A stretch of DNA of 64,000 nt. It comes from a virus. Below the pieces are notes generated by a model. That model did not search any database. It worked only from the letters and a program-made list of their open reading frames with translations, and was not told where the DNA came from. Below, one piece after another: positions 1 to 64,000 of this stretch; the first letter of the stretch is position 1, and each line of letters begins with the position of its first letter. The DNA lies in the IMG/VR virus record IMGVR_UViG_3300033066_000693, positions 192,001 to 256,000 of that record; one strand, 5' to 3'. The position numbers were made by a program, and so were the translations under genes.

Positions 1-3000
1 TCATACAGGAACTCATCAATCTCGTCTTGCTTACAACGATCAACCAACATCTGATCTGTGGTCTTCGAAATAGCAGCTAGGATCTGATTATTGCCATATC
101 TATTGTCTTGCCAAGCGATAAGCCTTCGGCCCTTTCCGTCAATAGAAATAGACGGATTTACGCTATTGCTTTCGGAATTGGTGATTTGCGTTTCAAACCT
201 GAACGGAGCGCCTCGCTCTCTAGAGCCAGAGTAATAAATGTCCCAATAGCCATTGCGATTAGATTGCCATGCGACATGGACTTTATCTATCTTGTCTATG
301 GCAAGGTCTGCCGTCTTATTTTGATACTGCGTAGACAGCGTAATGGGTATCTGACTAAACTCATTAGTAGCATACAGGCTATAATTCAAATCAAACTCTG
401 CTTGGTCAACAAGCAAGTTCTGAGCGGTTGTAAATGAAATTGTTTCGTTGTTTAGGTCTTCTTCTGCAACAATAACAATGTTGTCTATATGAGGAGCATA
501 GGTTGCCGCCGAACTTGTGTTTTCAAAAACAATAGACGTGGTTGCTGTTGATGCAACAAATGACATTGTTCGTTTTTGCCAGTTATGAACTGCTGGATTA
601 GCAGACGTTATGACAAATGAAGCGTTCCAAGCACCAGCAGTAACTTGAACGGTTCTACTGATATTTCTTGCTGCCGTATCCGTGCTAGGGAAAGACGATA
701 TATTGAAGAAGATGTAGTATTTCTTGCCTATAGATGTTGGTATAGATTGAGAGATCTTGCCCTTGGTAAGAGTTCCGCTTGTACTTCCGCCAGTATATCC
801 GCTAAGCGAAATCCATGCGTCTCCGTTGAGAGAGAAAAACAATCCAACTTGGTCTGCCTTTGGAATCTGATAATAGGAAATTGGCTGATTAACCATCCAG
901 CCAGTGATTCCTTCAGAGCCGGAATCTGGATATGTTACTAGATTCTTAGCAAATACTGTTTCTTCAAAGCTGCCATTTCCCAGAACATTATGAACCTGTT
1001 CTGGAACTACCATTTGATATGTATTGCGATCAAAGAGAGAGAAGTTTGCAACGCCAGTATTATGCTGCATGGAATGCGGACCAACCGCAACATTGGTGAA
1101 TACCTGAGTGATATCCATGTCTTCATACAAATCACCTTGATACGGCAATGATTCATTGCTTACAAAGCCTGCTCCCTTTGGCATGCCCAAGGCAATATCA
1201 AACTTACCATATTGGTCTGAGAAATCAGCCAAAAATGATTGACCTAGAACTGTCTTGTTATCAACAGCAACCATGATATCGCCATAGAAGCGATACTGAT
1301 ACGCAAACGCTTCCTTGTCTCTCTTTAGAATACCATCTATGAAATCAGACCCCATCTTAGAATAATGGACTCCAATCTTTATGTTCTTGGTTGTAGAAAA
1401 GTCTACATAATCTCCAAAGAGTCTGGAAATGGTATACTGCTTCTTGGCAAGCTGTCCTGATGTTTCGTTTTCGCTAGTCGCCAAAATAAGAACTAGTTTG
1501 AAGCGACCAGTCAACTTCTTGTATTCTATCTCGCTCAAGAAACCGTCGCATTCGCCTTCGGAAACTCCAAGTCTGTCGCAATACTGGAAGAATGCTTCAG
1601 TATTCTTGGCCTTGAAGCGAATCTTCTCAGGCATGATAGCCAGCATGTAATGGCGAACATTTGCAGGATGAGAAAGGACCGCTCCTTCCGAAGCTGTTGC
1701 ATAGATATTTTCATCATTGTGCGAATAGCCGTCTGCTGTAGCTCCGCCGCTCAAGAAAGTCAAATCGCTTGTTGATAGTTTATATGAACCACAAATCGGT
1801 ATGATGTTGTCAAAATATGGTCCTGCCGCATCAATGGTATACGTATTGCCGTCTTTAGTATACTTATGATCTCCTGCCGGAACAAACTCCGCTTTCCACT
1901 CATCAAACTGCGATTGAATAGTTTCGTCATTCAAAACATTAGGAGGAAGTCCCTCAATCTGAAGATTGAACGATAACTGGAAGCTTAGCTGTCCAAAATA
2001 GCTAGGCAGGTATTGTCCAAACTCGTCTTTTGCCAGAGTAAAATACGTCATAGCAGCGTCCTCTTGAGGATTACCGCTTATGACAATCTTAGACAAGTTT
2101 ACAACAGAAGCTTTACCATTTCCAGACAAGATTCTGGTCCATTTTGTTTGAATGGCCGTTGGATTAGAAACTGAAAGGATGTTTTGATCCATCTCGAATG
2201 CTTCTGCCTTATCAACCGCAGACATAAAACATTGGTTGTTGATGGAACGAGAAGACGGTCCTAGAACGCTGTAGTACAACTGCGTTGCTCCAAGACGATC
2301 TGATTCCCATACAATATGCAAGTTACCAATGCTGTCGCAAGCTATGCGAGCATTCTTGTTTTCACCGTCTTGAGTAAGCTGCTTCCATTCGGTATTCTCT
2401 ACAGCGCTTCCTAGCCTGAATGAGTACAAGAATAGCTGATAGATTCCATTGACGGGAGCCTCGCATACAACATATGCAATCTCTTCTCCTGTTGCAGCAG
2501 TACGAACCGCTATAACTGGGTAGACGCAAGAAACCTCTCGACTAAAAATGTCATAGATATACGGTAGAGGATTTATCTCTATCAGATTGGTTTCAGGAAG
2601 CTCTGTATCTGCATCAACAACAACGAACTTCTCGCAATAAAGATTCTCATAGATGTTTGGCCCAACGTCGTTATTAAATCCTGACGGAACGCTTATCCTG
2701 ATTATGTTGTTTGTATAATCACGAGTTACGATATCATGAGATTGATAACCGATTTTAGGGAAAAGGAAAACAAGAGTATTACCGCCGTCTGATATGGCCT
2801 CAGGGCTTACAAGTACATCTAGAGTTTTATTACTCTTTAGCTTTGCGGTAAAGGTTCCATTTCCTGATACAACCTGAGTGCGAATTGAGAACCTATCATT
2901 AGACTTAATTTCAATGAATGATTCAAGATCAACAGCAGATATATTGTATGCTCTTGCAGAAATATCAGCATTGATTAGACCAACAAATGCTGCTACGAAT

Positions 3001-4217
3001 TCTGTGATAGACGAAGAAATGGTCGTGTATCTAACTTCGAATAGGTTTCCGTCTTCTAGCCTAAACTGTATGCTGTATGTCTCATTAGCAGATAAGCTAA
3101 GAGGAGTTGCGGTGTGATAAAACTTTGGAGGAGCAATAACCGTTCCGTCTCGGACAGGATTTCCTTTGTACTTTAGAGAAGTCGGTATATGGGCAACAAA
3201 CACTCTGCTAGATAGCGTCGGGAACGTATACGGATCGCTTGCGAATGTCTCTTGAGACGAGAAAACTACCAACCCTGCTCCGTTGTTCAAAAGAACTGAA
3301 GAGGTTGAGTTGTAGATTCGACATACAGGATCGGTACTGCTTGTTGGATAGATTTGTCTAGTTGGAGAGCAGAAGCCAACTTTAGAATTATAAAATGATG
3401 AAGCGCTATCTCCGCTATCAAAGACAGTCAAATCTCCAACGACCGCTCCTTCAACGCAAAAATCGTCCAGCTTCTTCAAAGTCAAGCCTTGACCGGGAGT
3501 TGGGTCCAATATGGCGCATTCAGGAGTAGAAGGGTCATTGGTAGCCGCCAATGCCTTCATGGATTCTGGAACGAAATGGAAGAATGAGCCAGAGTCATAT
3601 ACTGTCTTGTAATCGTCGTCAGCCTTTGCAAAGTAGACAGGAAACTTCTGAACAGTTTTGGCTGAAGAGGCGCTTCCGCTTATAACATCTATTGCTCGGA
3701 AGGACATAGACCCTTCGCCAGATTGATTTGACTTTACAATGAACCTCTTGTTGTTCACTACAATTTGAAGATTAGAGTTTGGCGAAGTATGAACTTTTAG
3801 AACTGCCTTCTGATTAGGCCCAACGAAAGCGGGGCTAATAGCAACTCTATCAGTAGTAGAATGCGTTTGTACATTTTCAATCTGAAAAGAACAAGCAGCG
3901 ATATCGCTAAGTCTCCATGTTTCGCTTTCTGTTTTCTCTTCAATATTGGCATAAACAGAAATAACGCTAGCCGTATCCGAAGGATAAAGAACTAGGTTGA
4001 ACTTACCATTGAGCGAGGAAACGCCGCTAAGATAGATCTTCCCGTCTACAATAGAACCTCTTTCAAGGCCGCTTGCTGGAATCAATCTACCTAATGTTGC
4101 GTTTTCAAAAGAAACTCTATAACTCTTCTCTGGATTGAATCCGTCAAGAGAAAAATCTATGGCTTCTGTTTTAGACAGCGGAGCGCTGAACGGTTGTAGT
4201 TTGAGCTTAACGGACAC
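1..4217 (-). CDS. Large structural protein, C-terminally truncated by the window start (over 1400 aa visible); putative tail/baseplate or fibre protein
   Basis: Minus-strand frame with codons starting at plus positions divisible by 3 is open at both ends I translated (pos 3-122 and 4141-4232) and reads as plausible protein. The only in-frame stop upstream is at 4233-4235; GTG at 4217 is preceded by GGAGAG. The ORF track omits it because there is no stop inside the window. Confidence 0.55.
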   Translation of the reverse strand, partial: MSVKLKLQPFSAPLSKTEAIDFSLDGFNPEKSYRVSFENATLGRLIPASGLERGSIVDGKIYLSGVSSLNGKFNLVLYPSDTASVISVYANIEEKTESETWRLSDIAACSFQIENVQTHSTTDRVAISPAFVGPNQKAVLKVHTSPNSNLQIVVNNKRFIVKSNQSGEGSMSFRAIDVISGSASSAKTVQKFPVYFAKADDDYKTVYDSGSFFHFVPESMKALAATNDPSTPECAILDPTPGQGLTLKKLDDFCVEGAVVGDLTVFDSGDSASSFYNSKVGFCSPTRQIYPTSSTDPVCRIYNSTSSVLLNNGAGLVVFSSQETFASDPYTFPTLSSRVFVAHIPTSLKYKGNPVRDGTVIAPPKFYHTATPLSLSANETYSIQFRLEDGNLFEVRYTTISSSITEFVAAFVGLINADISARAYNISAVDLESFIEIKSNDRFSIRTQVVSGNGTFTAKLKSNKTLDVLVSPEAISDGGNTLVFLFPKIGYQSHDIVTRDYTNNIIRISVPSGFNNDVGPNIYENLYCEKFVVVDADTELPETNLIEINPLPYIYDIFSREVSCVYPVIAVRTAATGEEIAYVVCEAPVNGIYQLFLYSFRLGSAVENTEWKQLTQDGENKNARIACDSIGNLHIVWESDRLGATQLYYSVLGPSSRSINNQCFMSAVDKAEAFEMDQNILSVSNPTAIQTKWTRILSGNGKASVVNLSKIVISGNPQEDAAMTYFTLAKDEFGQYLPSYFGQLSFQLSFNLQIEGLPPNVLNDETIQSQFDEWKAEFVPAGDHKYTKDGNTYTIDAAGPYFDNIIPICGSYKLSTSDLTFLSGGATADGYSHNDENIYATASEGAVLSHPANVRHYMLAIMPEKIRFKAKNTEAFFQYCDRLGVSEGECDGFLSEIEYKKLTGRFKLVLILATSENETSGQLAKKQYTISRLFGDYVDFSTTKNIKIGVHYSKMGSDFIDGILKRDKEAFAYQYRFYGDIMVAVDNKTVLGQSFLADFSDQYGKFDIALGMPKGAGFVSNESLPYQGDLYEDMDITQVFTNVAVGPHSMQHNTGVANFSLFDRNTYQMVVPEQVHNVLGNGSFEETVFAKNLVTYPDSGSEGITGWMVNQPISYYQIPKADQVGLFFSLNGDAWISLSGYTGGSTSGTLTKGKISQSIPTSIGKKYYIFFNISSFPSTDTAARNISRTVQVTAGAWNASFVITSANPAVHNWQKRTMSFVASTATTSIVFENTSSAATYAPHIDNIVIVAEEDLNNETISFTTAQNLLVDQAEFDLNYSLYATNEFSQIPITLSTQYQNKTADLAIDKIDKVHVAWQSNRNGYWDIYYSGSRERGAPFRFETQITNSESNSVNPSISIDGKGRRLIAWQDNRYGNNQILAAISKTTDQMLVDRCKQDEIDEFLY

Positions 4218-5304
4218 TGTAAATACTCTCCATTACCTTTCCGAAACTCGTTGCCGCGACGGTATACGAGAAGTTTTGATGGACATACTCATATGCTTTA
4301 TCGGCTTTAGTTTTGGCCTTTTCTCGGTCAGAAAAAACGCTCCTCATTGCCTTCTGCACCGAGTCTATCGAGATTCGAGGCCATTTCTTATTTGCGAACT
4401 GAGCTATCTGATCCATATTAGGTCGTAATATGAAACCTTCAGGTTCTAAAAGGGTACATCTTTCCTCGGCAGCATAATCTTGGCAACCCGAAAAGTTCGT
4501 AACTATTACAGGAACCTTTATAGCCATACATTGCATCGCCGGAAGCCCAAATCCTTCACCAAGAGTCGGCATCACGAGGCAATCTGCTGTTTTATAGAAT
4601 GAAGGGAGGTTTATCTCGTCAAACACTCTTCTTTCCAACACAATTGGAGGGTAATCCTTCTTTATGTCTATTTCTCTTCTAATCTTTTCTATATCCTGAG
4701 TTGCAAGCTGCGATTTATCGGTCTTGATAAGCAACTGTACATTATCCTTGGCGTCAAACTCTCGCAAGTAAGCTTCAACAAGCTCAGCCCATCCCTTTCT
4801 TCGTCTCCAAGACCCAATAAACAAAAAGGTGTATGCCGGGAACTTGTTCAAAGGCAATGTCTTGTCATTCCAAAGAGACGTATCAAAGCAATGCGGAAGA
4901 TAGAACAAAGGCCTCTTGACTCCTGCATGAGCGAATATCTTGTAGTTGAAATATGACGGACATACTACCGAGTCCATGCGATTAAGAAGATCTACCCATT
5001 GAATAGGCGGCTCAAAGGTTTCAAATGTTGCAAACCCAATAGCTCTATCAGTTCTAGGAAAACGAGCCTGCATGGGCGGTATACAATGATACACTTGTAT
5101 GGCTCTCGGGTTAGGAGGTAGCATGGTACAAGGCTCAAGCTTGGCTAGCTTATCTTTGGAAAGAAAGGCTTTAGACGGCCTTCCATTCAGGCAAGAAATG
5201 CGAATCTGATACTTTTTAGTCTGCAACAATGCAGAAATCAGATCAAATGCCGCCTGCCCATATCCTGTTTCATTTAGAAATGCGATGTAATCAAGAGCAA
5301 TCAT
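4207..5304 (-). CDS. GT-B fold glycosyltransferase (GT4/GT1-like)
   Basis: C-terminal motif ...PTLGEGFGLPAMQCMAIKVPVIVT... matches the E-x7-E EGFGLP...EAMA signature of GT4 enzymes; 4-nt overlaps with both neighbours. Confidence 0.7.
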   Translation of the reverse strand: MIALDYIAFLNETGYGQAAFDLISALLQTKKYQIRISCLNGRPSKAFLSKDKLAKLEPCTMLPPNPRAIQVYHCIPPMQARFPRTDRAIGFATFETFEPPIQWVDLLNRMDSVVCPSYFNYKIFAHAGVKRPLFYLPHCFDTSLWNDKTLPLNKFPAYTFLFIGSWRRRKGWAELVEAYLREFDAKDNVQLLIKTDKSQLATQDIEKIRREIDIKKDYPPIVLERRVFDEINLPSFYKTADCLVMPTLGEGFGLPAMQCMAIKVPVIVTNFSGCQDYAAEERCTLLEPEGFILRPNMDQIAQFANKKWPRISIDSVQKAMRSVFSDREKAKTKADKAYEYVHQNFSYTVAATSFGKVMESIYSVR

Positions 5305-8300
5305 GTGCTTACTATAACATCGCCATTTAGCTTAGCTCTTACGTCATTCACTTTCGCGAAAAGTCCGCCGCTAATCTGCCAAACGATGTTTCCGTCCGAA
5401 TCAACCTTGACAACTCTTCCTGCATTCCCTATGAATGACGTTTCTGCAACAACTACCAATCCGTTTTCGTCTAGTACGGCGTCGGAAGGGAAAGCGTTAT
5501 CAGAAGTTACATATTCGAAGGTGATAGACTTATCAGAGCGGTTAAGCACAATAACCTTTCCTCTATAGTTCTTGAGCTTTCGAATAGCCTGTTGCTCGTA
5601 GGTTTCAGTATCGGTTCCGCCAGTTGGCGCAGGCAAAGGATCTCCCTCCTTAACCAAACCGCTAATCACAAGCTTCTCAGAGTCAATCTCAAAAACTGAA
5701 CCCAAAGTAAAATCAGAGAAAGTCAATAGGCTATAACTGAAGACGGACTTTTCTTTGTCCAAATCAAGCTCTACAAGAGACGGAGACTCCTGCGGAGGAG
5801 TAGCCGTTGTACCGTCGTCTGCTGCAACGATATGCAAAACTACAGTATTTACCGTAGTTGCAACTGTTTCTCCGCTTGTAGTATCAACATAGACAGCCGT
5901 AAATAACAACTGCCAAGTTCTAATCTGCGTAGCAATAGGAGAGTTCAAATGGACAGTAGCCAGATTGCCGGGCAGAGGAGCGTCGAACGTAACAATGTCT
6001 TGAATCTCTGGCGGTATGTTTCTTTCCCAAAGAAGCTGGAATCCTGCACCCGGATCAGCAACCGTAACAGTAAACGTCGTTGACTCTCCTACTTTCAACG
6101 TCAAATCAGTAGTAGCTCCGCCGCTTGATGAATCTTGCGGAATAGTAGAATTGGCTATCATCCAGTTACCATTTGCCATAACATTTGAATAGACTGGCCT
6201 CTTTACTTCGTTCATGTACACGAAATCGCCAATGAATACGGTTAGCCCCTTAGTTCCTATGAGGCGTCGAGCGCTATCAGGATAGACAAACGGCGTAGGT
6301 AGGAAGCCGAAAAGCAAATCAACGTTTACGTCGAAGTTTGGATTCTGAAGCTGTTCAACCTTGTCATTTGTAAGGCTTATCTCTAGAATTTTGGCGTTCT
6401 TGCCGTTATCAAGAATGGAATCCTCGTTTCCAAGGAAAATGCTTGCTGAGCCTATCCAGAGCTTAGTTTTGGTAATATCTACCTTAGTTGAATCTATTTC
6501 TTGGCTAAAGCAGATTGTCAAAACGCCAGTTCTAGGGTTATAGACTGCCGTAAGCGGATAGAATGAGCTAGGGTCTGTGGCGTTATGCCCTCCAACGCCT
6601 CGAACAAACTCGCCGTTAGGAGTTGTCTCAATAACTCGGTCATTGGCCGTGTCTGCAACTATAAAGTTACGGTTTGTAAGCCTATAGACCGAGAAAGGAT
6701 TAGTAAAGCCGGGAGCATAGCTAGCGCTAGCGATAGTAAGAGCCTGTTGCGGAGATATAAGATCCCTAAACAGTATTCCTCGGAATCCATAAACTGCCGT
6801 TCCTTGAGGGTCATTCTCGCTCACTCCATTCTGATAGATATAGTACAAGTCTCCTACAGAGATAGGATCTTGTATCAGAATCTTACTTATGAATGGGTTG
6901 AACTCGTCTTGTTTTTCTAGGGCATTTACAAAGGAACCCTTATCCCATTGGTCTGCCGTAGAAATCGAGAATCCAGTTATCTCAGAATCTACAACAATCT
7001 GAAGTTCAAGGCTATTAAGAGTTGGTGTAGAAGTTCTTGCAGTATTGGATACCAGAACAACTTCTATTTCTGCGTCCGTGCCATTCATAGAGAATACGTC
7101 GCCAGACTTCAAGCTAGGAGTATAGATAGCCCTATTCAAAAGAGAAGGAGAGTTTGCGGTACGGATTCTAACCCTTACGTCGCATCCTTCTGGCACGATA
7201 GCGTCATAGTTGATGGCGCTGAATACAACTGGAACTCCGCTAGAATAACGGAATCGAATCAATCCAGTTGGAGGAAACAAGGCTTGATTTCTAAGGAAGA
7301 TATTGTCAATCCAGAAAACATGCTTGGTTACGGTATCATCAGTATAGAAAACAATCTTTGTAACGTTGTCTTTCGCTTCTTGCGCGATACTAAAAACTCG
7401 TCTCTCAAAAGCATTGAATGAAGGATCTACGTTATCTGTAATCTCGTCTGGCGCAAGAACAAGATAGTCTTGCGACTTCACGGCAGAATCGCCTGTACCG
7501 TTGACAAAGTACATATAGACTGCGCCATGAGAAATAGACAAGCTCTTTACGTCCAAGATTAGCTCGTCATAAAGACTCCAATCCTTGTTCTGAGACAGTG
7601 TTCTAACATAGAGTATGCGAGATTCTCTTTCCGTCTCAAACTTACCGCTGTAAAAGCCTTGAGTCTTGAAAGAAACGGCATCCTCAGAAGTAACTCCGAT
7701 CTTATCCGTAGTGATATCAACTTGCGAAGAGAACCCGGGAATCGGGACTCCGCTGCGAGGAACTTGCTCGAAGTCCTCAACGTCATTAGTGCTACCGCCT
7801 CCCCTAGTCAAAGTAACCGTGTCTCTTGCTATCGTAACATTTTGTCTTTCAACAGCCGAGAAGAAGGCCGCATTGGTTCTCCAAAGAATCGAGTTGATAG
7901 ATCCCTGCTGAACAGGCTTGCCTGAGATACAGTTGGTTGACAAATCTATGTTCGCAGTCGTTACGTCAAAATCAATAATCGAATCTGGCGTAATGCCGGG
8001 ATAGCATACCAAGATGTTAGTGAAGTCCACCAACTCTGTTAGATTTAGGCTCATACTGTTGGCCAGATAATGCTGAGCCGTTATGAGTTTCATAGTATTG
8101 ACAGCGCCAACTTCGCCAAGCAACTGACGATTGCCAGACGTAATTAGTCGAGTAAATGAGTCTAATGCGGCGTGAGTAAGAAGCCCAGTATCCGCAAGGT
8201 CGCTATGATTTAGCTGAGGAATGCGCTGAGGAGACAATCGGCCGGTAGTTACTTTAGAAGCATCAATATCCTGAAGACGAGCGCCGGGGAGTTGATTTCT

Positions 8301-8843
8301 TGTTTCAGTCTGAAGATCAATCTTAGACGGAGAACCCCTATGCTTATGCTTAGCAACTTCTTCTTTGATGAGTTCTATAAAACCGATTTCTTGACGGTTA
8401 CTGATGTCTATAGACGTTACCGAAGTATCGCCTGTAGTTACTTGAGCTAGCAAAATTGAGTTTATGCTAGGAAGGCTTCTGCTCCAAATAAAAACTACGT
8501 CTCTGGTTCTTACGGTTCCGCTAGTTATGACTGCATAAATGTTGACTGTATCATTAGATGGAAGGTCGTCAACTTCTCCGATGCCGCTAGTCTGAACAGC
8601 AACGGTATTGATGATCCCTAGACCGGGGCTAACGTCAAGAGCAATCGTATTCAGTCCGAAAGTGTCTCGAACTGTTATATCCCATCCGCTAATAACGCCA
8701 TTTCCAAAAACTGCATAAAGACCATAGAGTTGCTTGTCAATAACAAGGAACCTATTGATCTCTCGTTGCACGTTGATACCGTCACCGAGTTCGTCTCCGA
8801 AGGTGAAGTAACTGAGGCCATAAAAAGGGGTCTGTCCAGCCAT
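5301..8843 (-). CDS. 1180-aa tail-tip/baseplate structural protein (putative)
   Basis: Long uninterrupted ORF, third large gene after the tape measure protein; no catalytic motif recognised. Confidence 0.6.
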   Translation of the reverse strand: MAGQTPFYGLSYFTFGDELGDGINVQREINRFLVIDKQLYGLYAVFGNGVISGWDITVRDTFGLNTIALDVSPGLGIINTVAVQTSGIGEVDDLPSNDTVNIYAVITSGTVRTRDVVFIWSRSLPSINSILLAQVTTGDTSVTSIDISNRQEIGFIELIKEEVAKHKHRGSPSKIDLQTETRNQLPGARLQDIDASKVTTGRLSPQRIPQLNHSDLADTGLLTHAALDSFTRLITSGNRQLLGEVGAVNTMKLITAQHYLANSMSLNLTELVDFTNILVCYPGITPDSIIDFDVTTANIDLSTNCISGKPVQQGSINSILWRTNAAFFSAVERQNVTIARDTVTLTRGGGSTNDVEDFEQVPRSGVPIPGFSSQVDITTDKIGVTSEDAVSFKTQGFYSGKFETERESRILYVRTLSQNKDWSLYDELILDVKSLSISHGAVYMYFVNGTGDSAVKSQDYLVLAPDEITDNVDPSFNAFERRVFSIAQEAKDNVTKIVFYTDDTVTKHVFWIDNIFLRNQALFPPTGLIRFRYSSGVPVVFSAINYDAIVPEGCDVRVRIRTANSPSLLNRAIYTPSLKSGDVFSMNGTDAEIEVVLVSNTARTSTPTLNSLELQIVVDSEITGFSISTADQWDKGSFVNALEKQDEFNPFISKILIQDPISVGDLYYIYQNGVSENDPQGTAVYGFRGILFRDLISPQQALTIASASYAPGFTNPFSVYRLTNRNFIVADTANDRVIETTPNGEFVRGVGGHNATDPSSFYPLTAVYNPRTGVLTICFSQEIDSTKVDITKTKLWIGSASIFLGNEDSILDNGKNAKILEISLTNDKVEQLQNPNFDVNVDLLFGFLPTPFVYPDSARRLIGTKGLTVFIGDFVYMNEVKRPVYSNVMANGNWMIANSTIPQDSSSGGATTDLTLKVGESTTFTVTVADPGAGFQLLWERNIPPEIQDIVTFDAPLPGNLATVHLNSPIATQIRTWQLLFTAVYVDTTSGETVATTVNTVVLHIVAADDGTTATPPQESPSLVELDLDKEKSVFSYSLLTFSDFTLGSVFEIDSEKLVISGLVKEGDPLPAPTGGTDTETYEQQAIRKLKNYRGKVIVLNRSDKSITFEYVTSDNAFPSDAVLDENGLVVVAETSFIGNAGRVVKVDSDGNIVWQISGGLFAKVNDVRAKLNGDVIVST

Positions 8844-9043
8844 TAGCCTACCTTACCGCCACGGGTGACTCCAACAACCATTACGCCTTCTGAGGCGCTC
8901 TTCTTTGATAGTTGGTACATGCCCATGCCTCTATAACCTTGTCGGCTGTTTCGAATTGCCAAGAAGTTCTCAGACGAGTTTCGATCCTTCTTGATCTCGT
9001 CTCGCATCTTGCTCCAAATTCCAGCGGCCATATTCTTAGACAT
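8843..9043 (-). CDS. Small hypothetical protein (66 aa), possibly real
   Basis: Same strand as the operon, fills the gap between two giant genes, 1-nt overlap with the start of the downstream gene. Confidence 0.3.
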   Translation of the reverse strand: MSKNMAAGIWSKMRDEIKKDRNSSENFLAIRNSRQGYRGMGMYQLSKKSASEGVMVVGVTRGGKVG

Positions 9044-9059
9044 ACTATACTCCTAAAAA

Positions 9060-12000
9060 CTAACCTGAAATAGACCCGTCCAACCCCAAAGCGGCCTCGT
9101 TGGAAGCTCCCCATTGAATATTCTGCTTTGGGAACAGCCATAGACACTCAAAGTCTTGAATCCAACTGTTCTTAGAAGCGTCGATTTCGCTCTTCACAGA
9201 GCTTACAATAAGCGGTTGCATCTGCGTAGAACCCAAAGGCTGAAAACTGATAACATCCAAGGCCTTTATATCATTTCTTCCAATCGCACGGAAACATACC
9301 TTTATGGGCGGGATAAACATCCTAGTATAATTCTTGACCATCCACTTCACGGTAGCTTCGTTACCAAAAATTCCATCCATCTGAACAAATGGCTTATGAT
9401 AACCAAGGAAGCCCGGACTATCTGGATTGTGCAACGAAGCATAGTTAACGTGTCCGGCTATCAAAATCTCTCCATTAGGAGATGTCGAGATAACCTTGAT
9501 TTCATTCACTACGTCTTCAACAACTCTTTCTACTTTGTAGTCTCCAATGATCTGATTGCCTATAGAAAAGTTGTCTGGTTGAACTATGCTCTTTGGCGTA
9601 GCAAAGAAATCAAACTTGCTCAAAGCGAGCCAGTCCTGAATGTCCCAACTAACTTCAGTTCCCTCTTGTCCGCCAAACAACTCTTGGTCATAAGGTAGAG
9701 CTACAAAGTTGAATACTCCAAGTCTATCAAAGTATGCAACCTTATTTGAAAGCAACGAGATCTTCTCAATAGCCTCCCAACAAGACGAGTTATCTGGGAA
9801 CTTCAAGAATGGAGACTGAAGAATGTCATAAGAACCCGGAAGAGCAAACTCTCTAGTAAAGAGCTTCTGCCCATTGAATATGAAGCTATACCATTCGCTA
9901 AGCGGATCTGCGTCTGCAAGAATTCGAACAAGAGAACCCGGTTCTGTTGTAGATCCATTCTCTTCTCCGTCTCTTAGTCCAACAAGATGCAGAATCTCTT
10001 GAACAGCGTTTACGTCTCGCATTCTATCAAAGAATGGCGAGTTGAAGAAGCGACCTTCTTTTACTATCTTCGAATAGTCATACAGCTTGCAATCCAAGCA
10101 CTTCTTATTGGTTTCGGTAGTTATTGTACCGCCCGGACAGAAGCCAGTAAAGACAACCCTATCTCTAGGATCATCAGGAGTTGGCATAATACCGCCCTCC
10201 CACCATAGACTTATCTGAAGATAGAAAGCCTTATCAATAAGCGTAGACAGATAGTTGGATTGATTTCCTGAGAAATGCATACCATTACTTATGAGGAACG
10301 AAATCGAACCGCAATGCTCAATCTGCTGCCAATCCGTTTCTGACCATTCATCGCTAAATGTCAACACATGCTGGCTAACATCAATAGGAGCCTTGTCAAA
10401 TATGCATCCCTTAGGAGGGACATACATACGGAAGAAATATAGAAGCGGAGTAACGCAATCCTTAAGCGGCCAAGGGCTTCCGCCGTCAACAGCAGGGAAG
10501 AGATATCCTCCGGGCACGACGCTTATCGCTACCTGCATAAGCTTACTGGTTTCAGCAGTAGATCCTGCGCTATTAGTGCATTGAGAAGAATCAAGATAGA
10601 TTGCTGATTCATATATGCCGCTCTTAGCCGCCTTAGAGTTCTTCATCATATCAGGAGCTTTGCCGTATTTCTTTACGAACTCTGGCTGTACGTCAATGGC
10701 GTATGTCCTAACAGTTTCTACAGCAGTAGAAGCGGTTTTGGCTACATTGACCGCTCGCTCAGAATATGAACCTGCCTCATTTGTATAATGAGATTTTGGA
10801 GTCTTAATTGAAACTTCAGGATTAAGACTCTTGCCCTTGTCTCTCCAAAGAAACTGAATTTCGTCTACGTCTACAGGCCCCTCGACAGAAAAATTTTGCG
10901 GCAACGTATAGCTCTGAAGAGATTCGTAGATCAAAGGAGCAAACGTAAATCCGCACTTTAGATTGCCTCCCATGAGGGCTATCTGACTTGGAGATATCAA
11001 CATGCGAACAGAATCATAGCTTACTTGACTCTCTGTTATTGGTTGTCCGGCAGGAAGAGCATTTGCGCTTAGATCCTTACGACTGATAACCCACGGATTG
11101 TTTTCATGGTTGGAGAATGTAATGACAATATCTCCTCCATGCTGTCTAACCGTTATTCTTAGCTTGTCTTGCTTTAGCAAAGTCAACGAGCTAGCAGAAT
11201 CATACGTACTAAGCTTTCGCAGTATTGGATACTTAGGGTACTCTACAACAGTAACTTCTCGCAAGGAATATTGTACGTCTCCTCCGCTGCCTGTGTCGTC
11301 AGAGCATTTTTTGATATCTGAAGAAGTTGATTTAGCAGGAGGCGGAGAAGCTGTTGGGCCGCTACTCTGGAACTGTTGAAGATTACATTCCAAATACGGA
11401 GTCTTACCTATATGACAAAAGATAGGAAATGAGTTCTCGGCAATAATCAACACATAGTTGTGATTTGGATCGCCTACGCCAAGCTCAACCATGTAGTATT
11501 GCTGCCTACTGAAATCCAGAACCTTACGAGTATTCTCAAGAATCTCATTGTTTTTGCCCTTGTCCCATAGACCGTCAGCGTTCAAAGAACCGCAGACTGG
11601 CCCCTCAGGAACAGCAAAGACATCCAATGCGGCAAACTTGTTGAGCATACGATACTTAACAGATTTTGAACCAATATTGGTACTTTGAAAAGCCTTGCGG
11701 ATAAACTCAACAGTAAAGTCTTCGCCCTGAAAAAGAGGCGTTCTTTTGAGAACTCGCCAATGCATGCCGGGATTTATGTTCTTATATACGCCGTCAGCGT
11801 GCTTGAAATAGGCGTGATTCTGAAGCCCATGCTCAGTCATGGCCTGAATAGGATCGCCGGGCTTATCAACGCCCTTAGTCATTGGAACAAAGATGTTGTT
11901 TGTTCTTGCTTCAGTAATCTCATTGGGATCGTTAAAGACGCTTCCTGTTTGGTCTGGCGCTTGACTAAGCACCGTAATAGATTGACCAACATTTTCTGAA

Positions 12001-12587
12001 ACGTATTGCCATGTAGTGCAGAAAGACCTAGTAACTGTGGTTATCCCTTTTTCAGCGGTTTCTCCAATAGTGCTACCCTGAACAGAGTCATACTCAGAAG
12101 GAAGAATATTCTCTGAGCAATACAAACTTCCGTCTGCTATCCATGTCTGATGAGAGCCTATAGCGGTGCTACTAACCGCAGAGCCGCCGTCAAGGACAAG
12201 CGAGTTGGCTATGAGATTATTGTTTAGAGCCAAGAACTCCAAACTCTTCAGAGGAGCCACAGAAGATTCTAACCCTATAGCCTTCTTGAGCTTAGTAATT
12301 AGATCGTCTGGCTCTGCCTTGTAATCCCTCTTAGGGAATGCCAAGAAGTTGTGAAGATAAAAGTTTGGTCGAGGACGAAGAAACAGCCCGTCTACGCCAT
12401 TTATGAATGATAGCTTATTACGAAGAGACTGAGAAGCATATTGAATCGTTTCTGGCGAAAATACAAATGATTGGTCTTGACGAATGCGCTCGTACAGCGG
12501 GCAGTTGGCCCATAACAGGCACTTACACTTAAGGTTTCCCGGTCTTCCCGGTGTTGCATAATTTGGTAATTTACATCCATCGCTCAT
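9060..12587 (-). CDS. 1175-aa tail-tip/baseplate structural protein (putative)
   Basis: Long ORF, second gene after the tape measure protein; start overlaps the stop of the upstream gene (ATGA-type junction at 12587). Confidence 0.6.
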   Translation of the reverse strand: MSDGCKLPNYATPGRPGNLKCKCLLWANCPLYERIRQDQSFVFSPETIQYASQSLRNKLSFINGVDGLFLRPRPNFYLHNFLAFPKRDYKAEPDDLITKLKKAIGLESSVAPLKSLEFLALNNNLIANSLVLDGGSAVSSTAIGSHQTWIADGSLYCSENILPSEYDSVQGSTIGETAEKGITTVTRSFCTTWQYVSENVGQSITVLSQAPDQTGSVFNDPNEITEARTNNIFVPMTKGVDKPGDPIQAMTEHGLQNHAYFKHADGVYKNINPGMHWRVLKRTPLFQGEDFTVEFIRKAFQSTNIGSKSVKYRMLNKFAALDVFAVPEGPVCGSLNADGLWDKGKNNEILENTRKVLDFSRQQYYMVELGVGDPNHNYVLIIAENSFPIFCHIGKTPYLECNLQQFQSSGPTASPPPAKSTSSDIKKCSDDTGSGGDVQYSLREVTVVEYPKYPILRKLSTYDSASSLTLLKQDKLRITVRQHGGDIVITFSNHENNPWVISRKDLSANALPAGQPITESQVSYDSVRMLISPSQIALMGGNLKCGFTFAPLIYESLQSYTLPQNFSVEGPVDVDEIQFLWRDKGKSLNPEVSIKTPKSHYTNEAGSYSERAVNVAKTASTAVETVRTYAIDVQPEFVKKYGKAPDMMKNSKAAKSGIYESAIYLDSSQCTNSAGSTAETSKLMQVAISVVPGGYLFPAVDGGSPWPLKDCVTPLLYFFRMYVPPKGCIFDKAPIDVSQHVLTFSDEWSETDWQQIEHCGSISFLISNGMHFSGNQSNYLSTLIDKAFYLQISLWWEGGIMPTPDDPRDRVVFTGFCPGGTITTETNKKCLDCKLYDYSKIVKEGRFFNSPFFDRMRDVNAVQEILHLVGLRDGEENGSTTEPGSLVRILADADPLSEWYSFIFNGQKLFTREFALPGSYDILQSPFLKFPDNSSCWEAIEKISLLSNKVAYFDRLGVFNFVALPYDQELFGGQEGTEVSWDIQDWLALSKFDFFATPKSIVQPDNFSIGNQIIGDYKVERVVEDVVNEIKVISTSPNGEILIAGHVNYASLHNPDSPGFLGYHKPFVQMDGIFGNEATVKWMVKNYTRMFIPPIKVCFRAIGRNDIKALDVISFQPLGSTQMQPLIVSSVKSEIDASKNSWIQDFECLWLFPKQNIQWGASNEAALGLDGSISG

Positions 12588-15500
12588 TAGTTACTATTCC
12601 CGTAACCTATGTCCATCTTAGGTGTATTGTAAAAGGAAAATGCTCTAAAGTTACCCGCAGCGTCCTTGTAAAAGAACCTCAAGATACCGCTTGCCGTCAT
12701 ATAACCAAGAGAGGGTGTTTCGGAAATAGAGAAAGCGTCTCCGAAAAGGTCTACATCTGAATATGGGAAAACAATGGCTGTATCCTTGTTTTTAATGGAT
12801 AGCTTCGCCTCTTGACTCAAAGCTCCTACCACAAACATTGGTTTAGCTATTTTGGAATCAGGAGATAGTACGTCAGCTATCTTTGTATCTGTACTTTGAG
12901 ATATAGACGACTCAAACTTTCTCATGAAAAGCATACCCTCGCTTTGGTATGTCAAATAGCTAAACTCTTTCTTTATGTCTAGTACAACTCCTAGAGTGCT
13001 AATAGGCTTTAGTTCTTGAAGAGAGTTGTTCTTGTGAACATACATGCCGTTTGGTATTACATCAAACCACGAGTCTCCATCATTGGAACTATTGCGACAG
13101 TATAGCTTGCCATTAGAAACAAACATAACCTTCAGTTGACCAGCGCCGTCCTTGAAAGCAAAGTAATCTATCTCTGCAAAGCCTTCTTGATAATTGGTAT
13201 AGTCTCCGGCTGAGATAATTCTTGCGTCTGTTCGACCTTGTTTTTTCATCTCTTTGGAAATTTCTACTTCATTTTCTAGATAATCTCCATTGAGATTACC
13301 TACAACAATACTGCTGGTAGCTTCTCGTATAGTCTGACCACCCGGCGTGAAATGGTATAGTCCATAGCCTTTTTCTGTGGTTTGGTCAAATCGAAGCGGT
13401 CGCTTATACCCCAAGAATGCGTCTTCGCAATCAAACAAGCTAGTATCTATAAGCTTGTGCATGAGAGTATTGTTCAGTACAAAAAACAGATGAACCTTAC
13501 GGGTAAAGTAGTCAACAAAGGCATACGGAGCGCCGACAGTCTCGCCAGCAACCGTGCGAACTATCGCCTTGAAATCGAACCAAGTGCTTCCGTAGTCGGA
13601 CGAAAACAAGCACGATATCTCAGTTGCCGCAGAATCCGACAAACCCGGCAGATTTAGCTCTAGCGGTCCCTGAAGATGAGAACCGTCAGCATTGAAGCCG
13701 TTGTTTATAGTTGGACCCTCATTGCCTTTTGAGTCCTCATAGAATATCAGCCAATTGCCTGACGGATCGAAGCAAGTAGAAACTACTGAAGCTCCTATCT
13801 TGTATTTAGCATAGTCTTCTTCCGAAATAGATTCTGCCTCAACAGAGAGAATCTCCATGTTCTTGAGAATGCTTCCGTCTATGAACCATGTCTCGTCATT
13901 GACGTATCTAACATTTGCTGTTATCTTTCTAGGAGTTGAGGAAAGCAAGCCTTGATAAGGAACGCCAATATTATCAACAACTACCTTGGAGTTTGGAAAT
14001 ACGAAAGACAAAAGACGCTCTTTGTTGTCTAAGAAATCGGCGCTGTTGGGATAATACGCTATCGTTATCTTACGAATCCTTCTGTCAGGCTTTCCGTTTA
14101 TACTAAGTCTTCCGGTTTCTTTACTCTTGATTAGCGGAAGCTTGTCTACGCTCACAATGGAAGGGGAAACCTTGTTCATAAGGATTTGGGCGTCCTCAGT
14201 TGTAATTTCTGAGCCTTTGAAGTATCCCGGCTGGTCCCCTAGCAAATGGTCATACCCACCTCTTTTTATGGATTCTTCGGTCAAAGAATCGTCAATAGGA
14301 GGCAGTCTGTGACCTGTAGACGGAAGTTTATAGCTCAACTCTGATAGTTCTTTGTTCAAAGTCCCATTATCAAATGCTCTATATTTTGTGACTCCATTTG
14401 CTGTATCAGGATAAACTACAAAACCGAAGTCCCTCTTGGGGTCAGTGGTTACTCCATAGTTTTCTTGAAATGCAGGCTTAGTTCCAACCCAAATAGCTCC
14501 GTCTTTTCTAAGAGCGTATTGAGCAGAAAACTGTTCTACATAAATACGAGTCTTCTTAGTCATTGGAGCAATGAAAGTAGGAGTTCTCAAGATCATATCT
14601 GCACTGATTGTTCCCTTGTTACAGAATCCTAGATCATAAACAAAGGTAACATTGCATGAGAAAAGGTGGGCCGTACCCTGCATTGGTACAGAGTCAAACT
14701 TTGCGCTTGTCAAGTCATAGTCGTCTCTGCCTACGGTCTTGTTCTTGACAAAATCAAGATTCGGAGCGCCTACGCCAGTTCCGGCAGTATTCTTGTTGAA
14801 GACCGAGCATCTACTAATAGCCTTTGCAAATCTTCTCTCATAACCAAACTTCTCATTGTCGTAATGAATCATGTTTACATGATCGCTCACATCAAATAAG
14901 AAGTCGTCAAAGAACGTATTATTGGCGTTCGAAAGGTTTAGCTGTCCATTGTTGTCCATTGCTCCTGTCAAAGTAAGCTCTTCGATAAACGAATCGAACC
15001 ATGCTTGGTCGGCTATAGCAGAACGAGGTACTAATAACTCTGGCTGGTTGCTTCCTTTGAAATCAAGGAAAAGCAAACCCCTAGAATCAGCAAAGTAGCA
15101 TCCCTTGATAATTGGATTGCGATTGGCTTTTTCAAGCTTACTTTCTATAAGCCTCTGGCTTTCTATTTGCTCTAGCAAGATACGAGTTCTAAGCTGGGCT
15201 ATCTTTCTTTCCTTTTCAGGGCCAGTAAGAGAAGCATCATTCTGAGCAGCGGTAATTTCTTTTTCTACCGCAGCGTCATTCGCAATATCTGCCAGAGCAG
15301 CCCTGCGAGTAGGGTCTTTTCTAATCTTGAATGCAAACTTCTTGAAGTTCCACTCCTTTACCAAATCCAAAGGAGGCAACTGATAAGCGTCCTGCGATGG
15401 GAACAGGAAAAAGTTGGTTATATTCGCTGTGGCATGGCGAAAGATTGGATTGATAGCAGCGGAATAAGAGAGGTATACCTTGTCTCCCTCCTTGAGTAGA

Positions 15501-16429
15501 TTTGGAGGGCCTGCTGCATTTGGATCTTCATTAGACAAAACAAAACGAATCTTCTTGTCTGTCAAATCGTCGGTATTGCCGTTCCAAAAAACGTGTCCTT
15601 GGTCCCTATCGAACTCATTATCCGCTCTATAGCGATTCTTTCTTTCGTCGCGAACAATAGAGTCGAAATGGTTCGTAGCGTCTGACCATGAATAGTTCTT
15701 GAACGTTGCCTGAATCTGTCCTTTAGCATTGGTTGTCCATCCTCGAATGCTACGATGAGTATTGCCAAGGTTTTCAAGCTCGTTAAGATCTTGGATACCT
15801 AGAAGAACTCGCATGTCGCTTTCTGTAAGCTGGCTTGGAGCCACTCTTTTACCTAGCTTTGCTTGAACTTCGTTGTCTGTCTTTTTCTTAGCTTCGTCAA
15901 TCTGCTCAGGAGTAAGAGGATTCGTAGGGGTAACAAAAGCTATAGGCTCTCTGGTAATTCCAAGAAAACCAATAACGTAATCAGGGAGAGTAATGGTTTG
16001 AGAAGCTATTTCTTCTTTAGTCAGAACATGAACTCGGTTGAGTCTTGTTTCCGCGTCGCAAACATGGAAAACCCATTTTGAGATCGTTCTTTCCGAGTCT
16101 CCAACAAGAGTACAACCAAGAGCAAAACCAATGTTAGCTCCGCCGCCAGCGCCTAAGAATCCTAGAGCAGCAAAAGCTCCCTGTCCTTGATCTGCCAGAT
16201 TAGTGCCTGTTATTCTTGAGGAAACTCCAAACCAAAACTCAGCATAGAGACGGTCAGATGGAAGGAGACGTATCTTGTCTCTCTCTGAAATGATAACGCC
16301 GCCTTGGTTATGCGTCTTTGGGCTAGCAACGGTGCCTTCTTCAGGAATAAACCCATTCGGTATAAGGTCTATATTATCATAGGCAAGAACGCTGCTTGGA
16401 AGTAGATTTCCTAAACAGATATTGGGCAT
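12587..16429 (-). CDS. 1280-aa distal tail/baseplate hub protein (putative)
   Basis: Immediately downstream of the tape measure gene (2-nt spacing), the usual position of distal-tail/tip proteins; Gly-rich patch GFLGAGGGANIGFALG. Confidence 0.6.
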   Translation of the reverse strand: MPNICLGNLLPSSVLAYDNIDLIPNGFIPEEGTVASPKTHNQGGVIISERDKIRLLPSDRLYAEFWFGVSSRITGTNLADQGQGAFAALGFLGAGGGANIGFALGCTLVGDSERTISKWVFHVCDAETRLNRVHVLTKEEIASQTITLPDYVIGFLGITREPIAFVTPTNPLTPEQIDEAKKKTDNEVQAKLGKRVAPSQLTESDMRVLLGIQDLNELENLGNTHRSIRGWTTNAKGQIQATFKNYSWSDATNHFDSIVRDERKNRYRADNEFDRDQGHVFWNGNTDDLTDKKIRFVLSNEDPNAAGPPNLLKEGDKVYLSYSAAINPIFRHATANITNFFLFPSQDAYQLPPLDLVKEWNFKKFAFKIRKDPTRRAALADIANDAAVEKEITAAQNDASLTGPEKERKIAQLRTRILLEQIESQRLIESKLEKANRNPIIKGCYFADSRGLLFLDFKGSNQPELLVPRSAIADQAWFDSFIEELTLTGAMDNNGQLNLSNANNTFFDDFLFDVSDHVNMIHYDNEKFGYERRFAKAISRCSVFNKNTAGTGVGAPNLDFVKNKTVGRDDYDLTSAKFDSVPMQGTAHLFSCNVTFVYDLGFCNKGTISADMILRTPTFIAPMTKKTRIYVEQFSAQYALRKDGAIWVGTKPAFQENYGVTTDPKRDFGFVVYPDTANGVTKYRAFDNGTLNKELSELSYKLPSTGHRLPPIDDSLTEESIKRGGYDHLLGDQPGYFKGSEITTEDAQILMNKVSPSIVSVDKLPLIKSKETGRLSINGKPDRRIRKITIAYYPNSADFLDNKERLLSFVFPNSKVVVDNIGVPYQGLLSSTPRKITANVRYVNDETWFIDGSILKNMEILSVEAESISEEDYAKYKIGASVVSTCFDPSGNWLIFYEDSKGNEGPTINNGFNADGSHLQGPLELNLPGLSDSAATEISCLFSSDYGSTWFDFKAIVRTVAGETVGAPYAFVDYFTRKVHLFFVLNNTLMHKLIDTSLFDCEDAFLGYKRPLRFDQTTEKGYGLYHFTPGGQTIREATSSIVVGNLNGDYLENEVEISKEMKKQGRTDARIISAGDYTNYQEGFAEIDYFAFKDGAGQLKVMFVSNGKLYCRNSSNDGDSWFDVIPNGMYVHKNNSLQELKPISTLGVVLDIKKEFSYLTYQSEGMLFMRKFESSISQSTDTKIADVLSPDSKIAKPMFVVGALSQEAKLSIKNKDTAIVFPYSDVDLFGDAFSISETPSLGYMTASGILRFFYKDAAGNFRAFSFYNTPKMDIGYGNSN

Positions 16430-16430
16430 G

Positions 16431-19133
16431 TTATCTTCCGGACTGTATTTCTCTTATCGTCTCAGTCTTGACTTCTTTGAGAACGTCCTTGAGCATATCT
16501 ACCCAAGATTTTCTAAGAGTATCAATATCGTTCTGGTCAAGAAGGAACTTAGGACTGCCGTTTGTCTTGCCCTTATTGGCTTTTTCCATTGCATTTACAA
16601 AACCTTCGGTAACTGCCGTAGTAAGCTCTGCCGTTCCTTGAGGACCAACTCCTGCGGCTGCCGCAGCAGGAGACATTCTAGAGCCTATGTTTTGCTGATA
16701 TTGCATTACGGAGTTTGCCATGCCTTGCAAACCGTTATTCGTTCCAAGGCCATATTGACCCAAGACTCCCTTTTCATAAGCTCCCGCCGCTCCCTCATTA
16801 AATCCACCCGGAGTCCACTGAGCAGAGTCTCGTCGTCCTCCAATAGTTCCGCCGCCTCTCAAGCTCTTAATCCTATCAGGACCGGCAAACTGCAAGTTTC
16901 CTAGACGCTTATTCTGGTCAATGACAATTCTAGTAAAGACGCCAGCACCAGAAGTCATTGCGCTAATAGCGCTGATCCATCCTTCTCGCATGGACTTCGT
17001 AACTTCAGCTTGCTTCTGAACCGCTGCTGTTTGCTCTTGCTTAATACGGAGAATCTCGCTCTCCATTTCAAACGCCTTGTACTTATCTCCGCTGTCTACA
17101 GCTATAGCCCTTTGCTCTTCGGCTCTTGTTAGCTGTTGAGAAAGAAGAACAAGCTCTTGATTTAGCTGCTGAACGATCTGCTGACGAGCGCCAACCTGCG
17201 CTCTTAGTCCAGTACCAGCGCTATCCGCCAAAGCAACTTGCGATTCCATAAGAGAAACGGCTAGCTTCTGCTGATCAAGTTGAGGCTGATTCTGCTTGAC
17301 GTACATAGCTGCTGCGTCTACTCGCTGCTTATTCAAGTCTAGAAGCTCAGCTTCTAGCTTCTTATATTGAGCAAGCTTCTCAGGATCGTCAAGACCACCT
17401 TGCGCCTGAAGATTCTCCATTCTGTCCCGCAAGCCCTTGCCTCGTTCTGCAAGCTGTGCGTTCATAGCTGTAAGCGAGCCGCCAAGATCTCCTTGCCCAG
17501 TTCTACCAAACACAGCAGCCTGCGAAGTCATCAACTGTGTACTCGCTTCAAGCAACGTCTTTTGACGTTCAAGACCTTGGATAAGAAGAGCTTGCTTCTG
17601 AACCAATTGCAACTTGGAGTTAAGAGCTTTTTGATCTTCTGTGCTTAGTTGCTTTTGCGTTTCAAGAATCTTTGCGGCAGCCTCTTGCTGCTTCATAGTA
17701 GCAAGTTGATTCTTGATAGCAGCAATCTGGCTTGTGGTTTCTTCGCTTGCGCCGTCCGTGCCAGTCCATTGACGAACTCTACCGAACATACCACTGGCCT
17801 TATCAAACTTCTCTTTGTCAGCCTGAGACTCCAACATAGAAAGCTGCATCATTAGCTTTTTTCTTGGATCTTCTATTGACTCCGCTCTGGCTTTATAGTC
17901 GTAGTTTGTATTAAACGACTTTCCTGCTAGGTCTTTCCCTCCTAGAAGGCCTTTCTCAATGCCATAATGCTCAATACCATAGCCTACACCAAAGCCTATC
18001 GCTCCTGCTGCTGCAACTCCGCCTGTAGTCAAGGCCGCTCCGCCTAGACCGCCACCTCCCAAAGCTGCTGCGCCACCGTACAAAGAAGCGCCGCCTCTAA
18101 GAGCGGCTCCGGCCCCTCCTCGCAAAGCTCCGGCTCCTCGTCCTATCCACTTGCCAGCGCCTAGCGATTTTAGGTCGGCAGCCGCATCAAGAATGTTAAG
18201 GCTACCACCTATGGTTGACTGTATGCCTCCAAGAATAGCATTGATCTCAGCATATCTTTGGACAACAGTTGATAGACTTTCGGCCCACTTGTCTACGCCG
18301 CCTACAAGATCTGCTGTTTTACCTATAGCCCAAACGGTATCGTCGCCAGCCTTTTTAAGTCCAGTCTCAATAGCGACTTGAGCGCTTCTAATCATAACCG
18401 CAGGATTCTGAAGCTCGTCTAGTTCGTCTTGTTGACCTTGAGGCCTATTCTGTCCCTGCTGAAGTTCAAGGAACTTCTTGTAGTCTTGAAGACCTATCTT
18501 GCCAGCAGAAAGCAAACCGCTAGCGAACTTCTCGGCACCTTCAAAATCAAGATTACCAACCATCTTCTCAAGCAGAGGGTTATTAGCTAACAGTCCTTCG
18601 ATGCCTTGCCTAAACTGGTTGATAGCATCAATGTTATTGCCAACAGTATTACGGATGGCCTTGAGATAGCCGTCCATCTTTTCAGGACCAGTTACATTGA
18701 AAGCTTTTTCTAATCCAGAAGCTAGGCTAATAGATTGTTCATACGTAAGCTTATATGTTTTCCTTAGAGATTCAATTCTTGAAGTATAATCTGCAACCGA
18801 ACTTCCATACTTTTGAAACTGACTAAATGTACCAACAATGCTATCTCTATACTTGATAGTAGTGTCTAAGCCGTTTTTCAGGGTTATATTTTGCGCATTG
18901 ATAAAACCCGTAAACGTATTGACGGTGCCGCTGACCGTTCCAGCTATTCGCCCTACTGCTGCTATGCCCTTTTCAAGCTTTGCCGCGCCCTCGTTTGCCT
19001 TACGGAACGAGCCTTCAACTCGGTCCATAGACTCCATAAGGCGTCCAGCGCCCTCTTCGCCAAACTGGGCGACAAGAGCAACATAGACGGTACGGCGGTC
19101 CCCAGTTAGCTTGGATGGGTCAAAGTCAGCCAT
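16431..19133 (-). CDS. Tail tape measure protein (900 aa)
   Basis: Predominantly coiled-coil composition (Q/A/L/K/E-rich heptads), internal Gly-rich block GAGALRGGAGAALRGGASLYGGAAALGGGGLGG..., position downstream of the chaperone genes. Confidence 0.75.
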   Translation of the reverse strand: MADFDPSKLTGDRRTVYVALVAQFGEEGAGRLMESMDRVEGSFRKANEGAAKLEKGIAAVGRIAGTVSGTVNTFTGFINAQNITLKNGLDTTIKYRDSIVGTFSQFQKYGSSVADYTSRIESLRKTYKLTYEQSISLASGLEKAFNVTGPEKMDGYLKAIRNTVGNNIDAINQFRQGIEGLLANNPLLEKMVGNLDFEGAEKFASGLLSAGKIGLQDYKKFLELQQGQNRPQGQQDELDELQNPAVMIRSAQVAIETGLKKAGDDTVWAIGKTADLVGGVDKWAESLSTVVQRYAEINAILGGIQSTIGGSLNILDAAADLKSLGAGKWIGRGAGALRGGAGAALRGGASLYGGAAALGGGGLGGAALTTGGVAAAGAIGFGVGYGIEHYGIEKGLLGGKDLAGKSFNTNYDYKARAESIEDPRKKLMMQLSMLESQADKEKFDKASGMFGRVRQWTGTDGASEETTSQIAAIKNQLATMKQQEAAAKILETQKQLSTEDQKALNSKLQLVQKQALLIQGLERQKTLLEASTQLMTSQAAVFGRTGQGDLGGSLTAMNAQLAERGKGLRDRMENLQAQGGLDDPEKLAQYKKLEAELLDLNKQRVDAAAMYVKQNQPQLDQQKLAVSLMESQVALADSAGTGLRAQVGARQQIVQQLNQELVLLSQQLTRAEEQRAIAVDSGDKYKAFEMESEILRIKQEQTAAVQKQAEVTKSMREGWISAISAMTSGAGVFTRIVIDQNKRLGNLQFAGPDRIKSLRGGGTIGGRRDSAQWTPGGFNEGAAGAYEKGVLGQYGLGTNNGLQGMANSVMQYQQNIGSRMSPAAAAAGVGPQGTAELTTAVTEGFVNAMEKANKGKTNGSPKFLLDQNDIDTLRKSWVDMLKDVLKEVKTETIREIQSGR

Positions 19134-19170
19134 TCATCTCTCTCATTGTGGTGGATACTCCTATTACAAG

Positions 19171-19205
19171 AAAAAAGCCGCCAACCCTTGCAGGGTTAAC
19201 GGCTT
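19171..19205 (-). terminator. Rho-independent terminator between the membrane-protein gene and the tape measure gene
   Basis: Minus strand reads AAGCCGTTAACCCTGCAAGGGTTGGCGGCTTTTTT: two-part GC-rich stem (AAGCCG/CGGCTT and AACCCT/AGGGTT), 3-nt loop, then T6. Confidence 0.55.
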
Positions 19206-19231
19206 AATCTGCCTTCGCTCTGTATGACTTG

Positions 19232-19843
19232 TTAGTTCGTCTTATCCCAGAACCAACGGAGGCGAGGAGGAATAGCCTCTCTATCGCTCTCATGCTTCTG
19301 CTTGGCTTCCTCAGCCTTGGAGCGAAGGTCTTCGATATATGACTCAAAAGGCTTGTTATTCCAAGCTTCCCAAGTTGGGACTCTGCTTGCCTTTGTAGGA
19401 TCGGCTCGATAATCCGCCAGTTCCTTCTCTGCCTTCTCTACCATGACGGAAGAGCGGGCAGCCTCAGGAAGATTCTCGAACCTAGCCTTAGGAACAGGGC
19501 CAGCAGCCGGAAGAGTTACAAGAAGCATAAATGCCAAAACAAATGGCATAACCAAAGCCGACTGAATCACCCGCAGCCAGCCGTAGTTGAACATCCAAAA
19601 GAGAGAAGCAACCATGTAGATAAAGATTGGGATAAGCAAAGGATACCCGCCGCCCATCAACATGCTCAAGAAAAAACCATTGCCCTCCATCATGCCAACA
19701 ATGGTTCCCTTGATGAAGATGATGACGGCAAGGAGCGCCGCAAGCAACCATTCAATGAGGGTGATGGTGTACAGGATTCGACCGAAAGAAGAGAGGAACG
19801 ACATGAGTTTGACCTCCAAGATTGATTTCTGCCTATCCCACAC
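19232..19843 (-). CDS. Integral membrane protein (about 4 TM helices) with hydrophilic charged C-terminal tail
   Basis: N-terminal 120 aa are four hydrophobic segments (LLAALLAVIIFI, GYPLLIPIFIYMVASLFWMF, VMPFVLAFMLLVTL); the C-terminus is K/E-rich. Confidence 0.6.
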   Translation of the reverse strand: MWDRQKSILEVKLMSFLSSFGRILYTITLIEWLLAALLAVIIFIKGTIVGMMEGNGFFLSMLMGGGYPLLIPIFIYMVASLFWMFNYGWLRVIQSALVMPFVLAFMLLVTLPAAGPVPKARFENLPEAARSSVMVEKAEKELADYRADPTKASRVPTWEAWNNKPFESYIEDLRSKAEEAKQKHESDREAIPPRLRWFWDKTN

Positions 19844-19906
19844 AATCCTAGGCGAAGTCTAGTCTTGGAGAAGCCAAAAACGCCGTTCAGATACCGAACA
19901 GGTGCT

Positions 19907-20314
19907 TTACACTTCTGAAACCTGACGGTCCAATTCATTTGAAATCAGTTGGGCAACTGTATTTTCAAGCAAAAGTACGCTATCAGCCGTCGCAGGTACA
20001 GGTTCTCCCTTTTCATCCTTGAAATCCCATGACTTCAAAAGCTGAACAAAGCGAGTGTACGGCAATCTGGTTGGACTCATGGACATTTTTCCCTCTTCAT
20101 TGAACCTGAGAGCAGAATCCAAAAGTTGCAGGTTATCACCGTATGAAGGGACTCTGAACTTTACTGTATGAGTAGTAACTCCAAGAGATGCCTCAGGTAT
20201 CCCTTTGGGTTTTTGAGCTACCTGTCCATCCGTCCAAGCATGTAGCTTCCCCTCTAGCGTGCAAGTATATACCTTGATAACTATTTCTGCGTCCTTACTT
20301 ACAAATAAGCTCAT
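19907..20314 (-). CDS. Tail assembly chaperone paralog (G-like, 135 aa)
   Basis: Shares the C-terminal pattern LKSWDFKDEKGEPVPAT...L...V..LISNEL with the 20544..20984 product (KEWDVEDDDGKTVPVT...L..VIASALLDKY); ATGA start/stop overlap with the upstream ORF. Confidence 0.55.
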   Translation of the reverse strand: MSLFVSKDAEIVIKVYTCTLEGKLHAWTDGQVAQKPKGIPEASLGVTTHTVKFRVPSYGDNLQLLDSALRFNEEGKMSMSPTRLPYTRFVQLLKSWDFKDEKGEPVPATADSVLLLENTVAQLISNELDRQVSEV

Positions 20315-20544
20315 CCCATGCTCCTTATTGCTCCAACTCCCATTATTGCTTCAGCATGCTTTTGCAAGATCTTGGCTTTGATCGTACAGATAAGAACATG
20401 CTCTGTAAACTTTTTGATACTAAGATTTCGAATGTACTCCAAATCCCAACCATATTCTGACGCCAGCAAATGTTCATAGAATGCTTCATGCAGCGTGTCT
20501 GTTCCTGTATCTTTGCCGCCATAGAAACTTACTGCGTCAGCCAC
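20311..20544 (-). CDS. T-extension segment of a G/GT tail assembly chaperone, reached by -1 frameshift
   Basis: ORF in -1 frame relative to 20544..20984, begins exactly at its stop; an A9 slippery run (plus-strand T9 at 20547-20555) lies immediately 5' of the junction. Confidence 0.55.
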   Translation of the reverse strand: MADAVSFYGGKDTGTDTLHEAFYEHLLASEYGWDLEYIRNLSIKKFTEHVLICTIKAKILQKHAEAIMGVGAIRSMG

Positions 20545-20984
20545 TATTTTTTTTTATCCTCTTCCTCCAAGGACAAGCAACCGTTGTACTTATCCAATAG
20601 AGCAGATGCAATAACGCTAGGAAGCGAGCCAATCGTTTCTACGGTTACTGGAACAGTCTTTCCGTCGTCGTCTTCTACGTCCCATTCTTTCAGGCACGTT
20701 TTGAACAAGTTGTCCTGATACTTAGACCAATCAATCTTGCTGGCTCCGTCAGAAGGGCTATAGAATGTTGATGATCTTACTAGATAGTTATTCGTATGCC
20801 AAGTTGGTACGCTCCATTTAGTAGTCAACGAATCAGCCTCAACCGAGCCGCTTGCAGCTAGCTTTTTGAACTCTTCTTCTTCCAAAATCTTATACTGTCT
20901 AATGCCAAAGCGATTAGCTCGAACTTGGTAATAAATGGTTATAGTAACAAGTTCATCGCTTTTGACTAGCATTGATTTTGCCAT
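20544..20984 (-). CDS. Tail assembly chaperone G (146 aa)
   Basis: Size and position between the tail-tube candidate and the tape measure gene; ends GAT AAA AAA AAA TAG, a classic slippery stop context. Confidence 0.6.
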   Translation of the reverse strand: MAKSMLVKSDELVTITIYYQVRANRFGIRQYKILEEEEFKKLAASGSVEADSLTTKWSVPTWHTNNYLVRSSTFYSPSDGASKIDWSKYQDNLFKTCLKEWDVEDDDGKTVPVTVETIGSLPSVIASALLDKYNGCLSLEEEDKKK

Positions 20985-21076
20985 GCAGTTTCTCCTACAG
21001 TTACAACAGTGACATACCAGACCGAAGTAGTCTGGTATGCCGTCATTGTGCTATCGTCATTTTGTTGAAAGCTCAG

Positions 21077-22150
21077 TTAGAGCGGGTTGAACCCTGTCAA
21101 CGGTCTGAAGTATCCCGGAGCGGTTGGACCACCAAAAGTGTTGCTAGCGCTATCTACAGATACATTGCATGTTCCAAGCTCAATGGCTTCGTAATCATTC
21201 TCGCAATCGCCAAGCGCTCGGAATGGAATACGAGTTTCGATAATGTCATTGCTAATCGCAACTTGTTCGATCTCAAAGATAACGCCCCAAAGAGCCGTAG
21301 CCCAATAAGGAATAGTAGCGCTACCCAGAGTGTATCCGAACGCAATCTTAGACTGAGACGTGAACCTCTGCTGATTATTGTAAATAAACTCATGGAACTG
21401 CTTTGCCGTAAAGCCCATCAAGGCAATGCTGCCTTCGATAGAACGCTTACGAGCAGTAATGTCTTGCGGGACCAGCTTTCCATTCAAAGTGTAGAAACGA
21501 TCTGCGTTGTTGTTAATAGTTACTTCGAAGGAGCGGATATAAGAACCCGGAATGGTTATGCTCTCTTCTCGAATAAAGATGTTGATACGGAAGTCGTTCC
21601 AAGTTACGATACGTGCCGGAGATAGGAAGGTTGGGTCGCGCTCTGTGGTCAATGGCTCTCTAACGCTGTCTGTTGAGTTTGCTCCGCCGATAACGCTGAA
21701 GTTCAATTTTACAATATCAGCTTGATTTACGCTGACCTTCATGGTGTTGATAATGCAGTTTGGGTAACGGAAGGCGGCGTTGTCAGTATAACGAACATCA
21801 ACATTGAACTGATTTACAAGCCTACCGACTTGATCTCGCTTCGCAGCGATATTCCAAAGTCGATTTGCTAAGTTCGTATCGCATGTAGTTGTGTTTCCGC
21901 CGCAGTTCTTAGAAGTACCGTTCTGAATGCCTTCGTGAACAAGAGGAAACTCGCAATCTCCGTCAACCATACGAGGGCCAAGCTGATACAGAGTGTTGTC
22001 AATACGTCCGTCAACAACGTCTGGATAGTCAATCTTTTGCTTAGCGCTGATATTACAAGACAAAGCTCTAACGAGGATTTCTTGACCGATAGTGCCACCG
22101 TTGAATCGGATACTGCCCACAAACCCCATACTTGCAGTCGGGATAGCCAT
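21077..22150 (-). CDS. Major tail (tube) protein candidate, 357 aa
   Basis: Position directly upstream of the chaperone genes; strong AGGAG Shine-Dalgarno 8 nt before the ATG; no sequence motif recognised, so the call is positional only. Confidence 0.4.
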   Translation of the reverse strand: MAIPTASMGFVGSIRFNGGTIGQEILVRALSCNISAKQKIDYPDVVDGRIDNTLYQLGPRMVDGDCEFPLVHEGIQNGTSKNCGGNTTTCDTNLANRLWNIAAKRDQVGRLVNQFNVDVRYTDNAAFRYPNCIINTMKVSVNQADIVKLNFSVIGGANSTDSVREPLTTERDPTFLSPARIVTWNDFRINIFIREESITIPGSYIRSFEVTINNNADRFYTLNGKLVPQDITARKRSIEGSIALMGFTAKQFHEFIYNNQQRFTSQSKIAFGYTLGSATIPYWATALWGVIFEIEQVAISNDIIETRIPFRALGDCENDYEAIELGTCNVSVDSASNTFGGPTAPGYFRPLTGFNPL

Positions 22151-22197
22151 TTTTGGTTAACTCCTAATAAACGTCCCGCTATCTCGACCCAAAGGGT

Positions 22198-22635
22198 TTA
22201 GCATACGGGGATTGATGTTCCGTCAGAGAACAGGTGATTGCTAGGCAGATTCGAAATATTAGTTCGGCAAACAAGAACGCCTGTAGCCTTGCAAAGCTCG
22301 GCCCATCCCAGAGGGATCTTGATACTTTCTGCTTCTAGATAATCATTCAAATCTGTTACCGTAGTTCCTGAACGATTGATTACGTGATTGTTAATGGAAC
22401 GGACAGCGCTCAAATACGTAGACGGGGAACGATAGATGTCTGCGTTGATCTGATAGCTATTCCAGAACTCATTGATTAGGTCGATTGTTGGATAAAATTG
22501 CGTCGATAGGACGATTTTATATACCGCATCATACAAATAGTCAACCGAGCCAATATTGCTGCTTCTCGCATCTGCGTAGTAGGTAGCAATAGCTAGGTAG
22601 TCTGTTCCCGAAATTACGTTTGTGGAAAGTGCCAT
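22198..22635 (-). CDS. Tail completion/terminator-like small structural protein (145 aa)
   Basis: Position upstream of the tail-tube candidate; GAGGAG Shine-Dalgarno. Confidence 0.35.
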   Translation of the reverse strand: MALSTNVISGTDYLAIATYYADARSSNIGSVDYLYDAVYKIVLSTQFYPTIDLINEFWNSYQINADIYRSPSTYLSAVRSINNHVINRSGTTVTDLNDYLEAESIKIPLGWAELCKATGVLVCRTNISNLPSNHLFSDGTSIPVC

Positions 22636-22765
22636 TCGTGTTGACTCCTCGTTCTAAGCTTTGTCCTCATCGTACCCATTTCAATAGATGCTATTCGAAA
22701 CCTGTACGATGTCTTCCTCTTTGTTCAACGGACCTTTCCAAACTCCTTCTAAACGGTCACAGATT

Positions 22766-23935
22766 TTACAGGGAATCAAGGGCCAACGCCAACGGGGTTA
22801 GCGAGACTGTTTCTATAACTTGTCTTAGGTTGTTGATAAAAGCTGTATTCGAGAACTTTTTCGATATCTCCGAAGCAGCAGCGCTTAGCTCGCAAAGAGT
22901 AGGTATATCTAATGCTAGTATCTTTGACAAAACGGCTTCCAAATCCGCAGGAGAAATTATTGCAAACTCCTCTTCGTTCTGTCCTATGAATGTGTTATAC
23001 GAAACATAGTATTGGAATCCTTCTGGCATCTGAGAAATAATCTCTCCTACCCTTCCATAGGCAGGTCCAACCGGGATACAGCCGCAAGCCATGCCTTCCA
23101 GTAAACTTAGAGCAGTAGCCGATTTCAAGGAACAATCAACTATAGCCTTAGTTTCATTGTATATTCCAGCCATGCCCTCGTCTGAAAGTCCCTCCTTGAT
23201 CGAACAGTAATAGGTTGGCAAGAAAAGACCGTCAGCCTTGTATCTTTCCTTAAGACTCTCAAGGTTGTAATCTCCCACATCATACAAGTTAGTATGAATG
23301 ACGCTTGTTGCTGGAAGTTTGGCAACTCCTTCTATGAAGGCAGGTATATTGCTCGATTGAGCATTCCTAGCGCTACAAAGCATAAATCTCCTATCCATAT
23401 GCGACCCCTTGGACACAAACTTAGAATGGTCAGGCCCATAGGGGAAAAACTGCCCTTGTACCGTAGCAAATGAACTTAGCTCATTCCAACCAAACTCACT
23501 GGTAGATATCACGTAGTCTGTATACTCAAAGGCGTCTTTGTTATTTCTTAGAATTCCGCTTGCGTCAAACGTATATATGGCTATCCACTTGAACAAACTT
23601 GGATACATAGCCTTGATAGCATATAAGAAATTGGTATCCTTGTAATCTCCAATAGTTATAACTACTTGCGGCTGAACCAACTTCATAAGTTCGTAGACAA
23701 ATGGCGAGGCTTCGTCTGTCTTAGGCGTGAACGGATATAGCTGACAAACGTTCTTGCCGTCCTTTTCGTAGGCATGAATACCCTCTTCGGATGGCATGAA
23801 ATAGCCTTCGTCATGATGCCATACGGCTGCCGACACTTCATGACCGTCAGCTTTTAGGGCGTTGATTACGTCCGCATGTATTCTGCCATTGCGAACAAGA
23901 AGATACGGAGAGGCTCCAATTGTAAGTATTTTCAT
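22766..23935 (-). CDS. GT-B fold glycosyltransferase (GT4-like), 389 aa
   Basis: C-terminal LLEGMACGCIPVGPAYGRVGEII matches the E-x7-E GT4 donor-binding motif; N-terminal MKILTIG... is typical of a GT-B N-domain. Confidence 0.6.
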   Translation of the reverse strand: MKILTIGASPYLLVRNGRIHADVINALKADGHEVSAAVWHHDEGYFMPSEEGIHAYEKDGKNVCQLYPFTPKTDEASPFVYELMKLVQPQVVITIGDYKDTNFLYAIKAMYPSLFKWIAIYTFDASGILRNNKDAFEYTDYVISTSEFGWNELSSFATVQGQFFPYGPDHSKFVSKGSHMDRRFMLCSARNAQSSNIPAFIEGVAKLPATSVIHTNLYDVGDYNLESLKERYKADGLFLPTYYCSIKEGLSDEGMAGIYNETKAIVDCSLKSATALSLLEGMACGCIPVGPAYGRVGEIISQMPEGFQYYVSYNTFIGQNEEEFAIISPADLEAVLSKILALDIPTLCELSAAASEISKKFSNTAFINNLRQVIETVSLTPLALALDSL

Positions 23936-23962
23936 CGTTACTCCTTGGCAGGAATATCGACA

Positions 23963-24256
23963 TTACCTACGGAATACCCTGATTCTTCCTTGCGGCCACT
24001 TTGCTTTTACAGCGTCGGCGCAACCTTCAGGGATACCGTTCAAAGCCATCATGCTAATCATGTTAGTCGCCGGGTCATAACGTCCTCGACACATGCTGCC
24101 GCTACTGCTACCAGCGGTTTCTGCATGGCCTATCTTAGCGTCAGTCGTCTGCTGTACATGCAGAGATCCGTCCCACCACCATAGGAATATAGGAGCTTCT
24201 GGCGACGGCTTATGGCCTATTTCAAAGTACGGATGTTCTGCTTGCTTGTACCACAT
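23963..24256 (-). CDS. Hypothetical protein (97 aa)
   Basis: Operon strand, fills an intergenic space. Confidence 0.35.
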   Translation of the reverse strand: MWYKQAEHPYFEIGHKPSPEAPIFLWWWDGSLHVQQTTDAKIGHAETAGSSSGSMCRGRYDPATNMISMMALNGIPEGCADAVKAKWPQGRIRVFRR

Positions 24257-24265
24257 AGGCTTTCT

Positions 24266-25171
24266 TTATGTCATCTGGGGGTCTGACCAACCGTGTCTTG
24301 TTTGAATCTCTTGTTCTTCCGCGAACCAAGAAATGCTTGCAGCATGAAGAAGGGTTCCCTTGTACTTGAACCCATAATCAATATCGCTAGGCCATGAGTT
24401 GTAGATAAAGCGAGACAAGATGATAACCTTAGAGCGGTCAGACATCAGATACGCATGATGAGGATTAGGCCATACACGAATAGTTGTCGAGTCTACAATC
24501 TCTGCTACTCGGAGTTCTTCGGCTTGATACTGATTCTCAAGGATAATCTTGTCTTCGCATGAGAATCTTGAGGTATCAGAAACCTTGATATACTCGTCCC
24601 CGTCCGCAACGTCAGCCGTTACATTGACAGTAACCGACGATCCTACAAGAGGGAAAATGTTCTTCTTAAGTCCCAACTGTATAATGTCAGCCAACTGCAT
24701 AACGCTGCGATATGCTGCCTCGTGATTATCGTTCTGCGCATAAATGACAATCTGAAGACTGTAACGTTCTTTGGTTGTTCCTAAAGTAAACCATTCAGAC
24801 GTTCGCTTTTGACCAAGAATAGTGATTGCAGGGTAGGCAGGGATTACGTCTGGCTCGCCAATATACAATGCTTGCACAAACTGCCCGTCATAAGTCTTAG
24901 TAAGCATAGCGCTGTTGCTTACTTTCCATCCTGTAATAGTCTTGATTGGAGTTTCAAGAATGATAGTATTGCGATCAACAACCTCTCGAATACGAAGGTT
25001 TGGCTCTCCTACAGAGCCGTTGTGCAACGCAACCTCGTCTCCTGCTCGAAAGCGTATTGTAGAGCTAACCGTTAGATCGGTTGCTCCATACGGAGCGTCA
25101 GCCGTCAGGGTAACAGTAGTGTTTACCCAGCGGTATATAGTACGTCTTACGCTTTCAAGAATATCAATCAT
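24266..25171 (-). CDS. Virion structural protein (putative head-tail joining or neck), 301 aa
   Basis: ORF in the structural operon with 4-nt overlap to the next gene. Confidence 0.45.
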   Translation of the reverse strand: MIDILESVRRTIYRWVNTTVTLTADAPYGATDLTVSSTIRFRAGDEVALHNGSVGEPNLRIREVVDRNTIILETPIKTITGWKVSNSAMLTKTYDGQFVQALYIGEPDVIPAYPAITILGQKRTSEWFTLGTTKERYSLQIVIYAQNDNHEAAYRSVMQLADIIQLGLKKNIFPLVGSSVTVNVTADVADGDEYIKVSDTSRFSCEDKIILENQYQAEELRVAEIVDSTTIRVWPNPHHAYLMSDRSKVIILSRFIYNSWPSDIDYGFKYKGTLLHAASISWFAEEQEIQTRHGWSDPQMT

Positions 25172-25419
25172 CCGAGGTGTTTCCTAACAATATCTTTTAC
25201 GAAGTGTTCTAGGTTATCTTCTACTTTATTCTGGTCCGGTTCAGATTGTCCATTTCTTAGGAAGTCTTCATAGCTGCTTCTCTTTTGAGCTTCCGCTGGG
25301 GTTTTGCTGATAACCACTCCATTCGGAATAATGGCGTCTCGGATATCTCTTCCTTCTAACGTTTGAAAATCAGATAACAAAGACTTGAGATCCTTGAAGC
25401 CGCTCATGTCAGATTTCAT
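25168..25419 (-). CDS. Hypothetical small protein (83 aa)
   Basis: Translationally coupled on both sides (4-nt overlaps). Confidence 0.4.
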   Translation of the reverse strand: MKSDMSGFKDLKSLLSDFQTLEGRDIRDAIIPNGVVISKTPAEAQKRSSYEDFLRNGQSEPDQNKVEDNLEHFVKDIVRKHLG

Positions 25420-26144
25420 TTGTCGCCTCCTTCAATCTTGATGTTGAAGTCCTTATCCAGAGGAGGCAGGCTATATCTATCCCTAAGGGTAGGATTGAAG
25501 AATCTCTGACCAATACGAGTCTGTCCATGCAGAATGGTAATGCCGTTGATTATGGCATTCATGTCCGATAGCGCCCAAGAACGCAAAGTCTTGCCATAGT
25601 CAGACTTGTCTGGATTTGCTTGCGCGGAAAAATACTTATCGTAGATGTTAGCAGCAGCCAGCCTTGTTGCCATGACATTGATAGGAGCCGGGAATCTCAC
25701 TCTAACAACTCTGGTTGTTTCGGCATGATATATGCCCAAAAGAGGCTCTTGGAGTTCAATAGTTGTGTTGTTTACCAAGGCGCTGACAGTATGACGCTCT
25801 TCATTAAGCGTATCAGCAAAAATCAAAGAATCGCCCACATTCAAGCTCATGGCCTTATCTAGCTCGATTGCGTCATTGTAAGTATCAATATCTACCAACA
25901 AAGAAAGCTCTAGGTCGATCTTTTCCATAAAAGGAACGACATAAAGCTCGCTAAGGGCTGCGTCTATCTGGTCGCTAGCCCAAGTAATGTATTGGTATAC
26001 GGTATCGTCCGAGATAGAGTTAGAATCTTTGGCCTTACCGAATGTCCACAGAGGAACAGGCTGACCATTTACAACCCTATTGGTAGCGCTGGTAAGAGCT
26101 TGAGCAAGAATATCATAAACTTGCGCCGGAGTTGTATAGGCCAT
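25416..26144 (-). CDS. Virion structural protein (putative), 242 aa
   Basis: Operon ORF; no motif recognised. Confidence 0.45.
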   Translation of the reverse strand: MAYTTPAQVYDILAQALTSATNRVVNGQPVPLWTFGKAKDSNSISDDTVYQYITWASDQIDAALSELYVVPFMEKIDLELSLLVDIDTYNDAIELDKAMSLNVGDSLIFADTLNEERHTVSALVNNTTIELQEPLLGIYHAETTRVVRVRFPAPINVMATRLAAANIYDKYFSAQANPDKSDYGKTLRSWALSDMNAIINGITILHGQTRIGQRFFNPTLRDRYSLPPLDKDFNIKIEGGDK

Positions 26145-26156
26145 TTATCATCCTCG

Positions 26157-27230
26157 TCAAGTCAAGAGTTTATCTATCGGGTCTTGAGCTTGGGGAGGAT
26201 TCTGCGACTCTTTCTTGGCTGTTATCATTGCTTGAGCTAACAAACCTTCAACTACAGCATTCCTTGGACTCTTTGCGTGCCTGACTTCCTTGACCGTAAA
26301 AGGCAGGTTTAGACCCTTTACTATCTTCTCTAGTTTCCTGCAAAACCCTTTAGGCATCGAGGTGCCACCAGCTATGATGATGTCAAGAGGCTGAGTAAAC
26401 TGACTCTTAACTTCTTGGAACTTCTTACCGAAGTGTTTGAAAACATACTCAATCATTGAGTCATAGTAGGCATTTAGAGCAAAAACTACGTCGTCGTCGT
26501 CATTGAGGTTATCAAAGTCAAGCTTGCGTTCCTTGGCAGAAATAACCTGAGAAATGGCAACGCCAGTTTGCTCAGAAACTTGCTTGTCAATCCAATCTCC
26601 GCTTCGAGCAACGCTCATTCCAATAACAGGCAAACCTTTATAAGCAAGCAAGCAGTTGACTCGCCCTGCTCCAAAACTTACGCCAATGCCGGAATATGGA
26701 ACAACGGTTCCGTCCTCTTCGATAATAGTAGGACGTTCGCTTAGTACAACCGCTTGGGCCTCTTCGATGATCTTTACTTTCCATCCTAGGCGAGTAAAGA
26801 GGGCCGTCAAACGGTTGCGATGAAATGTTGAGTCAGCAGATCCGTCCAAAGACTCAGAGCTTACGCAGGTGCAAACCCAAGAGTTATCGTCGGGGGCCTG
26901 ACCAATAGAAGCCTTGACAATCTCTGAAAGCACTACAAGCTTCTTGTCTTCGTTCTTGTTAAGAACTCCGTCTGCCATCGGGCGACGAACCTCCACCTTG
27001 CCCGGGAATATATTAGCTACCTTGATACAGTCGTCTCCAACTACGAAATAGCTGTCGCCGTCTTTGATATATTGCCAGCCATTGCGCTTGAGAGTTTCCT
27101 CAATATCGTCTCCCTTCGGAAGCTCGACAAACGCATTGCGAGTATTCTTTACTTTAAGTACCCCATTTTCGAATTCTCCTACTTGGAAAAACATCGTACC
27201 GGGGTCGCACGCCACTACTCTACTTGCCAT
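26157..27230 (-). CDS. Actin-like (MreB/ParM-family, ASKHA fold) ATPase
   Basis: N-terminal VVACDPGTMFF (phosphate-1 DxG), YFVVGDDCIKV, RRPMADGVL (compare MreB RPMKDGVIADF), IGVSFGAGRVN (phosphate-2 G-x-G-x-G), IIAGGTSMPKGF (adenosine motif), all in canonical order. Confidence 0.6.
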   Translation of the reverse strand: MASRVVACDPGTMFFQVGEFENGVLKVKNTRNAFVELPKGDDIEETLKRNGWQYIKDGDSYFVVGDDCIKVANIFPGKVEVRRPMADGVLNKNEDKKLVVLSEIVKASIGQAPDDNSWVCTCVSSESLDGSADSTFHRNRLTALFTRLGWKVKIIEEAQAVVLSERPTIIEEDGTVVPYSGIGVSFGAGRVNCLLAYKGLPVIGMSVARSGDWIDKQVSEQTGVAISQVISAKERKLDFDNLNDDDDVVFALNAYYDSMIEYVFKHFGKKFQEVKSQFTQPLDIIIAGGTSMPKGFCRKLEKIVKGLNLPFTVKEVRHAKSPRNAVVEGLLAQAMITAKKESQNPPQAQDPIDKLLT

Positions 27231-28029
27231 GATCTATCTCCTCTTTCGTTTTGTAATTTAACTCTCTAACTCTGTTTCTCTTGCGATACTCATTCATATA
27301 TTTCAAAGGTCTATCTACAAAGCTCTTCTTCCAATAATTCATATCCATATATGGCCCAAAATCAAACTTGTATTGATATTCTGGGATTGGTGACTCTGTA
27401 CCCAAAAAACGTATTAGTTTACAAAGAGACTGTCTTCCTATCATTATCTCATTTCGTTCTTTATAAACTGAATCAGTACCAAATCTTTTGCTAAGTTGTT
27501 CTACTAAAAAATCTACATCCTCAACAGAAAAACCTTCTGTTGCAAATTCTATACGCCTATAATTGGGACGAGATTTCTTTCGACAAAGATGACCATCGCC
27601 AATATACCACCACAAAAGACATCTATCTGATAGAACCAAATCCCTTGGAACTGTTTTCTTTCGATTAGGATACCATCTTCGATATTCTTCGGTCAATATC
27701 TCTGAAGTCTTACTACGAGCATAATGACTTGTGTATATATTGCCAGTCCTAGCATCTGGTTTTCTTTGGATTGAATAAGGTTCTGCCCAAGCGAATATAT
27801 CAAGTTTTTCTCGTACTATATTAGCAAAAGATTCGTGTTTACAGCATAGAGACAGTCGTGCATTCTTGCTTTTTGGTTCCATAGTTAAACAGCCATCAGA
27901 AAGCATAAGACCATCTAAAATTTCCATTCTAAAGCTTTTTTGAATCTCCGCCGGATCTCCCGGTATCCAGCGGTATCTACCCCAAGCTATAGATTCTAAC
28001 TGTTTTTCTACTTCATCTGTCTCGGTCAT
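27220..28029 (-). CDS. LAGLIDADG homing endonuclease (double-motif), free-standing
   Basis: Two LAGLIDADG-type motifs, ILDGLMLSDGCL and LLWWYIGDGHL, about 100 aa apart; K/R-rich DNA-binding-like C-terminus; overlaps the neighbouring gene start by 11 nt. Confidence 0.65.
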   Translation of the reverse strand: MTETDEVEKQLESIAWGRYRWIPGDPAEIQKSFRMEILDGLMLSDGCLTMEPKSKNARLSLCCKHESFANIVREKLDIFAWAEPYSIQRKPDARTGNIYTSHYARSKTSEILTEEYRRWYPNRKKTVPRDLVLSDRCLLWWYIGDGHLCRKKSRPNYRRIEFATEGFSVEDVDFLVEQLSKRFGTDSVYKERNEIMIGRQSLCKLIRFLGTESPIPEYQYKFDFGPYMDMNYWKKSFVDRPLKYMNEYRKRNRVRELNYKTKEEIDHGK

Positions 28030-28619
28030 AACAAGCCTTCTAGTTCGTCAATGTTCCTCTGCACACTACTATTATCGGCTGTTTCTTCGGTATGTTTGAC
28101 ATTGCTTTGAGCATCTTTTGATAGTCTATCCAGCGTTCTTTTGTGGATATCTACAACTCTCTCATCCGAGGCTTCCTCGACCTTCTCGGTAGCTGCTGGC
28201 TTAACTGCTTGATTTGCTAAGTTTTGCAAAACCGTAAGAGCTTGAGTCAAGGCGGCCAAATCGATCTGCGGTTGCTGAGGAGTATTGCTAAGCTTGTCGT
28301 CTAGCCTCTTTGCTAGCTTTTCTTCAAGCTGCTTAACAGCCTCGATGACATCTTGATTCTTGTTGGGATCAGGAGGAGTAATGAAAATAGGCTGCTGTCT
28401 GGATAGCTCATCAGTCTTGATTTGATAATCGCCCCTATGATCGTCTTTGACAATTACCTTAAGATAACCTCCACGAAAGGCTCCCTTCAAAGACCTTGAT
28501 TGTTCTGAGTGAAATCTAGACGTAACCATGTCAAGATCAATCTGATCTTTAGAGCTTAGTACAATATGTAGATCTGGCAACTCTACGTCTTGATTGCTTA
28601 CGTTTTTTACTATGAACAT
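28026..28619 (-). CDS. Hypothetical protein with coiled-coil C-terminal half (197 aa)
   Basis: Operon ORF; Q/E/L-rich C-terminal segment. Confidence 0.4.
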   Translation of the reverse strand: MFIVKNVSNQDVELPDLHIVLSSKDQIDLDMVTSRFHSEQSRSLKGAFRGGYLKVIVKDDHRGDYQIKTDELSRQQPIFITPPDPNKNQDVIEAVKQLEEKLAKRLDDKLSNTPQQPQIDLAALTQALTVLQNLANQAVKPAATEKVEEASDERVVDIHKRTLDRLSKDAQSNVKHTEETADNSSVQRNIDELEGLL

Positions 28620-28621
28620 GG

Positions 28622-28846
28622 TTATAACCTTCTGGTTTTAGGGTAAGCTGCTGGCATTGGCTTGGAAAAATCCATCGTATTCATCTTCTGGCACTCGGCA
28701 CACAGCCAATAAACCTTGGAATCTCCAAAGTTGAACTCCAAAGTAGGATTGTGCTGATGATAGCGACAGAAGCCGCAAACCGCTACAGTCTTACATATAT
28801 TGTCATTAGCAGGTTTACTGAGATCCCATGCTTTCTCGTCTGGCAT
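28622..28846 (-). CDS. Small zinc-ribbon protein (C-x2-C ... C-x2-C), 74 aa
   Basis: CGFCRYH ... CAECQK cysteine pairs. Confidence 0.4.
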   Translation of the reverse strand: MPDEKAWDLSKPANDNICKTVAVCGFCRYHQHNPTLEFNFGDSKVYWLCAECQKMNTMDFSKPMPAAYPKTRRL

Positions 28847-31800
28847 TTTCCGCCAACCTTTCGATTATTGCATCTACAACGGAGGTATCGACATTGCGCT
28901 TAGCGAGTCGATATCTCAACACTAACAAGTCATTTGTTCTCTTCTGGTTAGCGATCTTACGCATAACAGGATAATGAGCATGAGCAGCAACTCGCTGCGC
29001 TGTTGGCATATCCAAAATACGAGCAAATGCCAAGGCTTGATCATAGAAGGTCGTTCTTCCGTCTGTAGCAGAACCACCATCGTCGTCTCCGCCTGCTTCT
29101 TCTTGCGGAGCTTCAACTTGCTGCAAAGTCTGGAACTTGTTCAAGAAATCAGTCAATAGTTCATTCGCAACAAGCTCATTCTTGGCGCTATCTACTTTAG
29201 ACAAGACCTTATAAACTTCTGTGTTCTTCATTTCGCCTGAAGAGTACGCCCTGTAAACTTGAGGGAAGAACTTCTGAGCTATCTGCAATACTCTACGACG
29301 AGGCATTGCATATATGTCGTCTTCGCTACCCGCTCCAATACTGCTTAGGAACTGAGGGTTCTTGCTAGTTTCTTGCCCAACATAATAACGAAGCATCTTG
29401 CGAAGACCAGTTTCATTTCTATCAATGAACAACTTGAACTTCTGGAACTTGGGAGTTGCGTAGAGTTTCTTTGCCAACCCTAGCTTTTTATCTGGCGGAA
29501 GCTTTTGGAATGTTTCCTTACTATTGACTTGTGGCATGCCCGAAGCTGCGGCTACCTGAGAGATATCTTCAGCAGAAACATAAGGATTAGCTGGGTCTTC
29601 GATAATGCTAATCATATCTTCTGACTTACCATAGAGCGCCTGCAACTGTCTCTGAACACCGCCAAAGATTTCAGCTACTTGACGCAATGGCATATTCTCG
29701 ATCTCTTCTTCGCTTAGATGAGGAAGAGCGCCTTTACGAACAAGCTCTGTCAAGTATTCAATCTTGTCGTCATATGTAGCCGAGTTGGTCTTAGACAACA
29801 AAGCTCCAAGAGACGCAATGTTCTTGCGGAATCCTGTAAGGTCAATAAACGATATGATTGCTTCTTTACCATGCTTAGCGACAATCTCAGGACTAAGATA
29901 AACCTCTTGCATGCTTTCCATGCCTGCGTCTATCTTACGCTGAATATTGTTCTTGTTTACGTTTCCCTTGTCGTCATAAGCCTTGCCTATAACGTCGGCA
30001 TAGACGCTCGCTGCGTCTCCTAGACCGTCCTGAACGCCCTTATTGACGACTGCTTGGATTTGAGGATCGTTCATTGACCAATCAAAGTTGCCCCAGTCCT
30101 CTTGCTTGAATAGACTGTCCCATTCCTGATTTAGGATATTCTTGAGTCGCTCGTCTCCAACATGGATGTCGTTGCCGTCCTGCGCTTTCATGAACAATCC
30201 ATTCATGATCTTGTCAGCAGTAGCGAAGATGCGTTCATACAGAACTGCCTTCTGAAGCATGTTAAACATGACCGCTCGAATCTTCTTCCTATTCTTAGGA
30301 TTCTGCGCGAGTTCCTGTTTGGCTTGCTCGTAGCGAGATTCCATTGCGTTCTTGACATCAGAATACAAGCCGTTCAATTTACGATAGTTCGCAAAAAAGC
30401 TTGTAAGCTTTGCAGGGCGAACAAGGCCATTCATATCAACGACGTTCTTATCGCCGGGCAAGCCTTCGGACTCAAATACGCCGCCTTGTTCAAGGTCGCG
30501 GCCTACTGCATTCTCTTCTCTGTCGTCAAGCGTTTCGCCGCCGAACTCTGCCTCTTCGTCGTTCTGCTGCTCCATGATATCGCCGCGCTCTTCGCTCCAA
30601 CCGCCGTCGCTTTTCGTGTCAGAATAATCAAAGGCGCTCATCGAGCCGTCGTCATTCTTGACTTGCGCTCCCTGTCGTTCTTTGTTCTGAGTTCTACCAG
30701 CCCATCTCCAAGCTTCTTGACAAGCCCAATCAAAGAACTCCTCGTCCTTATGACGCATGAGGTTCATGACATATTCAGAAAGAGGCTTGATATACTTGAT
30801 ACAAACGTTCTGGACTTCTTCTGTATTCTTACCCTTCTTACGAGTCTTACCTGAATCGTCCGTGATTTCTTTTTTGATGTTGGAAACTTCAGTTAGTTCT
30901 TCAGGAGTAGCTCCGTTTTGACTTATAACAGACATGAGAGCTTTCTTGTCTCTGTCAAGGAAATACTTCATGAAGTTTTCTTTGCCGTAGTCGTCTGGAT
31001 TGAACATTACATTCTCAATGAAATGAGGAATGTTACTGCTTTCCAATCTACTCGTCATAGAGTCGGCAGAACCCTTAAGTCCTTTGGTAACAATCTTTAC
31101 AGCGTCTTGCGCAGAAATCTTCGCTGCATTGTTAATGAACATCTTGTAATAACGCTGGAACGATTTGGGATCTTGAGCGTCAAAGGCTAGGTAGGACGAC
31201 TCGAACAGAACAGCCATTGCCTCTCGGTCGATGCCTCTCTTTTCCTTGGCTTCGTTCATAATCTCTGTAAAGATATGACTGTTTGTTGGATTGTCTCTAA
31301 TCTCAGGCATGCTGCCAGTTGCGGTAGCTCCATTCAAAAAGATTAGACCTCGGATTTCTTGTTCCGAGAGAGATTCATTTTCGTCCACCATAGTGGGCGC
31401 ATTCTCTTCTGGCAATATCTGCGATTGAATCTTCTCCAAGAACTCTCTCATATATGGAGCGTACTTGGGGTCTTTGCTGTACTTGGCAATAAACTCATTG
31501 TTCAATGCTTCAACGTCATAACGACCGCCGTTGGCTTGGCGTGCCTGAGATACCATAGAAAGATACTTGCTTTCCAACTCCTGCAAAGCTGTTTGCGGAT
31601 CAACCTTGTCATTGCTCCCCATAAGCTTGCTCATTACAAACTGAAGAGCAACTCTGGTGTCTTGGCGAGCCATTGGAGGACTGCTGAGAATCTTTTGCTC
31701 CATGTCTTCTTGAAACTTCAATGCCAAAGCATGAAGTCTGGGGCCTGTTGGTTCCCCTCCTTCTTCTCTTGCGGTATTGACTCTAAACTCGAAGATTTGC

Positions 31801-32090
31801 TCTAGCGAATCCGCTATCTTCTTCTGCATAGGAGTCAGATTCGTTACAAGCTGAGCTTTTGGAGCAGCAGGAGCTTCAACCGCAGGAGCCATGCGAGGAG
31901 GAGCTACCGGCTTAGGAGCGGCAGGAGGCGGAGTAGGAGCAGCTACGGGAGGCTTATATCCTTGCTGAAAATGAGATAGAGGAGGGAACTCGGCAGGATA
32001 AGGGTCATTCTGCGACAAAGGTACGTCACGCTCGATAAAGCGTCGTAAAGCTGCTTCCTTAAGGTTTTGTAAAAAGGCTCTTACATTCAT
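28815..32090 (-). CDS. 1091-aa hypothetical virion/internal protein with Pro/Ala-rich N-terminal region
   Basis: Long ORF; N-terminal PVAAPTPPPAAPKPVAPPRMAPAVEAPAAPK low-complexity linker; no catalytic motif recognised. Confidence 0.55.
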   Translation of the reverse strand: MNVRAFLQNLKEAALRRFIERDVPLSQNDPYPAEFPPLSHFQQGYKPPVAAPTPPPAAPKPVAPPRMAPAVEAPAAPKAQLVTNLTPMQKKIADSLEQIFEFRVNTAREEGGEPTGPRLHALALKFQEDMEQKILSSPPMARQDTRVALQFVMSKLMGSNDKVDPQTALQELESKYLSMVSQARQANGGRYDVEALNNEFIAKYSKDPKYAPYMREFLEKIQSQILPEENAPTMVDENESLSEQEIRGLIFLNGATATGSMPEIRDNPTNSHIFTEIMNEAKEKRGIDREAMAVLFESSYLAFDAQDPKSFQRYYKMFINNAAKISAQDAVKIVTKGLKGSADSMTSRLESSNIPHFIENVMFNPDDYGKENFMKYFLDRDKKALMSVISQNGATPEELTEVSNIKKEITDDSGKTRKKGKNTEEVQNVCIKYIKPLSEYVMNLMRHKDEEFFDWACQEAWRWAGRTQNKERQGAQVKNDDGSMSAFDYSDTKSDGGWSEERGDIMEQQNDEEAEFGGETLDDREENAVGRDLEQGGVFESEGLPGDKNVVDMNGLVRPAKLTSFFANYRKLNGLYSDVKNAMESRYEQAKQELAQNPKNRKKIRAVMFNMLQKAVLYERIFATADKIMNGLFMKAQDGNDIHVGDERLKNILNQEWDSLFKQEDWGNFDWSMNDPQIQAVVNKGVQDGLGDAASVYADVIGKAYDDKGNVNKNNIQRKIDAGMESMQEVYLSPEIVAKHGKEAIISFIDLTGFRKNIASLGALLSKTNSATYDDKIEYLTELVRKGALPHLSEEEIENMPLRQVAEIFGGVQRQLQALYGKSEDMISIIEDPANPYVSAEDISQVAAASGMPQVNSKETFQKLPPDKKLGLAKKLYATPKFQKFKLFIDRNETGLRKMLRYYVGQETSKNPQFLSSIGAGSEDDIYAMPRRRVLQIAQKFFPQVYRAYSSGEMKNTEVYKVLSKVDSAKNELVANELLTDFLNKFQTLQQVEAPQEEAGGDDDGGSATDGRTTFYDQALAFARILDMPTAQRVAAHAHYPVMRKIANQKRTNDLLVLRYRLAKRNVDTSVVDAIIERLAENARRESMGSQ

Positions 32091-32144
32091 TAACCTGACT
32101 CCTTCTAAGCTTTTTGTATTTCAAGCTTTTGACAGCCCATTCCT

Positions 32145-33008
32145 TCATAATTTGAGAGATCGGAGCCTCTCTTCGGCATTCTTGCATATATCCTCGCCCC
32201 TATCGCCGCCAAAGAAAGAAAATCCCTTACTTTTAGCCACTATTGCCGTTGTACCGCTTCCCATAAATGGGTCCAAAACCAATCCTCCCTTTCGGCAGCA
32301 AGCGTCTATAGGAACCTCAACAAGCTCTTCAGGATATGGGGCTATATGCCCTACCCCATGCTCTGTACTAAGATCCCAAACAGACCTTCTCTCCCTTGGT
32401 TCTGCTAAGAGATTGTCCGTCATCAAATACCTAACCTTCTCTTTATCAAAGAAGTATTTCTGCTTCTTGGAAAACATAAACAGAGGCTCATAGTCTATCG
32501 TGAACCTATTTTGGGCAGTCGTAGGTTGAACAACCCTTTTGCGCCAGATAATATGATTTCGACAAAACCAGCCTCTCTCGTCAATCATTTGAATCGCAAA
32601 ACGATATGGTATCATCAAAAGCGACCGTCTAGGCAACTGCTTCTGATACTTAGTTGTTTTGATCCTATTTTTGCCAATCGAGGGGGCGTCGTTCTGCCCG
32701 CTATTAAAGTAGCCGCCAGTGTTCTCGTTAAAACAATCGCCCAAGTTTACCCAAACAGTTCCGTCTGACTTTAGGACTCTCTTGACTCCATCAAATACGT
32801 CCACAAGACAATCTATGTAGTCTTTTAGGGCATTCTCTAAGCCAATCTGTCCAACGTATCCATAGTCTCTCTGCTGCCAGTAAGGAGGCGAAGTCACGCA
32901 GATATCTACGCTCTTATCAGGAAGAAGAGACAATATCTCTTTGCAATCGCCGCAAAGAACTTGGTCTATAGCCTCTCGCCAATTGGTTATCTGAGATGCA
33001 TAACGCAT
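32145..33008 (-). CDS. DNA amino-methyltransferase (N4-cytosine or N6-adenine, beta-class), orphan
   Basis: Motif IV SPPY near the N-terminus (VTSPPYWQQ) and motif I DPFMGSGTT near the C-terminus (beta-class order); no adjacent restriction endonuclease gene. Confidence 0.7.
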   Translation of the reverse strand: MRYASQITNWREAIDQVLCGDCKEILSLLPDKSVDICVTSPPYWQQRDYGYVGQIGLENALKDYIDCLVDVFDGVKRVLKSDGTVWVNLGDCFNENTGGYFNSGQNDAPSIGKNRIKTTKYQKQLPRRSLLMIPYRFAIQMIDERGWFCRNHIIWRKRVVQPTTAQNRFTIDYEPLFMFSKKQKYFFDKEKVRYLMTDNLLAEPRERRSVWDLSTEHGVGHIAPYPEELVEVPIDACCRKGGLVLDPFMGSGTTAIVAKSKGFSFFGGDRGEDICKNAEERLRSLKL

Positions 33009-33021
33009 ACATCAGATATCG

Positions 33022-33810
33022 TCACAGACTGCCGTGACCAACTTCAGCGGTGCCATTGTTATGAACATTAGAGTCTCGCATTTTACGAAGGTCCAAAGTA
33101 ATCGCCTTGGTTTCCTTGTACCGAGCGTCAATATCAGAAACTATCTTCTCTCGGACGCAAGATTCATAAGTCATCTCAACGAACTCTAGACCCCTAACTC
33201 CATTGAGTCTAGCAATGGCGTCAGACAGTCCATTACTGTTTCCAATAAGGTCAGACTGTTCAACGTCGCCTGTACAAACGATCTTTGACCCCTCTCCAAT
33301 ACGTGTCAAGATCATTCTCATCTGCTGCCTAGTGGAGTTCTGCATTTCGTCCGCAATGACATAAGAGTTCTTGAACGTACATCCTCGCATGTATGCGATA
33401 GGATAGATCATGATTTTCTTCTCTTCAATCAGTTCTTTGATTGCGTCATGGCTAAGGTAGTCTGAGACAACCTCATACAACGGCATGACTGCCCATCCCA
33501 TCTTAGCATCAAAGTTACCGGGCAAGAATCCTAGCTTCTCACCAGCTTCAACATAAGGTCTAGTAAAAATCACTCGCTCGTATCTACCCTTAAGCATTTC
33601 TTGAATGCCCCAACCAACGGCGCAGTGACTTTTTCCCGAGCCGGGGACTCCATACAAAAAGGTAACTTGATTTTCGGAAATGGCTCTCAGCGCCTTTTTC
33701 TGTCCTTCATTCTTAGCACTTACGGAAACAAGAAGTTTCGAATTCCCAGTTCCTTCGTGTAGAACAAACTCATTGCTACCTTTTCTGCTGGTCTTGGTTT
33801 TTCTTGCCAT
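33022..33810 (-). CDS. phoH: PhoH-like ATPase
   Basis: Walker A GVPGSGKSH; PhoH-family motif IAYMRGCTF (compare AFMRGRT); Walker B region VIADEMQN; GGAGA Shine-Dalgarno. Confidence 0.75.
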   Translation of the reverse strand: MARKTKTSRKGSNEFVLHEGTGNSKLLVSVSAKNEGQKKALRAISENQVTFLYGVPGSGKSHCAVGWGIQEMLKGRYERVIFTRPYVEAGEKLGFLPGNFDAKMGWAVMPLYEVVSDYLSHDAIKELIEEKKIMIYPIAYMRGCTFKNSYVIADEMQNSTRQQMRMILTRIGEGSKIVCTGDVEQSDLIGNSNGLSDAIARLNGVRGLEFVEMTYESCVREKIVSDIDARYKETKAITLDLRKMRDSNVHNNGTAEVGHGSL

Positions 33811-33870
33811 AAAGTCTCCTATATCAAACGAACGAATAAGCCTTAGAAGAAGGCCAAATTAGTAAATGAT

Positions 33871-33938
33871 AAAACCTTCCTTACCCATTTAGCTGGGCTG
33901 CGGGTCGATTGTTTTGACTCGCTTTTAAGGAAGGTTTT
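33871..33938. promoter_or_regulatory. Perfect 13-bp inverted repeat (AAAACCTTCCTTA / TAAGGAAGGTTTT) with a 42-nt spacer, in the 149-nt gap upstream of phoH
   Basis: Seen directly: arms at 33871-33883 and 33926-33938; on the minus strand the distal arm is followed by a T-rich tract, so it may act as a long-loop terminator, RNA structure or operator. Confidence 0.35.
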
Positions 33939-33959
33939 CACCAATGTATTCTCGATTTA

Positions 33960-34415
33960 TTACGCCTTGCGTTTACCTAGTTCATTTTCAAGAATATCGT
34001 ATTTGACTCCTTTGATTGTGTTGTTCTTTGAACGATTAAGACACTTTATCATAAGGTCATGTTCATTTCTAACACGAATCTCGCCCAAATCGAAAATATA
34101 AGAGTTTCTTGCGTCTAACGTACCTTCAATATACTTAAGCACCATAGGAACATGAAGGGCGTGACCTTGGTTTTTTGATGCTCCCAAGAACACTTTTTTG
34201 GCAAGTTCTGGAAGCTGATCAATAATAGGATCTCCGCCTCTAACTATTCTGTTTATTAGCTCTTGAGAAGGTACAAAGTAAAACTCAATCTCATTTTCTA
34301 TTCCAAGAGATCGAAGCTTTGAAATCATTTCGCCGGTGGTTGGTTTTAGTTTGTTTTCCATACCAATATTGTCGGCTATTCTTATGAACCGCCTCCGAAC
34401 ATATACCTGAACCAA
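33960..34415 (-). CDS. Hypothetical protein (151 aa)
   Basis: Operon ORF; overlaps the upstream gene by 34 nt. Confidence 0.4.
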   Translation of the reverse strand: MVQVYVRRRFIRIADNIGMENKLKPTTGEMISKLRSLGIENEIEFYFVPSQELINRIVRGGDPIIDQLPELAKKVFLGASKNQGHALHVPMVLKYIEGTLDARNSYIFDLGEIRVRNEHDLMIKCLNRSKNNTIKGVKYDILENELGKRKA

Positions 34416-35665
34416 CGGCTTCGTCCGCCGGGCAAAGTAAACTCAGGAGTAACAATAGCCTTGGTTCTTGGATATGGTCCAAACTTCTTCTGCTCAAGAA
34501 GCCTAGTCACTTCTTCTTCATAGTTCTTCTTCAGAGTTTCTAGATTAGAGAACGCCTTCTGCGCGGCTTCTGTTCCGCCAAACACCTGCTGAGGCTGTTG
34601 GAACTGAAGACACATTAGCATTTCTCGAATAGCGTCCTTGGCCGCTCCATACAAAACAACTGGGATATACATATCTGGAAATGTCAACAAGTTGTATCTT
34701 GTTGCAGGAGGGTATAGATTGATAATGAATACGGCGTTTTCAAGGAATCGATCCAACTGAGAGTCAGAAAACCATCTAAAGTTGTAATCAGCATATACTG
34801 TGTCGTATGAAGTAAGAGGCTCATCAAACGTGACAAGCCCCTTGAAGTAGTTGATCTCCAAGCCTTCTTCTATTTGCTTCTGATTTCGATAGATACGAGT
34901 ACCAAATGCTTGATTCCAACGATTGAATGTAAACTTGAACTTAGAATTAGTTGGATCCGGAATAGCCTGCTCTCGGTATACTGGAATTCTTTGAGCGCAG
35001 GCAAGCATTTCGGTAAGGGCTGTTCGCATATCTGCCAACGCATTACCATAAAGATGGATTATGGAGTTTGATTGGTCGCCAGCAGCAGAGACAACAATAG
35101 TCTGAAGCTCTACGCCGCTAAAACCGCTAGCAGTATAAGCCCATGTAGCGAGATAATCGCCGGGGGTTATATCAGAAGCAACGCTCCAATCCCAAGCATA
35201 GAAACCACTCTTAATGAAAACCGGACTTACAGCAGAGATAATCGTAGTGCCTTCAAAAGAGATGGAAAGAGTGATAGAATCCGCTGTCAAAGGATTACCA
35301 TGAACATCGGTTATGTTCAAAAAGAGCGTGCTGGTAGTACCTTGAGCAAACTTGCCTCTAACTTCGGAAACAGCTTGAACAGGAGTGCTAACGCTAAACG
35401 GACCAATGGTTTGACTCGTATAGATTGGTTCATCCCCATCCGTAGAGATAATTTCCCATGTTGCTATGTACGTTGTATTGTTTTCTATAGCAAGATTGTA
35501 TTCATAGATTCCAGTAGAAGAATTCGTAACGGCTGTATCATCAGGAACAACAATAGTTCCGTCTTGCTTCTTGACTCCATAAGACTCGTCAGAAGACGAC
35601 AGCTTTACGGAATATGCGTTTGCAAGATCCGACCCTACTCGATATTCGATATAAATTCTCTGCAT
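34382..35665 (-). CDS. Virion structural protein (427 aa), putative
   Basis: Operon ORF; T/S-rich N-terminal half. Confidence 0.5.
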   Translation of the reverse strand: MQRIYIEYRVGSDLANAYSVKLSSSDESYGVKKQDGTIVVPDDTAVTNSSTGIYEYNLAIENNTTYIATWEIISTDGDEPIYTSQTIGPFSVSTPVQAVSEVRGKFAQGTTSTLFLNITDVHGNPLTADSITLSISFEGTTIISAVSPVFIKSGFYAWDWSVASDITPGDYLATWAYTASGFSGVELQTIVVSAAGDQSNSIIHLYGNALADMRTALTEMLACAQRIPVYREQAIPDPTNSKFKFTFNRWNQAFGTRIYRNQKQIEEGLEINYFKGLVTFDEPLTSYDTVYADYNFRWFSDSQLDRFLENAVFIINLYPPATRYNLLTFPDMYIPVVLYGAAKDAIREMLMCLQFQQPQQVFGGTEAAQKAFSNLETLKKNYEEEVTRLLEQKKFGPYPRTKAIVTPEFTLPGGRSRWFRYMFGGGS

Positions 35666-36147
35666 TAGCCAACACCTGTTGTAATATTCACCGTGGACTG
35701 CGAACGAGAAGTTCCTTGCGTAATGTTAATCGACCCTCCATTGACGGGAGAGCTTTTGGTAATAATCTGAACATTATTTCCTACAACAGTACCACTGGAA
35801 ACATTTGTATTATTCGAAGAAACCAACGTTGGGGCCTTTATCTCTACTTGTTTAGGAGACGATACAAGATTCTCAATTATGGTAGAATACTCAATCTCTT
35901 CCGGGTTTACAGCAGTTATAGCCAAGATAACAGATAAATCAACTTGATCATAAAACTTTATTCCACCTCTAAAACCATCAGGGAAAGCAGAATACGTCCA
36001 AAGATAGTGTCCTTGACCTATTTCAACAAACCCATCAGTAAGAACGTCTGTAATGTTTGCTCCTGTTATATCAAAAAGCTGAGCAGCCAAGCTTTTTCCT
36101 GCTCTACTTGAGCCTAATGACAAAGATGTTGAAAATGCATATGACAT
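35665..36147 (-). CDS. Structural protein sharing an N-terminal module with the 51307..52299 product
   Basis: AGKSLAAQLFDITGANITDVLTDGFVEIGQGHYLWTYSAFPDGFRGGIKFYDQVDLSVILAI aligns with AGVSLCAQLIKTSGANVTPLISDGFIEIGEGFYLWEYNNVPENFRGGVKFYDQNDTSKVLSFI. Confidence 0.55.
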   Translation of the reverse strand: MSYAFSTSLSLGSSRAGKSLAAQLFDITGANITDVLTDGFVEIGQGHYLWTYSAFPDGFRGGIKFYDQVDLSVILAITAVNPEEIEYSTIIENLVSSPKQVEIKAPTLVSSNNTNVSSGTVVGNNVQIITKSSPVNGGSINITQGTSRSQSTVNITTGVG

Positions 36148-36149
36148 AG

Positions 36150-36404
36150 TTAGTACGCGAAATACGCAGAACCTCCCGATCCTCCAACTAGAGTCAGATT
36201 ATTGAACAGTATGCCATGACAAGAAAACGGATCTGTCAACCAGTCTATCGGTGCATTTAGAACTCCTGTTGGAATCTCTATAAGGAAATCATTAATAGAC
36301 GCTGAAAAAGTCACTTCTATCAATACTCCATCTGCTTCATTCGGTATTTCAAGAATGAAGTTTTGATAGTCACCTTCAGAAAAAACTATATCGTCTACAG
36401 CCAT
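36150..36404 (-). CDS. Hypothetical small protein (84 aa)
   Basis: Operon ORF between two structural genes. Confidence 0.4.
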   Translation of the reverse strand: MAVDDIVFSEGDYQNFILEIPNEADGVLIEVTFSASINDFLIEIPTGVLNAPIDWLTDPFSCHGILFNNLTLVGGSGGSAYFAY

Positions 36405-36413
36405 TCAATCTCC

Positions 36414-38552
36414 TTAATAAAGAGTCAACAAAGCTCTAACTCGGATATTGTCTCCAAGAGAAGCTGGAGTGAAGCGAAGATAAGTTGTATCATTGCCTTT
36501 ATCATCGGTTGTCCAGCTTACCCAGTTTGAACCGCCATCTGTAGATTTCTCCCAAGTACCGCTTCTAGTTGTTGAATCATCTGTAACTAACAAACTTCCG
36601 GAAACTGCGTCATACAATCTAATCTTCAATCTAGGAACAGTCCCGCCAAAGGCTGTAGCAAACCTCCACGCAAACTGCTTACTAGACAGACTAGAATTGC
36701 CAACAGACGGTTGATAGTGGCTATCGGTTGACAGATCTTCATAGATAACACCCAATGCCATTACCTGAGAAGGCACGCACGATTGTCCCATTATCTTGAA
36801 CTCAAGTTTTAGCTGACATGATGTTGCTGAACTAATGGAACTCATATCTCCTGACGCAGGCAGTACAGTCCAGCTACCGCTATTATCGCTTATGCCTGAA
36901 GTTCTAACTGATAGCCTAACTGGCTCTGTCATAACTCCAAGATTTTTTACACTTGCGCCACCTTGAATATCTTTTTGTGCAATATATGCTCTAACATAAG
37001 AAGCAACATTTGCTGTAGAAATTTCAGGAGTAATAACAACCTGATTCGTATTCGCTGTATATTCCCAATCACATGCTGTTGGAATGGCAAAAACAAAATT
37101 AGTTATAGCAGTAAGGCCTGTTTGGGCCATGTACAATATACCATTAGAGCGACCCAATAAAAAAACGCCCAAAGAATAGGAAGGATGAGGATAAACGTCA
37201 GAACTTGAAGTAACCTGAGGAGTCTGTTTATCATCCATCAAAAAGACTCTATCCCATTGTGACCCGTCACTTCGATATTGAGTACAATAACATCTTGAAG
37301 CTGTACTAATATAAAACTTATCTAGTATACTAGAATATACTAAATTATTCAAAGTAGCAGTAAGAGCAGAAGTTGTTGACGATCCCGGCGGAACCTCTAA
37401 ACAGTTATCGCCAGCCCAAGTAGTCGAGTTAGAAACAATTGTTGTTATATCCGCCGTTCTATACAAACGGGTTGTCGTGGTAAAATATCCGCATGGTATG
37501 CCAGATCCGCTTCCATGACTGGTGGTAGCAATTACAAAGTTGTTGTTCTGAGATGGAGTGCCAGTTAATGCGCCGTGCGAGCCTGATTTTAGAACAAATG
37601 CGTCGGTAGATTTTCCAGAGACGACAGTAAGAGCCGCTCGCATGTTATATTTGTACAAAATAGGATTAGCAACCGTATCTAGGACGTATAAATGCTGTGT
37701 GGTCCAGTCTGTCTTAATATAATCGCATCCAATGGGTGCAATATTTGTAGAAGTAGCCGCATCTCCAATCCAATAGTTTGTTCTTGCAACTTGATCTGCA
37801 TTGGTTGCCGCAGCAATAGACGTGCCACCGCCATTAAAGGCTTCATACTTTAATCCTTTAGATATAAATACTCCGCCGTTAGTAGATGTGGTTGCATTCG
37901 TAACAACTTGTACTGCTCGGAGTTCTTCTATCACATAGGTTCCGCTACTGATAGTAGCAGATTCCGTCAGCGTTAGGCTTGTATCGCTTCCGACAGCGGA
38001 TATCTCATACCACCTAGAAACCGAAGAAGGAGTTGTGGTTCCAAAACCTATTCTAGACCCCGGACATATTTTTGCAGTAGACCATGTAGTGCTAGAGCCA
38101 GTTACGGTCGTTCCGCTGCAAGAGGCAGTACCAGTGGTATACTTATCATATATCATCTGAAAACCTCTTACAACATATGTGCCTTGAGTGCCAGCAAATG
38201 GAAAAGCTACCGTTATAAATCCCTTCCAAGTAAATACTGATGTTGTTCTATTAAACTCATAAAGCTGGATTCTTCTAGTAGCAGCGGCGGCAGCTTGATC
38301 CGCAAAGAAAACCCAATCTATTGTACTAGACCAAGGGACGGTATCTAAGTGATAAGCTGGAACTGCTCCGCCTGTTTCTACTGGACGAGCAAATCCCATT
38401 TGTATTGGACTTACATATTTAGTATCTTCTGTAGATCCATTAGCCTGAAAAATCATAGAACCCAAGCCAAGCTTTGTGGAATCATACGACTCAACGCCAT
38501 AGACATAGCTGCTTTGAGCGCCGAATCTGTATTCATATGCTATCTTTGACAT
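36414..38552 (-). CDS. 712-aa Ser/Thr/Gly-rich structural protein (fibre or receptor-binding candidate)
   Basis: Long ORF; T/S-rich low-complexity stretches (TTTRLYRTADITTIVSNSTTW, GSGSGIP); adjacent to a collagen-like fibre gene. Confidence 0.5.
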   Translation of the reverse strand: MSKIAYEYRFGAQSSYVYGVESYDSTKLGLGSMIFQANGSTEDTKYVSPIQMGFARPVETGGAVPAYHLDTVPWSSTIDWVFFADQAAAAATRRIQLYEFNRTTSVFTWKGFITVAFPFAGTQGTYVVRGFQMIYDKYTTGTASCSGTTVTGSSTTWSTAKICPGSRIGFGTTTPSSVSRWYEISAVGSDTSLTLTESATISSGTYVIEELRAVQVVTNATTSTNGGVFISKGLKYEAFNGGGTSIAAATNADQVARTNYWIGDAATSTNIAPIGCDYIKTDWTTQHLYVLDTVANPILYKYNMRAALTVVSGKSTDAFVLKSGSHGALTGTPSQNNNFVIATTSHGSGSGIPCGYFTTTTRLYRTADITTIVSNSTTWAGDNCLEVPPGSSTTSALTATLNNLVYSSILDKFYISTASRCYCTQYRSDGSQWDRVFLMDDKQTPQVTSSSDVYPHPSYSLGVFLLGRSNGILYMAQTGLTAITNFVFAIPTACDWEYTANTNQVVITPEISTANVASYVRAYIAQKDIQGGASVKNLGVMTEPVRLSVRTSGISDNSGSWTVLPASGDMSSISSATSCQLKLEFKIMGQSCVPSQVMALGVIYEDLSTDSHYQPSVGNSSLSSKQFAWRFATAFGGTVPRLKIRLYDAVSGSLLVTDDSTTRSGTWEKSTDGGSNWVSWTTDDKGNDTTYLRFTPASLGDNIRVRALLTLY

Positions 38553-38554
38553 TA

Positions 38555-40030
38555 CTATCTCCTAAGAACCACTGTTACGTCTTGGCCTGCAATGGTAGAG
38601 CCAATCTGATCTACATCTATTGTCAGAATATCTCCTTCCGCAAGACTTGTTGTATCAAAACTTGTTTGAGTGCCAGTTGTACTGTTTGCTGCTATTTTTA
38701 TTCTGTTTGCTTGAGTAGAGTCCCAGATAGATGTTCCATTCTTATTGATATCCATGATTAAATCTGCACCAGTTGGACCTGTTTTAGCATAAGCAAAACA
38801 CTTAGTAATAGTACAATCATTGGCTATGATAATTGCGTTAGTTTTGTTTACTCCTGTAGTAATATTTTCTCCTACTGCAAGAACAAAAGTAGTAAACGAT
38901 GGAGAACTTGCCCCTGAATACCCACTTCGTCCAGAATAACCGCTAAAGCCTGAAGATCCTATGGTTCCTATGTATCCTGAGAAGCCTGAAGATCCACTAT
39001 AAGCACTGTATCCTGAAAAACCGCTTATTCCCGAGTAGGCAGAGAAACCCGATGGTCCACTGTATCCTGAGAAGCCGCTGTAAGCAGAGTAACCGCTTCT
39101 GCCGCTATAAGCAGAGTAACCACTAAAGCCTGACGTACCAGAGTAAGCGGAATATCCGCTGAAGCCCGATGGTCCGCTATAACCGCTGAATGCAGAGTAG
39201 CCGCTAAAACCACTTATACCGCTATAAGCAGAATAGCCGCTAAAGCCCGAAGGCCCACTATATCCTGAAAAACCGCTCGGTCCTGAATAGCCGCTGAAAC
39301 CGCTCTCTCCGTCAACGCCAATAATTCCGTCTGCGCCCTTATAACCGCTAAAGCCTGAAGGACCAGAGTAACCGCTAAAGCCGCTCGGTCCTGAATATCC
39401 TGAGAAGCCGGAGATTCCTTGCGTTCCAATGTAACCGCTAAAGCCAGAATAACCGCTGTATCCTGAGAAAGATGAATAGCCAGAAAAACCGCTATAAGCG
39501 GAATATCCGCTGAAGCCCGATATTCCGCTATATCCTGAAAAGCCGCTCGGTCCTGAGTAGCCGCTAAAGCCTGAAGGTCCGCTGTAGCCGCTGAAACCAC
39601 TTGGTCCTGAGTAGCCGCTGAAGCCTGAGATACCGCTATAAGCAGAGTAGCCGCTGTAGCCTGATACTCCGCTGCCAGAATAACCACTAAAACCGCTTAT
39701 GCCTGAGTAAGCCGAGTATCCTGAGAAACCACTCGGTCCTGAGTATCCACTAAAGCCAGACTGAGAAGAATAACCAGAATAGCCAGATAAACCTATATAA
39801 CCACTGTAGCCGGAAAAACCTTGCCCTGAATATCCTGAAAAGCCAGAAGCTCCGTCTCCGCCTCCTCCAAAAGAAATGGTTTTATTTTCCCATTTTCCAG
39901 TAACAGAATTATAAACTAGAACTTGACCATTAGACAGAGACGACAGTGTTACATCAGACTGTTCTCGAAGACCATCAGGAATAAAAAAGGCGGAAGACAA
40001 TAAAGATCTCCTTATTGGAGACTTTACCAT
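38555..40030 (-). CDS. Collagen-like (Gly-X-Ser)n fibre protein, 491 aa, with non-collagenous C-terminal domain
   Basis: About 300 aa of GFS/GYS/GPS/GIS triplets (...SGYSGPSGFSGYSAYSGISGFSGYS...) followed by a roughly 120-aa globular C-terminus. Confidence 0.8.
   Translation of the reverse strand: MVKSPIRRSLLSSAFFIPDGLREQSDVTLSSLSNGQVLVYNSVTGKWENKTISFGGGGDGASGFSGYSGQGFSGYSGYIGLSGYSGYSSQSGFSGYSGPSGFSGYSAYSGISGFSGYSGSGVSGYSGYSAYSGISGFSGYSGPSGFSGYSGPSGFSGYSGPSGFSGYSGISGFSGYSAYSGFSGYSSFSGYSGYSGFSGYIGTQGISGFSGYSGPSGFSGYSGPSGFSGYKGADGIIGVDGESGFSGYSGPSGFSGYSGPSGFSGYSAYSGISGFSGYSAFSGYSGPSGFSGYSAYSGTSGFSGYSAYSGRSGYSAYSGFSGYSGPSGFSAYSGISGFSGYSAYSGSSGFSGYIGTIGSSGFSGYSGRSGYSGASSPSFTTFVLAVGENITTGVNKTNAIIIANDCTITKCFAYAKTGPTGADLIMDINKNGTSIWDSTQANRIKIAANSTTGTQTSFDTTSLAEGDILTIDVDQIGSTIAGQDVTVVLRR
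38930..39845 (-). repeat. Collagen-like triplet repeat region (coding)
   Basis: Nucleotide-level repetition of ccgctgaagcc / gagtagccgct units encoding G-[FYPIT]-S. Confidence 0.8.
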
Positions 40031-40074
40031 TTAATCCCAACAAACCCTCGTTATAGACTGTCTTATCTATTTTG

Positions 40075-40557
40075 CTAATTAGCTATGGATTCTATTGCGG
40101 CTACCACTACATCTGGATCAACAAAAGCTTGTTCGGTAAATACGTCCTGTTCCCAAAGTTCAAACTGCTGAGGCCGCAAAAAGACTCTATCTTTTAGCAA
40201 GTTGATGTTTTGCGCATAGCCGAAAATGTTTGGATCAGAACGACCAAACACAGCTACGCCTCTCTTGCCATGATAAGTGGCGAAATGATTGAAAAAATTG
40301 TCTACCGAAGCCCATGTTGCTGCCTCTGACAACAACTTGGCAAGATCCTTCAATTTTAGGCCTTGCTTGACCTCATCTGCCCCAATAGGGCCTTCCCCCG
40401 GAACGCCAACCTGAATGACACGATAGCCTTTAGACTGCAACTGCTTGGTTACTTCTTTCCACCAAGGATAGTTCTTTGGATTAACTTTGTCAGGGTCAGT
40501 GGGCTTTGCTTTTCTTAGCTTCTTAGAATAAGGACTGATGATTATTGTTTTCTTCAT
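40075..40557 (-). CDS. C-terminal (donor-binding) half of a GT9 heptosyltransferase-like glycosyltransferase, as a separate 160-aa ORF
   Basis: LKLKDLAKLLSEAATWASVDNFFNHFATYHGKRGVAVFGRSDPNIFGY matches the GT9 C-domain pattern (L.eL.all..a.l.ig.DSG..HlAaA.g.P.v.lFG.tdP); ATGA overlap with the upstream ORF, whose C-terminus is the GT9 N-domain. Confidence 0.5.
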   Translation of the reverse strand: MKKTIIISPYSKKLRKAKPTDPDKVNPKNYPWWKEVTKQLQSKGYRVIQVGVPGEGPIGADEVKQGLKLKDLAKLLSEAATWASVDNFFNHFATYHGKRGVAVFGRSDPNIFGYAQNINLLKDRVFLRPQQFELWEQDVFTEQAFVDPDVVVAAIESIAN

Positions 40558-41603
40558 AGTAGCATCTTTCGATAAGCGTCAACAAGTCTTCCCTTCCAAT
40601 TATGCTCAATCATGAAACGGTAAATGTTATGCTTGTCTTGGTCAGGGTCTATAAGCTTAGAATCTGCTATGCTGATAAGCTCAACTCCGTCTTCTCCCTC
40701 AAAGACTTCTGGATAACATACCCCAAGAACAATTGGCTGGTCCTTGTATTTCTCTTTCAGTTCTGGCAGCATCATCTTGAAGGCATAATGATCTCCCAAG
40801 CCGCAATCCAAGACTACAAGCTTGTCATGCATCGTCTGAATGCCATACTCTTCAAGTTTGCGATGGAATACCTTCTCGTCATGCTCCCACAAGAAGGATG
40901 ACTCATAAGAGCGGATACCCCCTCCCGGAGAACGAAGATGCCATATAACAGCCTTAGGGTCTACAATAAGCTTGAAGCCCGCCCTTCGCATTCCATAGGT
41001 AAACAGAGTCTCTTCTCTATGACCAACAGGAGAAAGTTCCATACAATAGCCATGCTTTGCCGCAGACTTGCGAAACAAAAAGCTGTTATTCAAATGGTCA
41101 ACTTCTCTTGCGCCTTCAAATCTAAACCATTGAACATTTGGTCTATTGAATATATGCTCTATCTTGTTAGACGCAAAATGAGAAAGATGAGTAACTTCAC
41201 CGGGAACAAGGATTAATCCGCTAACTGCTCCAACGTCGTCAGCTATGTTACTTACAAGGACTTCTAGAACATTTGATTCAGGAACATCATCGTCGTCTAC
41301 TCGCCATATCCATTCGGTTTTGGCTATCTCAATAGCTGCCTGATGATTATGGACTTGTCCTTTTCGTTGTCCGTAAATTACTTCGCAAGGTATACCCTTT
41401 GAATGGAACATGGCAAATAGGCTAGAGTAAAGAGGGTCCGGCCTCAAGTCTCTTTGCTCGCCATCGTCAAATATGATAACCCTTGCTGGCTTATAGGTTT
41501 GATTAGCGACCGCTGTAAGAGCAAGAGGTAGCGTTGTATGATACCTGTCTTTTGTAGATATCTCTACTGTTACTTCCACTCGTTTTGGTTTCTCATTCTC
41601 CAT
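40554..41603 (-). CDS. GT2 (GT-A fold) glycosyltransferase fused to a GT9 N-terminal domain
   Basis: N-terminal half ISTKDRYHTTLPLALTAVANQTYKPARVIIFDDGEQ (GT2 with DDG); C-terminal KLVVLDCGLGDHYAFKMMLPELKEKYKDQPIVLGV resembles the GT9 N-domain (kIlvirl.alGDvl.t.P.l.alk..yP.a.i). Confidence 0.55.
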   Translation of the reverse strand: MENEKPKRVEVTVEISTKDRYHTTLPLALTAVANQTYKPARVIIFDDGEQRDLRPDPLYSSLFAMFHSKGIPCEVIYGQRKGQVHNHQAAIEIAKTEWIWRVDDDDVPESNVLEVLVSNIADDVGAVSGLILVPGEVTHLSHFASNKIEHIFNRPNVQWFRFEGAREVDHLNNSFLFRKSAAKHGYCMELSPVGHREETLFTYGMRRAGFKLIVDPKAVIWHLRSPGGGIRSYESSFLWEHDEKVFHRKLEEYGIQTMHDKLVVLDCGLGDHYAFKMMLPELKEKYKDQPIVLGVCYPEVFEGEDGVELISIADSKLIDPDQDKHNIYRFMIEHNWKGRLVDAYRKMLL

Positions 41604-42312
41604 GCGTCATCTTTCTTGCTAGAGCATTAGCCCTAAACAGGCTTTCAAAAGTTCCTGCATCTGTCCACTCTCCAGAAACCATCTGGAAAGGCACCTCTCC
41701 TATCTGTAGATACTGATTGTTTACATCGGTAATTTCAAGCTCGCCTCTTGCTGAGGGTTTGAGTTTCTTTATGATGCTAAAAACTCGCCAATCGTAGATA
41801 TACAACCCAGTTACAACAAGATCAGAAACGAAAGCCTTTGGCTTTTCTACTATCGAGATAATCGTATCATTAGCAACTTGCGCAACTCCAAACCGTTCAG
41901 GAGTATTGCTCTTCTTCAAGAAAAGTTTCGCTCCCCATTTGAAATCAGAAACGTCAAACGTGTCTTCGAAGATATTGTCTCCGAGGATTACGGCAACAGA
42001 ATCTACCTTGCCTACAAAATCTTCTCCTAAGCTCAAAGCTTGAGCGATACCACCAGCCTCGTCTTGTATGCGATAGGAAATGCTTACTCCAAAATCTTTA
42101 CCGCTGCCAAGTAACTGAGCAATATGACCGCAATGCTCTATGCCAGAAACAATGAGTATCTCTCGTATACCCATCTTGATAAGAGTCTCAAGCGGATACA
42201 TGATCATTGGCTTGGAATACACAGGCAACAAGTGTTTGTTCGTGACCTTGCAGAGGGGATAAAGTCTTGAACCTGTACCACCCGCCAGTATAATGCCTTT
42301 TTTTACTGACAT
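41593..42312 (-). CDS. rmlA: Glucose-1-phosphate thymidylyltransferase (RmlA-like, short form)
   Basis: KGIILAGGTGSRLYPL...NKHLLPVYSKPMIMYPL...ILGDNIF matches the RmlA/RfbA N-terminal signature. Confidence 0.75.
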   Translation of the reverse strand: MSVKKGIILAGGTGSRLYPLCKVTNKHLLPVYSKPMIMYPLETLIKMGIREILIVSGIEHCGHIAQLLGSGKDFGVSISYRIQDEAGGIAQALSLGEDFVGKVDSVAVILGDNIFEDTFDVSDFKWGAKLFLKKSNTPERFGVAQVANDTIISIVEKPKAFVSDLVVTGLYIYDWRVFSIIKKLKPSARGELEITDVNNQYLQIGEVPFQMVSGEWTDAGTFESLFRANALARKMTHGE

Positions 42313-43160
42313 ATCTTCTCCAATTCTTTATATTTATCATACTTTCTTTCCAACCTATTTTCTCCAACATTACTGTATATCCATTGACATATTTTCAATA
42401 CTTGAAATCTTCCAGTATATCTCATCATATAATGATTAGCTTTTTTATTTTGACACCAGAGTTTGGTGGTTTCGATCCCAACGTACATCACAAGTCTTTT
42501 TTGGATTTCAAGTAGCAGTTCTTTAGTTCCAACAATTTGAAAACAATAGGAGTTTCTTTGCGGATAAATAAGAATACTTCCATCTCCTTCGAATACGCCT
42601 CTGATAAAAGCCCTATCTAAAAATTCTCCTTTTATACAATTAAGATATTCCTCGGCTCCGCTCTTCGTTGGTTTTATTCCGTACTCTATTAGCTTCGAAC
42701 GCAACACTGAAGAAGATATTTTGAGTAATTTCGCCTTGTATGTCTTATTTGTTTTCTTTAGATATGTACTAGAATTAAGAATTGGTCCTGAGTATCCAAA
42801 GAATTTTCTAATATACTCAAGAATAGATTGGTCTTTTATCGCTACTTTGCATCCAAAACAATTTTCATTCTTATGCACAAAACCGTCAGAAAGAAGCCAG
42901 CCTAAAATCCATGCTACATCTGTTGTTACATTATCTAGAGCATCTTCTCTTAAGGTATGAATTTGATTAGAAAGAAAACGATCTTTAGGCAATGACGCAA
43001 TCCCCAGCTTTTTCATTCTTTGAGATATAAACCACTGCGAAACTCCAAACTCTTTGGCTATAGATTTCTGCGATCTTTTCTCCTCAAAGTATTTTTTCCT
43101 GAGATCTAATTCAGAAAGCTCTATTTTCTTATTCTTTGGCATAAGCCATTTATCGACCAA
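42303..43160 (-). CDS. LAGLIDADG homing endonuclease (double-motif) with N-terminal helix-turn-helix, free-standing
   Basis: Motifs VAWILGWLLSDGFV and FIRGVFEGDGSI; HTH-like SIAKEFGVSQWFISQRMKKLGI; inserted between rmlA and the rmlD-like gene. The track start is TTG; the real start is more likely the ATG of MPKNKK 18 nt inside. Confidence 0.65.
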   Translation of the reverse strand: MVDKWLMPKNKKIELSELDLRKKYFEEKRSQKSIAKEFGVSQWFISQRMKKLGIASLPKDRFLSNQIHTLREDALDNVTTDVAWILGWLLSDGFVHKNENCFGCKVAIKDQSILEYIRKFFGYSGPILNSSTYLKKTNKTYKAKLLKISSSVLRSKLIEYGIKPTKSGAEEYLNCIKGEFLDRAFIRGVFEGDGSILIYPQRNSYCFQIVGTKELLLEIQKRLVMYVGIETTKLWCQNKKANHYMMRYTGRFQVLKICQWIYSNVGENRLERKYDKYKELEKICQ

Positions 43161-43239
43161 TACAGCAAATAACTTTAGTTTGTTACCTTAGTAAGAGGCA
43201 TGAGTCGGCTGCCAGTACCGCCAGCTAAAATGATTCCCT

Positions 43240-44100
43240 TCATGCAACCTCCAAGAGGCGTTCTGCTTCAACATACTTTCTTATGCAGGTATCGACAGCG
43301 GTAATCGCTGATCTCAACTGAATACCCTCGTCTTCGAGCTTTCTCGTAGAAAGAACGCAGTTAGACCGACGAACTTTCGTTATCGTGTCAAGTTCTTCTT
43401 CTGAAATGAGAGAGTATTTCAGTTTCTTTCCCGAAATCTCTTCATACATTTTGAGGATTTGCGAATGGAATATAGAGCCTTTGTTTACTACATTGTAAAT
43501 GCCAGAAACATCTTTCTCTATGAGAGTTTTTGCTACATAAAGAAGATCTGGAATGTATGTAATAGAGTTTGCAGATTCAACAATCTTGGAATAGCCTAAG
43601 AGCTTGGTCAACAAATTGCGAGGGTCTGGCTTATCTCCCAATGGCATTCGTATGCGAAGTTGAAGAGCATTCTGTCTGTTCAGGTATCGTTCAGAAACTA
43701 TCTTGGTCCAACTGTAATAACTACCGTCATAGTTTGGAGCGGTCTTTTCGGAATACCCTTCGCCATAATCGTCCCCTTGATACACGCAACCGCTTCCTAT
43801 ATGAACCATTTTCGCTTTATAAGCACGGCATGCTGTTTGAATATATGACGGAACCACAACATTCGAGAAAAACGTTGCCTGCCTATTTTCCTCGCTAGCT
43901 TCGCACCAATCTATATTAGGTCTTCCAGTCTTTCCTAAGCAGTTAATGACATGGGTTGGCCTGTAGTGATAGATTCGACTCATGATTTGGTTATAATCAG
44001 TAATGTACTCGGTATACAGACTTGTAGGATAGAATGTTTGAAAAAACTCGGCAAACTGCTTGCCAAGGTACCCTCCACCAATAACCATTATTGTATACAT
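43240..44100 (-). CDS. NAD(P)-dependent sugar-nucleotide reductase, RmlD-like (dTDP-4-keto-6-deoxyhexose reductase family)
   Basis: Rossmann MVIGGGYLG, catalytic YYSWTK (YxxxK), length 286 aa typical of RmlD; adjacent to rmlB. Confidence 0.55.
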   Translation of the reverse strand: MYTIMVIGGGYLGKQFAEFFQTFYPTSLYTEYITDYNQIMSRIYHYRPTHVINCLGKTGRPNIDWCEASEENRQATFFSNVVVPSYIQTACRAYKAKMVHIGSGCVYQGDDYGEGYSEKTAPNYDGSYYSWTKIVSERYLNRQNALQLRIRMPLGDKPDPRNLLTKLLGYSKIVESANSITYIPDLLYVAKTLIEKDVSGIYNVVNKGSIFHSQILKMYEEISGKKLKYSLISEEELDTITKVRRSNCVLSTRKLEDEGIQLRSAITAVDTCIRKYVEAERLLEVA

Positions 44101-44103
44101 AGC

Positions 44104-45066
44104 TTATTCTTTCAGCATATTACCCCACCATTCGTTATTGGAGAGGTACCATTCGATTGTCGCATCTAAACTAGTATCGAACCCGCTCTTAGGTTTCCAC
44201 CCAAGCTCATGAAGCTTGGTACAATCCAATGAATATCGCAAATCATGACCAAGCCTATCTCCAACAAACTTGATACTAGACTCATTCTTGCCCATCTTTT
44301 TGAGCAAACGTTTGGTAAGATCTATATTACTTACCTCATTACCTCCGCCTATGTTGTATACCTGACCTGCCACTCCATTCTCAATGACAAATGAAATAGC
44401 ATCGCAGTTGTCTTCAACATATATCCAATCTCTTACATTCTTTCCGCTTCCATAAACAGGAACTTGTTCATTTCTAGATAACTTGGCTATAAATAGAGGT
44501 ATGATCTTCTCTGGGAACTGATAAGGTCCAAAGTTGTTTGAAGATCTAGTTATGATTACTGGCTGCTTAAAAGTATGCATTGCTGAAAAACACAGCATCT
44601 CAGCAGCAGCCTTGGAAGCGCTATACGGAGAAGACGGACGAAGTATGTCCTCTTCTGTAGAAGACTTGTGATGAAACTCAAGAGATCCGTATACCTCGTC
44701 AGTAGATATTTGAACAAACAAGCTAGCATTCTTTTCTCTGGCAGCACCAAGCATAAGCGCAGTACCCAGAACATTTGTATGAAGAAACGGTAGCTCATTC
44801 TGGATAGAGCGATCTACATGACTCTCTGCTGCAAAGTTAACAACTATATCGCCTGAACGGATAACGTCCTTTGCCGTAAATCCGTCGCATATGTCCGCTC
44901 GAACAAACGTATAGTTTGGCAAAACATCCAACTCTCTCTTTGTTTCAAGGCTTGCAGCATAGGTCATTTTATCAATATTGACAACGCTATGCGTCCCTTT
45001 GGAAAGAATGCTTCTAATAAAGTTACTACCAATGAATCCTAATCCGCCTGTTACTACTATATTCAT
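44104..45066 (-). CDS. rmlB: dTDP-glucose 4,6-dehydratase (RmlB)
   Basis: IVVTGGLGFIGSNF, FAAESHVDRSI, STDEVYG, SPYSASKAAAE (YxxxK), RDWIYVEDN: canonical RmlB motifs in order. Confidence 0.85.
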   Translation of the reverse strand: MNIVVTGGLGFIGSNFIRSILSKGTHSVVNIDKMTYAASLETKRELDVLPNYTFVRADICDGFTAKDVIRSGDIVVNFAAESHVDRSIQNELPFLHTNVLGTALMLGAAREKNASLFVQISTDEVYGSLEFHHKSSTEEDILRPSSPYSASKAAAEMLCFSAMHTFKQPVIITRSSNNFGPYQFPEKIIPLFIAKLSRNEQVPVYGSGKNVRDWIYVEDNCDAISFVIENGVAGQVYNIGGGNEVSNIDLTKRLLKKMGKNESSIKFVGDRLGHDLRYSLDCTKLHELGWKPKSGFDTSLDATIEWYLSNNEWWGNMLKE

Positions 45067-48000
45067 GAGTTGTTCTTCTTATGAAAGCGATCAGAAATCT
45101 CAGGAGTCCTCTTGGACGCCATGTTTGAAGAGAACTTTACCGTATAGGTAATCTTCGAATCGCTGTTTTTCTTGAACTTGTATCCAGCCTTTGCGATTCT
45201 CACCCACATGTCCCAATCTTCAATAGAATCCAAAGAACTATCAAATCCTCCAACAGACAGACACTTAGCTTTATGAACTACGCTTGAGATGTATATAAAT
45301 GGACAACGACGCATAAACTCCAAGCCGGGATACTCCGGAGGATTTGGTATTCCGTCAGGATAAGCTATAGAACCGTCTGTGAATTCGTGCCTAACTTCTG
45401 AATAGACCAAATCAGCCTCTTGGAGAGCCTTTATTTGAGAAGATAGATGGTTTTCGTCCCAAACATCGTCGGAATCGCAATAAGCTATATATTCAAAGCC
45501 TCCGCTCTCTTTTATCTTGTCCAGAGCGGCGTTTCTGGCGGAGCTTACTCCTCCATTGGGTTTCTCAATAATCTTGATGCGAGAATCTTTTTTGCGCCCC
45601 AAAATGGTAGAAGCTCTATTCTCAAGGCTAGAGCCGTCGTCTACCAAGAACAGAACCCAATCCCTATATGTTTGGCTTACAATAGCCATTGTACTAGAAA
45701 CAAGCATGTCTTTATCATTGTAGTAAGGCATAACAATCGCTACTCTGCCGCTCTTAATCCACTTCTTCTGCAAAAACCTCTCTTGGTTCTCAACAATGAA
45801 CTTTGGATATGTTGAGTCTATGCTAACCAAGACTGGAACATGAGGAGGATTATCTCTACCGAGAGCTTCTTTACAGCTATCTATGTTCTGCTGAATCTTC
45901 TCGGCATTGGTGAACTCTGGTTTGTTAAGTTCTTGATGGGCATAAGATTCAAGCTTTTCTACAATCTTCTCGGCTCCGCCCATCCATCCAAAATGCCATC
46001 CTCCGTCTGCTATACGATCATTCTCTGTAATCGTTTGATATCTAAGGTCAGTTAGCCCATAGTTGACTTTCTTCAAGTTGCCGAATGTAGTTATGCGACT
46101 ATAAGCTCCCGGCCCCGGCTTGCTTATGCCAACGCTCATATTGAGATAGTAGTTGTACTGGTGCTGTTCAAAGTACATCCAGTCTTTCTGACCTTTGTAC
46201 TCTTGTATTTTTGAGCCTCTAGGAATCTCGTCAAGATCAGAAAGGATAATGATGTCGTTCTCTTGGCATTGCAGCAAAGAGTTGATCATAAAGTTGCGCT
46301 GATAATGCTCTCTAACCCAAGCATTATCTGTTTGAGGACACTCGTTTATGATGACATGGATAATCTTAGGCCAGAATCTTCTAAATCTTTCCTTGTTCTC
46401 ATTGAAGTAAAGGGGCTTTGGCTTACCAGAATGCGTAACATTCATTTCGCATAAAACGAAGTGATCTACGTAAGGGTCTAGCTCGTTCAATCTAACCTCA
46501 AGTATGTCTAGCTCATTGAAGAAACAAAAGCAATCATAAACCTTTGGCTTAGGCTTTGCTTTTTCCTTACGCACAAACTTGAAGTTCTTGGTATTTATGA
46601 GCTTTGGATCAAGCGGGATAAATATGTCATAAGCACCTGATGCAGGATTGAACATCCAGAAGCCCATTTGATGTTCTTGAATAGGAACGCAATCATAGCC
46701 TAGTTTTTCAATATACTCTCTCAGCATACTGAAGTTGTATTCCTTGTTTGGATGCAGAGTGTTATGGAACTCTGCAAAGATTGTCTTGCATCGCAATATG
46801 TCTCTAGGATCTGCTTTTAGCAGTATGTCATACTCAGAACCCTCGCAATCTATCTTAAGTACAACGTCATTATCTCCCGGGAAATACTCCAACGCCTGCG
46901 CAAGGCTGATAGCCTTGATTTTCGATCCATTTCCGTTTTCTGACAACTTGGCTACGGGACCGCCTCCTTCTAGAACAACCTCTGTCGTGCCGGGCGAAGA
47001 AACAGCCACATGAACAGGATGAACATTCGAGTATTGCTTCATGTTACTTACTAAGAGCTTATATGTTTCTTCAATTGGTTCAAACGAGACTATCTTTTTG
47101 GCTCCAAGCGTAGTACACAGATAAGAGAACATTCCTACATTGCCGCCAATGTCAAGAACGCTCTTGTTCTCTACGTCTTCTCTAAATACGCTATATGAGT
47201 TTAGGCCAATCACTTCATGAAAAAGGTTGCTCTCATACGCAAGAAATGTTTCTCGAATATCAATAGCTTTTCTAGGAACAAATATCAAACCTTTCTCTTC
47301 GAACTTCTTCAGATTGTCTCTTACAAATTTAGGATACGTTTCGTCAATTTGAACCGGGGAGAAAGACAAATCTCTTCCTAGAACGTCTTTGCCATTCTCT
47401 ATGGACTTAACTACGTTGTCGTCGTTGTTGATTCTGTCGTTATTGAACTCGTCATGCGCCCAGTTATTGATCTTGTCTTTGATATGGTCTTTGTCTCCTA
47501 AGAAGCTGAAGTGCCATCCTGCGTCTTCAAATACATGCTTGTAGCCATAGTCATTTTCCCCTCGGAAGTATTGAAGATTACGACCTTTCAGTTCTGCGTA
47601 TGGGAAGATTCTTACCTTATACCACTTGATGGGAGTTTCCAAATTGAGTCTGTAATAGAACAGTCTTGTTTGCAGACAACATATACCCATACTTATATTG
47701 TACTGCTTTACAACAGAAGCCCTAGGAATCTCGTCTACGTCAGAAAGAATGATGATATCATTGTCCTTGCAGTCCTTCAGCCCTCTTGCTATTTGATTGC
47801 GCTGATAAGGCTCTCGAACCCATGTATCCGTAGTAGGAGGAAACTCCTCAACGATTACATGCTCAATCTTGTGCAAGAACTTCTTGAACCGCTCTTTGTT
47901 CTGCTCAAAGTAAAGAGGCTTTGGCTTGCCCTGATGACTATATCTAGCCTCAGCCAGAACGAACTTGTCTACAACGCTATCTAGCTCGTTCAAGCGTATT

Positions 48001-51000
48001 TCTAGAACGTCTAGCTCATTGAAGAACATAAAACAGTCATATACTTTTGGCTTGCTAGGACTAACCCTATCTATAATTGTCAATCCATTGCAGTTATCAA
48101 ATATCTCCCTTATCCTCCATTCCTTATTTTCAGCCAAGAAATCATTAATTGCGTCAACAAGCCCCTTAGAATAGTTCTCTTTGAACTTCCAATCCCACTC
48201 TTCTCCGTCTTGGCTCTTATGCCCAAAAGTAACAGTATCATGCATTATGATGTACTTCTTTACTTTGGACGAGTGCATTCGTAGTTCAGCTAAAAGCTGA
48301 TCATACGAGTGCTTGGTATCAATGAATAGCAAGTCGGTAGGCTCTATCTCTATTTGCAGGCAATCTCTGGCTTCAAATGTGAAGTTGATTCCTTTGCGGC
48401 TTGCCTCGGTAGCCACCTTCTCCACAGCAGGACAATAGAACTTGTCATAAGATCTCATAATCTTAGGAAGTCCTGCAAACAAGCCCCATGTTGAGTTGCC
48501 AGTTCTAACCCCAAACTCTGTTATGTGTTCGCACTCTTGCGCATACTTCTTAAGAGTTGGAAGATGCTCATAGATGTCTCCTGATATCCCCTCATGATTA
48601 GTGCTTCTCTTCTCGTACTCTTCAAGGGTTGGGTCTTTATGCTTTTGCTTGATATAGAGAGCGTTCTTTGGCGATTTCTCCTCGTCATTGCTTGTATAAA
48701 TCTCTCTGAATGTTCCGCCTCCCTTGTGAACCATAGGGAACAAGAACAATCTCTCGTCATTCCCGGGAGACTTATCACTGTATGTGATATCATGAGGAAC
48801 TTCTACAAGAGCATAGCCTTCGTCTGCCGCTCGCTTGCAGTAATCAGCGTCTTCATGATAACCAATACCAAACTCCTCGTCTAGGTATCCTATCTTAGAG
48901 ATTACTTCTCGCTTGATCATAGCGCAGAAGAAAAGAAGATACTCGCTCTGTATATCGCTTCTCCATGACTTCCTAGCCCCTGTAATCCCAACTTTAGGAT
49001 TAGAAAAAGGAGCAGACAATACAGATATCCAAGATCTATCTAGTATCTCTGTGTCATTGTTGAGAAGTATAACATACTCGCCTTCCGCAAGCTTCATGCC
49101 TGCATTCGTTGGCTTAACGTATCCCAATGCCTTATCAAACCAGACAAGCTTGAAAGAAGACCCAAGACTCTCTACGTAGGCTTTCGTGCCATCGGTACAT
49201 CCGTTTGCGACAACGATAACCTCGACATTGCTCATGTCTGTATACTTGATAATGCTTTCAATACAAGGCCTAAGATGATCGTCTAGATGGTTGTATGTTG
49301 GAATGACAATGGAATACTTTGGCTTAATCTTCTTGCTAGGCTTTTCTGCCTCGACTCTCATGTTATAGCCCCAATGAGATGTGAACTGAGGCTCAAGCCT
49401 CTTGAGGTTCGTAAACCCAACGCCTCCAAGATGGTCAAACATGATTTCCTCATACCATCCAAATAGATGAGGATTGCTAACCTTTGGGTCATAGACAGTT
49501 GTACCGTATATGCAGTTGAGGAGAGTATACCTATCTATTTTGTTAGCTGCTTCAAAATGGCGACAGAGTTCTAGAATGTCTGGCAACTCAAGACATAGCT
49601 TTCCTCCGGGTGCCAAAACTCTAAACCATTCAGCAAGGATTGCTGACGCCTCATAGCAAGAAAAATGCTCAAAGACATGGATAGCAGATATCTCGTCAAT
49701 GCTATTGTCTGGGTATTCTAGCTTACGAGCGTCCATTTTTACGTCTGCGGCTGGGCTATACAAGTCAATATTGATGTACCCCGGCATAAGAACGTCGCCG
49801 CATCCTATGTTTAGCTTCTTTTTCTTATTGCCGTATCTATCAAGCAAGATAGCCTCGTTTCTTGCAACGATTTCCGTCCATTTTGGAACGCCATGCACAG
49901 TTTGGCTAGATTTGTGCCAAATAGGGAAATGAATCACATGGTCAGATGCGTCTCTAAGTCTATTATACTTTACGTCATTTGGAACTTGAACAACATCAAG
50001 ATTGGCTTTATGTAACTTCCAACAGTAGTCAATATCCTCGCCATATCCGGGATTAAAGATCTCGTCCAACAATCCAAACTTCTCAATGATGGTATCTTTC
50101 AACATTACGCAGAAAAACAACAAGAACTCGAAGCTTGTCTCGGCATGAAAGTTCTTAGCTGCGCCAGTTATTCCGGTCTTTGGATTATCTATGTAAGGCT
50201 TTTCCAACATTCTAAGCCATTCACTCTTGGGTTGTTCAAGAAGTATGTTGTCATTGTTTAATAGAACAACATACTCTCCCATAGAGATCTTGATTCCTTC
50301 ATTAGTTGCCTTTGTGTAACCAGCGGGGTCAGTCATCCAGAATAGCTTAAATGGATGACCCAATCCTCGAACATAGTCCTTAGTTCCGTCAGTACAGCCA
50401 TTAGCGACAACAATAACTTCAACCTCGTCAAGGTTAGTGTACTTGATAATGCTTTCGAGACATGGCTTGAGACAGTCATCCAAATGGTTATAAGTCGGGA
50501 TAATGATGGAATACTTTGGCTTTGGGTGCTTAGTAATCACAGATTTTCTATTGTGGTCAGTCATCTTGATGTCCTTAAACGTTATTTTGTCTTTGTGATA
50601 GATAGGAAACTCTCTATTGACATTAGGATTATGAAGTAGAGAGTCTGTATCAAAATCTAGATCATAGTGAATGTCAGTAGGGATTTGCTTTATCAGATAT
50701 CCGGCTTTAGAGAGACGAACGCAAAAATCAATGTCCTCTTCATACCCTAAGCCAAATCCCTCGTCCAATATTCCTATCTTATCGAAAATCGACCGTCGAA
50801 TCATGGCACAAAAGAAAACCATGTACGGTTGTCTGAATATCGTCTTACCATTGTTCCATGCTAAGCGAATATCTTTGTTTGGTCCAGTTATACCAGTCTT
50901 AGGATTTTCAATGAAAGGCTTCTCAAGCATATTAAGCCAATCGTTCTTCTTTTGAGGACAAAGAACAACGTCATTGTTGAGCAGTACAACAAACTCTCCC

Positions 51001-51251
51001 CTTGACGCTCGGATACCAGCGTTGGTGGGCTTGATATACCCCTCAGGATTTTTCATCCAAATCAGCTTAAATGTTGGACCAAGACTCTCTACAAAAGCTT
51101 TCGTGCCATCAGTACAGCCATTGGCAACGACAATGACCTCAACCTCGTCAAGGTTAGTGTACTTGATAATGCTTTCGAGACATGGCTTGAGACAGTCATC
51201 CAAATGGTTATAAGTCGGGATGACAATAGAATACTTTACGCTAGAACTCAT
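45063..51251 (-). CDS. 2062-aa multidomain glycosyltransferase/methyltransferase polyprotein
   Basis: Approximate domain map: GT2a 50577-51239, GT2b 49842-50516, class-I SAM MTase 49347-49817 (LNIGCGDVL...HVFEHF), GT2c 48672-49319, Methyltransf_24-like O-MTase 48072-48599 (EFGVRTGNSTWGLFAGLP...LLFIDTKHSY), GT17-like 47262-48050 (YDCFMFFNELDVLEIRLNELD...GKPKPLYF), FkbM-type MTase 46617-47234 (VLDIGGNVGMFS...KIDCEGSEYDIL), second GT17-like 45762-46550, GT2d 45066-45746 (VAIVMPYYN...LVDDGS...CDSDD). Confidence 0.7.
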   Translation of the reverse strand: MSSSVKYSIVIPTYNHLDDCLKPCLESIIKYTNLDEVEVIVVANGCTDGTKAFVESLGPTFKLIWMKNPEGYIKPTNAGIRASRGEFVVLLNNDVVLCPQKKNDWLNMLEKPFIENPKTGITGPNKDIRLAWNNGKTIFRQPYMVFFCAMIRRSIFDKIGILDEGFGLGYEEDIDFCVRLSKAGYLIKQIPTDIHYDLDFDTDSLLHNPNVNREFPIYHKDKITFKDIKMTDHNRKSVITKHPKPKYSIIIPTYNHLDDCLKPCLESIIKYTNLDEVEVIVVANGCTDGTKDYVRGLGHPFKLFWMTDPAGYTKATNEGIKISMGEYVVLLNNDNILLEQPKSEWLRMLEKPYIDNPKTGITGAAKNFHAETSFEFLLFFCVMLKDTIIEKFGLLDEIFNPGYGEDIDYCWKLHKANLDVVQVPNDVKYNRLRDASDHVIHFPIWHKSSQTVHGVPKWTEIVARNEAILLDRYGNKKKKLNIGCGDVLMPGYINIDLYSPAADVKMDARKLEYPDNSIDEISAIHVFEHFSCYEASAILAEWFRVLAPGGKLCLELPDILELCRHFEAANKIDRYTLLNCIYGTTVYDPKVSNPHLFGWYEEIMFDHLGGVGFTNLKRLEPQFTSHWGYNMRVEAEKPSKKIKPKYSIVIPTYNHLDDHLRPCIESIIKYTDMSNVEVIVVANGCTDGTKAYVESLGSSFKLVWFDKALGYVKPTNAGMKLAEGEYVILLNNDTEILDRSWISVLSAPFSNPKVGITGARKSWRSDIQSEYLLFFCAMIKREVISKIGYLDEEFGIGYHEDADYCKRAADEGYALVEVPHDITYSDKSPGNDERLFLFPMVHKGGGTFREIYTSNDEEKSPKNALYIKQKHKDPTLEEYEKRSTNHEGISGDIYEHLPTLKKYAQECEHITEFGVRTGNSTWGLFAGLPKIMRSYDKFYCPAVEKVATEASRKGINFTFEARDCLQIEIEPTDLLFIDTKHSYDQLLAELRMHSSKVKKYIIMHDTVTFGHKSQDGEEWDWKFKENYSKGLVDAINDFLAENKEWRIREIFDNCNGLTIIDRVSPSKPKVYDCFMFFNELDVLEIRLNELDSVVDKFVLAEARYSHQGKPKPLYFEQNKERFKKFLHKIEHVIVEEFPPTTDTWVREPYQRNQIARGLKDCKDNDIIILSDVDEIPRASVVKQYNISMGICCLQTRLFYYRLNLETPIKWYKVRIFPYAELKGRNLQYFRGENDYGYKHVFEDAGWHFSFLGDKDHIKDKINNWAHDEFNNDRINNDDNVVKSIENGKDVLGRDLSFSPVQIDETYPKFVRDNLKKFEEKGLIFVPRKAIDIRETFLAYESNLFHEVIGLNSYSVFREDVENKSVLDIGGNVGMFSYLCTTLGAKKIVSFEPIEETYKLLVSNMKQYSNVHPVHVAVSSPGTTEVVLEGGGPVAKLSENGNGSKIKAISLAQALEYFPGDNDVVLKIDCEGSEYDILLKADPRDILRCKTIFAEFHNTLHPNKEYNFSMLREYIEKLGYDCVPIQEHQMGFWMFNPASGAYDIFIPLDPKLINTKNFKFVRKEKAKPKPKVYDCFCFFNELDILEVRLNELDPYVDHFVLCEMNVTHSGKPKPLYFNENKERFRRFWPKIIHVIINECPQTDNAWVREHYQRNFMINSLLQCQENDIIILSDLDEIPRGSKIQEYKGQKDWMYFEQHQYNYYLNMSVGISKPGPGAYSRITTFGNLKKVNYGLTDLRYQTITENDRIADGGWHFGWMGGAEKIVEKLESYAHQELNKPEFTNAEKIQQNIDSCKEALGRDNPPHVPVLVSIDSTYPKFIVENQERFLQKKWIKSGRVAIVMPYYNDKDMLVSSTMAIVSQTYRDWVLFLVDDGSSLENRASTILGRKKDSRIKIIEKPNGGVSSARNAALDKIKESGGFEYIAYCDSDDVWDENHLSSQIKALQEADLVYSEVRHEFTDGSIAYPDGIPNPPEYPGLEFMRRCPFIYISSVVHKAKCLSVGGFDSSLDSIEDWDMWVRIAKAGYKFKKNSDSKITYTVKFSSNMASKRTPEISDRFHKKNNS
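50421..51240 (-). repeat. Intragenic duplication: about 100-nt near-identical segments at 50421-50520 and 51141-51240 (start of the GT2a and GT2b modules)
   Basis: tcaacctcgtcaaggttagtgtacttgataatgctttcgagacatggcttgagacagtcatccaaatggttataagtcggga occurs twice almost verbatim. Confidence 0.7.
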
Positions 51252-51306
51252 TCAGCGCTGCCTTTCGGTTATACCTTATCTATCGGTTAGGAAGAGGATC
51301 TAGGAC

Positions 51307-52299
51307 TTACTGGAAACGCATATCCGAGCCTCTGCCCTTAGAACCTCTTGGTCCTATTCTTGGAGTTTGAACAATCGGGCTTCCCTTTGGCTTATTAGCA
51401 CAACAGGTTTGCAAAAGCTCAAATGTCTTCTGAATGCTGTTTCCTAGCTCTTTATCAACTCTTGCAAGCTCGTCTAGGGTTTTGCCTGTAGAGATGGAGA
51501 TGGCAATGAGAATTGCTTGCTGTAGGGCGGTAAAATCGCAATCTACGACTCCGCCTGCCGTTAGAGTACGATTTGCATACTCCCAAATCTGTTGAGGGGT
51601 TATCGCAGAACTTGTAAGGGTTCTTGTTCCATACTCCCACACCTTGCGAGCGATTTCCAACCAATCGCCCTGCTCTTTGCCCCAGCAGACTCGTAGCGTT
51701 CCTGTATTGAGATCGACAGAGCGATTAGGGGTAGCTCCCTTTCGCTGCCAAACCTCTAAATAGTAGTATTGATTACCGACTACAGGAGGTATATTGCTTA
51801 CATCTGTAATGATGTACTCATAAAAACCCAACCTTTCGCTGTCTTCTACAAGAGGAAGAACAAAGTCCGTTTGAGTAGCAAGCGTATAGGTTTCAAACGT
51901 GCCTGTCGAAGGCTTCCATGCTTTATCCAAGTCTTCTGCCGAGAACAAAAGAGCGTAAAGTGTCAGTGCTGGCTGGTCGCTGTATGTAATGTCAAAAACT
52001 GTATCAATCTCTCCAACGCAGCATTCATTATTTGCGCAGCATAGAGAATCTTCATTGGTTATGTCTATGAATGACAAGACTTTAGAAGTATCGTTTTGGT
52101 CATAGAACTTTACCCCTCCGCGAAAGTTTTCAGGAACGTTGTTGTATTCCCAAAGATAGAAACCTTCGCCAATCTCAATAAAGCCATCGGAGATGAGGGG
52201 AGTCACGTTTGCCCCAGAAGTCTTGATAAGCTGGGCGCAAAGGGATACTCCGGCGTAACCGGCTCCCAAGTTTACTGATATTGCAATGTTGGATGGCAT
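51307..52299 (-). CDS. 330-aa structural protein, paralog (N-terminal 75 aa) of the 35665..36147 product
   Basis: Shared N-terminal module (see 35665..36147); Cys-rich CCANNECC patch mid-protein. Confidence 0.55.
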   Translation of the reverse strand: MPSNIAISVNLGAGYAGVSLCAQLIKTSGANVTPLISDGFIEIGEGFYLWEYNNVPENFRGGVKFYDQNDTSKVLSFIDITNEDSLCCANNECCVGEIDTVFDITYSDQPALTLYALLFSAEDLDKAWKPSTGTFETYTLATQTDFVLPLVEDSERLGFYEYIITDVSNIPPVVGNQYYYLEVWQRKGATPNRSVDLNTGTLRVCWGKEQGDWLEIARKVWEYGTRTLTSSAITPQQIWEYANRTLTAGGVVDCDFTALQQAILIAISISTGKTLDELARVDKELGNSIQKTFELLQTCCANKPKGSPIVQTPRIGPRGSKGRGSDMRFQ

Positions 52300-52318
52300 A
52301 GTTATTCTTCGACCACTT

Positions 52319-52915
52319 TCATGCTAAACCTACTATTGTTTTTACGCTAGCAATAGCAAGTCCGTCTATTGTTTTTACGCTGGCTCTAGCAAGTCCTACT
52401 ACTGTTTTTTGAGATGTGCTTGAAGCTGTATAGTCTATAGAAATAGAAAAAGAATCTATACTACAAGTACATGCTTTAGGGCCAGCCCTCCTCACACTAA
52501 TCACCACGCCAAATGTACTGGCATTCACATCTGTATCAGTGAGTGTGTTTCCCCACAAATTAGATGTTGAGCCATATGTTACATCAGTAGCAGCATTAGG
52601 CCAATTGGTTGCTGTAACACCTAAGTTACTACCGCTTACTGTACCACCTTTTACTAAAGAAACAACAACATCTCTACCATTTGTGGTAGCTTTTTTATTA
52701 ATTGTTACAGTGATTCCATTGATTGTAGCACCAGAAGGAACAGAAAAACCAAAGTTTGTAGCTTTCAGATAATGAGACTGTGCAGAGGGAGCAGCATTTG
52801 TTGCAAACGTGCTGTTTGTAGTCCCTTGAGCATTAGTAACATTAGACCACGCTGTAGTACCAACAGAAGCGTCATCGGCAACCGTACCTGCATTATTCGG
52901 ACCTGCTGTTGACAC
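52319..52915 (-). CDS. 198-aa Thr/Ser/Asn/Gly-rich protein ending in tandem 11-aa repeats (KTVVGLARASV / KTIDGLAIASV / KTIVGLA)
   Basis: ORF; the C-terminus is encoded by a 33-nt tandem repeat at 52322-52412. Confidence 0.5.
   Translation of the reverse strand: MSTAGPNNAGTVADDASVGTTAWSNVTNAQGTTNSTFATNAAPSAQSHYLKATNFGFSVPSGATINGITVTINKKATTNGRDVVVSLVKGGTVSGSNLGVTATNWPNAATDVTYGSTSNLWGNTLTDTDVNASTFGVVISVRRAGPKACTCSIDSFSISIDYTASSTSQKTVVGLARASVKTIDGLAIASVKTIVGLA
52322..52412 (-). repeat. 33-nt tandem repeat, about 2.7 copies (ctattgtttttacgctagcaatagcaagtccgt-like)
   Basis: Seen directly at the 3' end of the 52319..52915 CDS. Confidence 0.6.
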
Positions 52916-53527
52916 TTAAAATCTCCTAAGACTAGAATCTACAAACTTCAAAGCATTCTCATTTACTGGCAAGCCTACAAAATTTGCTATTCCTTGAATT
53001 GTTATCTCAGAATTATCTACTAATTGATCAAACTCTACAATTAACTTGGGGACATTAGCAATTGCAAGTTGCGCATTATGTACCTCAATAAGTTTTGCAT
53101 ACCGCTCTTCAGTATTAGGATCGTTTGCTCTAGCTCTCCAACTTTCCTTACTTTTTTCAAGAGGTCGCTGCGTGATAATAAGTTTTATATCAGGCAAATT
53201 CAAAAACTCATCAGCTAAAAATCCAATAAGATGGTTCTTGACTCCCCATATTATTCCTCTGCTCATTCGATCTTGAATGATTCTCCTAATCCTCAATCGT
53301 CCATCATTATTTGAATCAATAGGTAGAGTCCATGTAATCGGATCATTTTCATTAATTAGCTCTAAGGCTTCAGTTATAATTCGATCAACAAAAAATCCTT
53401 TAGCATTCCATTCTGGATCTGATTCAAATAAATCATCTCCCATATGAACACCTAAATTATGTAATATTCCAGCGATACAACTAGTTCCACTTCTTGGTAA
53501 GCCTAAAACTAAAACGCATGTTCCCAT
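52916..53527 (-). CDS. Sulfotransferase (Stf0/Sulfotransfer_3-like)
   Basis: N-terminal VLVLGLPRSGTSCIAGIL matches the PAPS 5'-phosphosulfate-binding loop (PRSGTT/PKSGTT); later IITQRPLEKSKES fits the 3'-phosphate-binding R-x(n)-S element; about 200 aa, as in small bacterial sulfotransferases. Confidence 0.5.
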   Translation of the reverse strand: MGTCVLVLGLPRSGTSCIAGILHNLGVHMGDDLFESDPEWNAKGFFVDRIITEALELINENDPITWTLPIDSNNDGRLRIRRIIQDRMSRGIIWGVKNHLIGFLADEFLNLPDIKLIITQRPLEKSKESWRARANDPNTEERYAKLIEVHNAQLAIANVPKLIVEFDQLVDNSEITIQGIANFVGLPVNENALKFVDSSLRRF

Positions 53528-53536
53528 ATTTCGCCT

Positions 53537-56500
53537 TTAGGTATGAGTGATATAAGTCAGATCAGGGAAGAAATACATTCTATCAGCATGAGTAGCAATA
53601 CCGAGTACCTGAATTACATTATCGGTTGCGCTAGGCTGAGTTTGAGTCAAGGCTCCTGCTGTGGTTGAAAGATAAACTATACCGCCGACAGTCCAAGCCC
53701 ATGCATCATTACGAGCTATTCCATGCAGCAAAATATTGCCAGCATTGCTTGATGTTATTGTAGCTGTAGCCATTCCCATACACGGATAAGTAGCTGAACC
53801 ATCTGCGTCAGCCTTCCATACAAGACCATCAGATTTTAGATAAACAACATCTCCGAATGCTAGATTTTCTCCTGCTGTCAAACTGATTATTAAGCCATTT
53901 GCTGTTACGTCTGATCCCGGAACCGCTGTAAGAGACAAAGCTCCTGAATAACCGCTGTAAGCTGAGTATCCCGAGAAGCCTGACGAACCTTGCGTTCCAA
54001 TATATCCTGAGAAGCCGCTATAAGCCGAGTAACCGCTTCGACCACTATAAGCTGAGTAACCAGAGAAGCCGCTTATACCAGAGTAAGCAGAATAGCCACT
54101 GAAGCCGCTTAGACCGCTATATCCTGAGAAGCCACTATCCCCGCATATGGCTGTTATACAGAAATTTGCTCTTAGAAGAGTAATTACATCCGTATTTATC
54201 ATATTCTTAATGCGTATATCAACCGTGTCTGTTGCAGACAATGACAATACGCCGGTAAGAGATACTGAAAATATTCCGGTATTAGGATCTGTTGTTGTTG
54301 TTCTAGTGACAATGTTAGATTGAATACCATTTACAAAAACAGAGAAATTGAAGTTGACCGCAGTAATGGCACTATTAAAAGACAATGAAGCGTTTACTAA
54401 GTAAGCCCCATCTGATCCTGCAATAGCTTGACCAGCAGAATTTGTAAATCCTACTTGCGAACTTAGAGTTAGACCACTAAGAGAGTCCCAATCACCAGAT
54501 CCATCATATACCCAACCGCTTACTCCATCAGTCGTATCAACTAGTTCAATATAAGAAGCTACTCCCGGAGTCGCTGCCGCTCCGCTATAACCACTGAAAG
54601 CAGAGTAACCACTAAAGCCAGAGAAGCCGCTGTAAGCTGAATAACCGCTGCGACCGCTATAAGCAGAGTAGCCAGAGAAGCCTGAGACGCCTGAGTAAGC
54701 GGAGTAACCGCTGAAGCCAGAAGGCCCGCTGTAGCCGCTGAAACCGCTCGGTCCTGAATAACCACTAAAGCCAGAAGGCCCGCTGTAGCCTGAGAAGCCG
54801 CTTATGCCAGAATAAGCTGAATAGCCTGATCGCCCACTGTACCCTGAGAAGCCACTAGCTCCATCAACGCCAATAATTCCATCTGATCCTTTATATCCGC
54901 TGAAGCCGCTTATACCAGAATAAGCAGAGTAACCGCTGAAGCCAGAGATACCGCTATAAGCAGAGTAGCCCGAGAAGCCTGAAGATCCCTGCGGTCCTAT
55001 GTAACCAGAGAAACCGCTGTAGCCAGATTTTCCTGAGTATCCGCTGAATCCAGATCCACCGTCTGCCCAACTTGTATTACCAAATCCATCTGTTCTTAGG
55101 AACTGACCATTGACTCCGCCGCTTGTAGGAGGGGAGAATGAAGAACTATAAGTTCCTGCCTGTGGATATATTGAAACGGTACCAGTATTTCCGCTGTTGT
55201 ATAAAGAGAAACCAATACCATCTCTAAATTGAACAGGATTACTTGCGCTGAATCTCCATGTTGTTTCGTTAACATCATTTACTTCTAGTTGTAACTGCGA
55301 AACATCTCCGATTTTATCCACTCTCAAAATATCATAACTAAAATCACCGCTATTTGGGCTTTGTTTGATTATGAGTGATGAAGTATCATTACTTGTCGGA
55401 GTAATTGTATTACGAGTTGGAGAACTAGGAGCAACAAGAACTGCCTCGTTCAAATTGGCAGAATAACCGCTGTATCCTGATACTCCAATATAACCGCTGT
55501 ATCCTGAGAAACCGCTATAAGCAGAATAACCACTCTTACCGCTGTAGCCTGAGAAGCCGCTATAAGCAGAATAACCACTAAAGCCAGAAGAACCTTGCGG
55601 CCCAACGTAGCCTGAGAAGCCAGAAGACGCAGCCGCGCCGTCAGCGCCTTTATCTCCTGTTCTTGTAAAGCTTATTACAACCACATCATCAGTCGAGAAC
55701 AAAAAGCCAGATACAAAACTGCCTGTAACATAGGTTACCGGGATAAACAAGCCCCATGTATTGCTTCCGTCAGCAACTACCGATCCTGTTATTTGAAAAT
55801 CAGCAAAAACTGACGAGTTATCTTCTTTGAAAACTCTAATAGATCCCTTAGTAGTATTAGTGCTATCATCAATAGCATTAATCCATGTGGTTATATCTGT
55901 TCCAGATGAATTGAGAGGACTAATACCAACAAATCCTGCTAAAGTAGGATCTGCTGTTGTATTACCTATAGTTGTATTAAATGCCAAAACGCCCGGATAT
56001 GGTCCTGAGCCAGATATTCCCGACTCCTCGTATATATACTCTTGACTATCTCCGCCAAATGCCCCTATTAGACCGCTAAAGCCTGAGAATCCGCTTGTTC
56101 CAGTTCCACTATAACCTGAGAAGCCGCTATAGCCTGAAAATGCTGAATAGCCCGAGAAAGCCGAGTACCCGGAGAAGCCTGAGTAAGCAGAGTAACCGCT
56201 CTTGCCGCTGTAGCCTGAGAATGCAGAATAGCCTGATACTCCGCTGTAACCGCTAAAGCCTGACGTACCGCTGTAAGCTGAATATCCTGAGAAACCTGAG
56301 ATACCTTGCGCACCAATGTAACCACTGAAGCCCGAAGAACCTTGCGTTCCTATGTAACCTGAGAAGCCTGAAGAGCCAGAGTAAGCAGAGTATCCGCTTA
56401 TGCCACTGTAAGCTGAGTAACCCGAGAAACCGCTTATGCCACTGTAAGCTGAATATCCGCTAGAACTAGCCGAGCCGTCTAATCCCTTATCCCCTGCGCG

Positions 56501-57187
56501 AGAAAAAGAAATAACGACATCTTCGCTATTGGTAAATATTGGATCGGCAAAGTTTGTTCCAGTTACGAAAGTTACAGGGAATGCGATGTATGGATAGCTT
56601 GATCCATTTACGCCGCTTATCATGTTACCAGTAATTTGAAAATCAGCAAAAATAGTTGAATCTGTAGGACGAAAAAGCCTTAGGCTTCCTCTAATATCAT
56701 TTGTGCTATCATCCCAAGTTTGCTGCCAAAGCGAAGCTTCTTTGAATGCTATATAAGCTGCGTCAGAAGGATTGACGTTCTCATTAAACAAAGCGTCCAT
56801 GAAGAAGAAACCGCTATTTGAACTAGCTCCCGAAGCGCCGTCTGTTTGCGGAACTTGAATGCTATCGCCGCCAAATATCCCGGTAAAACCAGAAAAACCT
56901 GAGTCGCCAGCATATCCTGAATAACCGCTTACGCCTACATATCCTGAGAAGCCGCTCTTACCGCTATAAGCTGAAAAACCGCTTGGTCCTGAATAGCCAC
57001 TAAAGCCTGAAGGGCCGCTGTATCCTGAGAAGCCGCTTGTGCCTCCGCCTCCACCGCCAGCGTTGTCCTTATTCTCCCATTTACCTGAACTAGAGTTGTA
57101 CGTTAAAACTTGACCATTTGTAGGCGAACCTATAGCTACATCATTTAGCTGTCTAAGCAAATTGAGAATTTTAATTGCCGAAGGCAT
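53537..57187 (-). CDS. 1216-aa collagen-like (Gly-X-Ser)n fibre with interspersed globular domains, a C1q/TNF-like domain and a C-terminal globular head
   Basis: Five collagen-like blocks alternate with about 85-aa domains of conserved pattern W..D.STN...GS.R.F...DSS.FADFQITG...V.ISF.R.GDKG; the C-terminal 130 aa is non-repetitive. Confidence 0.8.
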   Translation of the reverse strand: MPSAIKILNLLRQLNDVAIGSPTNGQVLTYNSSSGKWENKDNAGGGGGGTSGFSGYSGPSGFSGYSGPSGFSAYSGKSGFSGYVGVSGYSGYAGDSGFSGFTGIFGGDSIQVPQTDGASGASSNSGFFFMDALFNENVNPSDAAYIAFKEASLWQQTWDDSTNDIRGSLRLFRPTDSTIFADFQITGNMISGVNGSSYPYIAFPVTFVTGTNFADPIFTNSEDVVISFSRAGDKGLDGSASSSGYSAYSGISGFSGYSAYSGISGYSAYSGSSGFSGYIGTQGSSGFSGYIGAQGISGFSGYSAYSGTSGFSGYSGVSGYSAFSGYSGKSGYSAYSGFSGYSAFSGYSAFSGYSGFSGYSGTGTSGFSGFSGLIGAFGGDSQEYIYEESGISGSGPYPGVLAFNTTIGNTTADPTLAGFVGISPLNSSGTDITTWINAIDDSTNTTKGSIRVFKEDNSSVFADFQITGSVVADGSNTWGLFIPVTYVTGSFVSGFLFSTDDVVVISFTRTGDKGADGAAASSGFSGYVGPQGSSGFSGYSAYSGFSGYSGKSGYSAYSGFSGYSGYIGVSGYSGYSANLNEAVLVAPSSPTRNTITPTSNDTSSLIIKQSPNSGDFSYDILRVDKIGDVSQLQLEVNDVNETTWRFSASNPVQFRDGIGFSLYNSGNTGTVSIYPQAGTYSSSFSPPTSGGVNGQFLRTDGFGNTSWADGGSGFSGYSGKSGYSGFSGYIGPQGSSGFSGYSAYSGISGFSGYSAYSGISGFSGYKGSDGIIGVDGASGFSGYSGRSGYSAYSGISGFSGYSGPSGFSGYSGPSGFSGYSGPSGFSGYSAYSGVSGFSGYSAYSGRSGYSAYSGFSGFSGYSAFSGYSGAAATPGVASYIELVDTTDGVSGWVYDGSGDWDSLSGLTLSSQVGFTNSAGQAIAGSDGAYLVNASLSFNSAITAVNFNFSVFVNGIQSNIVTRTTTTDPNTGIFSVSLTGVLSLSATDTVDIRIKNMINTDVITLLRANFCITAICGDSGFSGYSGLSGFSGYSAYSGISGFSGYSAYSGRSGYSAYSGFSGYIGTQGSSGFSGYSAYSGYSGALSLTAVPGSDVTANGLIISLTAGENLAFGDVVYLKSDGLVWKADADGSATYPCMGMATATITSSNAGNILLHGIARNDAWAWTVGGIVYLSTTAGALTQTQPSATDNVIQVLGIATHADRMYFFPDLTYITHT
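54150..54430 (-). other. C1q/TNF-like (BclA-CTD-like) jelly-roll domain inside the 1216-aa fibre (tentative)
   Basis: Segment FNFSVFVNGIQSNIV...TVDIRIKNMINTDVITLLRANFCITAI resembles C1q-domain C-terminal strands. Confidence 0.3.
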
Positions 57188-57226
57188 ATGCTACAATACC
57201 AAAAAACAGCCATCAACCCTTCAGTT

Positions 57227-58327
57227 TTAGAATACTGAATTAGACGACGAGGGGGCTTGAGTTGCCCCAATATCCCTGTACGGAACCAAGCCAATCGCTC
57301 TACCTACTGCTGTTGGTTTAAGGGTGAAATTCTTATTTGTTGCAGCATCAATATAATCTGATGTATACGTTCCATTATCAGTTGTCATAGGATTCTGCAA
57401 CGGCCAGTCTCCTGTATTGTTGTTCGCATTTGTATTATCTCTTGTACGATTGCGGATTAGAGCATTCGGACAAACTGCGCCAGTATATAGATTTTTCAAG
57501 AAGTATCCGCAATCTGTTGCATGACAGTTTACAATTGTATGTACAACTCCTGTAGCATTTGCGCTATTAGGTACTTGAATAGCAGCCGTACTACAGTTAT
57601 AGAATGTGCAGTTTATAATGTTGCTAGGATATGCATTGTTGACGGACTGCATATCAATACCAACAAGACTATCTCTCATAATACAATCAATAACAGTACA
57701 ACTTGTACGAGTAGCAATACAACTTCCAACTCCGCCATAGAGTTTACATCCAATGACTGCATTGTTTTGTTGTAAAGCTATGCATGTTGCAACGTCTGTA
57801 CCAGTTTTCTTTACATCGCAACCTATAATATGCACCTGCCAACCATAAGATGCAAACGCAGAAGATACAGAAAAGCCAGCATTGTATTGGTTTTCAGCAT
57901 AACAGTTGTATGCATATCCATAGTTACCATTGAACAAGATCATTTCATTTGATCTTGAGCCTACTATCTTCAATCCCTCAATAATATTACCATCGCCGTT
58001 CAATGATATTCTATCTTGCGCAGCCATATTAATTACAGGCATACCAGTTGTAACAAGATCTCCATTAGCGTCTCTTGAGTAAGTAAGATCGCCAATAGTG
58101 TTTGTATAACCACGTATCCATGCTGGGCTAGCAGATGTTTGAGTGTTCAACGTAGTAAAAGCTGCGCCGCCGTTATTGACTGTATATGTTCCAGCCTTTA
58201 CATTAAGACGTATACCTGCGCCAACATGCTGAATGCCTGTAATAAAATCCCAAGCATCAGAAGAATCATTAGTTCCTCCGTGGCCAGAAGTTCCGCTTGT
58301 AGTTACATATCTTTCAGTCCAAGCCAT
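57227..58327 (-). CDS. Right-handed parallel beta-helix protein (tailspike/polysaccharide depolymerase candidate)
   Basis: Repeated N/C/G-rich turns: IGCDVKKTG, NNAVIGCKLYGGVGSC, NCTFYNCSTAAI, VNCHATDCGYF, about 22-aa periodicity typical of pectate-lyase-type beta-helices. Confidence 0.5.
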   Translation of the reverse strand: MAWTERYVTTSGTSGHGGTNDSSDAWDFITGIQHVGAGIRLNVKAGTYTVNNGGAAFTTLNTQTSASPAWIRGYTNTIGDLTYSRDANGDLVTTGMPVINMAAQDRISLNGDGNIIEGLKIVGSRSNEMILFNGNYGYAYNCYAENQYNAGFSVSSAFASYGWQVHIIGCDVKKTGTDVATCIALQQNNAVIGCKLYGGVGSCIATRTSCTVIDCIMRDSLVGIDMQSVNNAYPSNIINCTFYNCSTAAIQVPNSANATGVVHTIVNCHATDCGYFLKNLYTGAVCPNALIRNRTRDNTNANNNTGDWPLQNPMTTDNGTYTSDYIDAATNKNFTLKPTAVGRAIGLVPYRDIGATQAPSSSNSVF

Positions 58328-58328
58328 T

Positions 58329-58733
58329 TTATCTCCTCATCATTTCAACAATCAATGATACTTGAGTAAGCGAAGCAGGAGTAGTGCCTGAATCAACAAC
58401 AAACTCGATTATATCACCGGCGTTGACTTGAGTATTCCATCCTCGTAAATTTGCGTCTTCGTATGATTGAGCAGAAGTTAGAGTAGGTTTACTTGAAGCG
58501 CATATTGATGTTGTCGTTGGAAAACCTTTGTAGGTACTTTTCTTAATATCTAACGCTATCGTACCTGCTTGATCTGCAAGCAGAGTTACTTTAGTAATAA
58601 TTCCAGCAGCAGGCAACCTCGTATAGCCTTTAGATCCAGTTGTAATAACACCACCGCCTCCTATTGTAATACCAAAGGTTTCAAGGTTTGTAGCAGGATT
58701 AGGTTGAGCAATGCCATAAAAACCCTGTTCCAT
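58329..58733 (-). CDS. Small structural protein (134 aa)
   Basis: Operon ORF between the beta-helix gene and the fibre gene. Confidence 0.45.
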   Translation of the reverse strand: MEQGFYGIAQPNPATNLETFGITIGGGGVITTGSKGYTRLPAAGIITKVTLLADQAGTIALDIKKSTYKGFPTTTSICASSKPTLTSAQSYEDANLRGWNTQVNAGDIIEFVVDSGTTPASLTQVSLIVEMMRR

Positions 58734-58736
58734 AAT

Positions 58737-59144
58737 TTAATAGTCTCCTGCAAAAGCTTGAGCTATCCATGTTTCAGCACTGTTTCTAACAGAAAAAGTA
58801 AACACAAGACTATGACCATTGCCTACAACGTATGGAGTTATATTTGGTCGCCACACGGCTGTCGCTGCCTGAACTGTATTGCTTGGAGTTGTTGCTGTAA
58901 CAGAGACTTCGCCTACCAAGTAGTATGTTGTTGAAACAAGATAAAACACACGAATAATAGCATTTGCACTTTGGGCATTTGCTACAAATGAAATTCCATC
59001 AACTCTTGTTCCATTTGTTCCACCTGTAACAACTGTAGCCTTGTTAGTCGGGGCGCTTGTACCCATGCCTGTATCTGCTGCCGCCAAAGAAACTGGCGTA
59101 AACTGAGGCGTAAGCGTAAAAATTGGATTCGTATTTGCTGGCAT
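58737..59144 (-). CDS. Small structural protein (135 aa)
   Basis: Operon ORF; T/S/A-rich. Confidence 0.45.
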   Translation of the reverse strand: MPANTNPIFTLTPQFTPVSLAAADTGMGTSAPTNKATVVTGGTNGTRVDGISFVANAQSANAIIRVFYLVSTTYYLVGEVSVTATTPSNTVQAATAVWRPNITPYVVGNGHSLVFTFSVRNSAETWIAQAFAGDY

Positions 59145-59191
59145 TTTTATCTCCCTATAATCATGTTAAACATCGGATATCATAAGCAATA

Positions 59192-62100
59192 TTATGAAAA
59201 TGCTCCATATGCGAATACCGCAGAAGAAGGATTTCCCCATCCAGAATAACCTGAGAAACCGCTGTAAGCAGAGTAGCCGCTGCGACCGCTGTACGCCGAA
59301 TAACCGCTGTAGCCTGAGTAAGCTGAGTAGCCTGAGTAGCCTGAGAATCCACTATATCCGCTGAAAGCAGAATATCCTGATCTACCACTATAGCCTGAAT
59401 TGCCTGCTCTTGCAAAACTGGCTATAATTGGATCATTATTAGCAAATGTTCCATTAGATACTATATGAGTTACTGTTAGACCTGATGCACTTCCTGCTGT
59501 TGGATCTTGATAGAGCGTAGTAGATAGGCTGTAATCAACAAAAATACTAGAGTCATTTCTCTTTACAAGTCTAAGTATGCCGCACGGATTGTTGTTAGAG
59601 GATTGTAGAGATAACATCCAAGTAGATATATCAACAGTGTCGCCGTTGGTTGAATCCATCCAAAGCAGAGTTACAGCAGATGGCGTAGCTGAGTTACCAA
59701 ACGAAAGCTTGCCAACACCCGGATTATCAGTAAGAGAAGTATTAAACAAGAATGGTTGACTATCCCCACCAAACATTCCAGAATAACCGCTCTTCCCAGA
59801 ATATCCTGAGAAGCCGCTCGGACCTGAGTAGCCGCTAAAGCCTGATGTTCCTGAGAAAGCTGAGTAACCTGAGAAAGCGGAGTAACCGCTGAAACCTGAG
59901 ATACCAGAGTAAGCAGAATAGCCGCTAAAGCCAGAAGGACCGCTGTATCCTGAGAAACCGCTTGGTCCTGAGTAACCACTAAAGCCAGAGATACCGCTGT
60001 ACGCTGAGTAACCACTGAAGCCGCTTATACCGCTATAAGCAGAGTAACCACTAAAGCCCGAGGGACCGCTATATCCTGAGAAGCCACTCGGTCCTGAATA
60101 TCCGCTAAAGCCGCTGGGGCCGGAGTATCCAGAGAAAGCAGAGTAGCCGCTGAAACCGCTGTAAGCAGAATATCCGCTGCGACCGCTATAGCCGCTGAAG
60201 CCACTAGGCCCTGAATATCCACTGAATCCTGAAGGGCCGCTATATCCGCTGAAGCCAGACATACCGCTATAGGCGGAGTAGCCACTAAAACCGCTTATAC
60301 CAGAGTAAGCAGAGTATCCTGAGAAGCCGCTTGGTCCTGAGTAGCCGCTGAAGCCCGAAGGTCCACTATAACCTGAAAAACCAGAAACTCCAATGTATCC
60401 TGAGAAGCCACTATAAGCAGAGTAGCCACTGCGTCCGCTATAAGCTGAGTACCCTGAGAAGCCGCTCGAACCTGAATAACCTGAATACCCAGACCAACCT
60501 GCTCTTGTAAAAGTTAGAATTACTGGATCATTATTTGCAAAAGCAGAACCTCCGCTAGCAACATAATTAACTTCATAACCGATTTCGGTTCCTGCCCCAA
60601 AAGAAATAGTATCTGAAACTATCTTAAAATCTACAAACTTGGCTGAATTATTTCTGGCAACAATTCTAACAAATCCATATGGATTTGCATTGTTAGCAAT
60701 CAATTGACTTTGCCAAGCACTTGTGCTTATAGAATCTGAATTAAGATCATCTATCCACAAAACGCTTGCTAAAGAATAGGTTGCATTATCAATGCTTAGA
60801 TGCATTGAAGATGCAGAACCAATAGCTGTATCAAACAAGAACGGTTGACTATCCCCGCCAAACATTCCAGAATAACCACTCTTCCCAGAATATCCTGAGA
60901 AGCCGCTCGGACCTGAATATCCTGAGAAGCCGCTCGGACCTGAGTAGCCTGAGAAGCCGCTCGGTCCTGAGTAGCCAGAGAATCCACTTATACCGCTATA
61001 AGCAGAGTAGCCGCTAAATCCCGATGGTCCGCTATATCCTGAGAAACCACTTGGTCCTGAGTAGCCGCTAAAGCCGGAAGGCCCTGAATATCCGCTAAAG
61101 CCTGAAGCTCCAATATAGCCGCTGAAGCCGCTTATGCCGCTGTAAGCTGAGTATCCTGAGAAGCCGCTCGGACCTGAGTAACCGCTGAAGCCTGATGTTC
61201 CAGAGTAAGCAGAGTAACCACTTCTACCGCTGTATCCGCTGAACGCTGAATAGCCGCTAAAGCCGCTTATTCCATACAAGTTTGTTACATAAGCAATTCT
61301 GCTTGATGTTGTACCCAAGATTTCTTGCACCTGACTAGCAGACGACCAATCAACTCTTAGTCCTTCTCCGCCTGTGTTATTATAATGCTCAATAACAATT
61401 GGATACCACTCGTTTGCAGTAAGAGCTATGGTATTTGTAGCGTTCCAAGTAGTTTGAGACTGATCAACCCAGTTGTTGATAACTAGAGTTCCATTGATCC
61501 AAATCCTACAACCGTCATCAGAGCTTTCATAGAAAGTGTATGTTTCCGTAAAGGCCGGTCTAATCCATCCAGTTATTCTTCCACTATATGCTGTTGTCTG
61601 TCCATTAGGACTCTTAGTTGTCCAGTTGATCGTGGACACAAGCTCTGTCAATATAACTCTGCCATTCAGAGAACCAACTTGAGCAGTATCATCAAACCAT
61701 ACGGCATTAAGAGAGCCTGTATTGTAAGTAAGAGCAGGAGTTCCAGAATATCCAGAGAAAGCAGAGTAACCGCTTCTGCCACTGTATCCTGAGAAACCGC
61801 TATAAGCCGAGTAGCCGCTGAAGCCCGAGTAAGCCGAGTAGCCGCTGAAGCCTGATGTTCCGCTATAAGCAGAGTATCCTGAGAAGCCAGAAGGCCCTGA
61901 ATATCCGCTGAAGCCAGAGGGGCCGCTGTACCCTGAGAAACCGCTTGGTCCTGAATAGCCTGAGAAACCTGAGAAACCTGAGACACCAGAGTAAGCTGAG
62001 TAACCACTAAAGCCTGAGGCTCCTTGAGTTCCTATGTATCCTGAGAAGCCTGAGATACCGCTATAAGCAGAGTAGCCAGAGAAGCCAGAAATACCACTAT

Positions 62101-64000
62101 AAGCAGAATAGCCGCTCTTCCCAGAGAAGCCTGAATAGCCTGAAAAGCCAGAGCGAGCAGTTCTAGATATAGATACAATTATGTCGCTATCTGTAGTGAA
62201 TAGAGATACAGCATGATCACTTGCATCAACAAGAGAGCAAGGGATCTTAGTGACAGTATGCCCATCAATAACAACTGATGTTACTGGAACGTCTATTCCA
62301 AACAACGCATAAATAGAAGAATCATATCTATCCATTATCTTAAGAAAAGCTATTGGATAAACTGTATTTATGTCATCAAAACTAGATACCCAATCCGGAT
62401 ACCCGCCTATATTCAAAATAATGTTAAAAGCATCATCAGCTATATCAGTATTTCCGTCCGCTCCGTCTATAAAACATAACCCTAAACCAGTAGCTTCTAC
62501 TTGAGCAACAGAAGACTTATAAATAAATTGCTGACTCTCTCCGCCTTCCGCCCCTACATGACCGCTATAGCCTGATTTTCCTGAATATCCACTAAAGGAA
62601 GAATAGCCACTAAAACCTGATGTTCCTAGGTATCCTGAGAAGCCGCTGTAGGCTGAATAGCCACTAAAGCCAGAAGGACCGCTATATCCTGAGAAGCCGC
62701 TTATACCGCTGTAGGCAGAGTAACCACTAAATCCTGATGTTCCAGAATAAGCAGAATATCCTGAGAAGCCGCTTATGCCACTGTAAGCTGAGTATCCGCT
62801 AAAGCCGCTTGGTCCTGAGTATCCACTGAAGCCCGAGGGTCCGCTGTAGCCACTAAAACCGCTTGGCCCTGAATAGCCGCTAAAGCCGCTATAAGCTGAG
62901 TAACCACTTCGACCGCTATAAGCTGAGTATCCTGAGAAACCGCTTATGCCTGAGTAAGCTGAGTATCCTGAGAAACCGCTAGGCCCTGAGTAGCCGCTAA
63001 AGCCTGAGATGCCAGAGTAAGCAGAATATCCGCTGAAGCCTGATATTCCAGAGTAAGCGGAATAACCGCTGAAGCCGCTTGGTCCGCTATATCCTGAGAA
63101 ACCGCTTGGCCCTGAGTATCCTGAGAAGCCGCTATAAGCTGAGTAACCAGAGAAGCCGCTTATACCAGAGTAAGCAGAATAGCCTGAGAAACCAGAAGGA
63201 CCGCTATAACCGCTAAAACCCGAGGGTCCGCTGTATCCTGAGAAAGCTGAATAGCCAGAGAAGCCTGAGGTTCCTGAGTAAGCTGAGTATCCGCTGAAGC
63301 CACTCGGTCCTGAATAGCCTGAGAAACCACTCGGTCCTGAATAGCCTGAGAAGGCTGAGTAGCCGCTAAAGCCCGAAGGTCCGCTGTAGCCGCTAAAGCC
63401 TGACGTACCGCTATAAGCTGAGTATCCTGAGAAGCCTGAAGCACCTTGTGTTCCTATGTAACCGCTGAAGCCACTTATGCCTGAGTAGCCACTTCGACCG
63501 CTATAAGCTGAGTATCCTGAGAAGCCGCTTATGCCACTGTAAGCTGAGTATCCGCTGAAGCCAGACGAACCGCTGTAAGCAGAGTAACCGCTATCTCCTG
63601 CTCTAACAAAGCTAATAGCAACTCGATCCCCAAAGGCGAATATTGGAGAACCTATTGAAGTTCCACCAATAAAAGTAACTTCAACTCCATAAACGGTATA
63701 ACTTCCACCGCCGGGATTGAATGTAAAGCCTGCCGGTCCTGTTATCTGATAATCTGCATACAAGCTTGGATCTTCGTTTCTAAAAATCCTCAAGCTTCCA
63801 TGCGGAATATTAGTTGAGTCATCAAATGTATCTAGCCACCATTGATATACGCAAGAAGTATTGAATCCTAGGGTAAGCGCATCAGAAGGGTTAAGAGTTT
63901 CAAACCCTAAAGCATCAACATAGCAAAATCCTATGTTATTTCCTGCTACGCCAGAAGCTCCGTCTTCTTGTTCGAACTCGAAACTATCTCCGCCAAACGA
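59192..64000 (-). CDS. Collagen-like (Gly-X-Ser)n fibre, over 1600 aa, N-terminus lies beyond the window end; contains a PA14 domain and repeated globular interruptions
   Basis: The frame stays open from the track start (TTG at 63793) to position 64000, and the upstream translation (...WWLDTFDDSTNIPHGSLRIFRNEDPSLYADYQITG...) continues the same domain family found inside the protein. The track therefore truncates the N-terminus. Confidence 0.8.
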   Translation of the reverse strand, partial: SFGGDSFEFEQEDGASGVAGNNIGFCYVDALGFETLNPSDALTLGFNTSCVYQWWLDTFDDSTNIPHGSLRIFRNEDPSLYADYQITGPAGFTFNPGGGSYTVYGVEVTFIGGTSIGSPIFAFGDRVAISFVRAGDSGYSAYSGSSGFSGYSAYSGISGFSGYSAYSGRSGYSGISGFSGYIGTQGASGFSGYSAYSGTSGFSGYSGPSGFSGYSAFSGYSGPSGFSGYSGPSGFSGYSAYSGTSGFSGYSAFSGYSGPSGFSGYSGPSGFSGYSAYSGISGFSGYSAYSGFSGYSGPSGFSGYSGPSGFSGYSAYSGISGFSGYSAYSGISGFSGYSGPSGFSGYSAYSGISGFSGYSAYSGRSGYSAYSGFSGYSGPSGFSGYSGPSGFSGYSGPSGFSGYSAYSGISGFSGYSAYSGTSGFSGYSAYSGISGFSGYSGPSGFSGYSAYSGFSGYLGTSGFSGYSSFSGYSGKSGYSGHVGAEGGESQQFIYKSSVAQVEATGLGLCFIDGADGNTDIADDAFNIILNIGGYPDWVSSFDDINTVYPIAFLKIMDRYDSSIYALFGIDVPVTSVVIDGHTVTKIPCSLVDASDHAVSLFTTDSDIIVSISRTARSGFSGYSGFSGKSGYSAYSGISGFSGYSAYSGISGFSGYIGTQGASGFSGYSAYSGVSGFSGFSGYSGPSGFSGYSGPSGFSGYSGPSGFSGYSAYSGTSGFSGYSAYSGFSGYSAYSGFSGYSGRSGYSAFSGYSGTPALTYNTGSLNAVWFDDTAQVGSLNGRVILTELVSTINWTTKSPNGQTTAYSGRITGWIRPAFTETYTFYESSDDGCRIWINGTLVINNWVDQSQTTWNATNTIALTANEWYPIVIEHYNNTGGEGLRVDWSSASQVQEILGTTSSRIAYVTNLYGISGFSGYSAFSGYSGRSGYSAYSGTSGFSGYSGPSGFSGYSAYSGISGFSGYIGASGFSGYSGPSGFSGYSGPSGFSGYSGPSGFSGYSAYSGISGFSGYSGPSGFSGYSGPSGFSGYSGPSGFSGYSGKSGYSGMFGGDSQPFLFDTAIGSASSMHLSIDNATYSLASVLWIDDLNSDSISTSAWQSQLIANNANPYGFVRIVARNNSAKFVDFKIVSDTISFGAGTEIGYEVNYVASGGSAFANNDPVILTFTRAGWSGYSGYSGSSGFSGYSAYSGRSGYSAYSGFSGYIGVSGFSGYSGPSGFSGYSGPSGFSGYSAYSGISGFSGYSAYSGMSGFSGYSGPSGFSGYSGPSGFSGYSGRSGYSAYSGFSGYSAFSGYSGPSGFSGYSGPSGFSGYSGPSGFSGYSAYSGISGFSGYSAYSGISGFSGYSGPSGFSGYSGPSGFSGYSAYSGISGFSGYSAFSGYSAFSGTSGFSGYSGPSGFSGYSGKSGYSGMFGGDSQPFLFNTSLTDNPGVGKLSFGNSATPSAVTLLWMDSTNGDTVDISTWMLSLQSSNNNPCGILRLVKRNDSSIFVDYSLSTTLYQDPTAGSASGLTVTHIVSNGTFANNDPIIASFARAGNSGYSGRSGYSAFSGYSGFSGYSGYSAYSGYSGYSAYSGRSGYSAYSGFSGYSGWGNPSSAVFAYGAFS
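61250..61600 (-). other. PA14 carbohydrate-binding domain inside the fibre
   Basis: SGRITGWIRPAFTETYTFYESSDDGCRIWINGTLVINNWVDQSQTTWNATNTIALTANEWYPIVIEHYNNTGGEGLRVDW matches the PA14 consensus (G.i.ap.sG.YtF...sDDg.rl.idG..vid.W...L.aG..Y.i.iey.e..G.a.l.l.W). Confidence 0.6.

Follow-up and report, generated by a model that had tools for sequence, protein, structure and literature searches.

A 2062-aa protein encoded by an uncultured aquatic jumbo phage (contig of ~258 kb) is best explained as a soluble, cytoplasmic enzyme built from six GT-A glycosyltransferase and three SAM-dependent O-methyltransferase modules, and it belongs to a large, so far undescribed family of shuffled modular enzymes. 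The window, the 64,000-nt stretch of this genome that was analysed, had been attributed to a phage and described as carrying a single uninterrupted ORF at 45063-51251. Both points hold: the genome is that of a phage, and the minus-strand ORF runs intact from an ATG start without internal stops. The encoded protein, of about 237 kDa, contains no transmembrane segment (highest 19-residue hydropathy mean, 1.53).

Pfam analysis of the whole protein revealed Glycos_transf_2 on four stretches (E = 1.3e-78), Glyco_transf_17 on two (E = 3.9e-66), Methyltransf_21/FkbM at residues 1367-1520 (E = 7.8e-11), Methyltransf_11 at residues 504-553 (E = 1.3e-8) and, at residues 974-1058, RMNT_CmcI with 20.5 bits, below the cutoff of 23.2; the CmcI module by itself scored 25.1 bits, above that cutoff, and also gave a weak Methyltransf_24 match. 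The order given in the initial annotation, GT2-GT2-MT-GT2-MT-GT17-MT-GT17-GT2, is correct and reads in detail GT2-GT2-MT11-GT2-CmcI/MT24-GT17-FkbM-GT17-GT2, which bears out the two GT17-like modules and the three different methyltransferase folds (Methyltransf_11, CmcI/Methyltransf_24 and FkbM types). Profile HMMs, retained conserved residues and AlphaFold models of two modules place all nine in the folds originally named and not in unrelated ones. Both models are confident: module 5 (pLDDT 88.9) gave MeT1 (6g7d) as its best Foldseek match in the PDB, followed by cation-dependent O-methyltransferases (probability 1.0), and module 6 (pLDDT 93.9) has a GT-A fold with TM scores of 0.82-0.87 to annotated family-17 glycosyltransferases of uncultured Caudovirales, superposing also onto parts of multi-domain proteins from the giant viruses CeV-01B and Sylvanvirus. 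Strong PF04724 matches link modules 6 and 8 to family GT17, known from eukaryotic MGAT3/GnT-III and from viruses; unlike MGAT3/GnT-III, the phage modules have no membrane anchor, and they cannot have the bisected N-glycan core of animals as their acceptor. No solved GT17 structure was found.

Four GT2 modules are present as claimed, but the opening KYSI[VI]IPTYNHLDD...VANGCTDGTK ascribed to each of them occurs in three only (aa 2-237, 242-464 and 641-860), which are 51-57% identical among themselves. The fourth (aa 1836-2058, RVAIVMPYYND...CDSDD) resembled none of these in blastp, and its sequence matches in the PDB were PglI (9jma), GalT1 (5hea), K4CP and SpsA. Each module retains 81-100% of its family-conserved residues, and all nine look catalytically intact.

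The same collinear ORF was recovered gap-free at 99% amino acid identity from four other metagenome samples, whose independent assemblies agree with it at 2022 of 2046 residues with no gaps. The copies from other samples differ from it by 175 scattered nucleotides and no indels; 148 of the differences are synonymous and 27 non-synonymous (dN/dS 0.043), with dN well under dS in every module. The ORF is therefore not a chimera, and it is a real gene with every module under purifying selection.

An almost identical stretch of about 100 nt had been reported for the first two GT2 modules; the stretch exists as 83 fully identical nucleotides. Module DNA downstream of it is 57-67% identical, and in L170, a sister strain, identity at this GT2a/GT2b tract never runs longer than 41 nt. 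Modules are 61-74% identical to their positional equivalents in other proteins versus 44-57% to their own paralogues: module 2 is 74% identical to module 2 of the syntenic relative P0002, and GT17b is 65% identical to P0002 module 9 and 44% to GT17a. Since the modules are nearer to their positional equivalents than to their own paralogues, the tract represents local gene conversion between old paralogues, one of the two origins first proposed; the other, a recent duplication of the GT2 modules, was rejected on the same identities.

Metagenomes contain at least 122 relatives, 1150-3000 aa long and encoded on viral contigs of up to 494 kb, in which between 4 and 12 of these modules are arranged in 50 different orders. 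Two of them have 11 modules by our own HMMs, and P0002 (2990 aa) reaches at least 12 when precomputed Methyltransf_24 matches are counted. Nine fused modules, initially held to be rare and without a phage precedent, are thus neither unique nor a record; on the other hand, even three-domain glycosyltransferase/methyltransferase enzymes have been called unusual (A064R, PMC9614988; WsaE, PMC2943079), and we found no comparable protein among cultured-phage records and no description of this modular family in the literature. Among the 600 pattern matches listed from a scan of 185,579 species, the best cellular match to a GT2 module is 39% identical, versus 45-70% in viral contigs. Single- and two-module relatives occur as free genes, such as 351-358-aa GT2-MT11 proteins.

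Adjacent phage genes for an RmlA-like enzyme, RmlB and a bifunctional epimerase/reductase make up a complete NDP-L-rhamnose route, and the start of the RmlB gene overlaps the stop of the giant ORF. The bifunctional enzyme matched PDB entries 4qqr ('3,5-epimerase/4-reductase', E = 4.9e-41) and 7jid ('UDP-L-rhamnose synthase', E = 1.7e-29), the entries of plant NRS/ER and Mimivirus L780, far better than bacterial RmlD (3sc6, E = 1e-9; TIGR01214, 47 bits, far below the cutoff of 224). This match accounts for the lack of an RmlC gene, and the enzyme stands in for both RmlC and RmlD. Unlike the plant and Mimivirus enzymes it sits with bacterial-type RmlA and RmlB, a pairing in which the rhamnose carrier could be dTDP or UDP. 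The LAGLIDADG endonuclease gene within the operon is missing at the same site in locus L001 and is found in L170. Upstream of the giant ORF, the 330-aa and 198-aa proteins gave no matches in Pfam, NCBIfam or the PDB; the 330-aa gene is kept in the closest relatives.

The modular enzyme, a 349-aa GT2 (GT2_349) and a 160-aa GT9-like protein (ORF160) form a conserved cassette beside (Gly-Tyr/Phe-Ser)n fibre genes on many viral contigs. In most viral loci the modular gene is followed immediately by a GT2_349 homologue. Of 47 non-redundant viral loci, 37 have the ORF160 gene downstream of the modular gene in the same orientation, usually with GT2_349 in between. Within the window, fibre genes flank the glyco-cluster (40075-53527) on both sides on the same strand. 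A Gly-X-Y ORF, with Y nearly always Ser, was detected in 37 of 89 viral loci and in none of 80 cellular loci (1.32 Mb), and a fibre gene with Ser/Thr at ≥80% of Y positions in 20 of the 32 non-redundant loci that span 15 kb or more; about a third of the long loci have no Gly-X-Ser gene within their 10-kb flanks. The viral loci probably stem for the most part from related phage lineages, so that the co-occurrence partly reflects shared ancestry. The only clearly independent replicate of the association between partner pair and fibre gene is the Methylophilaceae phage P19250A, an unrelated cultured siphovirus of 38.7 kb, whose tail module carries the gene for a 1201-aa (Gly-X-Ser)280 protein and, immediately behind it, those for a methyltransferase, a GT2_349 homologue (gp25, 41% identical) and an ORF160 homologue (gp26, 41% identical); this phage has no GT2abc or GT17 modules.

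Table 1. Features of the glyco-cluster and flanking fibre genes (positions in the window).
Feature	Positions	Strand	Basis
(Gly-Tyr/Phe/Pro-Ser)n fibre, 491 aa, candidate acceptor	38555..40030	-	Collagen PF01391 E 2e-35; PHROG tail-fibre families; Ser at Y in 53/62 triplets
ORF160, conserved GT9-like partner (GT-B C-terminal half)	40075..40557	-	PF01075 E 1.4e-6; translationally coupled to GT2_349
GT2_349, conserved partner glycosyltransferase, candidate initiating enzyme	40554..41603	-	PF00535 E 2.9e-14
Glucose-1-phosphate nucleotidylyltransferase (RmlA-like, short form)	41593..42312	-	PF00483 E 1.9e-53; TIGR01207 234 bits (below 360 cutoff)
LAGLIDADG homing endonuclease, mobile passenger in sugar-nucleotide operon	42303..43160	-	PF14528
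Bifunctional NDP-4-keto-6-deoxyglucose 3,5-epimerase/4-reductase (NRS/ER or L780 type)	43240..44100	-	PDB matches (text)
dTDP-glucose 4,6-dehydratase (RmlB)	44104..45066	-	TIGR01181 415 bits (above 365 cutoff); Pfam
Nine-module glycosyltransferase/methyltransferase, single ORF	45063..51251	-	Pfam and own-family HMMs
Module 9, GT2d, aa 1836-2058, separate GT2 subfamily, classical DSDD motif	45078..45746	-	PF00535, PF10111; conserved residues 45/45
Module 8, GT17b, aa 1564-1844	45720..46562	-	PF04724, best stretch 1564-1792; conserved residues 47/48
Module 7, FkbM-type methyltransferase, aa 1346-1522	46686..47216	-	PF05050 E 7.8e-11; phrog_8156 methyltransferase; conserved residues 23/24
Module 6, GT17a, aa 1063-1335	47247..48065	-	PF04724; conserved residues 47/48 including D1170-x-D1172-E
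Module 5, CmcI/Methyltransf_24-type sugar O-methyltransferase, aa 892-1062	48066..48578	-	RMNT_CmcI 25.1 bits alone; conserved residues 47/52
Module 4, GT2c, aa 641-860	48672..49331	-	Pfam and own-family HMM; conserved residues 39/40
Module 3, class-I SAM methyltransferase, Methyltransf_11 type, aa 479-638	49338..49817	-	PF08241 E 1.3e-8; conserved residues 50/62 including GxG motif
Module 2, GT2b, aa 242-464	49860..50528	-	PF00535; own-family HMM; conserved residues 38/40
Partner copy of 83-nt tract, in GT2b	50419..50501	-	Exact match to 51139-51221
Module 1, GT2a, aa 2-237, GT-A fold, LNND and EED motifs	50541..51248	-	PF00535; own-family HMM 304 bits; conserved residues 38/40
83-nt tract in GT2a, gene-conversion tract	51139..51221	-	Exact copy of 50419-50501
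Three genes between fibre gene and giant ORF: 330 aa, 198 aa, 203 aa (weakly sulfotransferase-like)	51307..53527	-	Sulfotransfer_3 E 4.6e-7 (203 aa)
(Gly-X-Ser)n fibre, 1216 aa, candidate acceptor	53537..57187	-	PHROG tail-fibre families; Ser at Y in 75/96 triplets
(Gly-X-Ser)n fibre with PA14 domain, 1533 aa, candidate acceptor	59192..63793	-	Collagen E 1e-89; PA14 E 1e-14; Ser at Y in 176/187 triplets

We consider it somewhat probable that the enzyme O-glycosylates the phage's own virion fibres in the cytoplasm with a methylated, rhamnose-containing chain, gene neighbourhood pointing to the acceptor. Neither this probable acceptor nor the partner genes figured in the initial annotation. Late in infection, the GT2_349/ORF160 pair would prime the Gly-X-Ser repeats by placing a first sugar on the hydroxyl of Ser at position Y; the giant enzyme's modules would lengthen this primer by one sugar each, several being L-rhamnose, and the methyltransferase modules would O-methylate particular residues, giving a short methylated hetero-oligosaccharide at hundreds of sites per fibre. 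Fusion of the modules would provide fixed stoichiometry and closeness. The 'assembly line' of the initial annotation serves reasonably well as a metaphor for transferases acting in sequence, not for colinearity or substrate tethering.

Parts of this scheme have counterparts elsewhere. Chlorovirus PBCV-1 A064R (638 aa) unites a beta-L-rhamnosyltransferase, an alpha-L-rhamnosyltransferase and a 2-O-methyltransferase in one soluble chain acting on the capsid glycan (PMC9614988); like the phage protein it is a soluble viral enzyme with several transferase domains, and it adds rhamnose and then O-methylates on the glycan of a virion structural protein. Unlike the phage protein, it has three domains rather than nine, belongs to a eukaryotic algal virus, acts on an N-linked glycan of the major capsid protein and lacks GT2abc and GT17 modules; by sequence its domains are unrelated, D1 being similar to GT34 and D2 representing a new family, and it is not known to form part of a combinatorial family. 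BclA of the Bacillus anthracis/cereus exosporium is a collagen-like filament bearing many rhamnose oligosaccharides capped by a 2-O-methylated sugar, anthrose (PMC6222408), and likewise has Gly-X-Y repeats in which Y is a hydroxy amino acid; it differs in its Gly-Pro-Thr repeats (Gly-Tyr/Phe-Ser in the phage), its separate single-domain enzymes and its bacterial origin. Glycosyltransferases encoded by mycobacteriophages modify virion proteins of the same phage (Freeman et al. 2023, as summarised in PMC12619734); there the C-termini of capsid and tail-tube subunits are targeted by single-domain enzymes, with no collagen-like acceptor or modular fusions.

A possible but rather unlikely alternative is that the enzyme, with host machinery on a lipid carrier, builds or alters an O-antigen, capsule or S-layer glycan of the infected cell, the purpose then being superinfection exclusion or receptor masking from competing phages. 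The 'LPS genes' of aquatic phages are usually read in this way. Cyanophage glycosyltransferase clusters have been interpreted as envelope remodelling (PMC12801897), and rhamnose genes, soluble multi-domain transferases with rhamnosyltransferase-like GT2 modules and a terminal methyl cap are hallmarks of ABC-transporter-dependent O-antigen and S-layer glycan synthesis (PMC2943079). WsaE from Geobacillus stearothermophilus NRS 2004/3a, a soluble protein in which a SAM methyltransferase is fused to two GT-A rhamnosyltransferase domains, works in such a pathway, where methylation caps the chain (PMC2943079); relatives of the phage gene also have KDO-8-P synthase and SIS isomerase genes (L002) or sulfotransferase and carbamoyltransferase genes (L169) nearby. 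WsaE resembles the phage enzyme in its use of rml-derived L-rhamnose, its methyl cap and its final product, an O-linked protein glycan, but it is bacterial, has three domains and depends on an undecaprenyl-linked primer, WsaP initiation, Wzm/Wzt export and the WsaB oligosaccharyltransferase, none of which is encoded in the window. Pfam scans of the window turned up neither a priming phosphoglycosyltransferase nor Wzm/Wzt, a flippase or a ligase, and its 54 minus-strand ORFs include no polytopic membrane protein; the host could provide carrier, exporter and ligase, yet the cassette lies within the fibre block on the same strand, directly behind the fibre gene in the P19250A tail module, and its GT2 modules match viral contigs better than they do the cellular matches listed. 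Fibre glycosylation is further supported because the enzyme is soluble with no lipid-carrier machinery nearby, and because a methyltransferase module comes last in 86 of 122 relatives, which parallels the capping enzyme WsaE.

The enzyme form could also be read differently, as a polyprotein cut into separate enzymes after translation, a gene-packing device compatible with either target. The modules are discrete (~160-280 aa each) with short Lys/Pro-rich linkers, and some occur as free genes; nevertheless, neither a protease gene nor a conserved cleavage motif was seen, family members do not generally share the K-P-K linker motif, and A064R (PMC9614988) and WsaE (PMC2943079) work uncleaved, which makes cleavage improbable. 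Glycosylation of hydroxymethylated phage bases for restriction evasion is very improbable: phage glycosyltransferases are known to act on DNA (PMC12619734) and the window encodes a DNA methyltransferase, but the methyltransferase modules resemble sugar/small-molecule O-methyltransferases (MeT1, CmcI type), the cluster tracks Gly-X-Ser fibre genes and lies in the fibre block rather than among replication genes, and no hydroxymethylase was seen in the window. An assembly chimera, collapsed repeat or decaying fusion pseudogene is hardly credible, for although a short-read assembler could be led astray by paralogous modules and the exact 83-nt repeat, the collinear copies in other samples, the low dN/dS, the retained residues and a fused design common to more than 100 relatives all argue against it.

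BclA glycosylation is thought to help helix hydration and stability (PMC8968730). If the fibres are the acceptor, a sugar coat could similarly stabilise a proline-poor triple helix, though (Gly-Tyr-Ser)n may form no collagen triple helix at all. Such a coat could also alter adsorption, protease resistance and recognition by grazers and hosts, and the glycan would change whenever modules are inserted, lost or exchanged between phages.

The giant ORF opens with ATG, runs uninterrupted for 2062 codons and encodes nine non-overlapping modules, which were placed with HMMs built from its own modules and their relatives. The order, GT2-GT2-MT-GT2-MT-GT17-MT-GT17-GT2, is that read in the initial annotation, and both Pfam and the own-family HMMs support it. 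Pfam scanning of the whole protein revealed Glycos_transf_2 (PF00535) in four stretches (E 1.3e-78, 263 bits, cutoff 23.3), Glyco_transf_17 (PF04724) in two (E 3.9e-66, 223.9 bits, cutoff 26), Methyltransf_21/FkbM (PF05050, E 7.8e-11, 42.8 bits, cutoff 22.7) and Methyltransf_11 (PF08241, E 1.3e-8, 35.8 bits, cutoff 21.2). Every module was thus assigned to a named family above the curated cutoff, the CmcI-like one only when scanned alone: RMNT_CmcI (PF04989) was sub-threshold in the whole protein (20.5 bits) and reached 25.1 bits (cutoff 23.2) with the isolated module, a segment that also gave a weak match to Methyltransf_24. GT2a, GT2b and GT2c share 51-57% pairwise identity, and blastp found no similarity of the C-terminal GT2 (GT2d) to these three, placing GT2d, by sequence, in a different GT2 subfamily. 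The opening KYSI[VI]IPTYNHLDD...VANGCTDGTK, ascribed before to all four GT2 modules, is accordingly present in three of them and absent from GT2d. No transmembrane segment was found in the protein, and at least two GT domains and an O-methyltransferase reside in one predicted soluble chain.

Features of the window in window coordinates, with residue numbers for the modules of the giant ORF
Feature	Position (strand)	Residues	Product or content
ORF-poor region	1-4200		small ORFs ≤109 aa, many plus-strand
Separate GT4	4207-5304 (-)		GT-B
Four consecutive giant ORFs	5301-19133 (-)		1180, 1175, 1280, 900 aa
Volactin-type gene	26157-27230 (-)		357 aa
LAGLIDADG gene	27220-28029 (-)
Fibre gene	38555-40030 (-)		491 aa
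Glyco-cluster	40075-53527
ORF160, GT9-like	40075-40557 (-)		160 aa
GT2_349	40554-41603 (-)		349 aa
LAGLIDADG gene	42303-43160 (-)
SDR gene	43240-44100 (-)
Giant ORF	45063-51251 (-)		2062 aa
GT2a		2-237
GT2b		242-464
MT11		479-638
GT2c		641-860
CmcI/MT24		892-1062
GT17a		1063-1335
FkbM		1346-1522
GT17b		1564-1844
GT2d		1836-2058
83-nt run in GT2a	51139-51221
83-nt run in GT2b	50419-50501
Sulfotransferase-like gene (weak)	52916-53527 (-)
Fibre gene	53537-57187 (-)		1216 aa
Fibre gene	59192-63793 (-)		1533 aa

When conserved columns were defined as those kept in at least 85% of family copies, aligned per module type, the nine modules retained 81-100% of the family-conserved residues (38-45 of 40-45 columns for the GT2 modules). 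GT2a, GT2b and GT2c keep the metal/nucleotide motif LNND (D92, D332, D732), GT2d keeps D1926-S-D-D1929, and E/D-D motifs lie at residues 161-173, 394-406, 790-802 and 2011-2012; we infer that LNND and DSDD represent the DXD-type motif and E/D-D the acidic catalytic-base motif. In the PDB, a GT2 profile (A1) matched the structures of K4CP (E 5e-24), 6p61 and GalT1. The GT17 motif D-x-D-E (D1170/D1172/E1173 and D1670/D1672/E1673) is invariant across the family, and the SAM glycine loops read G483xG485 in MT11, E912-F-G914 in the CmcI-like module and D1367-I-G-G-N-x-G1373 in FkbM. PDB profile searches with the module alignments detected no solved sequence homologue of the GT17 or CmcI-like modules, and single modules of these two types were therefore modelled with AlphaFold and subjected to fold searches, which returned the folds anticipated at the outset. 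The CmcI-like model (pLDDT 88.9) is a class-I methyltransferase with alternating beta/alpha elements. It matches 597 PDB chains at E≤0.001, the top ones being O-methyltransferases; its closest neighbour is MeT1 of Mycobacterium hassiacum, a sugar O-methyltransferase that acts in making methylmannose polysaccharides, followed by cation-dependent O-methyltransferases. GT17a (pLDDT 93.9) adopts a GT-A fold, with GT-A matches at probability 1.0 and only remote solved neighbours (TM ≤0.47). Superposition gave TM 0.82-0.87 with annotated family-17 transferases from uncultured Caudovirales and with pieces of multi-domain proteins from two giant viruses. The only characterised GT17 activity known to us is beta-1,4-GlcNAc transfer to the core mannose of N-glycans, an activity unlikely for the phage modules because such an acceptor is absent there. 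All nine modules have the sequence features of intact transferases with predicted activity.

That the ORF might be a chimera of several genes joined during assembly, a concern voiced in the initial annotation, is ruled out. A 99% identical protein (2022/2046 residues, no gaps) was recovered on contigs of four other JGI samples in the same gene neighbourhood; its annotated length is shorter only through the gene caller's choice of start, since the codons further upstream are the same in both. Between the two strains 175 of 6189 nt differ (148 synonymous, 27 non-synonymous; dN/dS 0.043), and each of the nine modules taken singly has a dN much lower than its dS.

A stretch of near identity between GT2a and GT2b had been estimated at roughly 100 nt and attributed to recent duplication or gene conversion. 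The identity is exact and spans 83 nt, downstream of which the two modules agree at only 57-67% of nucleotides; the sister strain has no identical run longer than 41 nt. Modules share 61-74% amino acid identity with positionally equivalent modules elsewhere and 44-57% with paralogues in the same protein, indicating that the paralogues are old and eliminating recent intragenic duplication. On these comparisons the 83-nt tract is a recent local gene conversion. A Lys-Pro-Lys linker, considered as a recombination or cleavage signal, occurs at four junctions here and in almost no relatives, and was discarded.

A protein search with the giant ORF returned 272 matches at E≤1e-10. At least 122 relatives of at least 1000 aa carry, according to our HMMs, 4-11 modules of six types in 50 different orders, and the syntenic 2990-aa relative P0002 reaches at least 12 modules after addition of precomputed Methyltransf_24 matches; at the small end of the series are simple GT2-MT11 proteins of 351-358 aa. 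The first module is of the GT2abc type in 120 of the 122 relatives listed, and the last is a methyltransferase in 86. One relative (P0080) holds a LAGLIDADG_3 domain within the modular GT protein itself. Viral-contig matches to the GT2abc module show 45-70% identity, while the closest cellular match reaches 39% and most 28-35%, among the best 80 of at least 600 pattern matches in 185,579 species represented by one genome each. Bacterial multi-GT2 giants exist, such as a 2769-aa protein (locus L024), though module counts in cellular loci are unreliable as the HMM often split one GT2 domain in two there. On these sequence grounds we provisionally regard the modular family as virus-specific. We found no earlier description in the literature of this family or of glycosylated Gly-X-Ser phage fibres, and the moraphage paper notes only four GT orthogroups (PMC12619734). 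The folds and the idea of fusing GT and MT domains are already known. Novelty lies in the scale, with nine modules in this protein and as many as twelve in relatives; in a combinatorial family that appears confined to uncultured aquatic phages; in the finding of GT17 modules and a rhamnose synthase of eukaryote/giant-virus type in a phage; and in the link to Gly-Tyr/Phe-Ser fibres.

The source genome is that of an uncultured jumbo phage: the contig measures 257,887 bp (relatives' IMG/VR contigs, 124-494 kb), the large genes of the window all lie on one strand with stops overlapping starts, and the window encodes PhoH, a DNA methyltransferase, two LAGLIDADG endonucleases and proteins matching PHROG tail-fibre and minor-tail families; no tRNA was found in it. 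More distant relatives adjoin a T4-type portal and terminase or an M15 peptidase. Megablast against 50,697 phage records gave no DNA match to the giant ORF or to 25 kb of the window, and no phage protein record covered more than 29% of the giant ORF. Elsewhere in the window, a full-length Volactin match (PF25216, E 2e-57, 195.6 bits, cutoff 35) identifies an actin-fold protein that may serve as a cytoskeletal element in replication or in assembly of the virion. The four consecutive giant ORFs gave zero Pfam/PHROG matches, the ORF-poor first 4200 nt, unlike the remaining window, may be a regulatory/early-gene region or a gene-module boundary, and the separate GT4 (PF13692, PF00534 and 'GT4-conflict' PF20706) is 35 kb off the main cluster.

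The giant ORF is followed on its 3' side by genes for a 4,6-dehydratase, an SDR protein, a homing endonuclease, an RmlA-like protein, GT2_349 (a 349-aa GT2) and the 160-aa GT9-like ORF160, the last two genes overlapping. The dehydratase is RmlB (dTDP-glucose 4,6-dehydratase; equivalog TIGR01181, 415 bits, cutoff 365), and the RmlA-like nucleotidylyltransferase is clear, yet falls under its equivalog cutoff. The SDR protein fits bacterial RmlD poorly (1e-9) and is far better matched by 4QQR, a bifunctional 3,5-epimerase/4-reductase (E 4.9e-41), and by 7JID, a 'UDP-L-rhamnose synthase' (1.7e-29); proteins of this type are known from plants and Mimivirus. Combination of epimerase and reductase in one such protein explains the absence of RmlC, for which ORF198 and ORF330 were rejected as candidates after Pfam, NCBIfam and PDB gave no similarity. 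The phage thus appears to encode a complete NDP-L-rhamnose route (nucleotidylyltransferase, 4,6-dehydratase, 3,5-epimerase and 4-reductase), which fits the rhamnosyl-O-methyltransferase-type (CmcI) module. The type of epimerase/reductase and the giant-virus proteins among the structural neighbours of the GT17 modules give a hint that phages and giant viruses have exchanged glycosylation genes. The homing endonuclease gene between the epimerase/reductase and RmlA genes is present in the sister strain (L170) and missing from that place in another relative (L001).

Further tailoring of the glycan is likely, given the weak sulfotransferase-like gene between the fibre gene and the giant ORF and, in the relative L169 (17723-22704), clear sulfotransferases, a carbamoyltransferase and a free FkbM methyltransferase after the cassette.

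Three fibre genes, termed 'collagen-like' here for their periodicity only, flank the glyco-cluster. The Gly-X-Y periodicity is uninterrupted (Pfam Collagen, E 2e-35 to 1e-89), with 62, 96 and 187 triplets counted in runs of at least five; X is mostly Tyr/Phe and also Pro, and Ser occupies Y in 53/62, 75/96 and 176/187 triplets. This Y position, about 80-95% Ser, differs from the Pro-X/Thr-Y composition typical of prokaryotic collagens, in which Pro makes up 19-31% at X and Thr 32-48% at Y (PMC8968730). The upstream 1216-aa fibre has 739 aa in sister strains (L170:2147-4366) whose giant GT gene is 97% DNA-identical, indicating that the repeats change length quickly. The 1533-aa Gly-X-Ser fibre carries a PA14 carbohydrate-binding-type domain (aa 692-820, E 1e-14); its listed ORF starts with TTG, and the true start may be elsewhere. 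In two distant relatives, 2OG-Fe(II) oxygenase genes (prolyl-hydroxylase-like, PF13640; L167:4165-5453 and L169:30-665) adjoin collagen-like/Peptidase_S74 fibre genes near the GT cassette, making hydroxylation of fibre residues possible there; none was seen in the window.

Among relatives, a Gly-X-Y ORF, with Y almost always Ser, was present in 37 of 89 viral loci; no such ORF occurred in the 80 cellular loci, which cover 1.32 Mb. Of the viral loci, 20 of the 32 non-redundant ones of at least 15 kb contain a Gly-X-Ser fibre gene. An ORF160 homologue lies downstream on the same strand in 37 of the 47 loci having enough downstream sequence, the usual order being the modular gene, GT2_349 (often overlapping the modular gene's stop codon) and ORF160 about 1 kb on. 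These genes form a conserved three-gene cassette tightly linked to Gly-X-Ser fibre genes. Both partner genes were found in a single cultured phage, the 38.7-kb siphovirus Methylophilaceae phage P19250A (KX815270.1, L173), where a 1201-aa (Gly-X-Ser)n protein (7750-11355; 280 triplets, Ser at Y in 224) is encoded in the tail-fibre block and directly followed by a class-I methyltransferase and homologues of GT2_349 and ORF160, an independent occurrence of fibre and cassette in an unrelated phage type. That protein is annotated as 'tail length tape-measure protein', and a Gly/Thr/Ser-rich, fibre-like product of the neighbouring gene (4405-7182) as 'PE family protein'; both annotations look wrong.

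We lean, with modest confidence, towards the phage's own fibres as the target of the enzyme. The universal GT2_349/ORF160 pair would prime fibre Ser residues in the cytoplasm, the variable modular enzyme would then lengthen the primer sugar by sugar and O-methylate it, often with a methyl cap last, and gain, loss and conversion of modules would diversify the glycan. Remodelling of the host envelope seems rather improbable; the 64-kb window encodes neither a polytopic membrane protein nor a priming transferase, exporter or ligase. Other targets carry small weight, and post-translational cleavage of the chain is a separate question, compatible with a fibre or an envelope target.

Precedents for single elements of fibre glycosylation are available. 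BclA carries on its collagen-like region a rhamnose oligosaccharide whose cap is a 2-O-methylated sugar (PMC6222408), mycobacteriophage virion glycosylation is cited in PMC12619734, and WsaE was described as 'a rather unusual trifunctional enzyme' (PMC2943079). A064R is another multi-domain GT/MT enzyme, with a solved structure for its D1 domain (PMC9614988). No A064R-D1 chain was among the PDB matches to the giant-ORF modules, and the likeness of the giant ORF to A064R and WsaE is one of function, not of family membership.

A stricter proposal, that each module clade specifies one sugar, linkage or methyl group and that module order mirrors product order, strikes us as doubtful. If true, the 50 architectures would be 50 different fibre glycans readable from sequence, much as colinearity works in NRPS/PKS systems but for carbohydrates. 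Phages would diversify this code through module swapping and gene conversion and so vary the surface chemistry of their Gly-X-Ser fibres, and no glycosylated collagen-like fibre system would have been known in phages before.

Characterised fusions of GTs with sugar methyltransferases have, to our knowledge, at most three domains and were called unusual. The giant ORF is a nine-domain member of a large, shuffled and apparently virus-borne family of up to at least 12 domains that lacked prior description. Its modules offer glycoengineering a ready set of soluble O-methyltransferases and GT-A enzymes, those of GT17 type a soluble route toward the first structure and activity of a non-animal GT17, and cultured P19250A an immediate experimental entry to the core cassette. 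If the fibres are indeed glycosylated, many abundant aquatic phages wear a dense, variable, methylated sugar coat on their host-recognition fibres. Such a coat, which the structure-based prediction of receptor-binding proteins now in use misses, would bear on adsorption and host range as well as on stability and grazing.

Follow-up and report, generated by a model that had tools for sequence, protein, structure and literature searches.

The tailed phage examined here encodes a minimal sulfotransferase (ST) of the PAPS type, with its signature motifs intact, within a cluster of collagen-like fiber genes and glycosylation genes. The ST gene forms a two-gene cassette with a CBM-like beta-sandwich companion encoded directly downstream, and its relatives are linked to APS kinase and to glycosyltransferases (GTs). 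New among these observations are the probable translational coupling of the ST and companion genes, a pair found side by side at 7 of 14 diverged loci, the APS kinase gene upstream of ST in two related phages, and the fusion of distant viral homologs to GT25 or GT2 domains. We see roughly an even chance that the protein is a functional PAPS-dependent enzyme that acts as a cassette with its companion and O-sulfates a glycan of the virion. The window, by which we mean the whole stretch of DNA analyzed, comprises 64 kb of a roughly 258-kb genome, and the phage is without a cultured relative in searches of 50,697 deposited phage genomes.

Results

The 203-aa ORF named in the original prediction is real and runs from ATG to TAA, but it lies on the minus strand (Table 1); the plus-strand frame across the same positions is riddled with stops. 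With a GC content of 34.6% (z = -2.5) and the lowest GC3 among 39 ORFs, the gene is compositionally foreign. Promoter and terminator scans returned chance-level results that are uninformative on operon boundaries, and the 64-kb window holds no tRNAs.

Transcription proceeds from fiber to ST to the giant glycosyltransferase/methyltransferase (GT/MT) gene, reversing the earlier description of ST as upstream of the fiber gene and downstream of the GT/MT gene. Two ORFs, the 198-aa companion and a 330-aa protein with no match in Pfam, PHROG or NCBIfam, separate ST from the giant gene. The fiber gene directly 5' of ST, which encodes 739 aa in near-identical relatives (L001 to L004), specifies a C terminus that resembles a phage cement protein (Phage_cement_2, 1e-4), and the same-strand block begins upstream with the 1533-aa fiber gene. 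Around ST, the window carries dTDP-sugar-type synthesis genes and GT2, GT4, GT9, GT17 and FkbM-methyltransferase domains. Pfam and PHROG annotation of the neighbors thus bears out the proposed setting, a phage fiber and glycosylation cluster. In relatives, this cluster, including the fiber C terminus, is inherited as a single 98%-identical block; contigs carrying the identical ST protein are 30 kb at most. A role in DNA modification for the GT/ST cluster was set aside; the flanking genes are all structural or act on sugar nucleotides.

Table 1. Features of the sulfotransferase locus, with positions in the window
Feature	Position	Strand	Evidence or remark
Third collagen-like fiber gene, 491 aa	38555..40030	(-)	Pfam Collagen 2e-35; PHROG tail-fiber families; far flank of the glycosylation genes
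Nucleotide-sugar synthesis and further GT gene block	40075..45066	(-)	Pfam
GT9-like gene	40075-40557	(-)	Pfam
GT2 gene	40554-41603	(-)	Pfam
NTP_transferase	41593-42312	(-)	Pfam
LAGLIDADG endonuclease	42303-43160		Pfam; interrupts the nucleotide-sugar/GT block
RmlD-like gene	43240-44100	(-)	Pfam
RmlB-like dehydratase	44104-45066	(-)	Pfam
Giant multidomain GT/MT gene, 2062 aa	45063..51251	(-)	Pfam: Glycos_transf_2 in 4 stretches (1e-78), Glyco_transf_17 in 2 stretches (4e-66); methyltransferase domains Methyltransf_21/FkbM, Methyltransf_11 and CmcI-like
330-aa ORF	51307..52299	(-)	Between companion and giant GT/MT gene; conserved with ST in L001 to L006
Companion gene, 198 aa, CBM-like beta-sandwich protein	52319..52915	(-)	Directly downstream of ST
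AGGAG Shine-Dalgarno of companion	52923..52927	(-)	Lies within the final ST codons; junction ...CTTAGGAGATTTTAAGTGTCA...
ST gene, 203 aa, minimal PAPS-type sulfotransferase fold	52916..53527	(-)	ATG-to-TAA ORF
3'-Phosphate-binding motif R121-x7-S129	53141..53167	(-)	Conservation and alignment
W94-G-V-K97, candidate catalytic/bridging-oxygen lysine	53237..53248	(-)	Conservation and alignment
5'-Phosphosulfate-binding (PSB) loop G9-L-P-R12-S-G-T-S16	53480..53503	(-)	Sequence; alignment to TPST1 GVPRSGTT
Collagen-like fiber gene, 1216 aa	53537..57187	(-)	Directly 5' of ST (9-nt gap); Pfam Collagen 5e-45; PHROG tail-fiber families
Collagen-like fiber protein with PA14, 1533 aa	59192..63793	(-)	Pfam Collagen 1e-89, PA14 1e-14; PHROG tail-fiber families

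Both motifs on which the gene had been recognized, a PSB loop (GLPRSGTS) at the start of the ORF and a downstream R-x-n-S element, are present. The loop occupies residues 9 to 16 and is near-invariant, with G9, R12, G14, T15 and S16 each kept in at least 135 of 152 family representatives; in the structure model, its P11-R-S-G-T-S16 portion comes after strand E3-9. The second element takes the form R121-x7-S129 (152/152 and 150/152), follows strand E114-120 of the model, and aligns with the R...S of TPST1 "MVRDGRASVHS" and of Stf1 "THRPVETIMAS." A third conserved element contains W94 (148/152), G95 (146/152) and K97 (145/152), the last aligned with the Lys of TPST1 "CNKDP" and Stf1 "LKNP," and we read a putative catalytic role for K97 across from these two enzymes. 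A six-frame translation of the 64 kb yields a single match to P[RK][ST]G[ST][ST], located in the ST ORF. Because the loop pattern is unique, the residues are conserved and the Pfam score lies above its cutoff, the motif pair is beyond chance.

The catalytic base of sulfotransferases is a His in cytosolic SULTs and a Glu in TPST and heparan sulfate sulfotransferases. Here, D31 and D32 align with the Glu-Glu of TPST1 and are acidic in just 79 and 48 of 152 relatives, respectively. D48 is kept in 141 of the 152 representatives and aligns with no counterpart.

The enzyme class that the original prediction assigned is upheld by profile and structure comparisons. The Pfam family Sulfotransfer_3 (PF13469) matches ST at 30.8 bits, above its 27-bit cutoff (E = 4.6e-7), a marginal score for a single sequence, and is recovered in 125 of 134 relatives; PF00685 is matched by 83 of the 134. 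When a profile of the family was compared with PDB sequences, the significant matches were all sulfotransferases, including Stf1 (1.2e-10), Stf9, TPST1 and TPST2 over the full length, SULT1A1 and the CurM ST. This resolution was obtained only with the 134-sequence profile: an 8-sequence profile reached no significance against the PDB, and a single-sequence phmmer search returned noise only (ClpC N-domain and oxalyl-CoA decarboxylase, E > 0.3). The top structural matches are likewise all sulfotransferases, and the fold is nearer solved sulfotransferases than nucleotide kinases.

Relatives of ST are known from metagenomic sequences alone, where the only names are those of two bacterial MAG proteins labeled "sulfotransferase" by homology; the family is present in 21 IMG/VR contigs. 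A tblastn search of the 50,697 deposited phage genomes with ST (E <= 1e-3) gave no match (none in INPHARED), as did region megablast and tblastn of a 712-aa protein against the same genomes and comparison of ST with PHROGs and NCBIfam. A paper on the "moraphage" jumbo phages, considered as a candidate source lineage, contains no mention of sulfotransferases or of collagen-like fibers. Two phage contigs carry an APS kinase gene just ahead of the ST homolog and overlapping it (L008, 4e-38; L048, 3e-32). No APS kinase or ATP sulfurylase was found in the 64-kb window by tblastn with the L008 protein or by a Walker-A scan. Fusions to GT25 (L016, L017 and L018) or to GT2/GT7C (L015) occur among viral homologs, namely the more distant ones (HMM E 1e-28 to 1e-37), with none among the closest. 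GT2 genes adjoin ST homologs in two further contigs (L013 and L051), and in MAGs, GT domains are fused to bacterial homologs or lie beside them (L028 and L030). Elsewhere, ST occurs with or without the companion among nonstructural genes with no GT nearby (L042, L052 and L053) or among unrelated small ORFs (L053 and L009).

The spacing at their junction suggests that ST and companion are translationally coupled. Adjacency was sampled at 14 ST loci and at 6 companion loci, and in 3 of the 6, which were sampled blind, ST lies directly upstream. Members of the companion family are found in crAss-like tail modules and in structural modules, one bears a TIG (Ig-like) extension (L010) and another ends in a poly-Thr tail (L042). 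The protein, which has no PHROG or NCBIfam match, is probably exposed on the virion. Its Y49 is invariant and Y162 near-invariant, both conserved tyrosines fall within predicted beta-strands, and no acidic unstructured Tyr-bearing segment is evident.

Discussion

The reading we prefer is O-sulfation of a virion glycan. Sharing a strand with the fiber genes and expressed late, ST would bind the 5'-phosphosulfate of PAPS through its PRSGTS loop (R12, S13, T15 and S16) and grip the 3'-phosphate with R121 and S129, while K97 would stabilize the leaving group, all by homology; an acidic base, for which D48 or the TPST-aligned D31/D32 are candidates, would act on the acceptor hydroxyl. The substrate would be a sugar of the glycan built by the neighboring phage GTs and methyltransferases and carried on a virion fiber or decoration protein, whether the companion, the collagen-like fibers or both. 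Sulfated, negatively charged fibers would be the outcome. PAPS may be host-made or the product of a phage APS kinase whose gene lies beyond the 64-kb window, as in related phages. Catalytic activity, the acceptor and the location of the product on the virion are what we infer. The context favors a glycan as acceptor because of the GT fusions and adjacencies and the fiber-glycosylation setting of the cluster, and the link to PAPS is drawn because APS kinase lies directly upstream of two homologs.

Several observations weigh against this reading: the TPST-like structural ranking, a window lacking APS kinase and ATP sulfurylase, GT fusions that belong to distant homologs, nonstructural contexts without GTs (L042, L052 and L053), which make the cassette independent of a glycosylation cluster, poor conservation of the base candidates D31/D32 and a marginal single-sequence Pfam score.

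A broader proposal, which we advance tentatively, is that ST and its coupled companion make up a tailed-phage cassette for virion sulfation, mobile and self-contained, preceded in some phages by a PAPS-synthesis gene. That gene, compact and encoding an APS kinase joined to a nucleotidylyltransferase-like domain, would supply phage-made activated sulfate for sulfate esters on an exposed virion protein or glycan. The resulting polyanionic fibers might mimic sulfated polysaccharides of the host or environment, with consequences for adhesion, shielding and evasion of receptor-like decoys.

The main rival, unlikely in our judgment, is direct sulfation of Tyr or Ser/Thr residues of the companion or fiber, with no glycan, by a protein sulfotransferase like TPST or RaxST. 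The closest structural and profile similarity of ST is indeed to the protein-tyrosine sulfotransferases (TPST) rather than to carbohydrate sulfotransferases, and D31/D32 align with the TPST catalytic Glu-Glu. However, identity to TPST is just 17 to 20%, with Stf1, Stf9 and an olefin synthase ST scoring nearly as well, and the ranking may merely reflect TPST being a compact sulfotransferase. Compared with human TPST1 and TPST2 (PDB 5wri and 3ap3), the phage protein is about 70 to 80 residues shorter and soluble, having neither membrane anchor nor Golgi context, and the catalytic Glu is not conserved, the aligned acidic positions 31 and 32 being variable across the phage family. The tight, coupled ST-companion pair does recur without GT genes (L042 and L052), and the invariant Y49, the near-invariant Y162 and the poly-Thr tail of one companion offer possible acceptors; yet the conserved tyrosines lie in predicted beta-strands, not acidic disordered segments, and the GT-ST fusions indicate sugar acceptors.

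Modification of a host envelope polysaccharide (LPS, capsule or EPS) by ST and the neighboring GTs, with superinfection exclusion or progeny release as the benefit and the virion as no target, strikes us as distinctly unlikely. Domains of the giant GT match phage GT/O-antigen-conversion families (phrog_22739, GtrB-like), the GT-linked bacterial homologs in MAGs fit such a role, and a CBM-like companion could bind polysaccharide. Nonetheless, ST and companion sit between same-strand fiber genes, the companion family occurs in tail and structural modules with Ig-like extensions, and the cluster and fiber C terminus have passed on as one block. On an informal look, no flippase, membrane-anchor or signal-peptide features were noticed in ST or companion.

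A very improbable alternative is an auxiliary metabolic ST acting on a small molecule (metabolite, lipid or signal), a moron that came to lie in a structural region by chance. The foreign composition of the gene would suit it, as would the homologs amid unrelated small ORFs and the usual listing of phage PF13469 genes as AMGs of unclear function (PMC10580990), but recurrent adjacency to companion, APS kinase and GTs, together with the GT fusions, points to a dedicated macromolecular pathway. The weakest alternative, that ST is a generic P-loop nucleotide kinase or NTPase and no sulfotransferase, was named in the original prediction as the refuting outcome and is itself effectively refuted already by profile and structure: the PSB loop has Thr where Walker A (GxxxxGK[ST]) needs Lys before the final residue and is therefore no Walker A motif, R-x7-S is invariant in the family, AAA_18 matches 2 of 134 relatives against the 125 for Sulfotransfer_3 and reaches ST itself with E of 0.034 and 15 bits (cutoff 29.4), the Walker-A scan of the window passes over the ST ORF, and kinases are absent from the 54 PDB sequence matches of the 134-sequence family profile at E < 1 as well as from the top structural matches.

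A sulfated virion, if it exists, would extend known phage surface chemistry by a strongly charged modification, with implications for host recognition, immune recognition, attachment to mucus or sulfated polysaccharides, and the reading of "auxiliary" sulfur-metabolism genes in viromes. Should the cassette proposal hold, no earlier phage particle would be known to be sulfated, and the modification would form a new class among the posttranslational changes of phage virions; if the enzyme turns out to be a plain moron with a host molecule as its substrate, the result is routine annotation. The searched literature contains no demonstration of phage particle sulfation, and for giant viruses it holds a genomic prediction only (PMC10117803). 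The locus and its relatives offer a small testable system for the role of phage sulfotransferase genes, which has been called unclear (PMC10580990): an enzyme of 203 aa offering four evident residues for mutation, a candidate partner or acceptor of 198 aa encoded next to it, and an APS kinase in related phages.

A genomic parallel is found in the fibril-glycosylation clusters of the Megavirinae, where Moumouvirus australiensis carries a sulfotransferase (Ma461) and a SAT/APS kinase (Ma457), Cotonvirus has ORF724/725, and sulfated sugars on the fibrils are the authors' prediction, awaiting validation (PMC10117803). In both systems, ST lies amid nucleotide-sugar synthesis genes and multidomain GTs, the latter fibril-decorating in Megavirinae. 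The APS kinase partner parallels that of the two related phage contigs (L008 and L048), whereas the phage window has none; a companion-like partner is not described in the Megavirinae clusters. These are eukaryotic giant viruses rather than tailed phages, and the 263-aa Ma461 is likened to the phage protein by gene context.

For the chemistry, NodH and other carbohydrate or glycolipid sulfotransferases of PF13469 perform PAPS-dependent sugar O-sulfation, as proposed for the phage enzyme (PMC11625862). NodH is likened to it by Pfam family, and its target is a rhizobial lipo-chitooligosaccharide signal, not a virion component. The mycobacterial Stf1 and Stf9 (PDB 2zq5 and 2z6v) are cellular rather than viral proteins of about 380 to 410 aa with large insertions, and their alignment to the phage ST is weak in the N-terminal loop region. 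For the target, mycobacteriophages supply a precedent: phage GTs glycosylate virion proteins there (Freeman et al. 2023, cited in PMC12619734), the same logic as proposed here. The targets are capsid and tail-tube C termini rather than collagen-like fibers, and no sulfation is reported there.

Genes of PF13469 occur in the MVGs of OM43 phages and in Synechococcus phage S-SRM01, in a role stated to be unclear, and these marine-phage reports do not describe a structural or glycosylation context (PMC10580990). Such genes, and the presence of the family in 21 IMG/VR contigs, qualify the earlier statement that sulfotransferases are rare in phages, which holds for the ST subfamily in its lack of PHROG and INPHARED matches. 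With no tblastn match in the deposited phage genomes and no PHROG, the ST subfamily is therefore a different and more divergent lineage than the PF13469 proteins of marine phages.

Identity of the sulfotransferase

The 203-aa ORF, the 5'-phosphosulfate loop and the downstream Arg/Ser element described for the sulfotransferase (ST) in the original prediction are all present. The plus-strand frame of 52916-53527 has stops throughout, and the ST ORF holds the only instance of the pattern P[RK][ST]G[ST][ST] in a six-frame translation of the whole window.

In single-sequence searches ST gave a marginal Pfam result, with 30.8 bits to Sulfotransfer_3 (cutoff, 27) and a score slightly under cutoff to Sulfotransfer_4, had no match in PHROG or NCBIfam, and retrieved noise only from PDB sequences; we therefore assembled its family. 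A word-indexed search returned only 8 relatives (33-38% identity), whose alignment was used in an exhaustive HMM search that recovered a large family with members of ~200 aa: 14,340 cluster representatives reach E <= 1e-3, and 3,026 reach E <= 1e-10. Against PDB sequences, a 134-sequence profile of the family matched sulfotransferases only, including the mycobacterial Stf1 (1.2e-10) and Stf9 (6.6e-8), tyrosylprotein sulfotransferase TPST1 (3.5e-7, aligned across residues 4-194), SULT1A1 (~1e-6) and the CurM sulfotransferase (5e-6), and 125 of the 134 members individually match Sulfotransfer_3. A kinase is almost certainly the wrong reading: Thr replaces the Walker A Lys in the loop, and the profile found no kinase among PDB sequences at E < 1, so that the outcome which would have refuted the original prediction, a generic P-loop NTPase or kinase, did not come about.

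Conservation was counted over 152 family representatives. R121 is invariant (152/152) and S129 nearly so (150); the loop residues G9, R12, G14, T15 and S16 are each kept in at least 135, and the others are N41 (137), G44 (145), D48 (141), W94 (148), G95 (146) and K97 (145). In TPST1, GVPRSGTT aligns with the ST loop G-L-P-R-S-G-T-S, the Lys of CNKDP with K97, and R-DGRASVH-S with R121 through S129; from sulfotransferase enzymology, we take these, in order, to be the loop that holds the 5'-phosphosulfate, the catalytic Lys, and the Arg and Ser responsible for binding the 3'-phosphate. There are two candidates for the catalytic base: D31/D32, which align with the TPST Glu-Glu yet vary across the family, and D48, which is conserved in the family and has no aligned counterpart. 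ST has a sulfotransferase fold with an intact predicted PAPS site, and we regard it with high confidence as a true PAPS-type sulfotransferase.

Gene neighbourhood

ST and all its relevant neighbours lie on the minus strand. The original prediction misread the strand and so reversed the gene order: in transcription order, ST follows the fibre gene, after a gap of 9 nt, and precedes the giant glycosyltransferase (GT)/methyltransferase gene, with two ORFs, the companion and the 330-aa ORF, in between. Its placement inside a phage structural and glycosylation cluster is borne out by the fibre, sugar and GT genes around it. Beyond the third fibre lie a tail tube protein (Phage_tube_2) and two GT4 genes, and the window belongs to a tailed phage. 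We found no relatives of it among deposited phage genomes; a protein identical to ST is recorded on a 257,887 bp contig. The 64-kb window holds no PAPS-synthesis genes.

Features of the ST neighbourhood, in transcription order
Feature	Position	Strand	Remarks
1533-aa collagen-like fibre	59192-63793	minus	PA14 domain
Small ORF	58737-59144	minus	
Small ORF	58329-58733	minus	matches virion-structural PHROG
366-aa beta-helix protein	57227-58327	minus	
1216-aa collagen-like fibre	53537-57187	minus	C-terminus cement-protein-like
ST, 203 aa	52916-53527	minus	ATG at 53527, TAA at 52916
5'-phosphosulfate loop, residues 9-16 of ST	53480-53503	minus	G-L-P-R-S-G-T-S
R-x7-S pair of ST	53141-53167	minus	R121/S129
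Companion, 198 aa	52319-52915	minus	
330-aa ORF	51307-52299	minus	no assigned function
2062-aa protein	45063-51251	minus	four GT2 stretches, two GT17 stretches, several methyltransferase domains
RmlB-like, RmlD-like and RmlA-like sugar-nucleotide enzymes, then GT2 and GT9-like genes	40075-45066	minus	series split by LAGLIDADG endonuclease
Third collagen-like fibre	38555-40030	minus	

Several neighbours have features of their own. Collagen repeats flank the PA14 domain of the 1533-aa fibre (residues 692-820, 1e-14), which is a module of the carbohydrate-binding or adhesin type. The methyltransferase domains of the 2062-aa protein are FkbM, class-I and CmcI-like, all in one polypeptide with the GT stretches; its counterpart in L001/L002, near-identical relatives of the window, has 2046 aa. 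The 2062-aa protein is similar to the very large multi-GT proteins encoded in Megavirinae glycosylation clusters, among them Ma468, which has four GT domains (PMC10117803). The 330-aa ORF carries repeated W-E-Y-x-x-R-T-L-T motifs, and its N-terminus resembles that of a 160-aa ORF (35665-36147), both containing ...AQL...(T/S)GAN(V/I)T...DGF(I/V)EIG..., a likeness suggesting that the two share an N-terminal domain for attachment or adaptor function.

A recurrent cassette

HMMs of the ST family and of the companion were used to scan related loci (21 IMG/VR loci, 14 bacterial or archaeal MAG loci and 12 contig look-ups), with neighbourhood statistics based on 14 ST loci and 6 companion loci. A companion homolog lies directly downstream of ST in 7 of 14 distinct loci with close stand-alone ST homologs (the window, L008, L010/11, L042, L044, L048 and L052), and the ST stop and companion start of paired loci usually abut or overlap. 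Because the paired ST proteins are just 30-38% identical to each other, the pairs are independent. In the reverse test, on six companion-family loci picked by size of available contig alone, an ST-family gene is directly upstream in three (L044, L048 and, weakly, L050). In the window, the companion GTG start directly follows the ST stop (TAAGTG), with AGGAG within the last ST codons ahead of that start; from this spacing we take the companion to be a translationally coupled partner of ST.

Linkage of ST to PAPS synthesis and to glycosyltransferases is likewise recurrent. Two loci, L008 and L048, have an APS kinase gene (Pfam 4e-38 and 3e-32, respectively) that is directly upstream of ST and overlaps it, giving the operon order APS kinase, ST, companion. 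Among the more distant viral homologs there are fusions to GT25 (L016, L017 and L018) and to GT2/GT7C (L015), GT2 genes flank ST in L013 and L051, and in bacteria the homologs either are fused to GT2-like domains or lie next to them.

The APS kinases of L008 (9210-9989, 259 aa) and L048 (4672-5394, 240 aa) have two domains, APS_kinase at the N-terminus and a weak cytidylyltransferase-like match at the same C-terminal position (E 1e-3 and 3e-3), with a WHAGH motif in L008; as read from sequence, both could be bifunctional PAPS synthases of compact size. On viral contig L016 three sulfotransferase genes stand side by side (9281-13286): the GT25-ST fusion, a Sulfotransfer_2 (PF03567) ORF (10825-11466) and a stand-alone ST-family member (12645-13286). 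A thioredoxin-like ORF (3169-3789; Pfam 2.9e-6) is just upstream of the L052 pair, whose surroundings, with a ParB-like gene nearby, otherwise look non-structural.

The companion family has at least 200 matches, most of ~190 aa, and the predicted structure of the companion is a confident beta-sandwich (pLDDT 86.9), a generic fold assignment. Members without ST occur in crAss-like phage tail modules (L045 2225-2788 and L046 8001-8564), beside CrAss_Ring, crAss_MUZ and PTL_trimer genes, and near a capsid gene in L047 (6001-6564), flanked by a weak GT62-like ORF, a Laminin_G_3 protein and a 1064-aa GT4 protein. The simplest reading of the companion is a virion accessory protein exposed at the surface. 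ST-paired companions have variable C-terminal extensions: a ~45-residue poly-Thr tract in L042 (10633-11331), an IPT/TIG domain (2e-15) in L010 (10615-11517), an Ig-like repeat region in L052 (4581-5369) and, in the window, a tail with a repeated ASVKTIxGLA motif.

Proposed function and precedents

In the function we propose, ST would O-sulfate a sugar of the glycan made by the neighbouring enzymes, with PAPS supplied by the host or by an APS kinase that the phage would encode outside the window; that glycan would be borne by the companion, the collagen-like fibres or both. This full statement, a PAPS-type sulfotransferase with a virion glycan as acceptor, we hold with middling confidence. Direct sulfation of protein, to which TPST as the top structural match of ST and the presence of the pair with no nearby GT in L042 and L052 would point, seems unlikely to us; a target in the host envelope is more doubtful still, and a small-molecule or auxiliary metabolic role is quite improbable.

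Carbohydrate sulfotransferases, NodH among them, belong to PF13469 (PMC11625862), and genes of that family are listed in OM43 phage genomes and Synechococcus phage S-SRM01, where their function was termed unclear (PMC10580990). The nearest conceptual precedent for the locus of ST is found in the fibril-glycosylation clusters of the Megavirinae Moumouvirus australiensis and Cotonvirus, which combine a sulfotransferase with SAT/APS kinase and for which sulfated sugars are the authors' prediction, pending validation (PMC10117803). Given these precedents, ST adds a new and divergent member to an enzyme kind already known, and its setting had been foreseen for giant viruses. For tailed phages, we found no literature describing the recurrent ST-companion cassette, whether or not APS kinase is included, and this cassette makes the sulfation prediction experimentally tractable.

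Inheritance and origin

The fibre and glycan-synthesis block containing ST has been inherited as a unit, since the window and L001 are 98.06% identical across 43001-55561 (GT cluster, 330-aa ORF, companion, ST and the C-terminal part of the fibre) versus merely 78-80% across 56960-59336, with the 1533-aa fibre gene barely alignable. The recombination breakpoint, near 55561, is within the collagen-like fibre gene upstream of ST (compare L001 7772-9991). That fibre has 1216 aa in the window versus 739 aa in L001-L004, with 300 versus 189 residues in G-X-Y runs and the final 120 residues identical. The composition of ST suggests horizontal acquisition as a moron-like gene: its GC is 34.6% (z = -2.46, 39 ORFs), it ranks last among these ORFs in GC3 (21.6%), and only the LAGLIDADG homing endonuclease gene (42303-43160), which interrupts the sugar-nucleotide genes, is lower in GC (33.4%).

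Follow-up and report, generated by a model that had tools for sequence, protein, structure and literature searches.

The three collagen-like genes in the 64,000-nt window (the entire stretch of DNA that was analyzed) most likely encode long modular virion fibers of a large tailed phage, probably tail or side fibers. As a whole, the available evidence is best explained by fibers that are trimeric, O-glycosylated, and modular, and we estimate the probability of this reading at roughly 60%.

Fiber genes A (53537-57187, 1216 aa), B (59192..64000, at least 1602 aa), and C (38555-40030, 491 aa) are all on the minus strand and are dominated by triplet repeats (588 triplets in total), as the initial annotation of this DNA had described, including the location of the third gene. 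Since gene B is open for at least 1602 codons without a stop up to the end of the window, it does run off this end as claimed, and its 5' end lies beyond. Protein A contains, in this order, an N-terminal motif, G-X-S tracts, two copies of a recurring module, two other globular domains, and a C-terminal domain. In protein B, five G-X-S tracts, each 19-118 triplets long, are combined with four modules and one PA14 domain, and the chain terminates in a 13-aa tail without a globular C-terminal domain. In protein C, which shares the N-terminal motif of A, 105 G-X-S triplets precede a C-terminal jelly-roll domain, and the corresponding gene is located directly downstream of genes for a GT2 and a GT9-like protein. 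All tracts in A and B have globular domains on their flanks.

Some of these globular domains can be assigned to families. The PA14 domain lies in line in fiber B (aa 761-889; 61334..61720, minus strand) and matches Pfam PF07691 with an E-value of 1.1e-14 and a score of 55 bits (cut-off 24). The C-terminal domain of C (aa 376-491; 38558..38905, minus strand) is a TNF/C1q-like jelly roll. A C1q-like identity was also suspected for residues 878-1015 of A (54143..54556, minus strand), but neither a PDB sequence search nor a homologue search gave a match, and the C1q-like fold is established for the C-terminal domain of fiber C only. This domain of A, the family of which is unnamed, is found again as the C-terminal domain of a protein from a related locus (P0180, locus L014). 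The second unnamed domain of A (aa 577-709; 55061..55459, minus strand) carries a terminal GQFLRTDG..W motif, like the N-terminal motif, and a domain related to it occurs in gene B of relatives. The C-terminal domain of A (aa 1085-1216; 53540..53935, minus strand) has weak matches to Phage_cement_2 (23.1 bits, below the cut-off of 24), to residues 133-227 of the neck fiber protein gp82 of phage A-1(L) (chain "gp82N", E = 7e-4), and to the C-terminus of a Flavobacterium phage tail fiber (35% identity). When whole protein A was used in a tblastn search, this domain alone was matched, again in Flavobacterium phages.

Genes A and B had been called adjacent, but three ORFs for proteins of 366, 134, and 135 residues (57227..59144, minus strand) separate them. 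The 134-residue protein (58329-58733) is a free-standing form of the C-terminal domain of collagen-like fiber proteins elsewhere, and the 366-residue protein has a weak beta-helix match that finds no support in PDB or NCBIfam. These three ORFs probably encode tip or accessory proteins of fiber B.

The assignment to the virion draws on several observations. PHROG tail-fiber families match genes A, B, and C, and a distal domain resembles a solved tail-fiber receptor-binding domain. In four control contigs, a protein containing the recurring module is encoded where a tail fiber is expected, behind genes for the tape measure, Dit, or the tail tip, and one of the control contigs (L027) has a gene for a tail assembly chaperone behind that of the module protein. 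Other observations point less plainly to the tail: in locus L003, a G-X-S fiber homologue comes after capsid genes, the nearest recognized tail gene in the window encodes the tail tube (21077-22150), more than 16 kb from the fibers, and the C-terminal domain of A has its weak resemblance to a neck fiber and to cement proteins. The window originates from a large uncultivated phage; a megablast search with positions 40,000-53,500 against 50,697 phage records returned no match and thus identified no cultured relative.

The 588 triplets form tracts of 5-118 triplets, in which the phase is unbroken, with no indel over up to 118 triplets. Pfam Collagen (PF01391) matches A, B, and C with 151.5, 289.3, and 120.7 bits, respectively, far above the cut-off of 27.2, which supports the earlier description of collagen-like virion fiber proteins. 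The top sequence matches of the fiber proteins in PDB are collagen chains. An indel-free period of three with one small residue per triplet fits a collagen helix and does not fit beta strands, which have a period of two. Polyglycine-II bundles, which need about two Gly per triplet, and beta-helices were dropped by argument, based on residue periodicity and Gly content.

The composition of the tracts is unusual for a collagen. Gly is not invariant at each third residue, since position 1 is Gly in 506 triplets (86%), Ala in 78 (13%), and Ser in 4 (0.7%). Nearly all Ala triplets are AYS or AFS, and they are mostly spaced every 3-4 triplets, consistent with the regular AYS sites that had been recognized in the first reading. 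Position X is Tyr in 42%, Phe in 26%, and Pro in 8% of the triplets, so that Tyr and Phe together account for 68%, and position Y is Ser in 89%, as had also been noticed. Pooled over both positions, Pro contributes 4% and charged residues 3.7%. Since proline and charged residues are almost absent, the tracts alone would make weak triple helices, and this composition, together with 13% Ala in place of Gly, is unfavorable for such a helix. In the host-guest propensities of Persikov et al. from 2000, aromatic residues in X and Ser in Y are said to be among the least favorable. Prokaryotic collagens are known to be stabilized by Pro at X, by Thr or Gln at Y, or by many charged pairs, with Pro reported at 19-31% of X positions and Thr at 32-48% of Y positions (PMC8968730), and the tracts do not show such a composition. 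G-(Tyr/Phe)-Ser collagen is nevertheless widespread: it occurs in at least 586 metagenomic protein clusters, and this class has neither of the known stabilizing compositions. A search of the full-text literature with the repeat peptide strings gave no match, and "Gly-X-Ser" retrieved lipase motifs only.

These same numbers can be read differently. The tracts may not be triple helices but extended, flexible spacers, either heavily O-glycosylated (mucin-like) or of an aromatic-rich, low-complexity type, so that the globular beads alone would oligomerize and bind. The 13% Ala at the Gly position and the low contents of Pro and charged residues, along with 68% aromatic residues in X, would suit such a spacer, and a bottle-brush linker would be expected to combine closely spaced Ser residues with a large glycosylation cassette nearby. 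The tracts also contain [G/S]-Y-[G/S] and S-G-F-S-G strings, which we take to resemble cohesive low-complexity motifs. We judge this alternative unlikely, though deserving of serious attention, and prefer the collagen-type helix with which the strict period of three agrees.

The module that interrupts the tracts occurs in six copies with 27-50% pairwise identity, all on the minus strand: two in A (A1, aa 105-233, 56489..56875; A2, aa 377-512, 55652..56059) and four in B (B1, aa 2-136 in window numbering, 63593..63997; B2, the most divergent copy, 62153..62548; B3, 60494..60862; B4, 59399..59773). The initial annotation correctly pointed to a recurring conserved domain but underestimated its size as about 85 residues; the copies measure 123-136 residues, and the motif given at that time corresponds to the C-terminal two thirds. 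The structure prediction that had been suggested was carried out with AF2 for a monomer of B4 and gave a confident all-beta domain (mean pLDDT 90.6). No match to this module was found in Pfam even at E ≤ 1, NCBIfam holds no model for it, PHROGs returned a single weak match, and the fold has no close solved structure. To this extent the module is as unfamiliar as had been stated, but it is by no means peculiar to this phage. A profile was derived from the six copies of the window plus one homologue; all six copies match nearly the entire profile (domain E-values of 1e-32 to 1.6e-15), and it detected 3,836 representative protein clusters at E ≤ 1e-3. This exhaustive search overturned the apparent rarity of the module in a word-indexed search, which had produced a single match. 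The names of the cluster members are generic, uninformative, or evidently mistaken.

Many of these homologues contain 2-7 copies of the module alternating with collagen tracts, and the flanking tracts are often (e.g., in P0001 and P0049) of the ordinary GPT/GXT/GXQ type. By Foldseek, the model of the module superimposes with TM scores of 0.76-0.90 on at least 35 viral proteins. Matches annotated as "collagen triple helix repeat", with TM scores of 0.8-0.9, come from uncultured phages, Synechococcus phage S-CAM7, Klosneuvirus, Indivirus, and Marseillevirus, and a protein from Synechococcus phage S-H34 is annotated as "baseplate wedge tail fiber connector". The module is a widespread, unnamed shaft domain of phage tail fibers and giant-virus collagen-like proteins, and a domain this common plainly merits consideration as a new Pfam family.

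A set of sugar-related genes lies between fiber genes C and A on the minus strand. The genes for a short GT9-like protein (40075-40557) and a GT2 glycosyltransferase (40554-41603) are immediately upstream of fiber gene C. They are followed by genes for dTDP-6-deoxyhexose synthesis, namely RmlA-like (41593-42312), RmlD-like (43240-44100), and RmlB (44104-45066), among which a LAGLIDADG endonuclease gene (42303-43160) is inserted; the same order of rml genes, minus the endonuclease, is found in three other loci (L014-L016). Next to RmlB, a 2062-aa multidomain enzyme (45063..51251) contains four GT2 and two GT17 stretches as well as FkbM-type and class I methyltransferase domains, and its homologues adjoin G-X-S collagen genes in other viral contigs. 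Finally, a putative sulfotransferase of 203 aa (52916..53527) is encoded 9 nt downstream of gene A. It matches Pfam Sulfotransfer_3 with 30.8 bits (cut-off 27) and nothing in NCBIfam or PDB, and the gene is kept in close relatives only; this one weak Pfam match gives faint indication of a role in sulfation. BclA-type glycosylated collagens have residues with a hydroxyl group in Y as O-glycan acceptors and genes for sugar synthesis and glycosyl transfer beside the structural gene, and such residues and genes are present here, with a cassette that is syntenic across phages.

The initial proposal linked the fibers to these neighboring enzymes, and comparison with other loci bears this link out. 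The score counted only genes homologous to the GT genes of the window. By this measure, 13 of the 27 viral loci have homologues of GT2 and GT9-like (32-69% identity) beside a G-X-S collagen gene, in many cases accompanied by a multi-GT2 gene, and the 25 control loci contain none of these homologues. The corresponding Fisher p is about 3e-5, calculated for loci that are phylogenetically related and therefore not independent. A first test with 9 against 5 loci had not been significant (p = 0.13), and the sample was then enlarged. In a second set, 9 of 10 loci with enough downstream DNA carry the GT2/GT9-like homologues, and when the search was started from the GT2 gene instead, four of six informative loci had a collagen ORF of the G-X-S type no more than 1 kb downstream. 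Of the gene pairs, GT2 and GT9-like show the tightest linkage to collagen genes of this type. This gene set travels with the G-X-S class across very different phages, which makes glycosylation of the virion fibers a testable prediction far beyond the mycobacteriophages, in which such glycosylation was reportedly first shown.

Phage glycosyltransferase and rml genes can also act on surface polysaccharides of the host. The glycosyltransferase, rml, and methyltransferase genes might therefore modify the host envelope or some other phage or host target, and their closeness to the fibers would reflect a shared host-interaction block. PHROGs indeed places the matching families among moron, auxiliary metabolic, or host-takeover functions, including O-antigen conversion, further glycosyltransferase genes lie far from the fibers in the window (4207-5304 and 22766-23935), and one control locus with a G-X-T collagen (L025) has unrelated GT1 genes nearby. 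However, the GT2/GT9-like pair is found directly beside G-X-S genes across contigs with proteins that are only 32-45% identical, in both gene orders, and on contigs ranging from 57 kb (L003) to 346 kb (L005), and its absence from the control loci is complete. In addition, the cassette lies on the fiber strand, with most neighbors overlapping or a few bases apart and a largest gap of 79 nt. We find an envelope target distinctly improbable in view of this arrangement, and regard the fibers themselves as the likelier substrates.

The repeats are less uniform in DNA than in protein. The long near-identical repeat tracts that had been claimed for the DNA are absent: off-diagonal BLASTN matches between and within the fiber genes are 65-77% identical, and the longest exact stretch shared among repeats is 53 nt. 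The peptide GFSGYSGPS occurs in 43 non-overlapping copies with 43 different DNA codings, the mean pairwise identity of which (0.689) is close to the value expected for random synonymous codons (0.675). The synonymous sites of the repeats are scrambled to the random level, so that near-identical DNA does not exist as the proposed substrate for fiber variation. The concern that the repeats might be assembly artifacts, raised with the original claim, did not materialize either, since there are no identical repeats of collapsible length. Furthermore, the 3' 2 kb of gene A appears at 100% identity in four independent metagenome assemblies. Although the public collection lists no identical 1216-aa product and a 739-aa form occurs in six contigs (the four loci returned being from four different samples), an assembly origin of the long repeat genes, or of the 466 codons that gene A has in excess of its relatives, can be dismissed as highly improbable, because exact repeats of at most 53 nt offer no sequence that an assembler could collapse or join wrongly, all 1216 codons of gene A are in an open frame, the extra segment consists of two well-formed modules too divergent from the other copies (27-50% identity) to be duplicate reads of gene B, and the 5' flank of gene A belongs to a distinct, roughly 80%-identical lineage and is no chimera of window sequence. 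Codon-scrambled DNA may prevent collapse of the repeats within a genome and would be a natural example of genetic stability for a highly repetitive protein.

Length variation and domain shuffling, which had been predicted as a consequence of near-identical DNA, do occur among close relatives, but the predicted substrate is missing. The 739-aa version of A from near-identical relatives (P0169) lacks both modules and is 100% identical in DNA downstream of a junction that falls inside a G-X-S tract of A (aa 538-568; 55487..55576, minus strand). On the 3' side of this junction, the window is 100% identical to relatives L021-L024; on the 5' side, the window sequence is missing from the relatives or only about 80% identical. 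The gene B homologue of close relatives is complete and encodes 1477 aa with two modules and no PA14 domain. Recombination between strains probably reshuffles domain content and length, with junctions that can fall in triplet tracts, and the sharp junction in A illustrates how strains exchange fiber cassettes.

We propose the following picture of the fibers. The (Gly/Ala)-(Tyr/Phe/Pro)-Ser tracts would form a collagen-type helix of three chains, with which small globular beta domains would alternate in line with the stalk: the module of about 130 residues, the sugar-binding PA14 domain, and the other unnamed domains, with the TNF/C1q-like jelly roll ending fiber C. If these domains trimerize and hold the three chains in register, each collagen segment would be nucleated and clamped at both ends. 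The dTDP-6-deoxyhexose pathway, the 2062-aa enzyme, the GT2/GT9-like pair, and possibly the sulfotransferase may decorate Ser and perhaps Tyr. Such decoration would stabilize and hydrate the stalk and give the fiber a glycan coat, like that of the BclA filaments of Bacillus spores.

More tentatively, G-(Tyr/Phe)-Ser could be a separate class of collagen, in which the helix would require dense O-glycosylation to form or to be stable, perhaps with sulfation of Tyr or of the sugars, by the dedicated phage-encoded GT2/GT9-like/multi-GT machinery, while the beta modules set the register. We consider this possible rather than probable. If correct, it would add a third stabilization strategy to hydroxyproline and to charge or hydration networks, and no dedicated system for collagen glycosylation would have been described in bacteriophages before. 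A need for glycans in helix formation would also bear on collagen helix stabilization and on the design of recombinant collagens.

Collagen-like phage fibers as such are already known, and the G-(Tyr/Phe)-Ser class, the linked glycosyltransferase set, and the unnamed module are undescribed in the libraries and papers that we searched. Precedents for glycosylated collagens are found among spore proteins. BclA3 of Clostridioides difficile is glycosylated by the glycosyltransferase SgtA (PMC7157674), and BclA from Bacillus anthracis carries glycans within its collagen-like segment according to work cited in PMC9614988 and PMC8968730. Unlike these proteins, the phage fibers have Ser instead of Thr in Y, Tyr or Phe instead of Pro in X, and Ala for Gly in 13% of the triplets, and their tracts are broken many times by globular domains. 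They are viral, reach more than 1600 aa, lack an exosporium-targeting N-terminus, and share no homology with BclA or BclA3 beyond the repeats.

Among viral proteins, EPclA and EPclB from prophages of E. coli O157:H7 and the PHROG "collagen like minor tail" families likewise are phage fibers with a Gly-X-Y tract between trimerization domains, and for EPclA the trimer and the triple helix were demonstrated experimentally (PMC3368898). In EPclA, a single short collagen domain with an unremarkable composition is accompanied by a coiled coil and PfN/PfC domains, whereas the fibers described here contain up to five long G-(Tyr/Phe)-Ser tracts, other interrupting domains, and a dedicated glycosylation cassette. 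The six modules belong to a beta-domain family of cyanophages, uncultured Caudoviricetes, and giant viruses, represented in BFVD by A0A1D8KUV5 (S-CAM7), A0A6G8R690 (S-H34), and A0A1V0SHP6 (Klosneuvirus). Mimivirus encodes collagen-like proteins plus an enzyme that glycosylates them (PMC9614988), a combination to which the collagen-like proteins and candidate glycosylating enzymes of this phage can be compared. The Mimivirus enzyme L230 hydroxylates Lys and glucosylates the resulting hydroxylysine; the phage has no hydroxylase, Lys is rare in its fibers, the likely acceptor is Ser, and the enzymes are of the GT2, GT17, and GT9-like types with a dTDP-sugar pathway. Finally, the neck fiber of Anabaena phage A-1(L) (gp82-gp81-gp80) is a long flexible bead chain, the tip components of which have genes of their own (PMC10966104). 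The beaded design, the putative separate tip genes, and the weak resemblance of the C-terminal domain of A to gp82 are reminiscent of this fiber, but the A-1(L) fiber contains no collagen tracts and is assembled from many small trimers (PMC10966104), as opposed to the one giant chain encoded here.

Every gene of the fibre region is carried by the minus strand, with spacings across the block from small overlaps to a 79-nt gap. Three of these genes encode collagen-like fibre proteins: A (53537-57187, 1216 aa), C (38555-40030, 491 aa) and B (59192-64000), which starts outside the window. The frame of B is open from 64000 down to 59192 across all 1602 codons, in agreement with the initial annotation that this gene runs off the window. 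A and B had also been described as adjacent, but ORFs of 366, 134 and 135 aa intervene. We parsed the three proteins into 588 triplets forming 14 tracts of 5 to 118 triplets each. The first position is occupied by Gly (506), Ala (78) or Ser (4), position X by Tyr (42%), Phe (26%), Pro (8%) and Ile (6%), among others, and position Y by Ser (89%); charged residues account for 3.7% and Pro for 4% of the X/Y positions. GYS (168), GFS (137), AYS (63) and GPS (47) are the most frequent triplets, and the Ala triplets come after GYS, mostly every 3 or 4 triplets. The Pfam Collagen model scores 121-289 bits on the three genes (cut-off 27). The feature is a real collagen-like fibre, although it had been partly misdescribed. 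For bacterial collagens, a 2022 review (PMC8968730) puts Pro at 19-31% of X and Thr at 32-48% of Y, and the word serine is absent from it. A full-text literature search with peptide strings of the tracts found no paper.

Collagen of this G-(Y/F)-S class is widespread, with at least 586 clusters matching protein C at E<=1e-10. In 109 of the best 114 tract-containing matches, Ser takes up over half of the Y positions; aromatic residues exceed 40% of X in 69 of the 114, and Ala rarely replaces Gly (0-12%). We also observed a sub-class on five contigs (L032, L033, L038, L043, L046) with 96-100% Ser in Y and Thr, Trp or Ile in X (G-T-S, G-W-S); these ORFs contain up to 605 triplets, and each contig stops at the collagen gene. 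Another contig (L006, IMG/VR 3300045125_000158, 187 kb) carries more than 16 kb of same-strand G-Y-S ORFs with interspersed globular modules (~5,300-21,980); these ORFs either are many separate fibre genes in an array or belong to a single giant gene split by frameshifts.

The module that interrupts the tracts in A and B occurs in six copies of 123-136 aa with 27-50% identity. Each begins with F-G-G-D-S directly after a tract and ends with R-x-G-D/N, running into the next one. The initial annotation did not recognise this domain, and indeed we found no Pfam model at E<=1, no NCBIfam model and a single, weak PHROG match; the module is nevertheless not peculiar to this phage. A word-indexed search gave one homologue; scanning all 1.84 billion representatives with a profile gave 3,836 proteins at E<=1e-3 (1,237 at E<=1e-10, 105 at E<=1e-30). 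Most of these have 2-7 copies; many alternate the module with G-X-T, GPT or G-X-Q tracts, and others are devoid of tracts. An AlphaFold2 model based on a 62-sequence alignment is all-beta with a mean pLDDT of 90.6. Foldseek matched this model to 45 predicted viral structures (E<=1e-3, TM 0.8-0.9), nearly all annotated "collagen triple helix repeat", from uncultured tailed phages, Synechococcus phage S-CAM7, Klosneuvirus, Indivirus and a Marseillevirus. The fold also matches an S-H34 protein annotated "baseplate wedge tail fiber connector". In four control contigs of the linkage comparison below, the module protein lies downstream of tape-measure, Dit or tail-tip genes; on one of these contigs (L027) it is itself followed by a gene for a tail assembly chaperone. 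Across collagen-containing viral fibres, the module is a shaft domain that is common but unnamed.

At the DNA level, the tracts had been described as near-identical repeats. Self-BLASTN contradicts this description: tract-versus-tract identity is only 65-77%, and the longest exact stretch in common is 53 nt. The 43 non-overlapping copies of GFSGYSGPS are encoded in 43 different ways, with a mean pairwise nucleotide identity of 0.689 compared to 0.675 +/- 0.004 for synonymous codons drawn at random from the genes' own usage, and equivalent Ser positions use both codon families (TCN 434, AGY 293). The repeat is conserved as protein, while its DNA has diverged from itself as far as the code permits. 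This pattern removes the worry of assembly collapse, and with it the proposed substrate for recombination within the genome.

Length and domain variants do exist, as had been anticipated, but between genomes. P0169, a 739-aa form of A, is encoded on six contigs (the four loci returned represent four JGI samples). Its DNA is 100% identical to the window between ~55,500 and the stop codon, then 98% identical as far as 43,537, as against only 78-80% upstream (~56,960 to 59,336). The switch falls inside a tract at A residues 538-568. These relatives are missing A residues ~77-542, including both modules, and their complete gene B (1477 aa) has two modules plus a domain related to A 577-709, without PA14. 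Hence, fibre length and bead content vary among otherwise near-identical phages, with at least one junction inside a triplet tract, in support of the domain shuffling first proposed.

In the window, B includes a PA14 domain (E 1e-14) and ends in a 13-residue tail. Of the ORFs between A and B, the 134-aa one encodes, as a separate protein, a domain that is located elsewhere at the C-terminus of collagen-like fibres. Given these two features, all three small ORFs probably encode parts of the B tip. At its C-terminus, A carries a domain that is 35% identical to a Flavobacterium phage tail fibre and weakly matches neck fibre gp82 of A-1(L) as well as Pfam Phage_cement_2. Only two phage hallmark genes could be recognised in the window, those for a PhoH-like ATPase (33022-33810, minus strand, E 1e-64) and the tail tube protein Phage_tube_2 (21077-22150, minus). 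A 357-aa protein (26157-27230, minus) strongly matches Pfam Volactin PF25216 (E 2e-57, 195.6 bits, cut-off 35) and is an actin-fold protein in what otherwise resembles a tailed phage. Five very large minus-strand ORFs (5301-19133 and 28815-32090; 1180, 1175, 1280, 900 and 1091 aa) gave no Pfam or PHROG match.

A glycosylation cassette lies between A and C. In transcription order it begins with a putative sulfotransferase (weak match) and two further ORFs, followed by a 2062-aa enzyme (45063-51251, minus) that combines four GT2 and two GT17 stretches with several of methyltransferase type. RmlB (above the NCBIfam equivalog cut-off), an RmlD-like reductase, a LAGLIDADG homing-endonuclease-like gene (42303-43160, minus) and an RmlA-like nucleotidyltransferase come next, and a GT2 and a short GT9-like protein precede C; no RmlC was found. 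The LAGLIDADG gene looks like a mobile insertion, because the RmlD-like and RmlA-like genes that it separates abut in three IMG/VR contigs (L014-L016). A Thr/Ser/Asn-rich 198-aa ORF (52319-52915, minus), located between the sulfotransferase-like gene and a 330-aa ORF and conserved in close relatives, ends with a 33-nt tandem repeat (52332-52409, 2.4 copies). The ORFs at 51307-52299 and 35665-36147 (minus) have a conserved ~80-aa N-terminal domain in common (E 1.6e-23), also present in L014 and L015. The 2062-aa enzyme gene contains two internal duplications (50164-50517 versus 50884-51237, 76% identity; 49053-49320 versus 50970-51237, 71%), and giant fusion enzymes of this kind are also encoded in L005, L007, L014 and the close relatives L021 and L023. 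Further glycosyltransferase (GT) genes remote from the fibre cluster (4207-5304 and 22766-23935, minus) are of GT4 type (E 4e-16) and, weakly, GT1 type; relatives L021/L022 carry GT4 and Peptidase_S8 genes upstream of B, past the window end.

By tblastn with the window enzymes, the whole cassette is found with its order kept in L014-L016 (52-70% identity), two contigs of 170 and 187 kb and a 4.7-kb fragment (L016) ending just past the GT9-like gene. The L015 copy sits on L006's contig, ~10 kb from its G-Y-S ORFs. In each of the first three G-X-S homologue contigs inspected, GT genes adjoin the homologue. In many remoter contigs, the GT2 and GT9-like pair, often with a multi-GT2 gene, directly adjoins the G-X-S gene (32-52% identity). 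Conversely, when the search started from the GT2 gene, 4 of 6 informative loci had a G-X-S collagen ORF no more than 1 kb downstream. A larger sample fetched with a second G-X-S protein contained the pair in 9 of 18 loci, and in 8 of the 9 negative loci the sequence stops at the collagen ORF or no further than 1.3 kb from it. As controls, 20 loci were fetched with a G-X-T/G-X-Q module protein, and the pair was in none of them. Scoring in all sets covered homologues of the window's own enzymes, and unrelated GT1 genes lie near one control locus. Pooled, the pair occurs in 13/27 G-X-S loci and 0/25 controls (Fisher p = 3e-5; p = 0.004 against only the 11 controls with a collagen-like ORF), p-values that are optimistic as loci within each set are related. 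The neighbourhood is conserved in both gene orders, on contigs from 57 kb (L003) to 346 kb (L005). This conserved neighbourhood is still the strongest functional clue.

The main rival explanation takes the tracts for extended, glycosylated spacers and not for triple helices. Three observations argue for trimeric stalks of collagen type in which globular beads act as clamps: the triplet period is never broken and each triplet has one small residue, canonical collagen tracts take the equivalent position in homologues, and fibre C has a TNF/C1q-like cap. For fibres A-C we infer trimer, helix and glycans alike. The composition argues that G-(Y/F)-S helices would be weak when unaided, which makes the tightly linked glycosylation genes attractive candidates: their products may stabilise the stalk helices and decorate the fibre surface. 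The closest precedents are BclA and BclA3 (PMC7157674, PMC8968730); among viruses, Mimivirus L230 provides one, though its chemistry differs (PMC9614988). The fibres belong to a known kind, the collagen-like phage fibre, as an undescribed variant with three parts: the G-(Y/F)-S composition of the tracts, a conserved set of dedicated glycosyltransferases and a shaft module that is very common yet unnamed.
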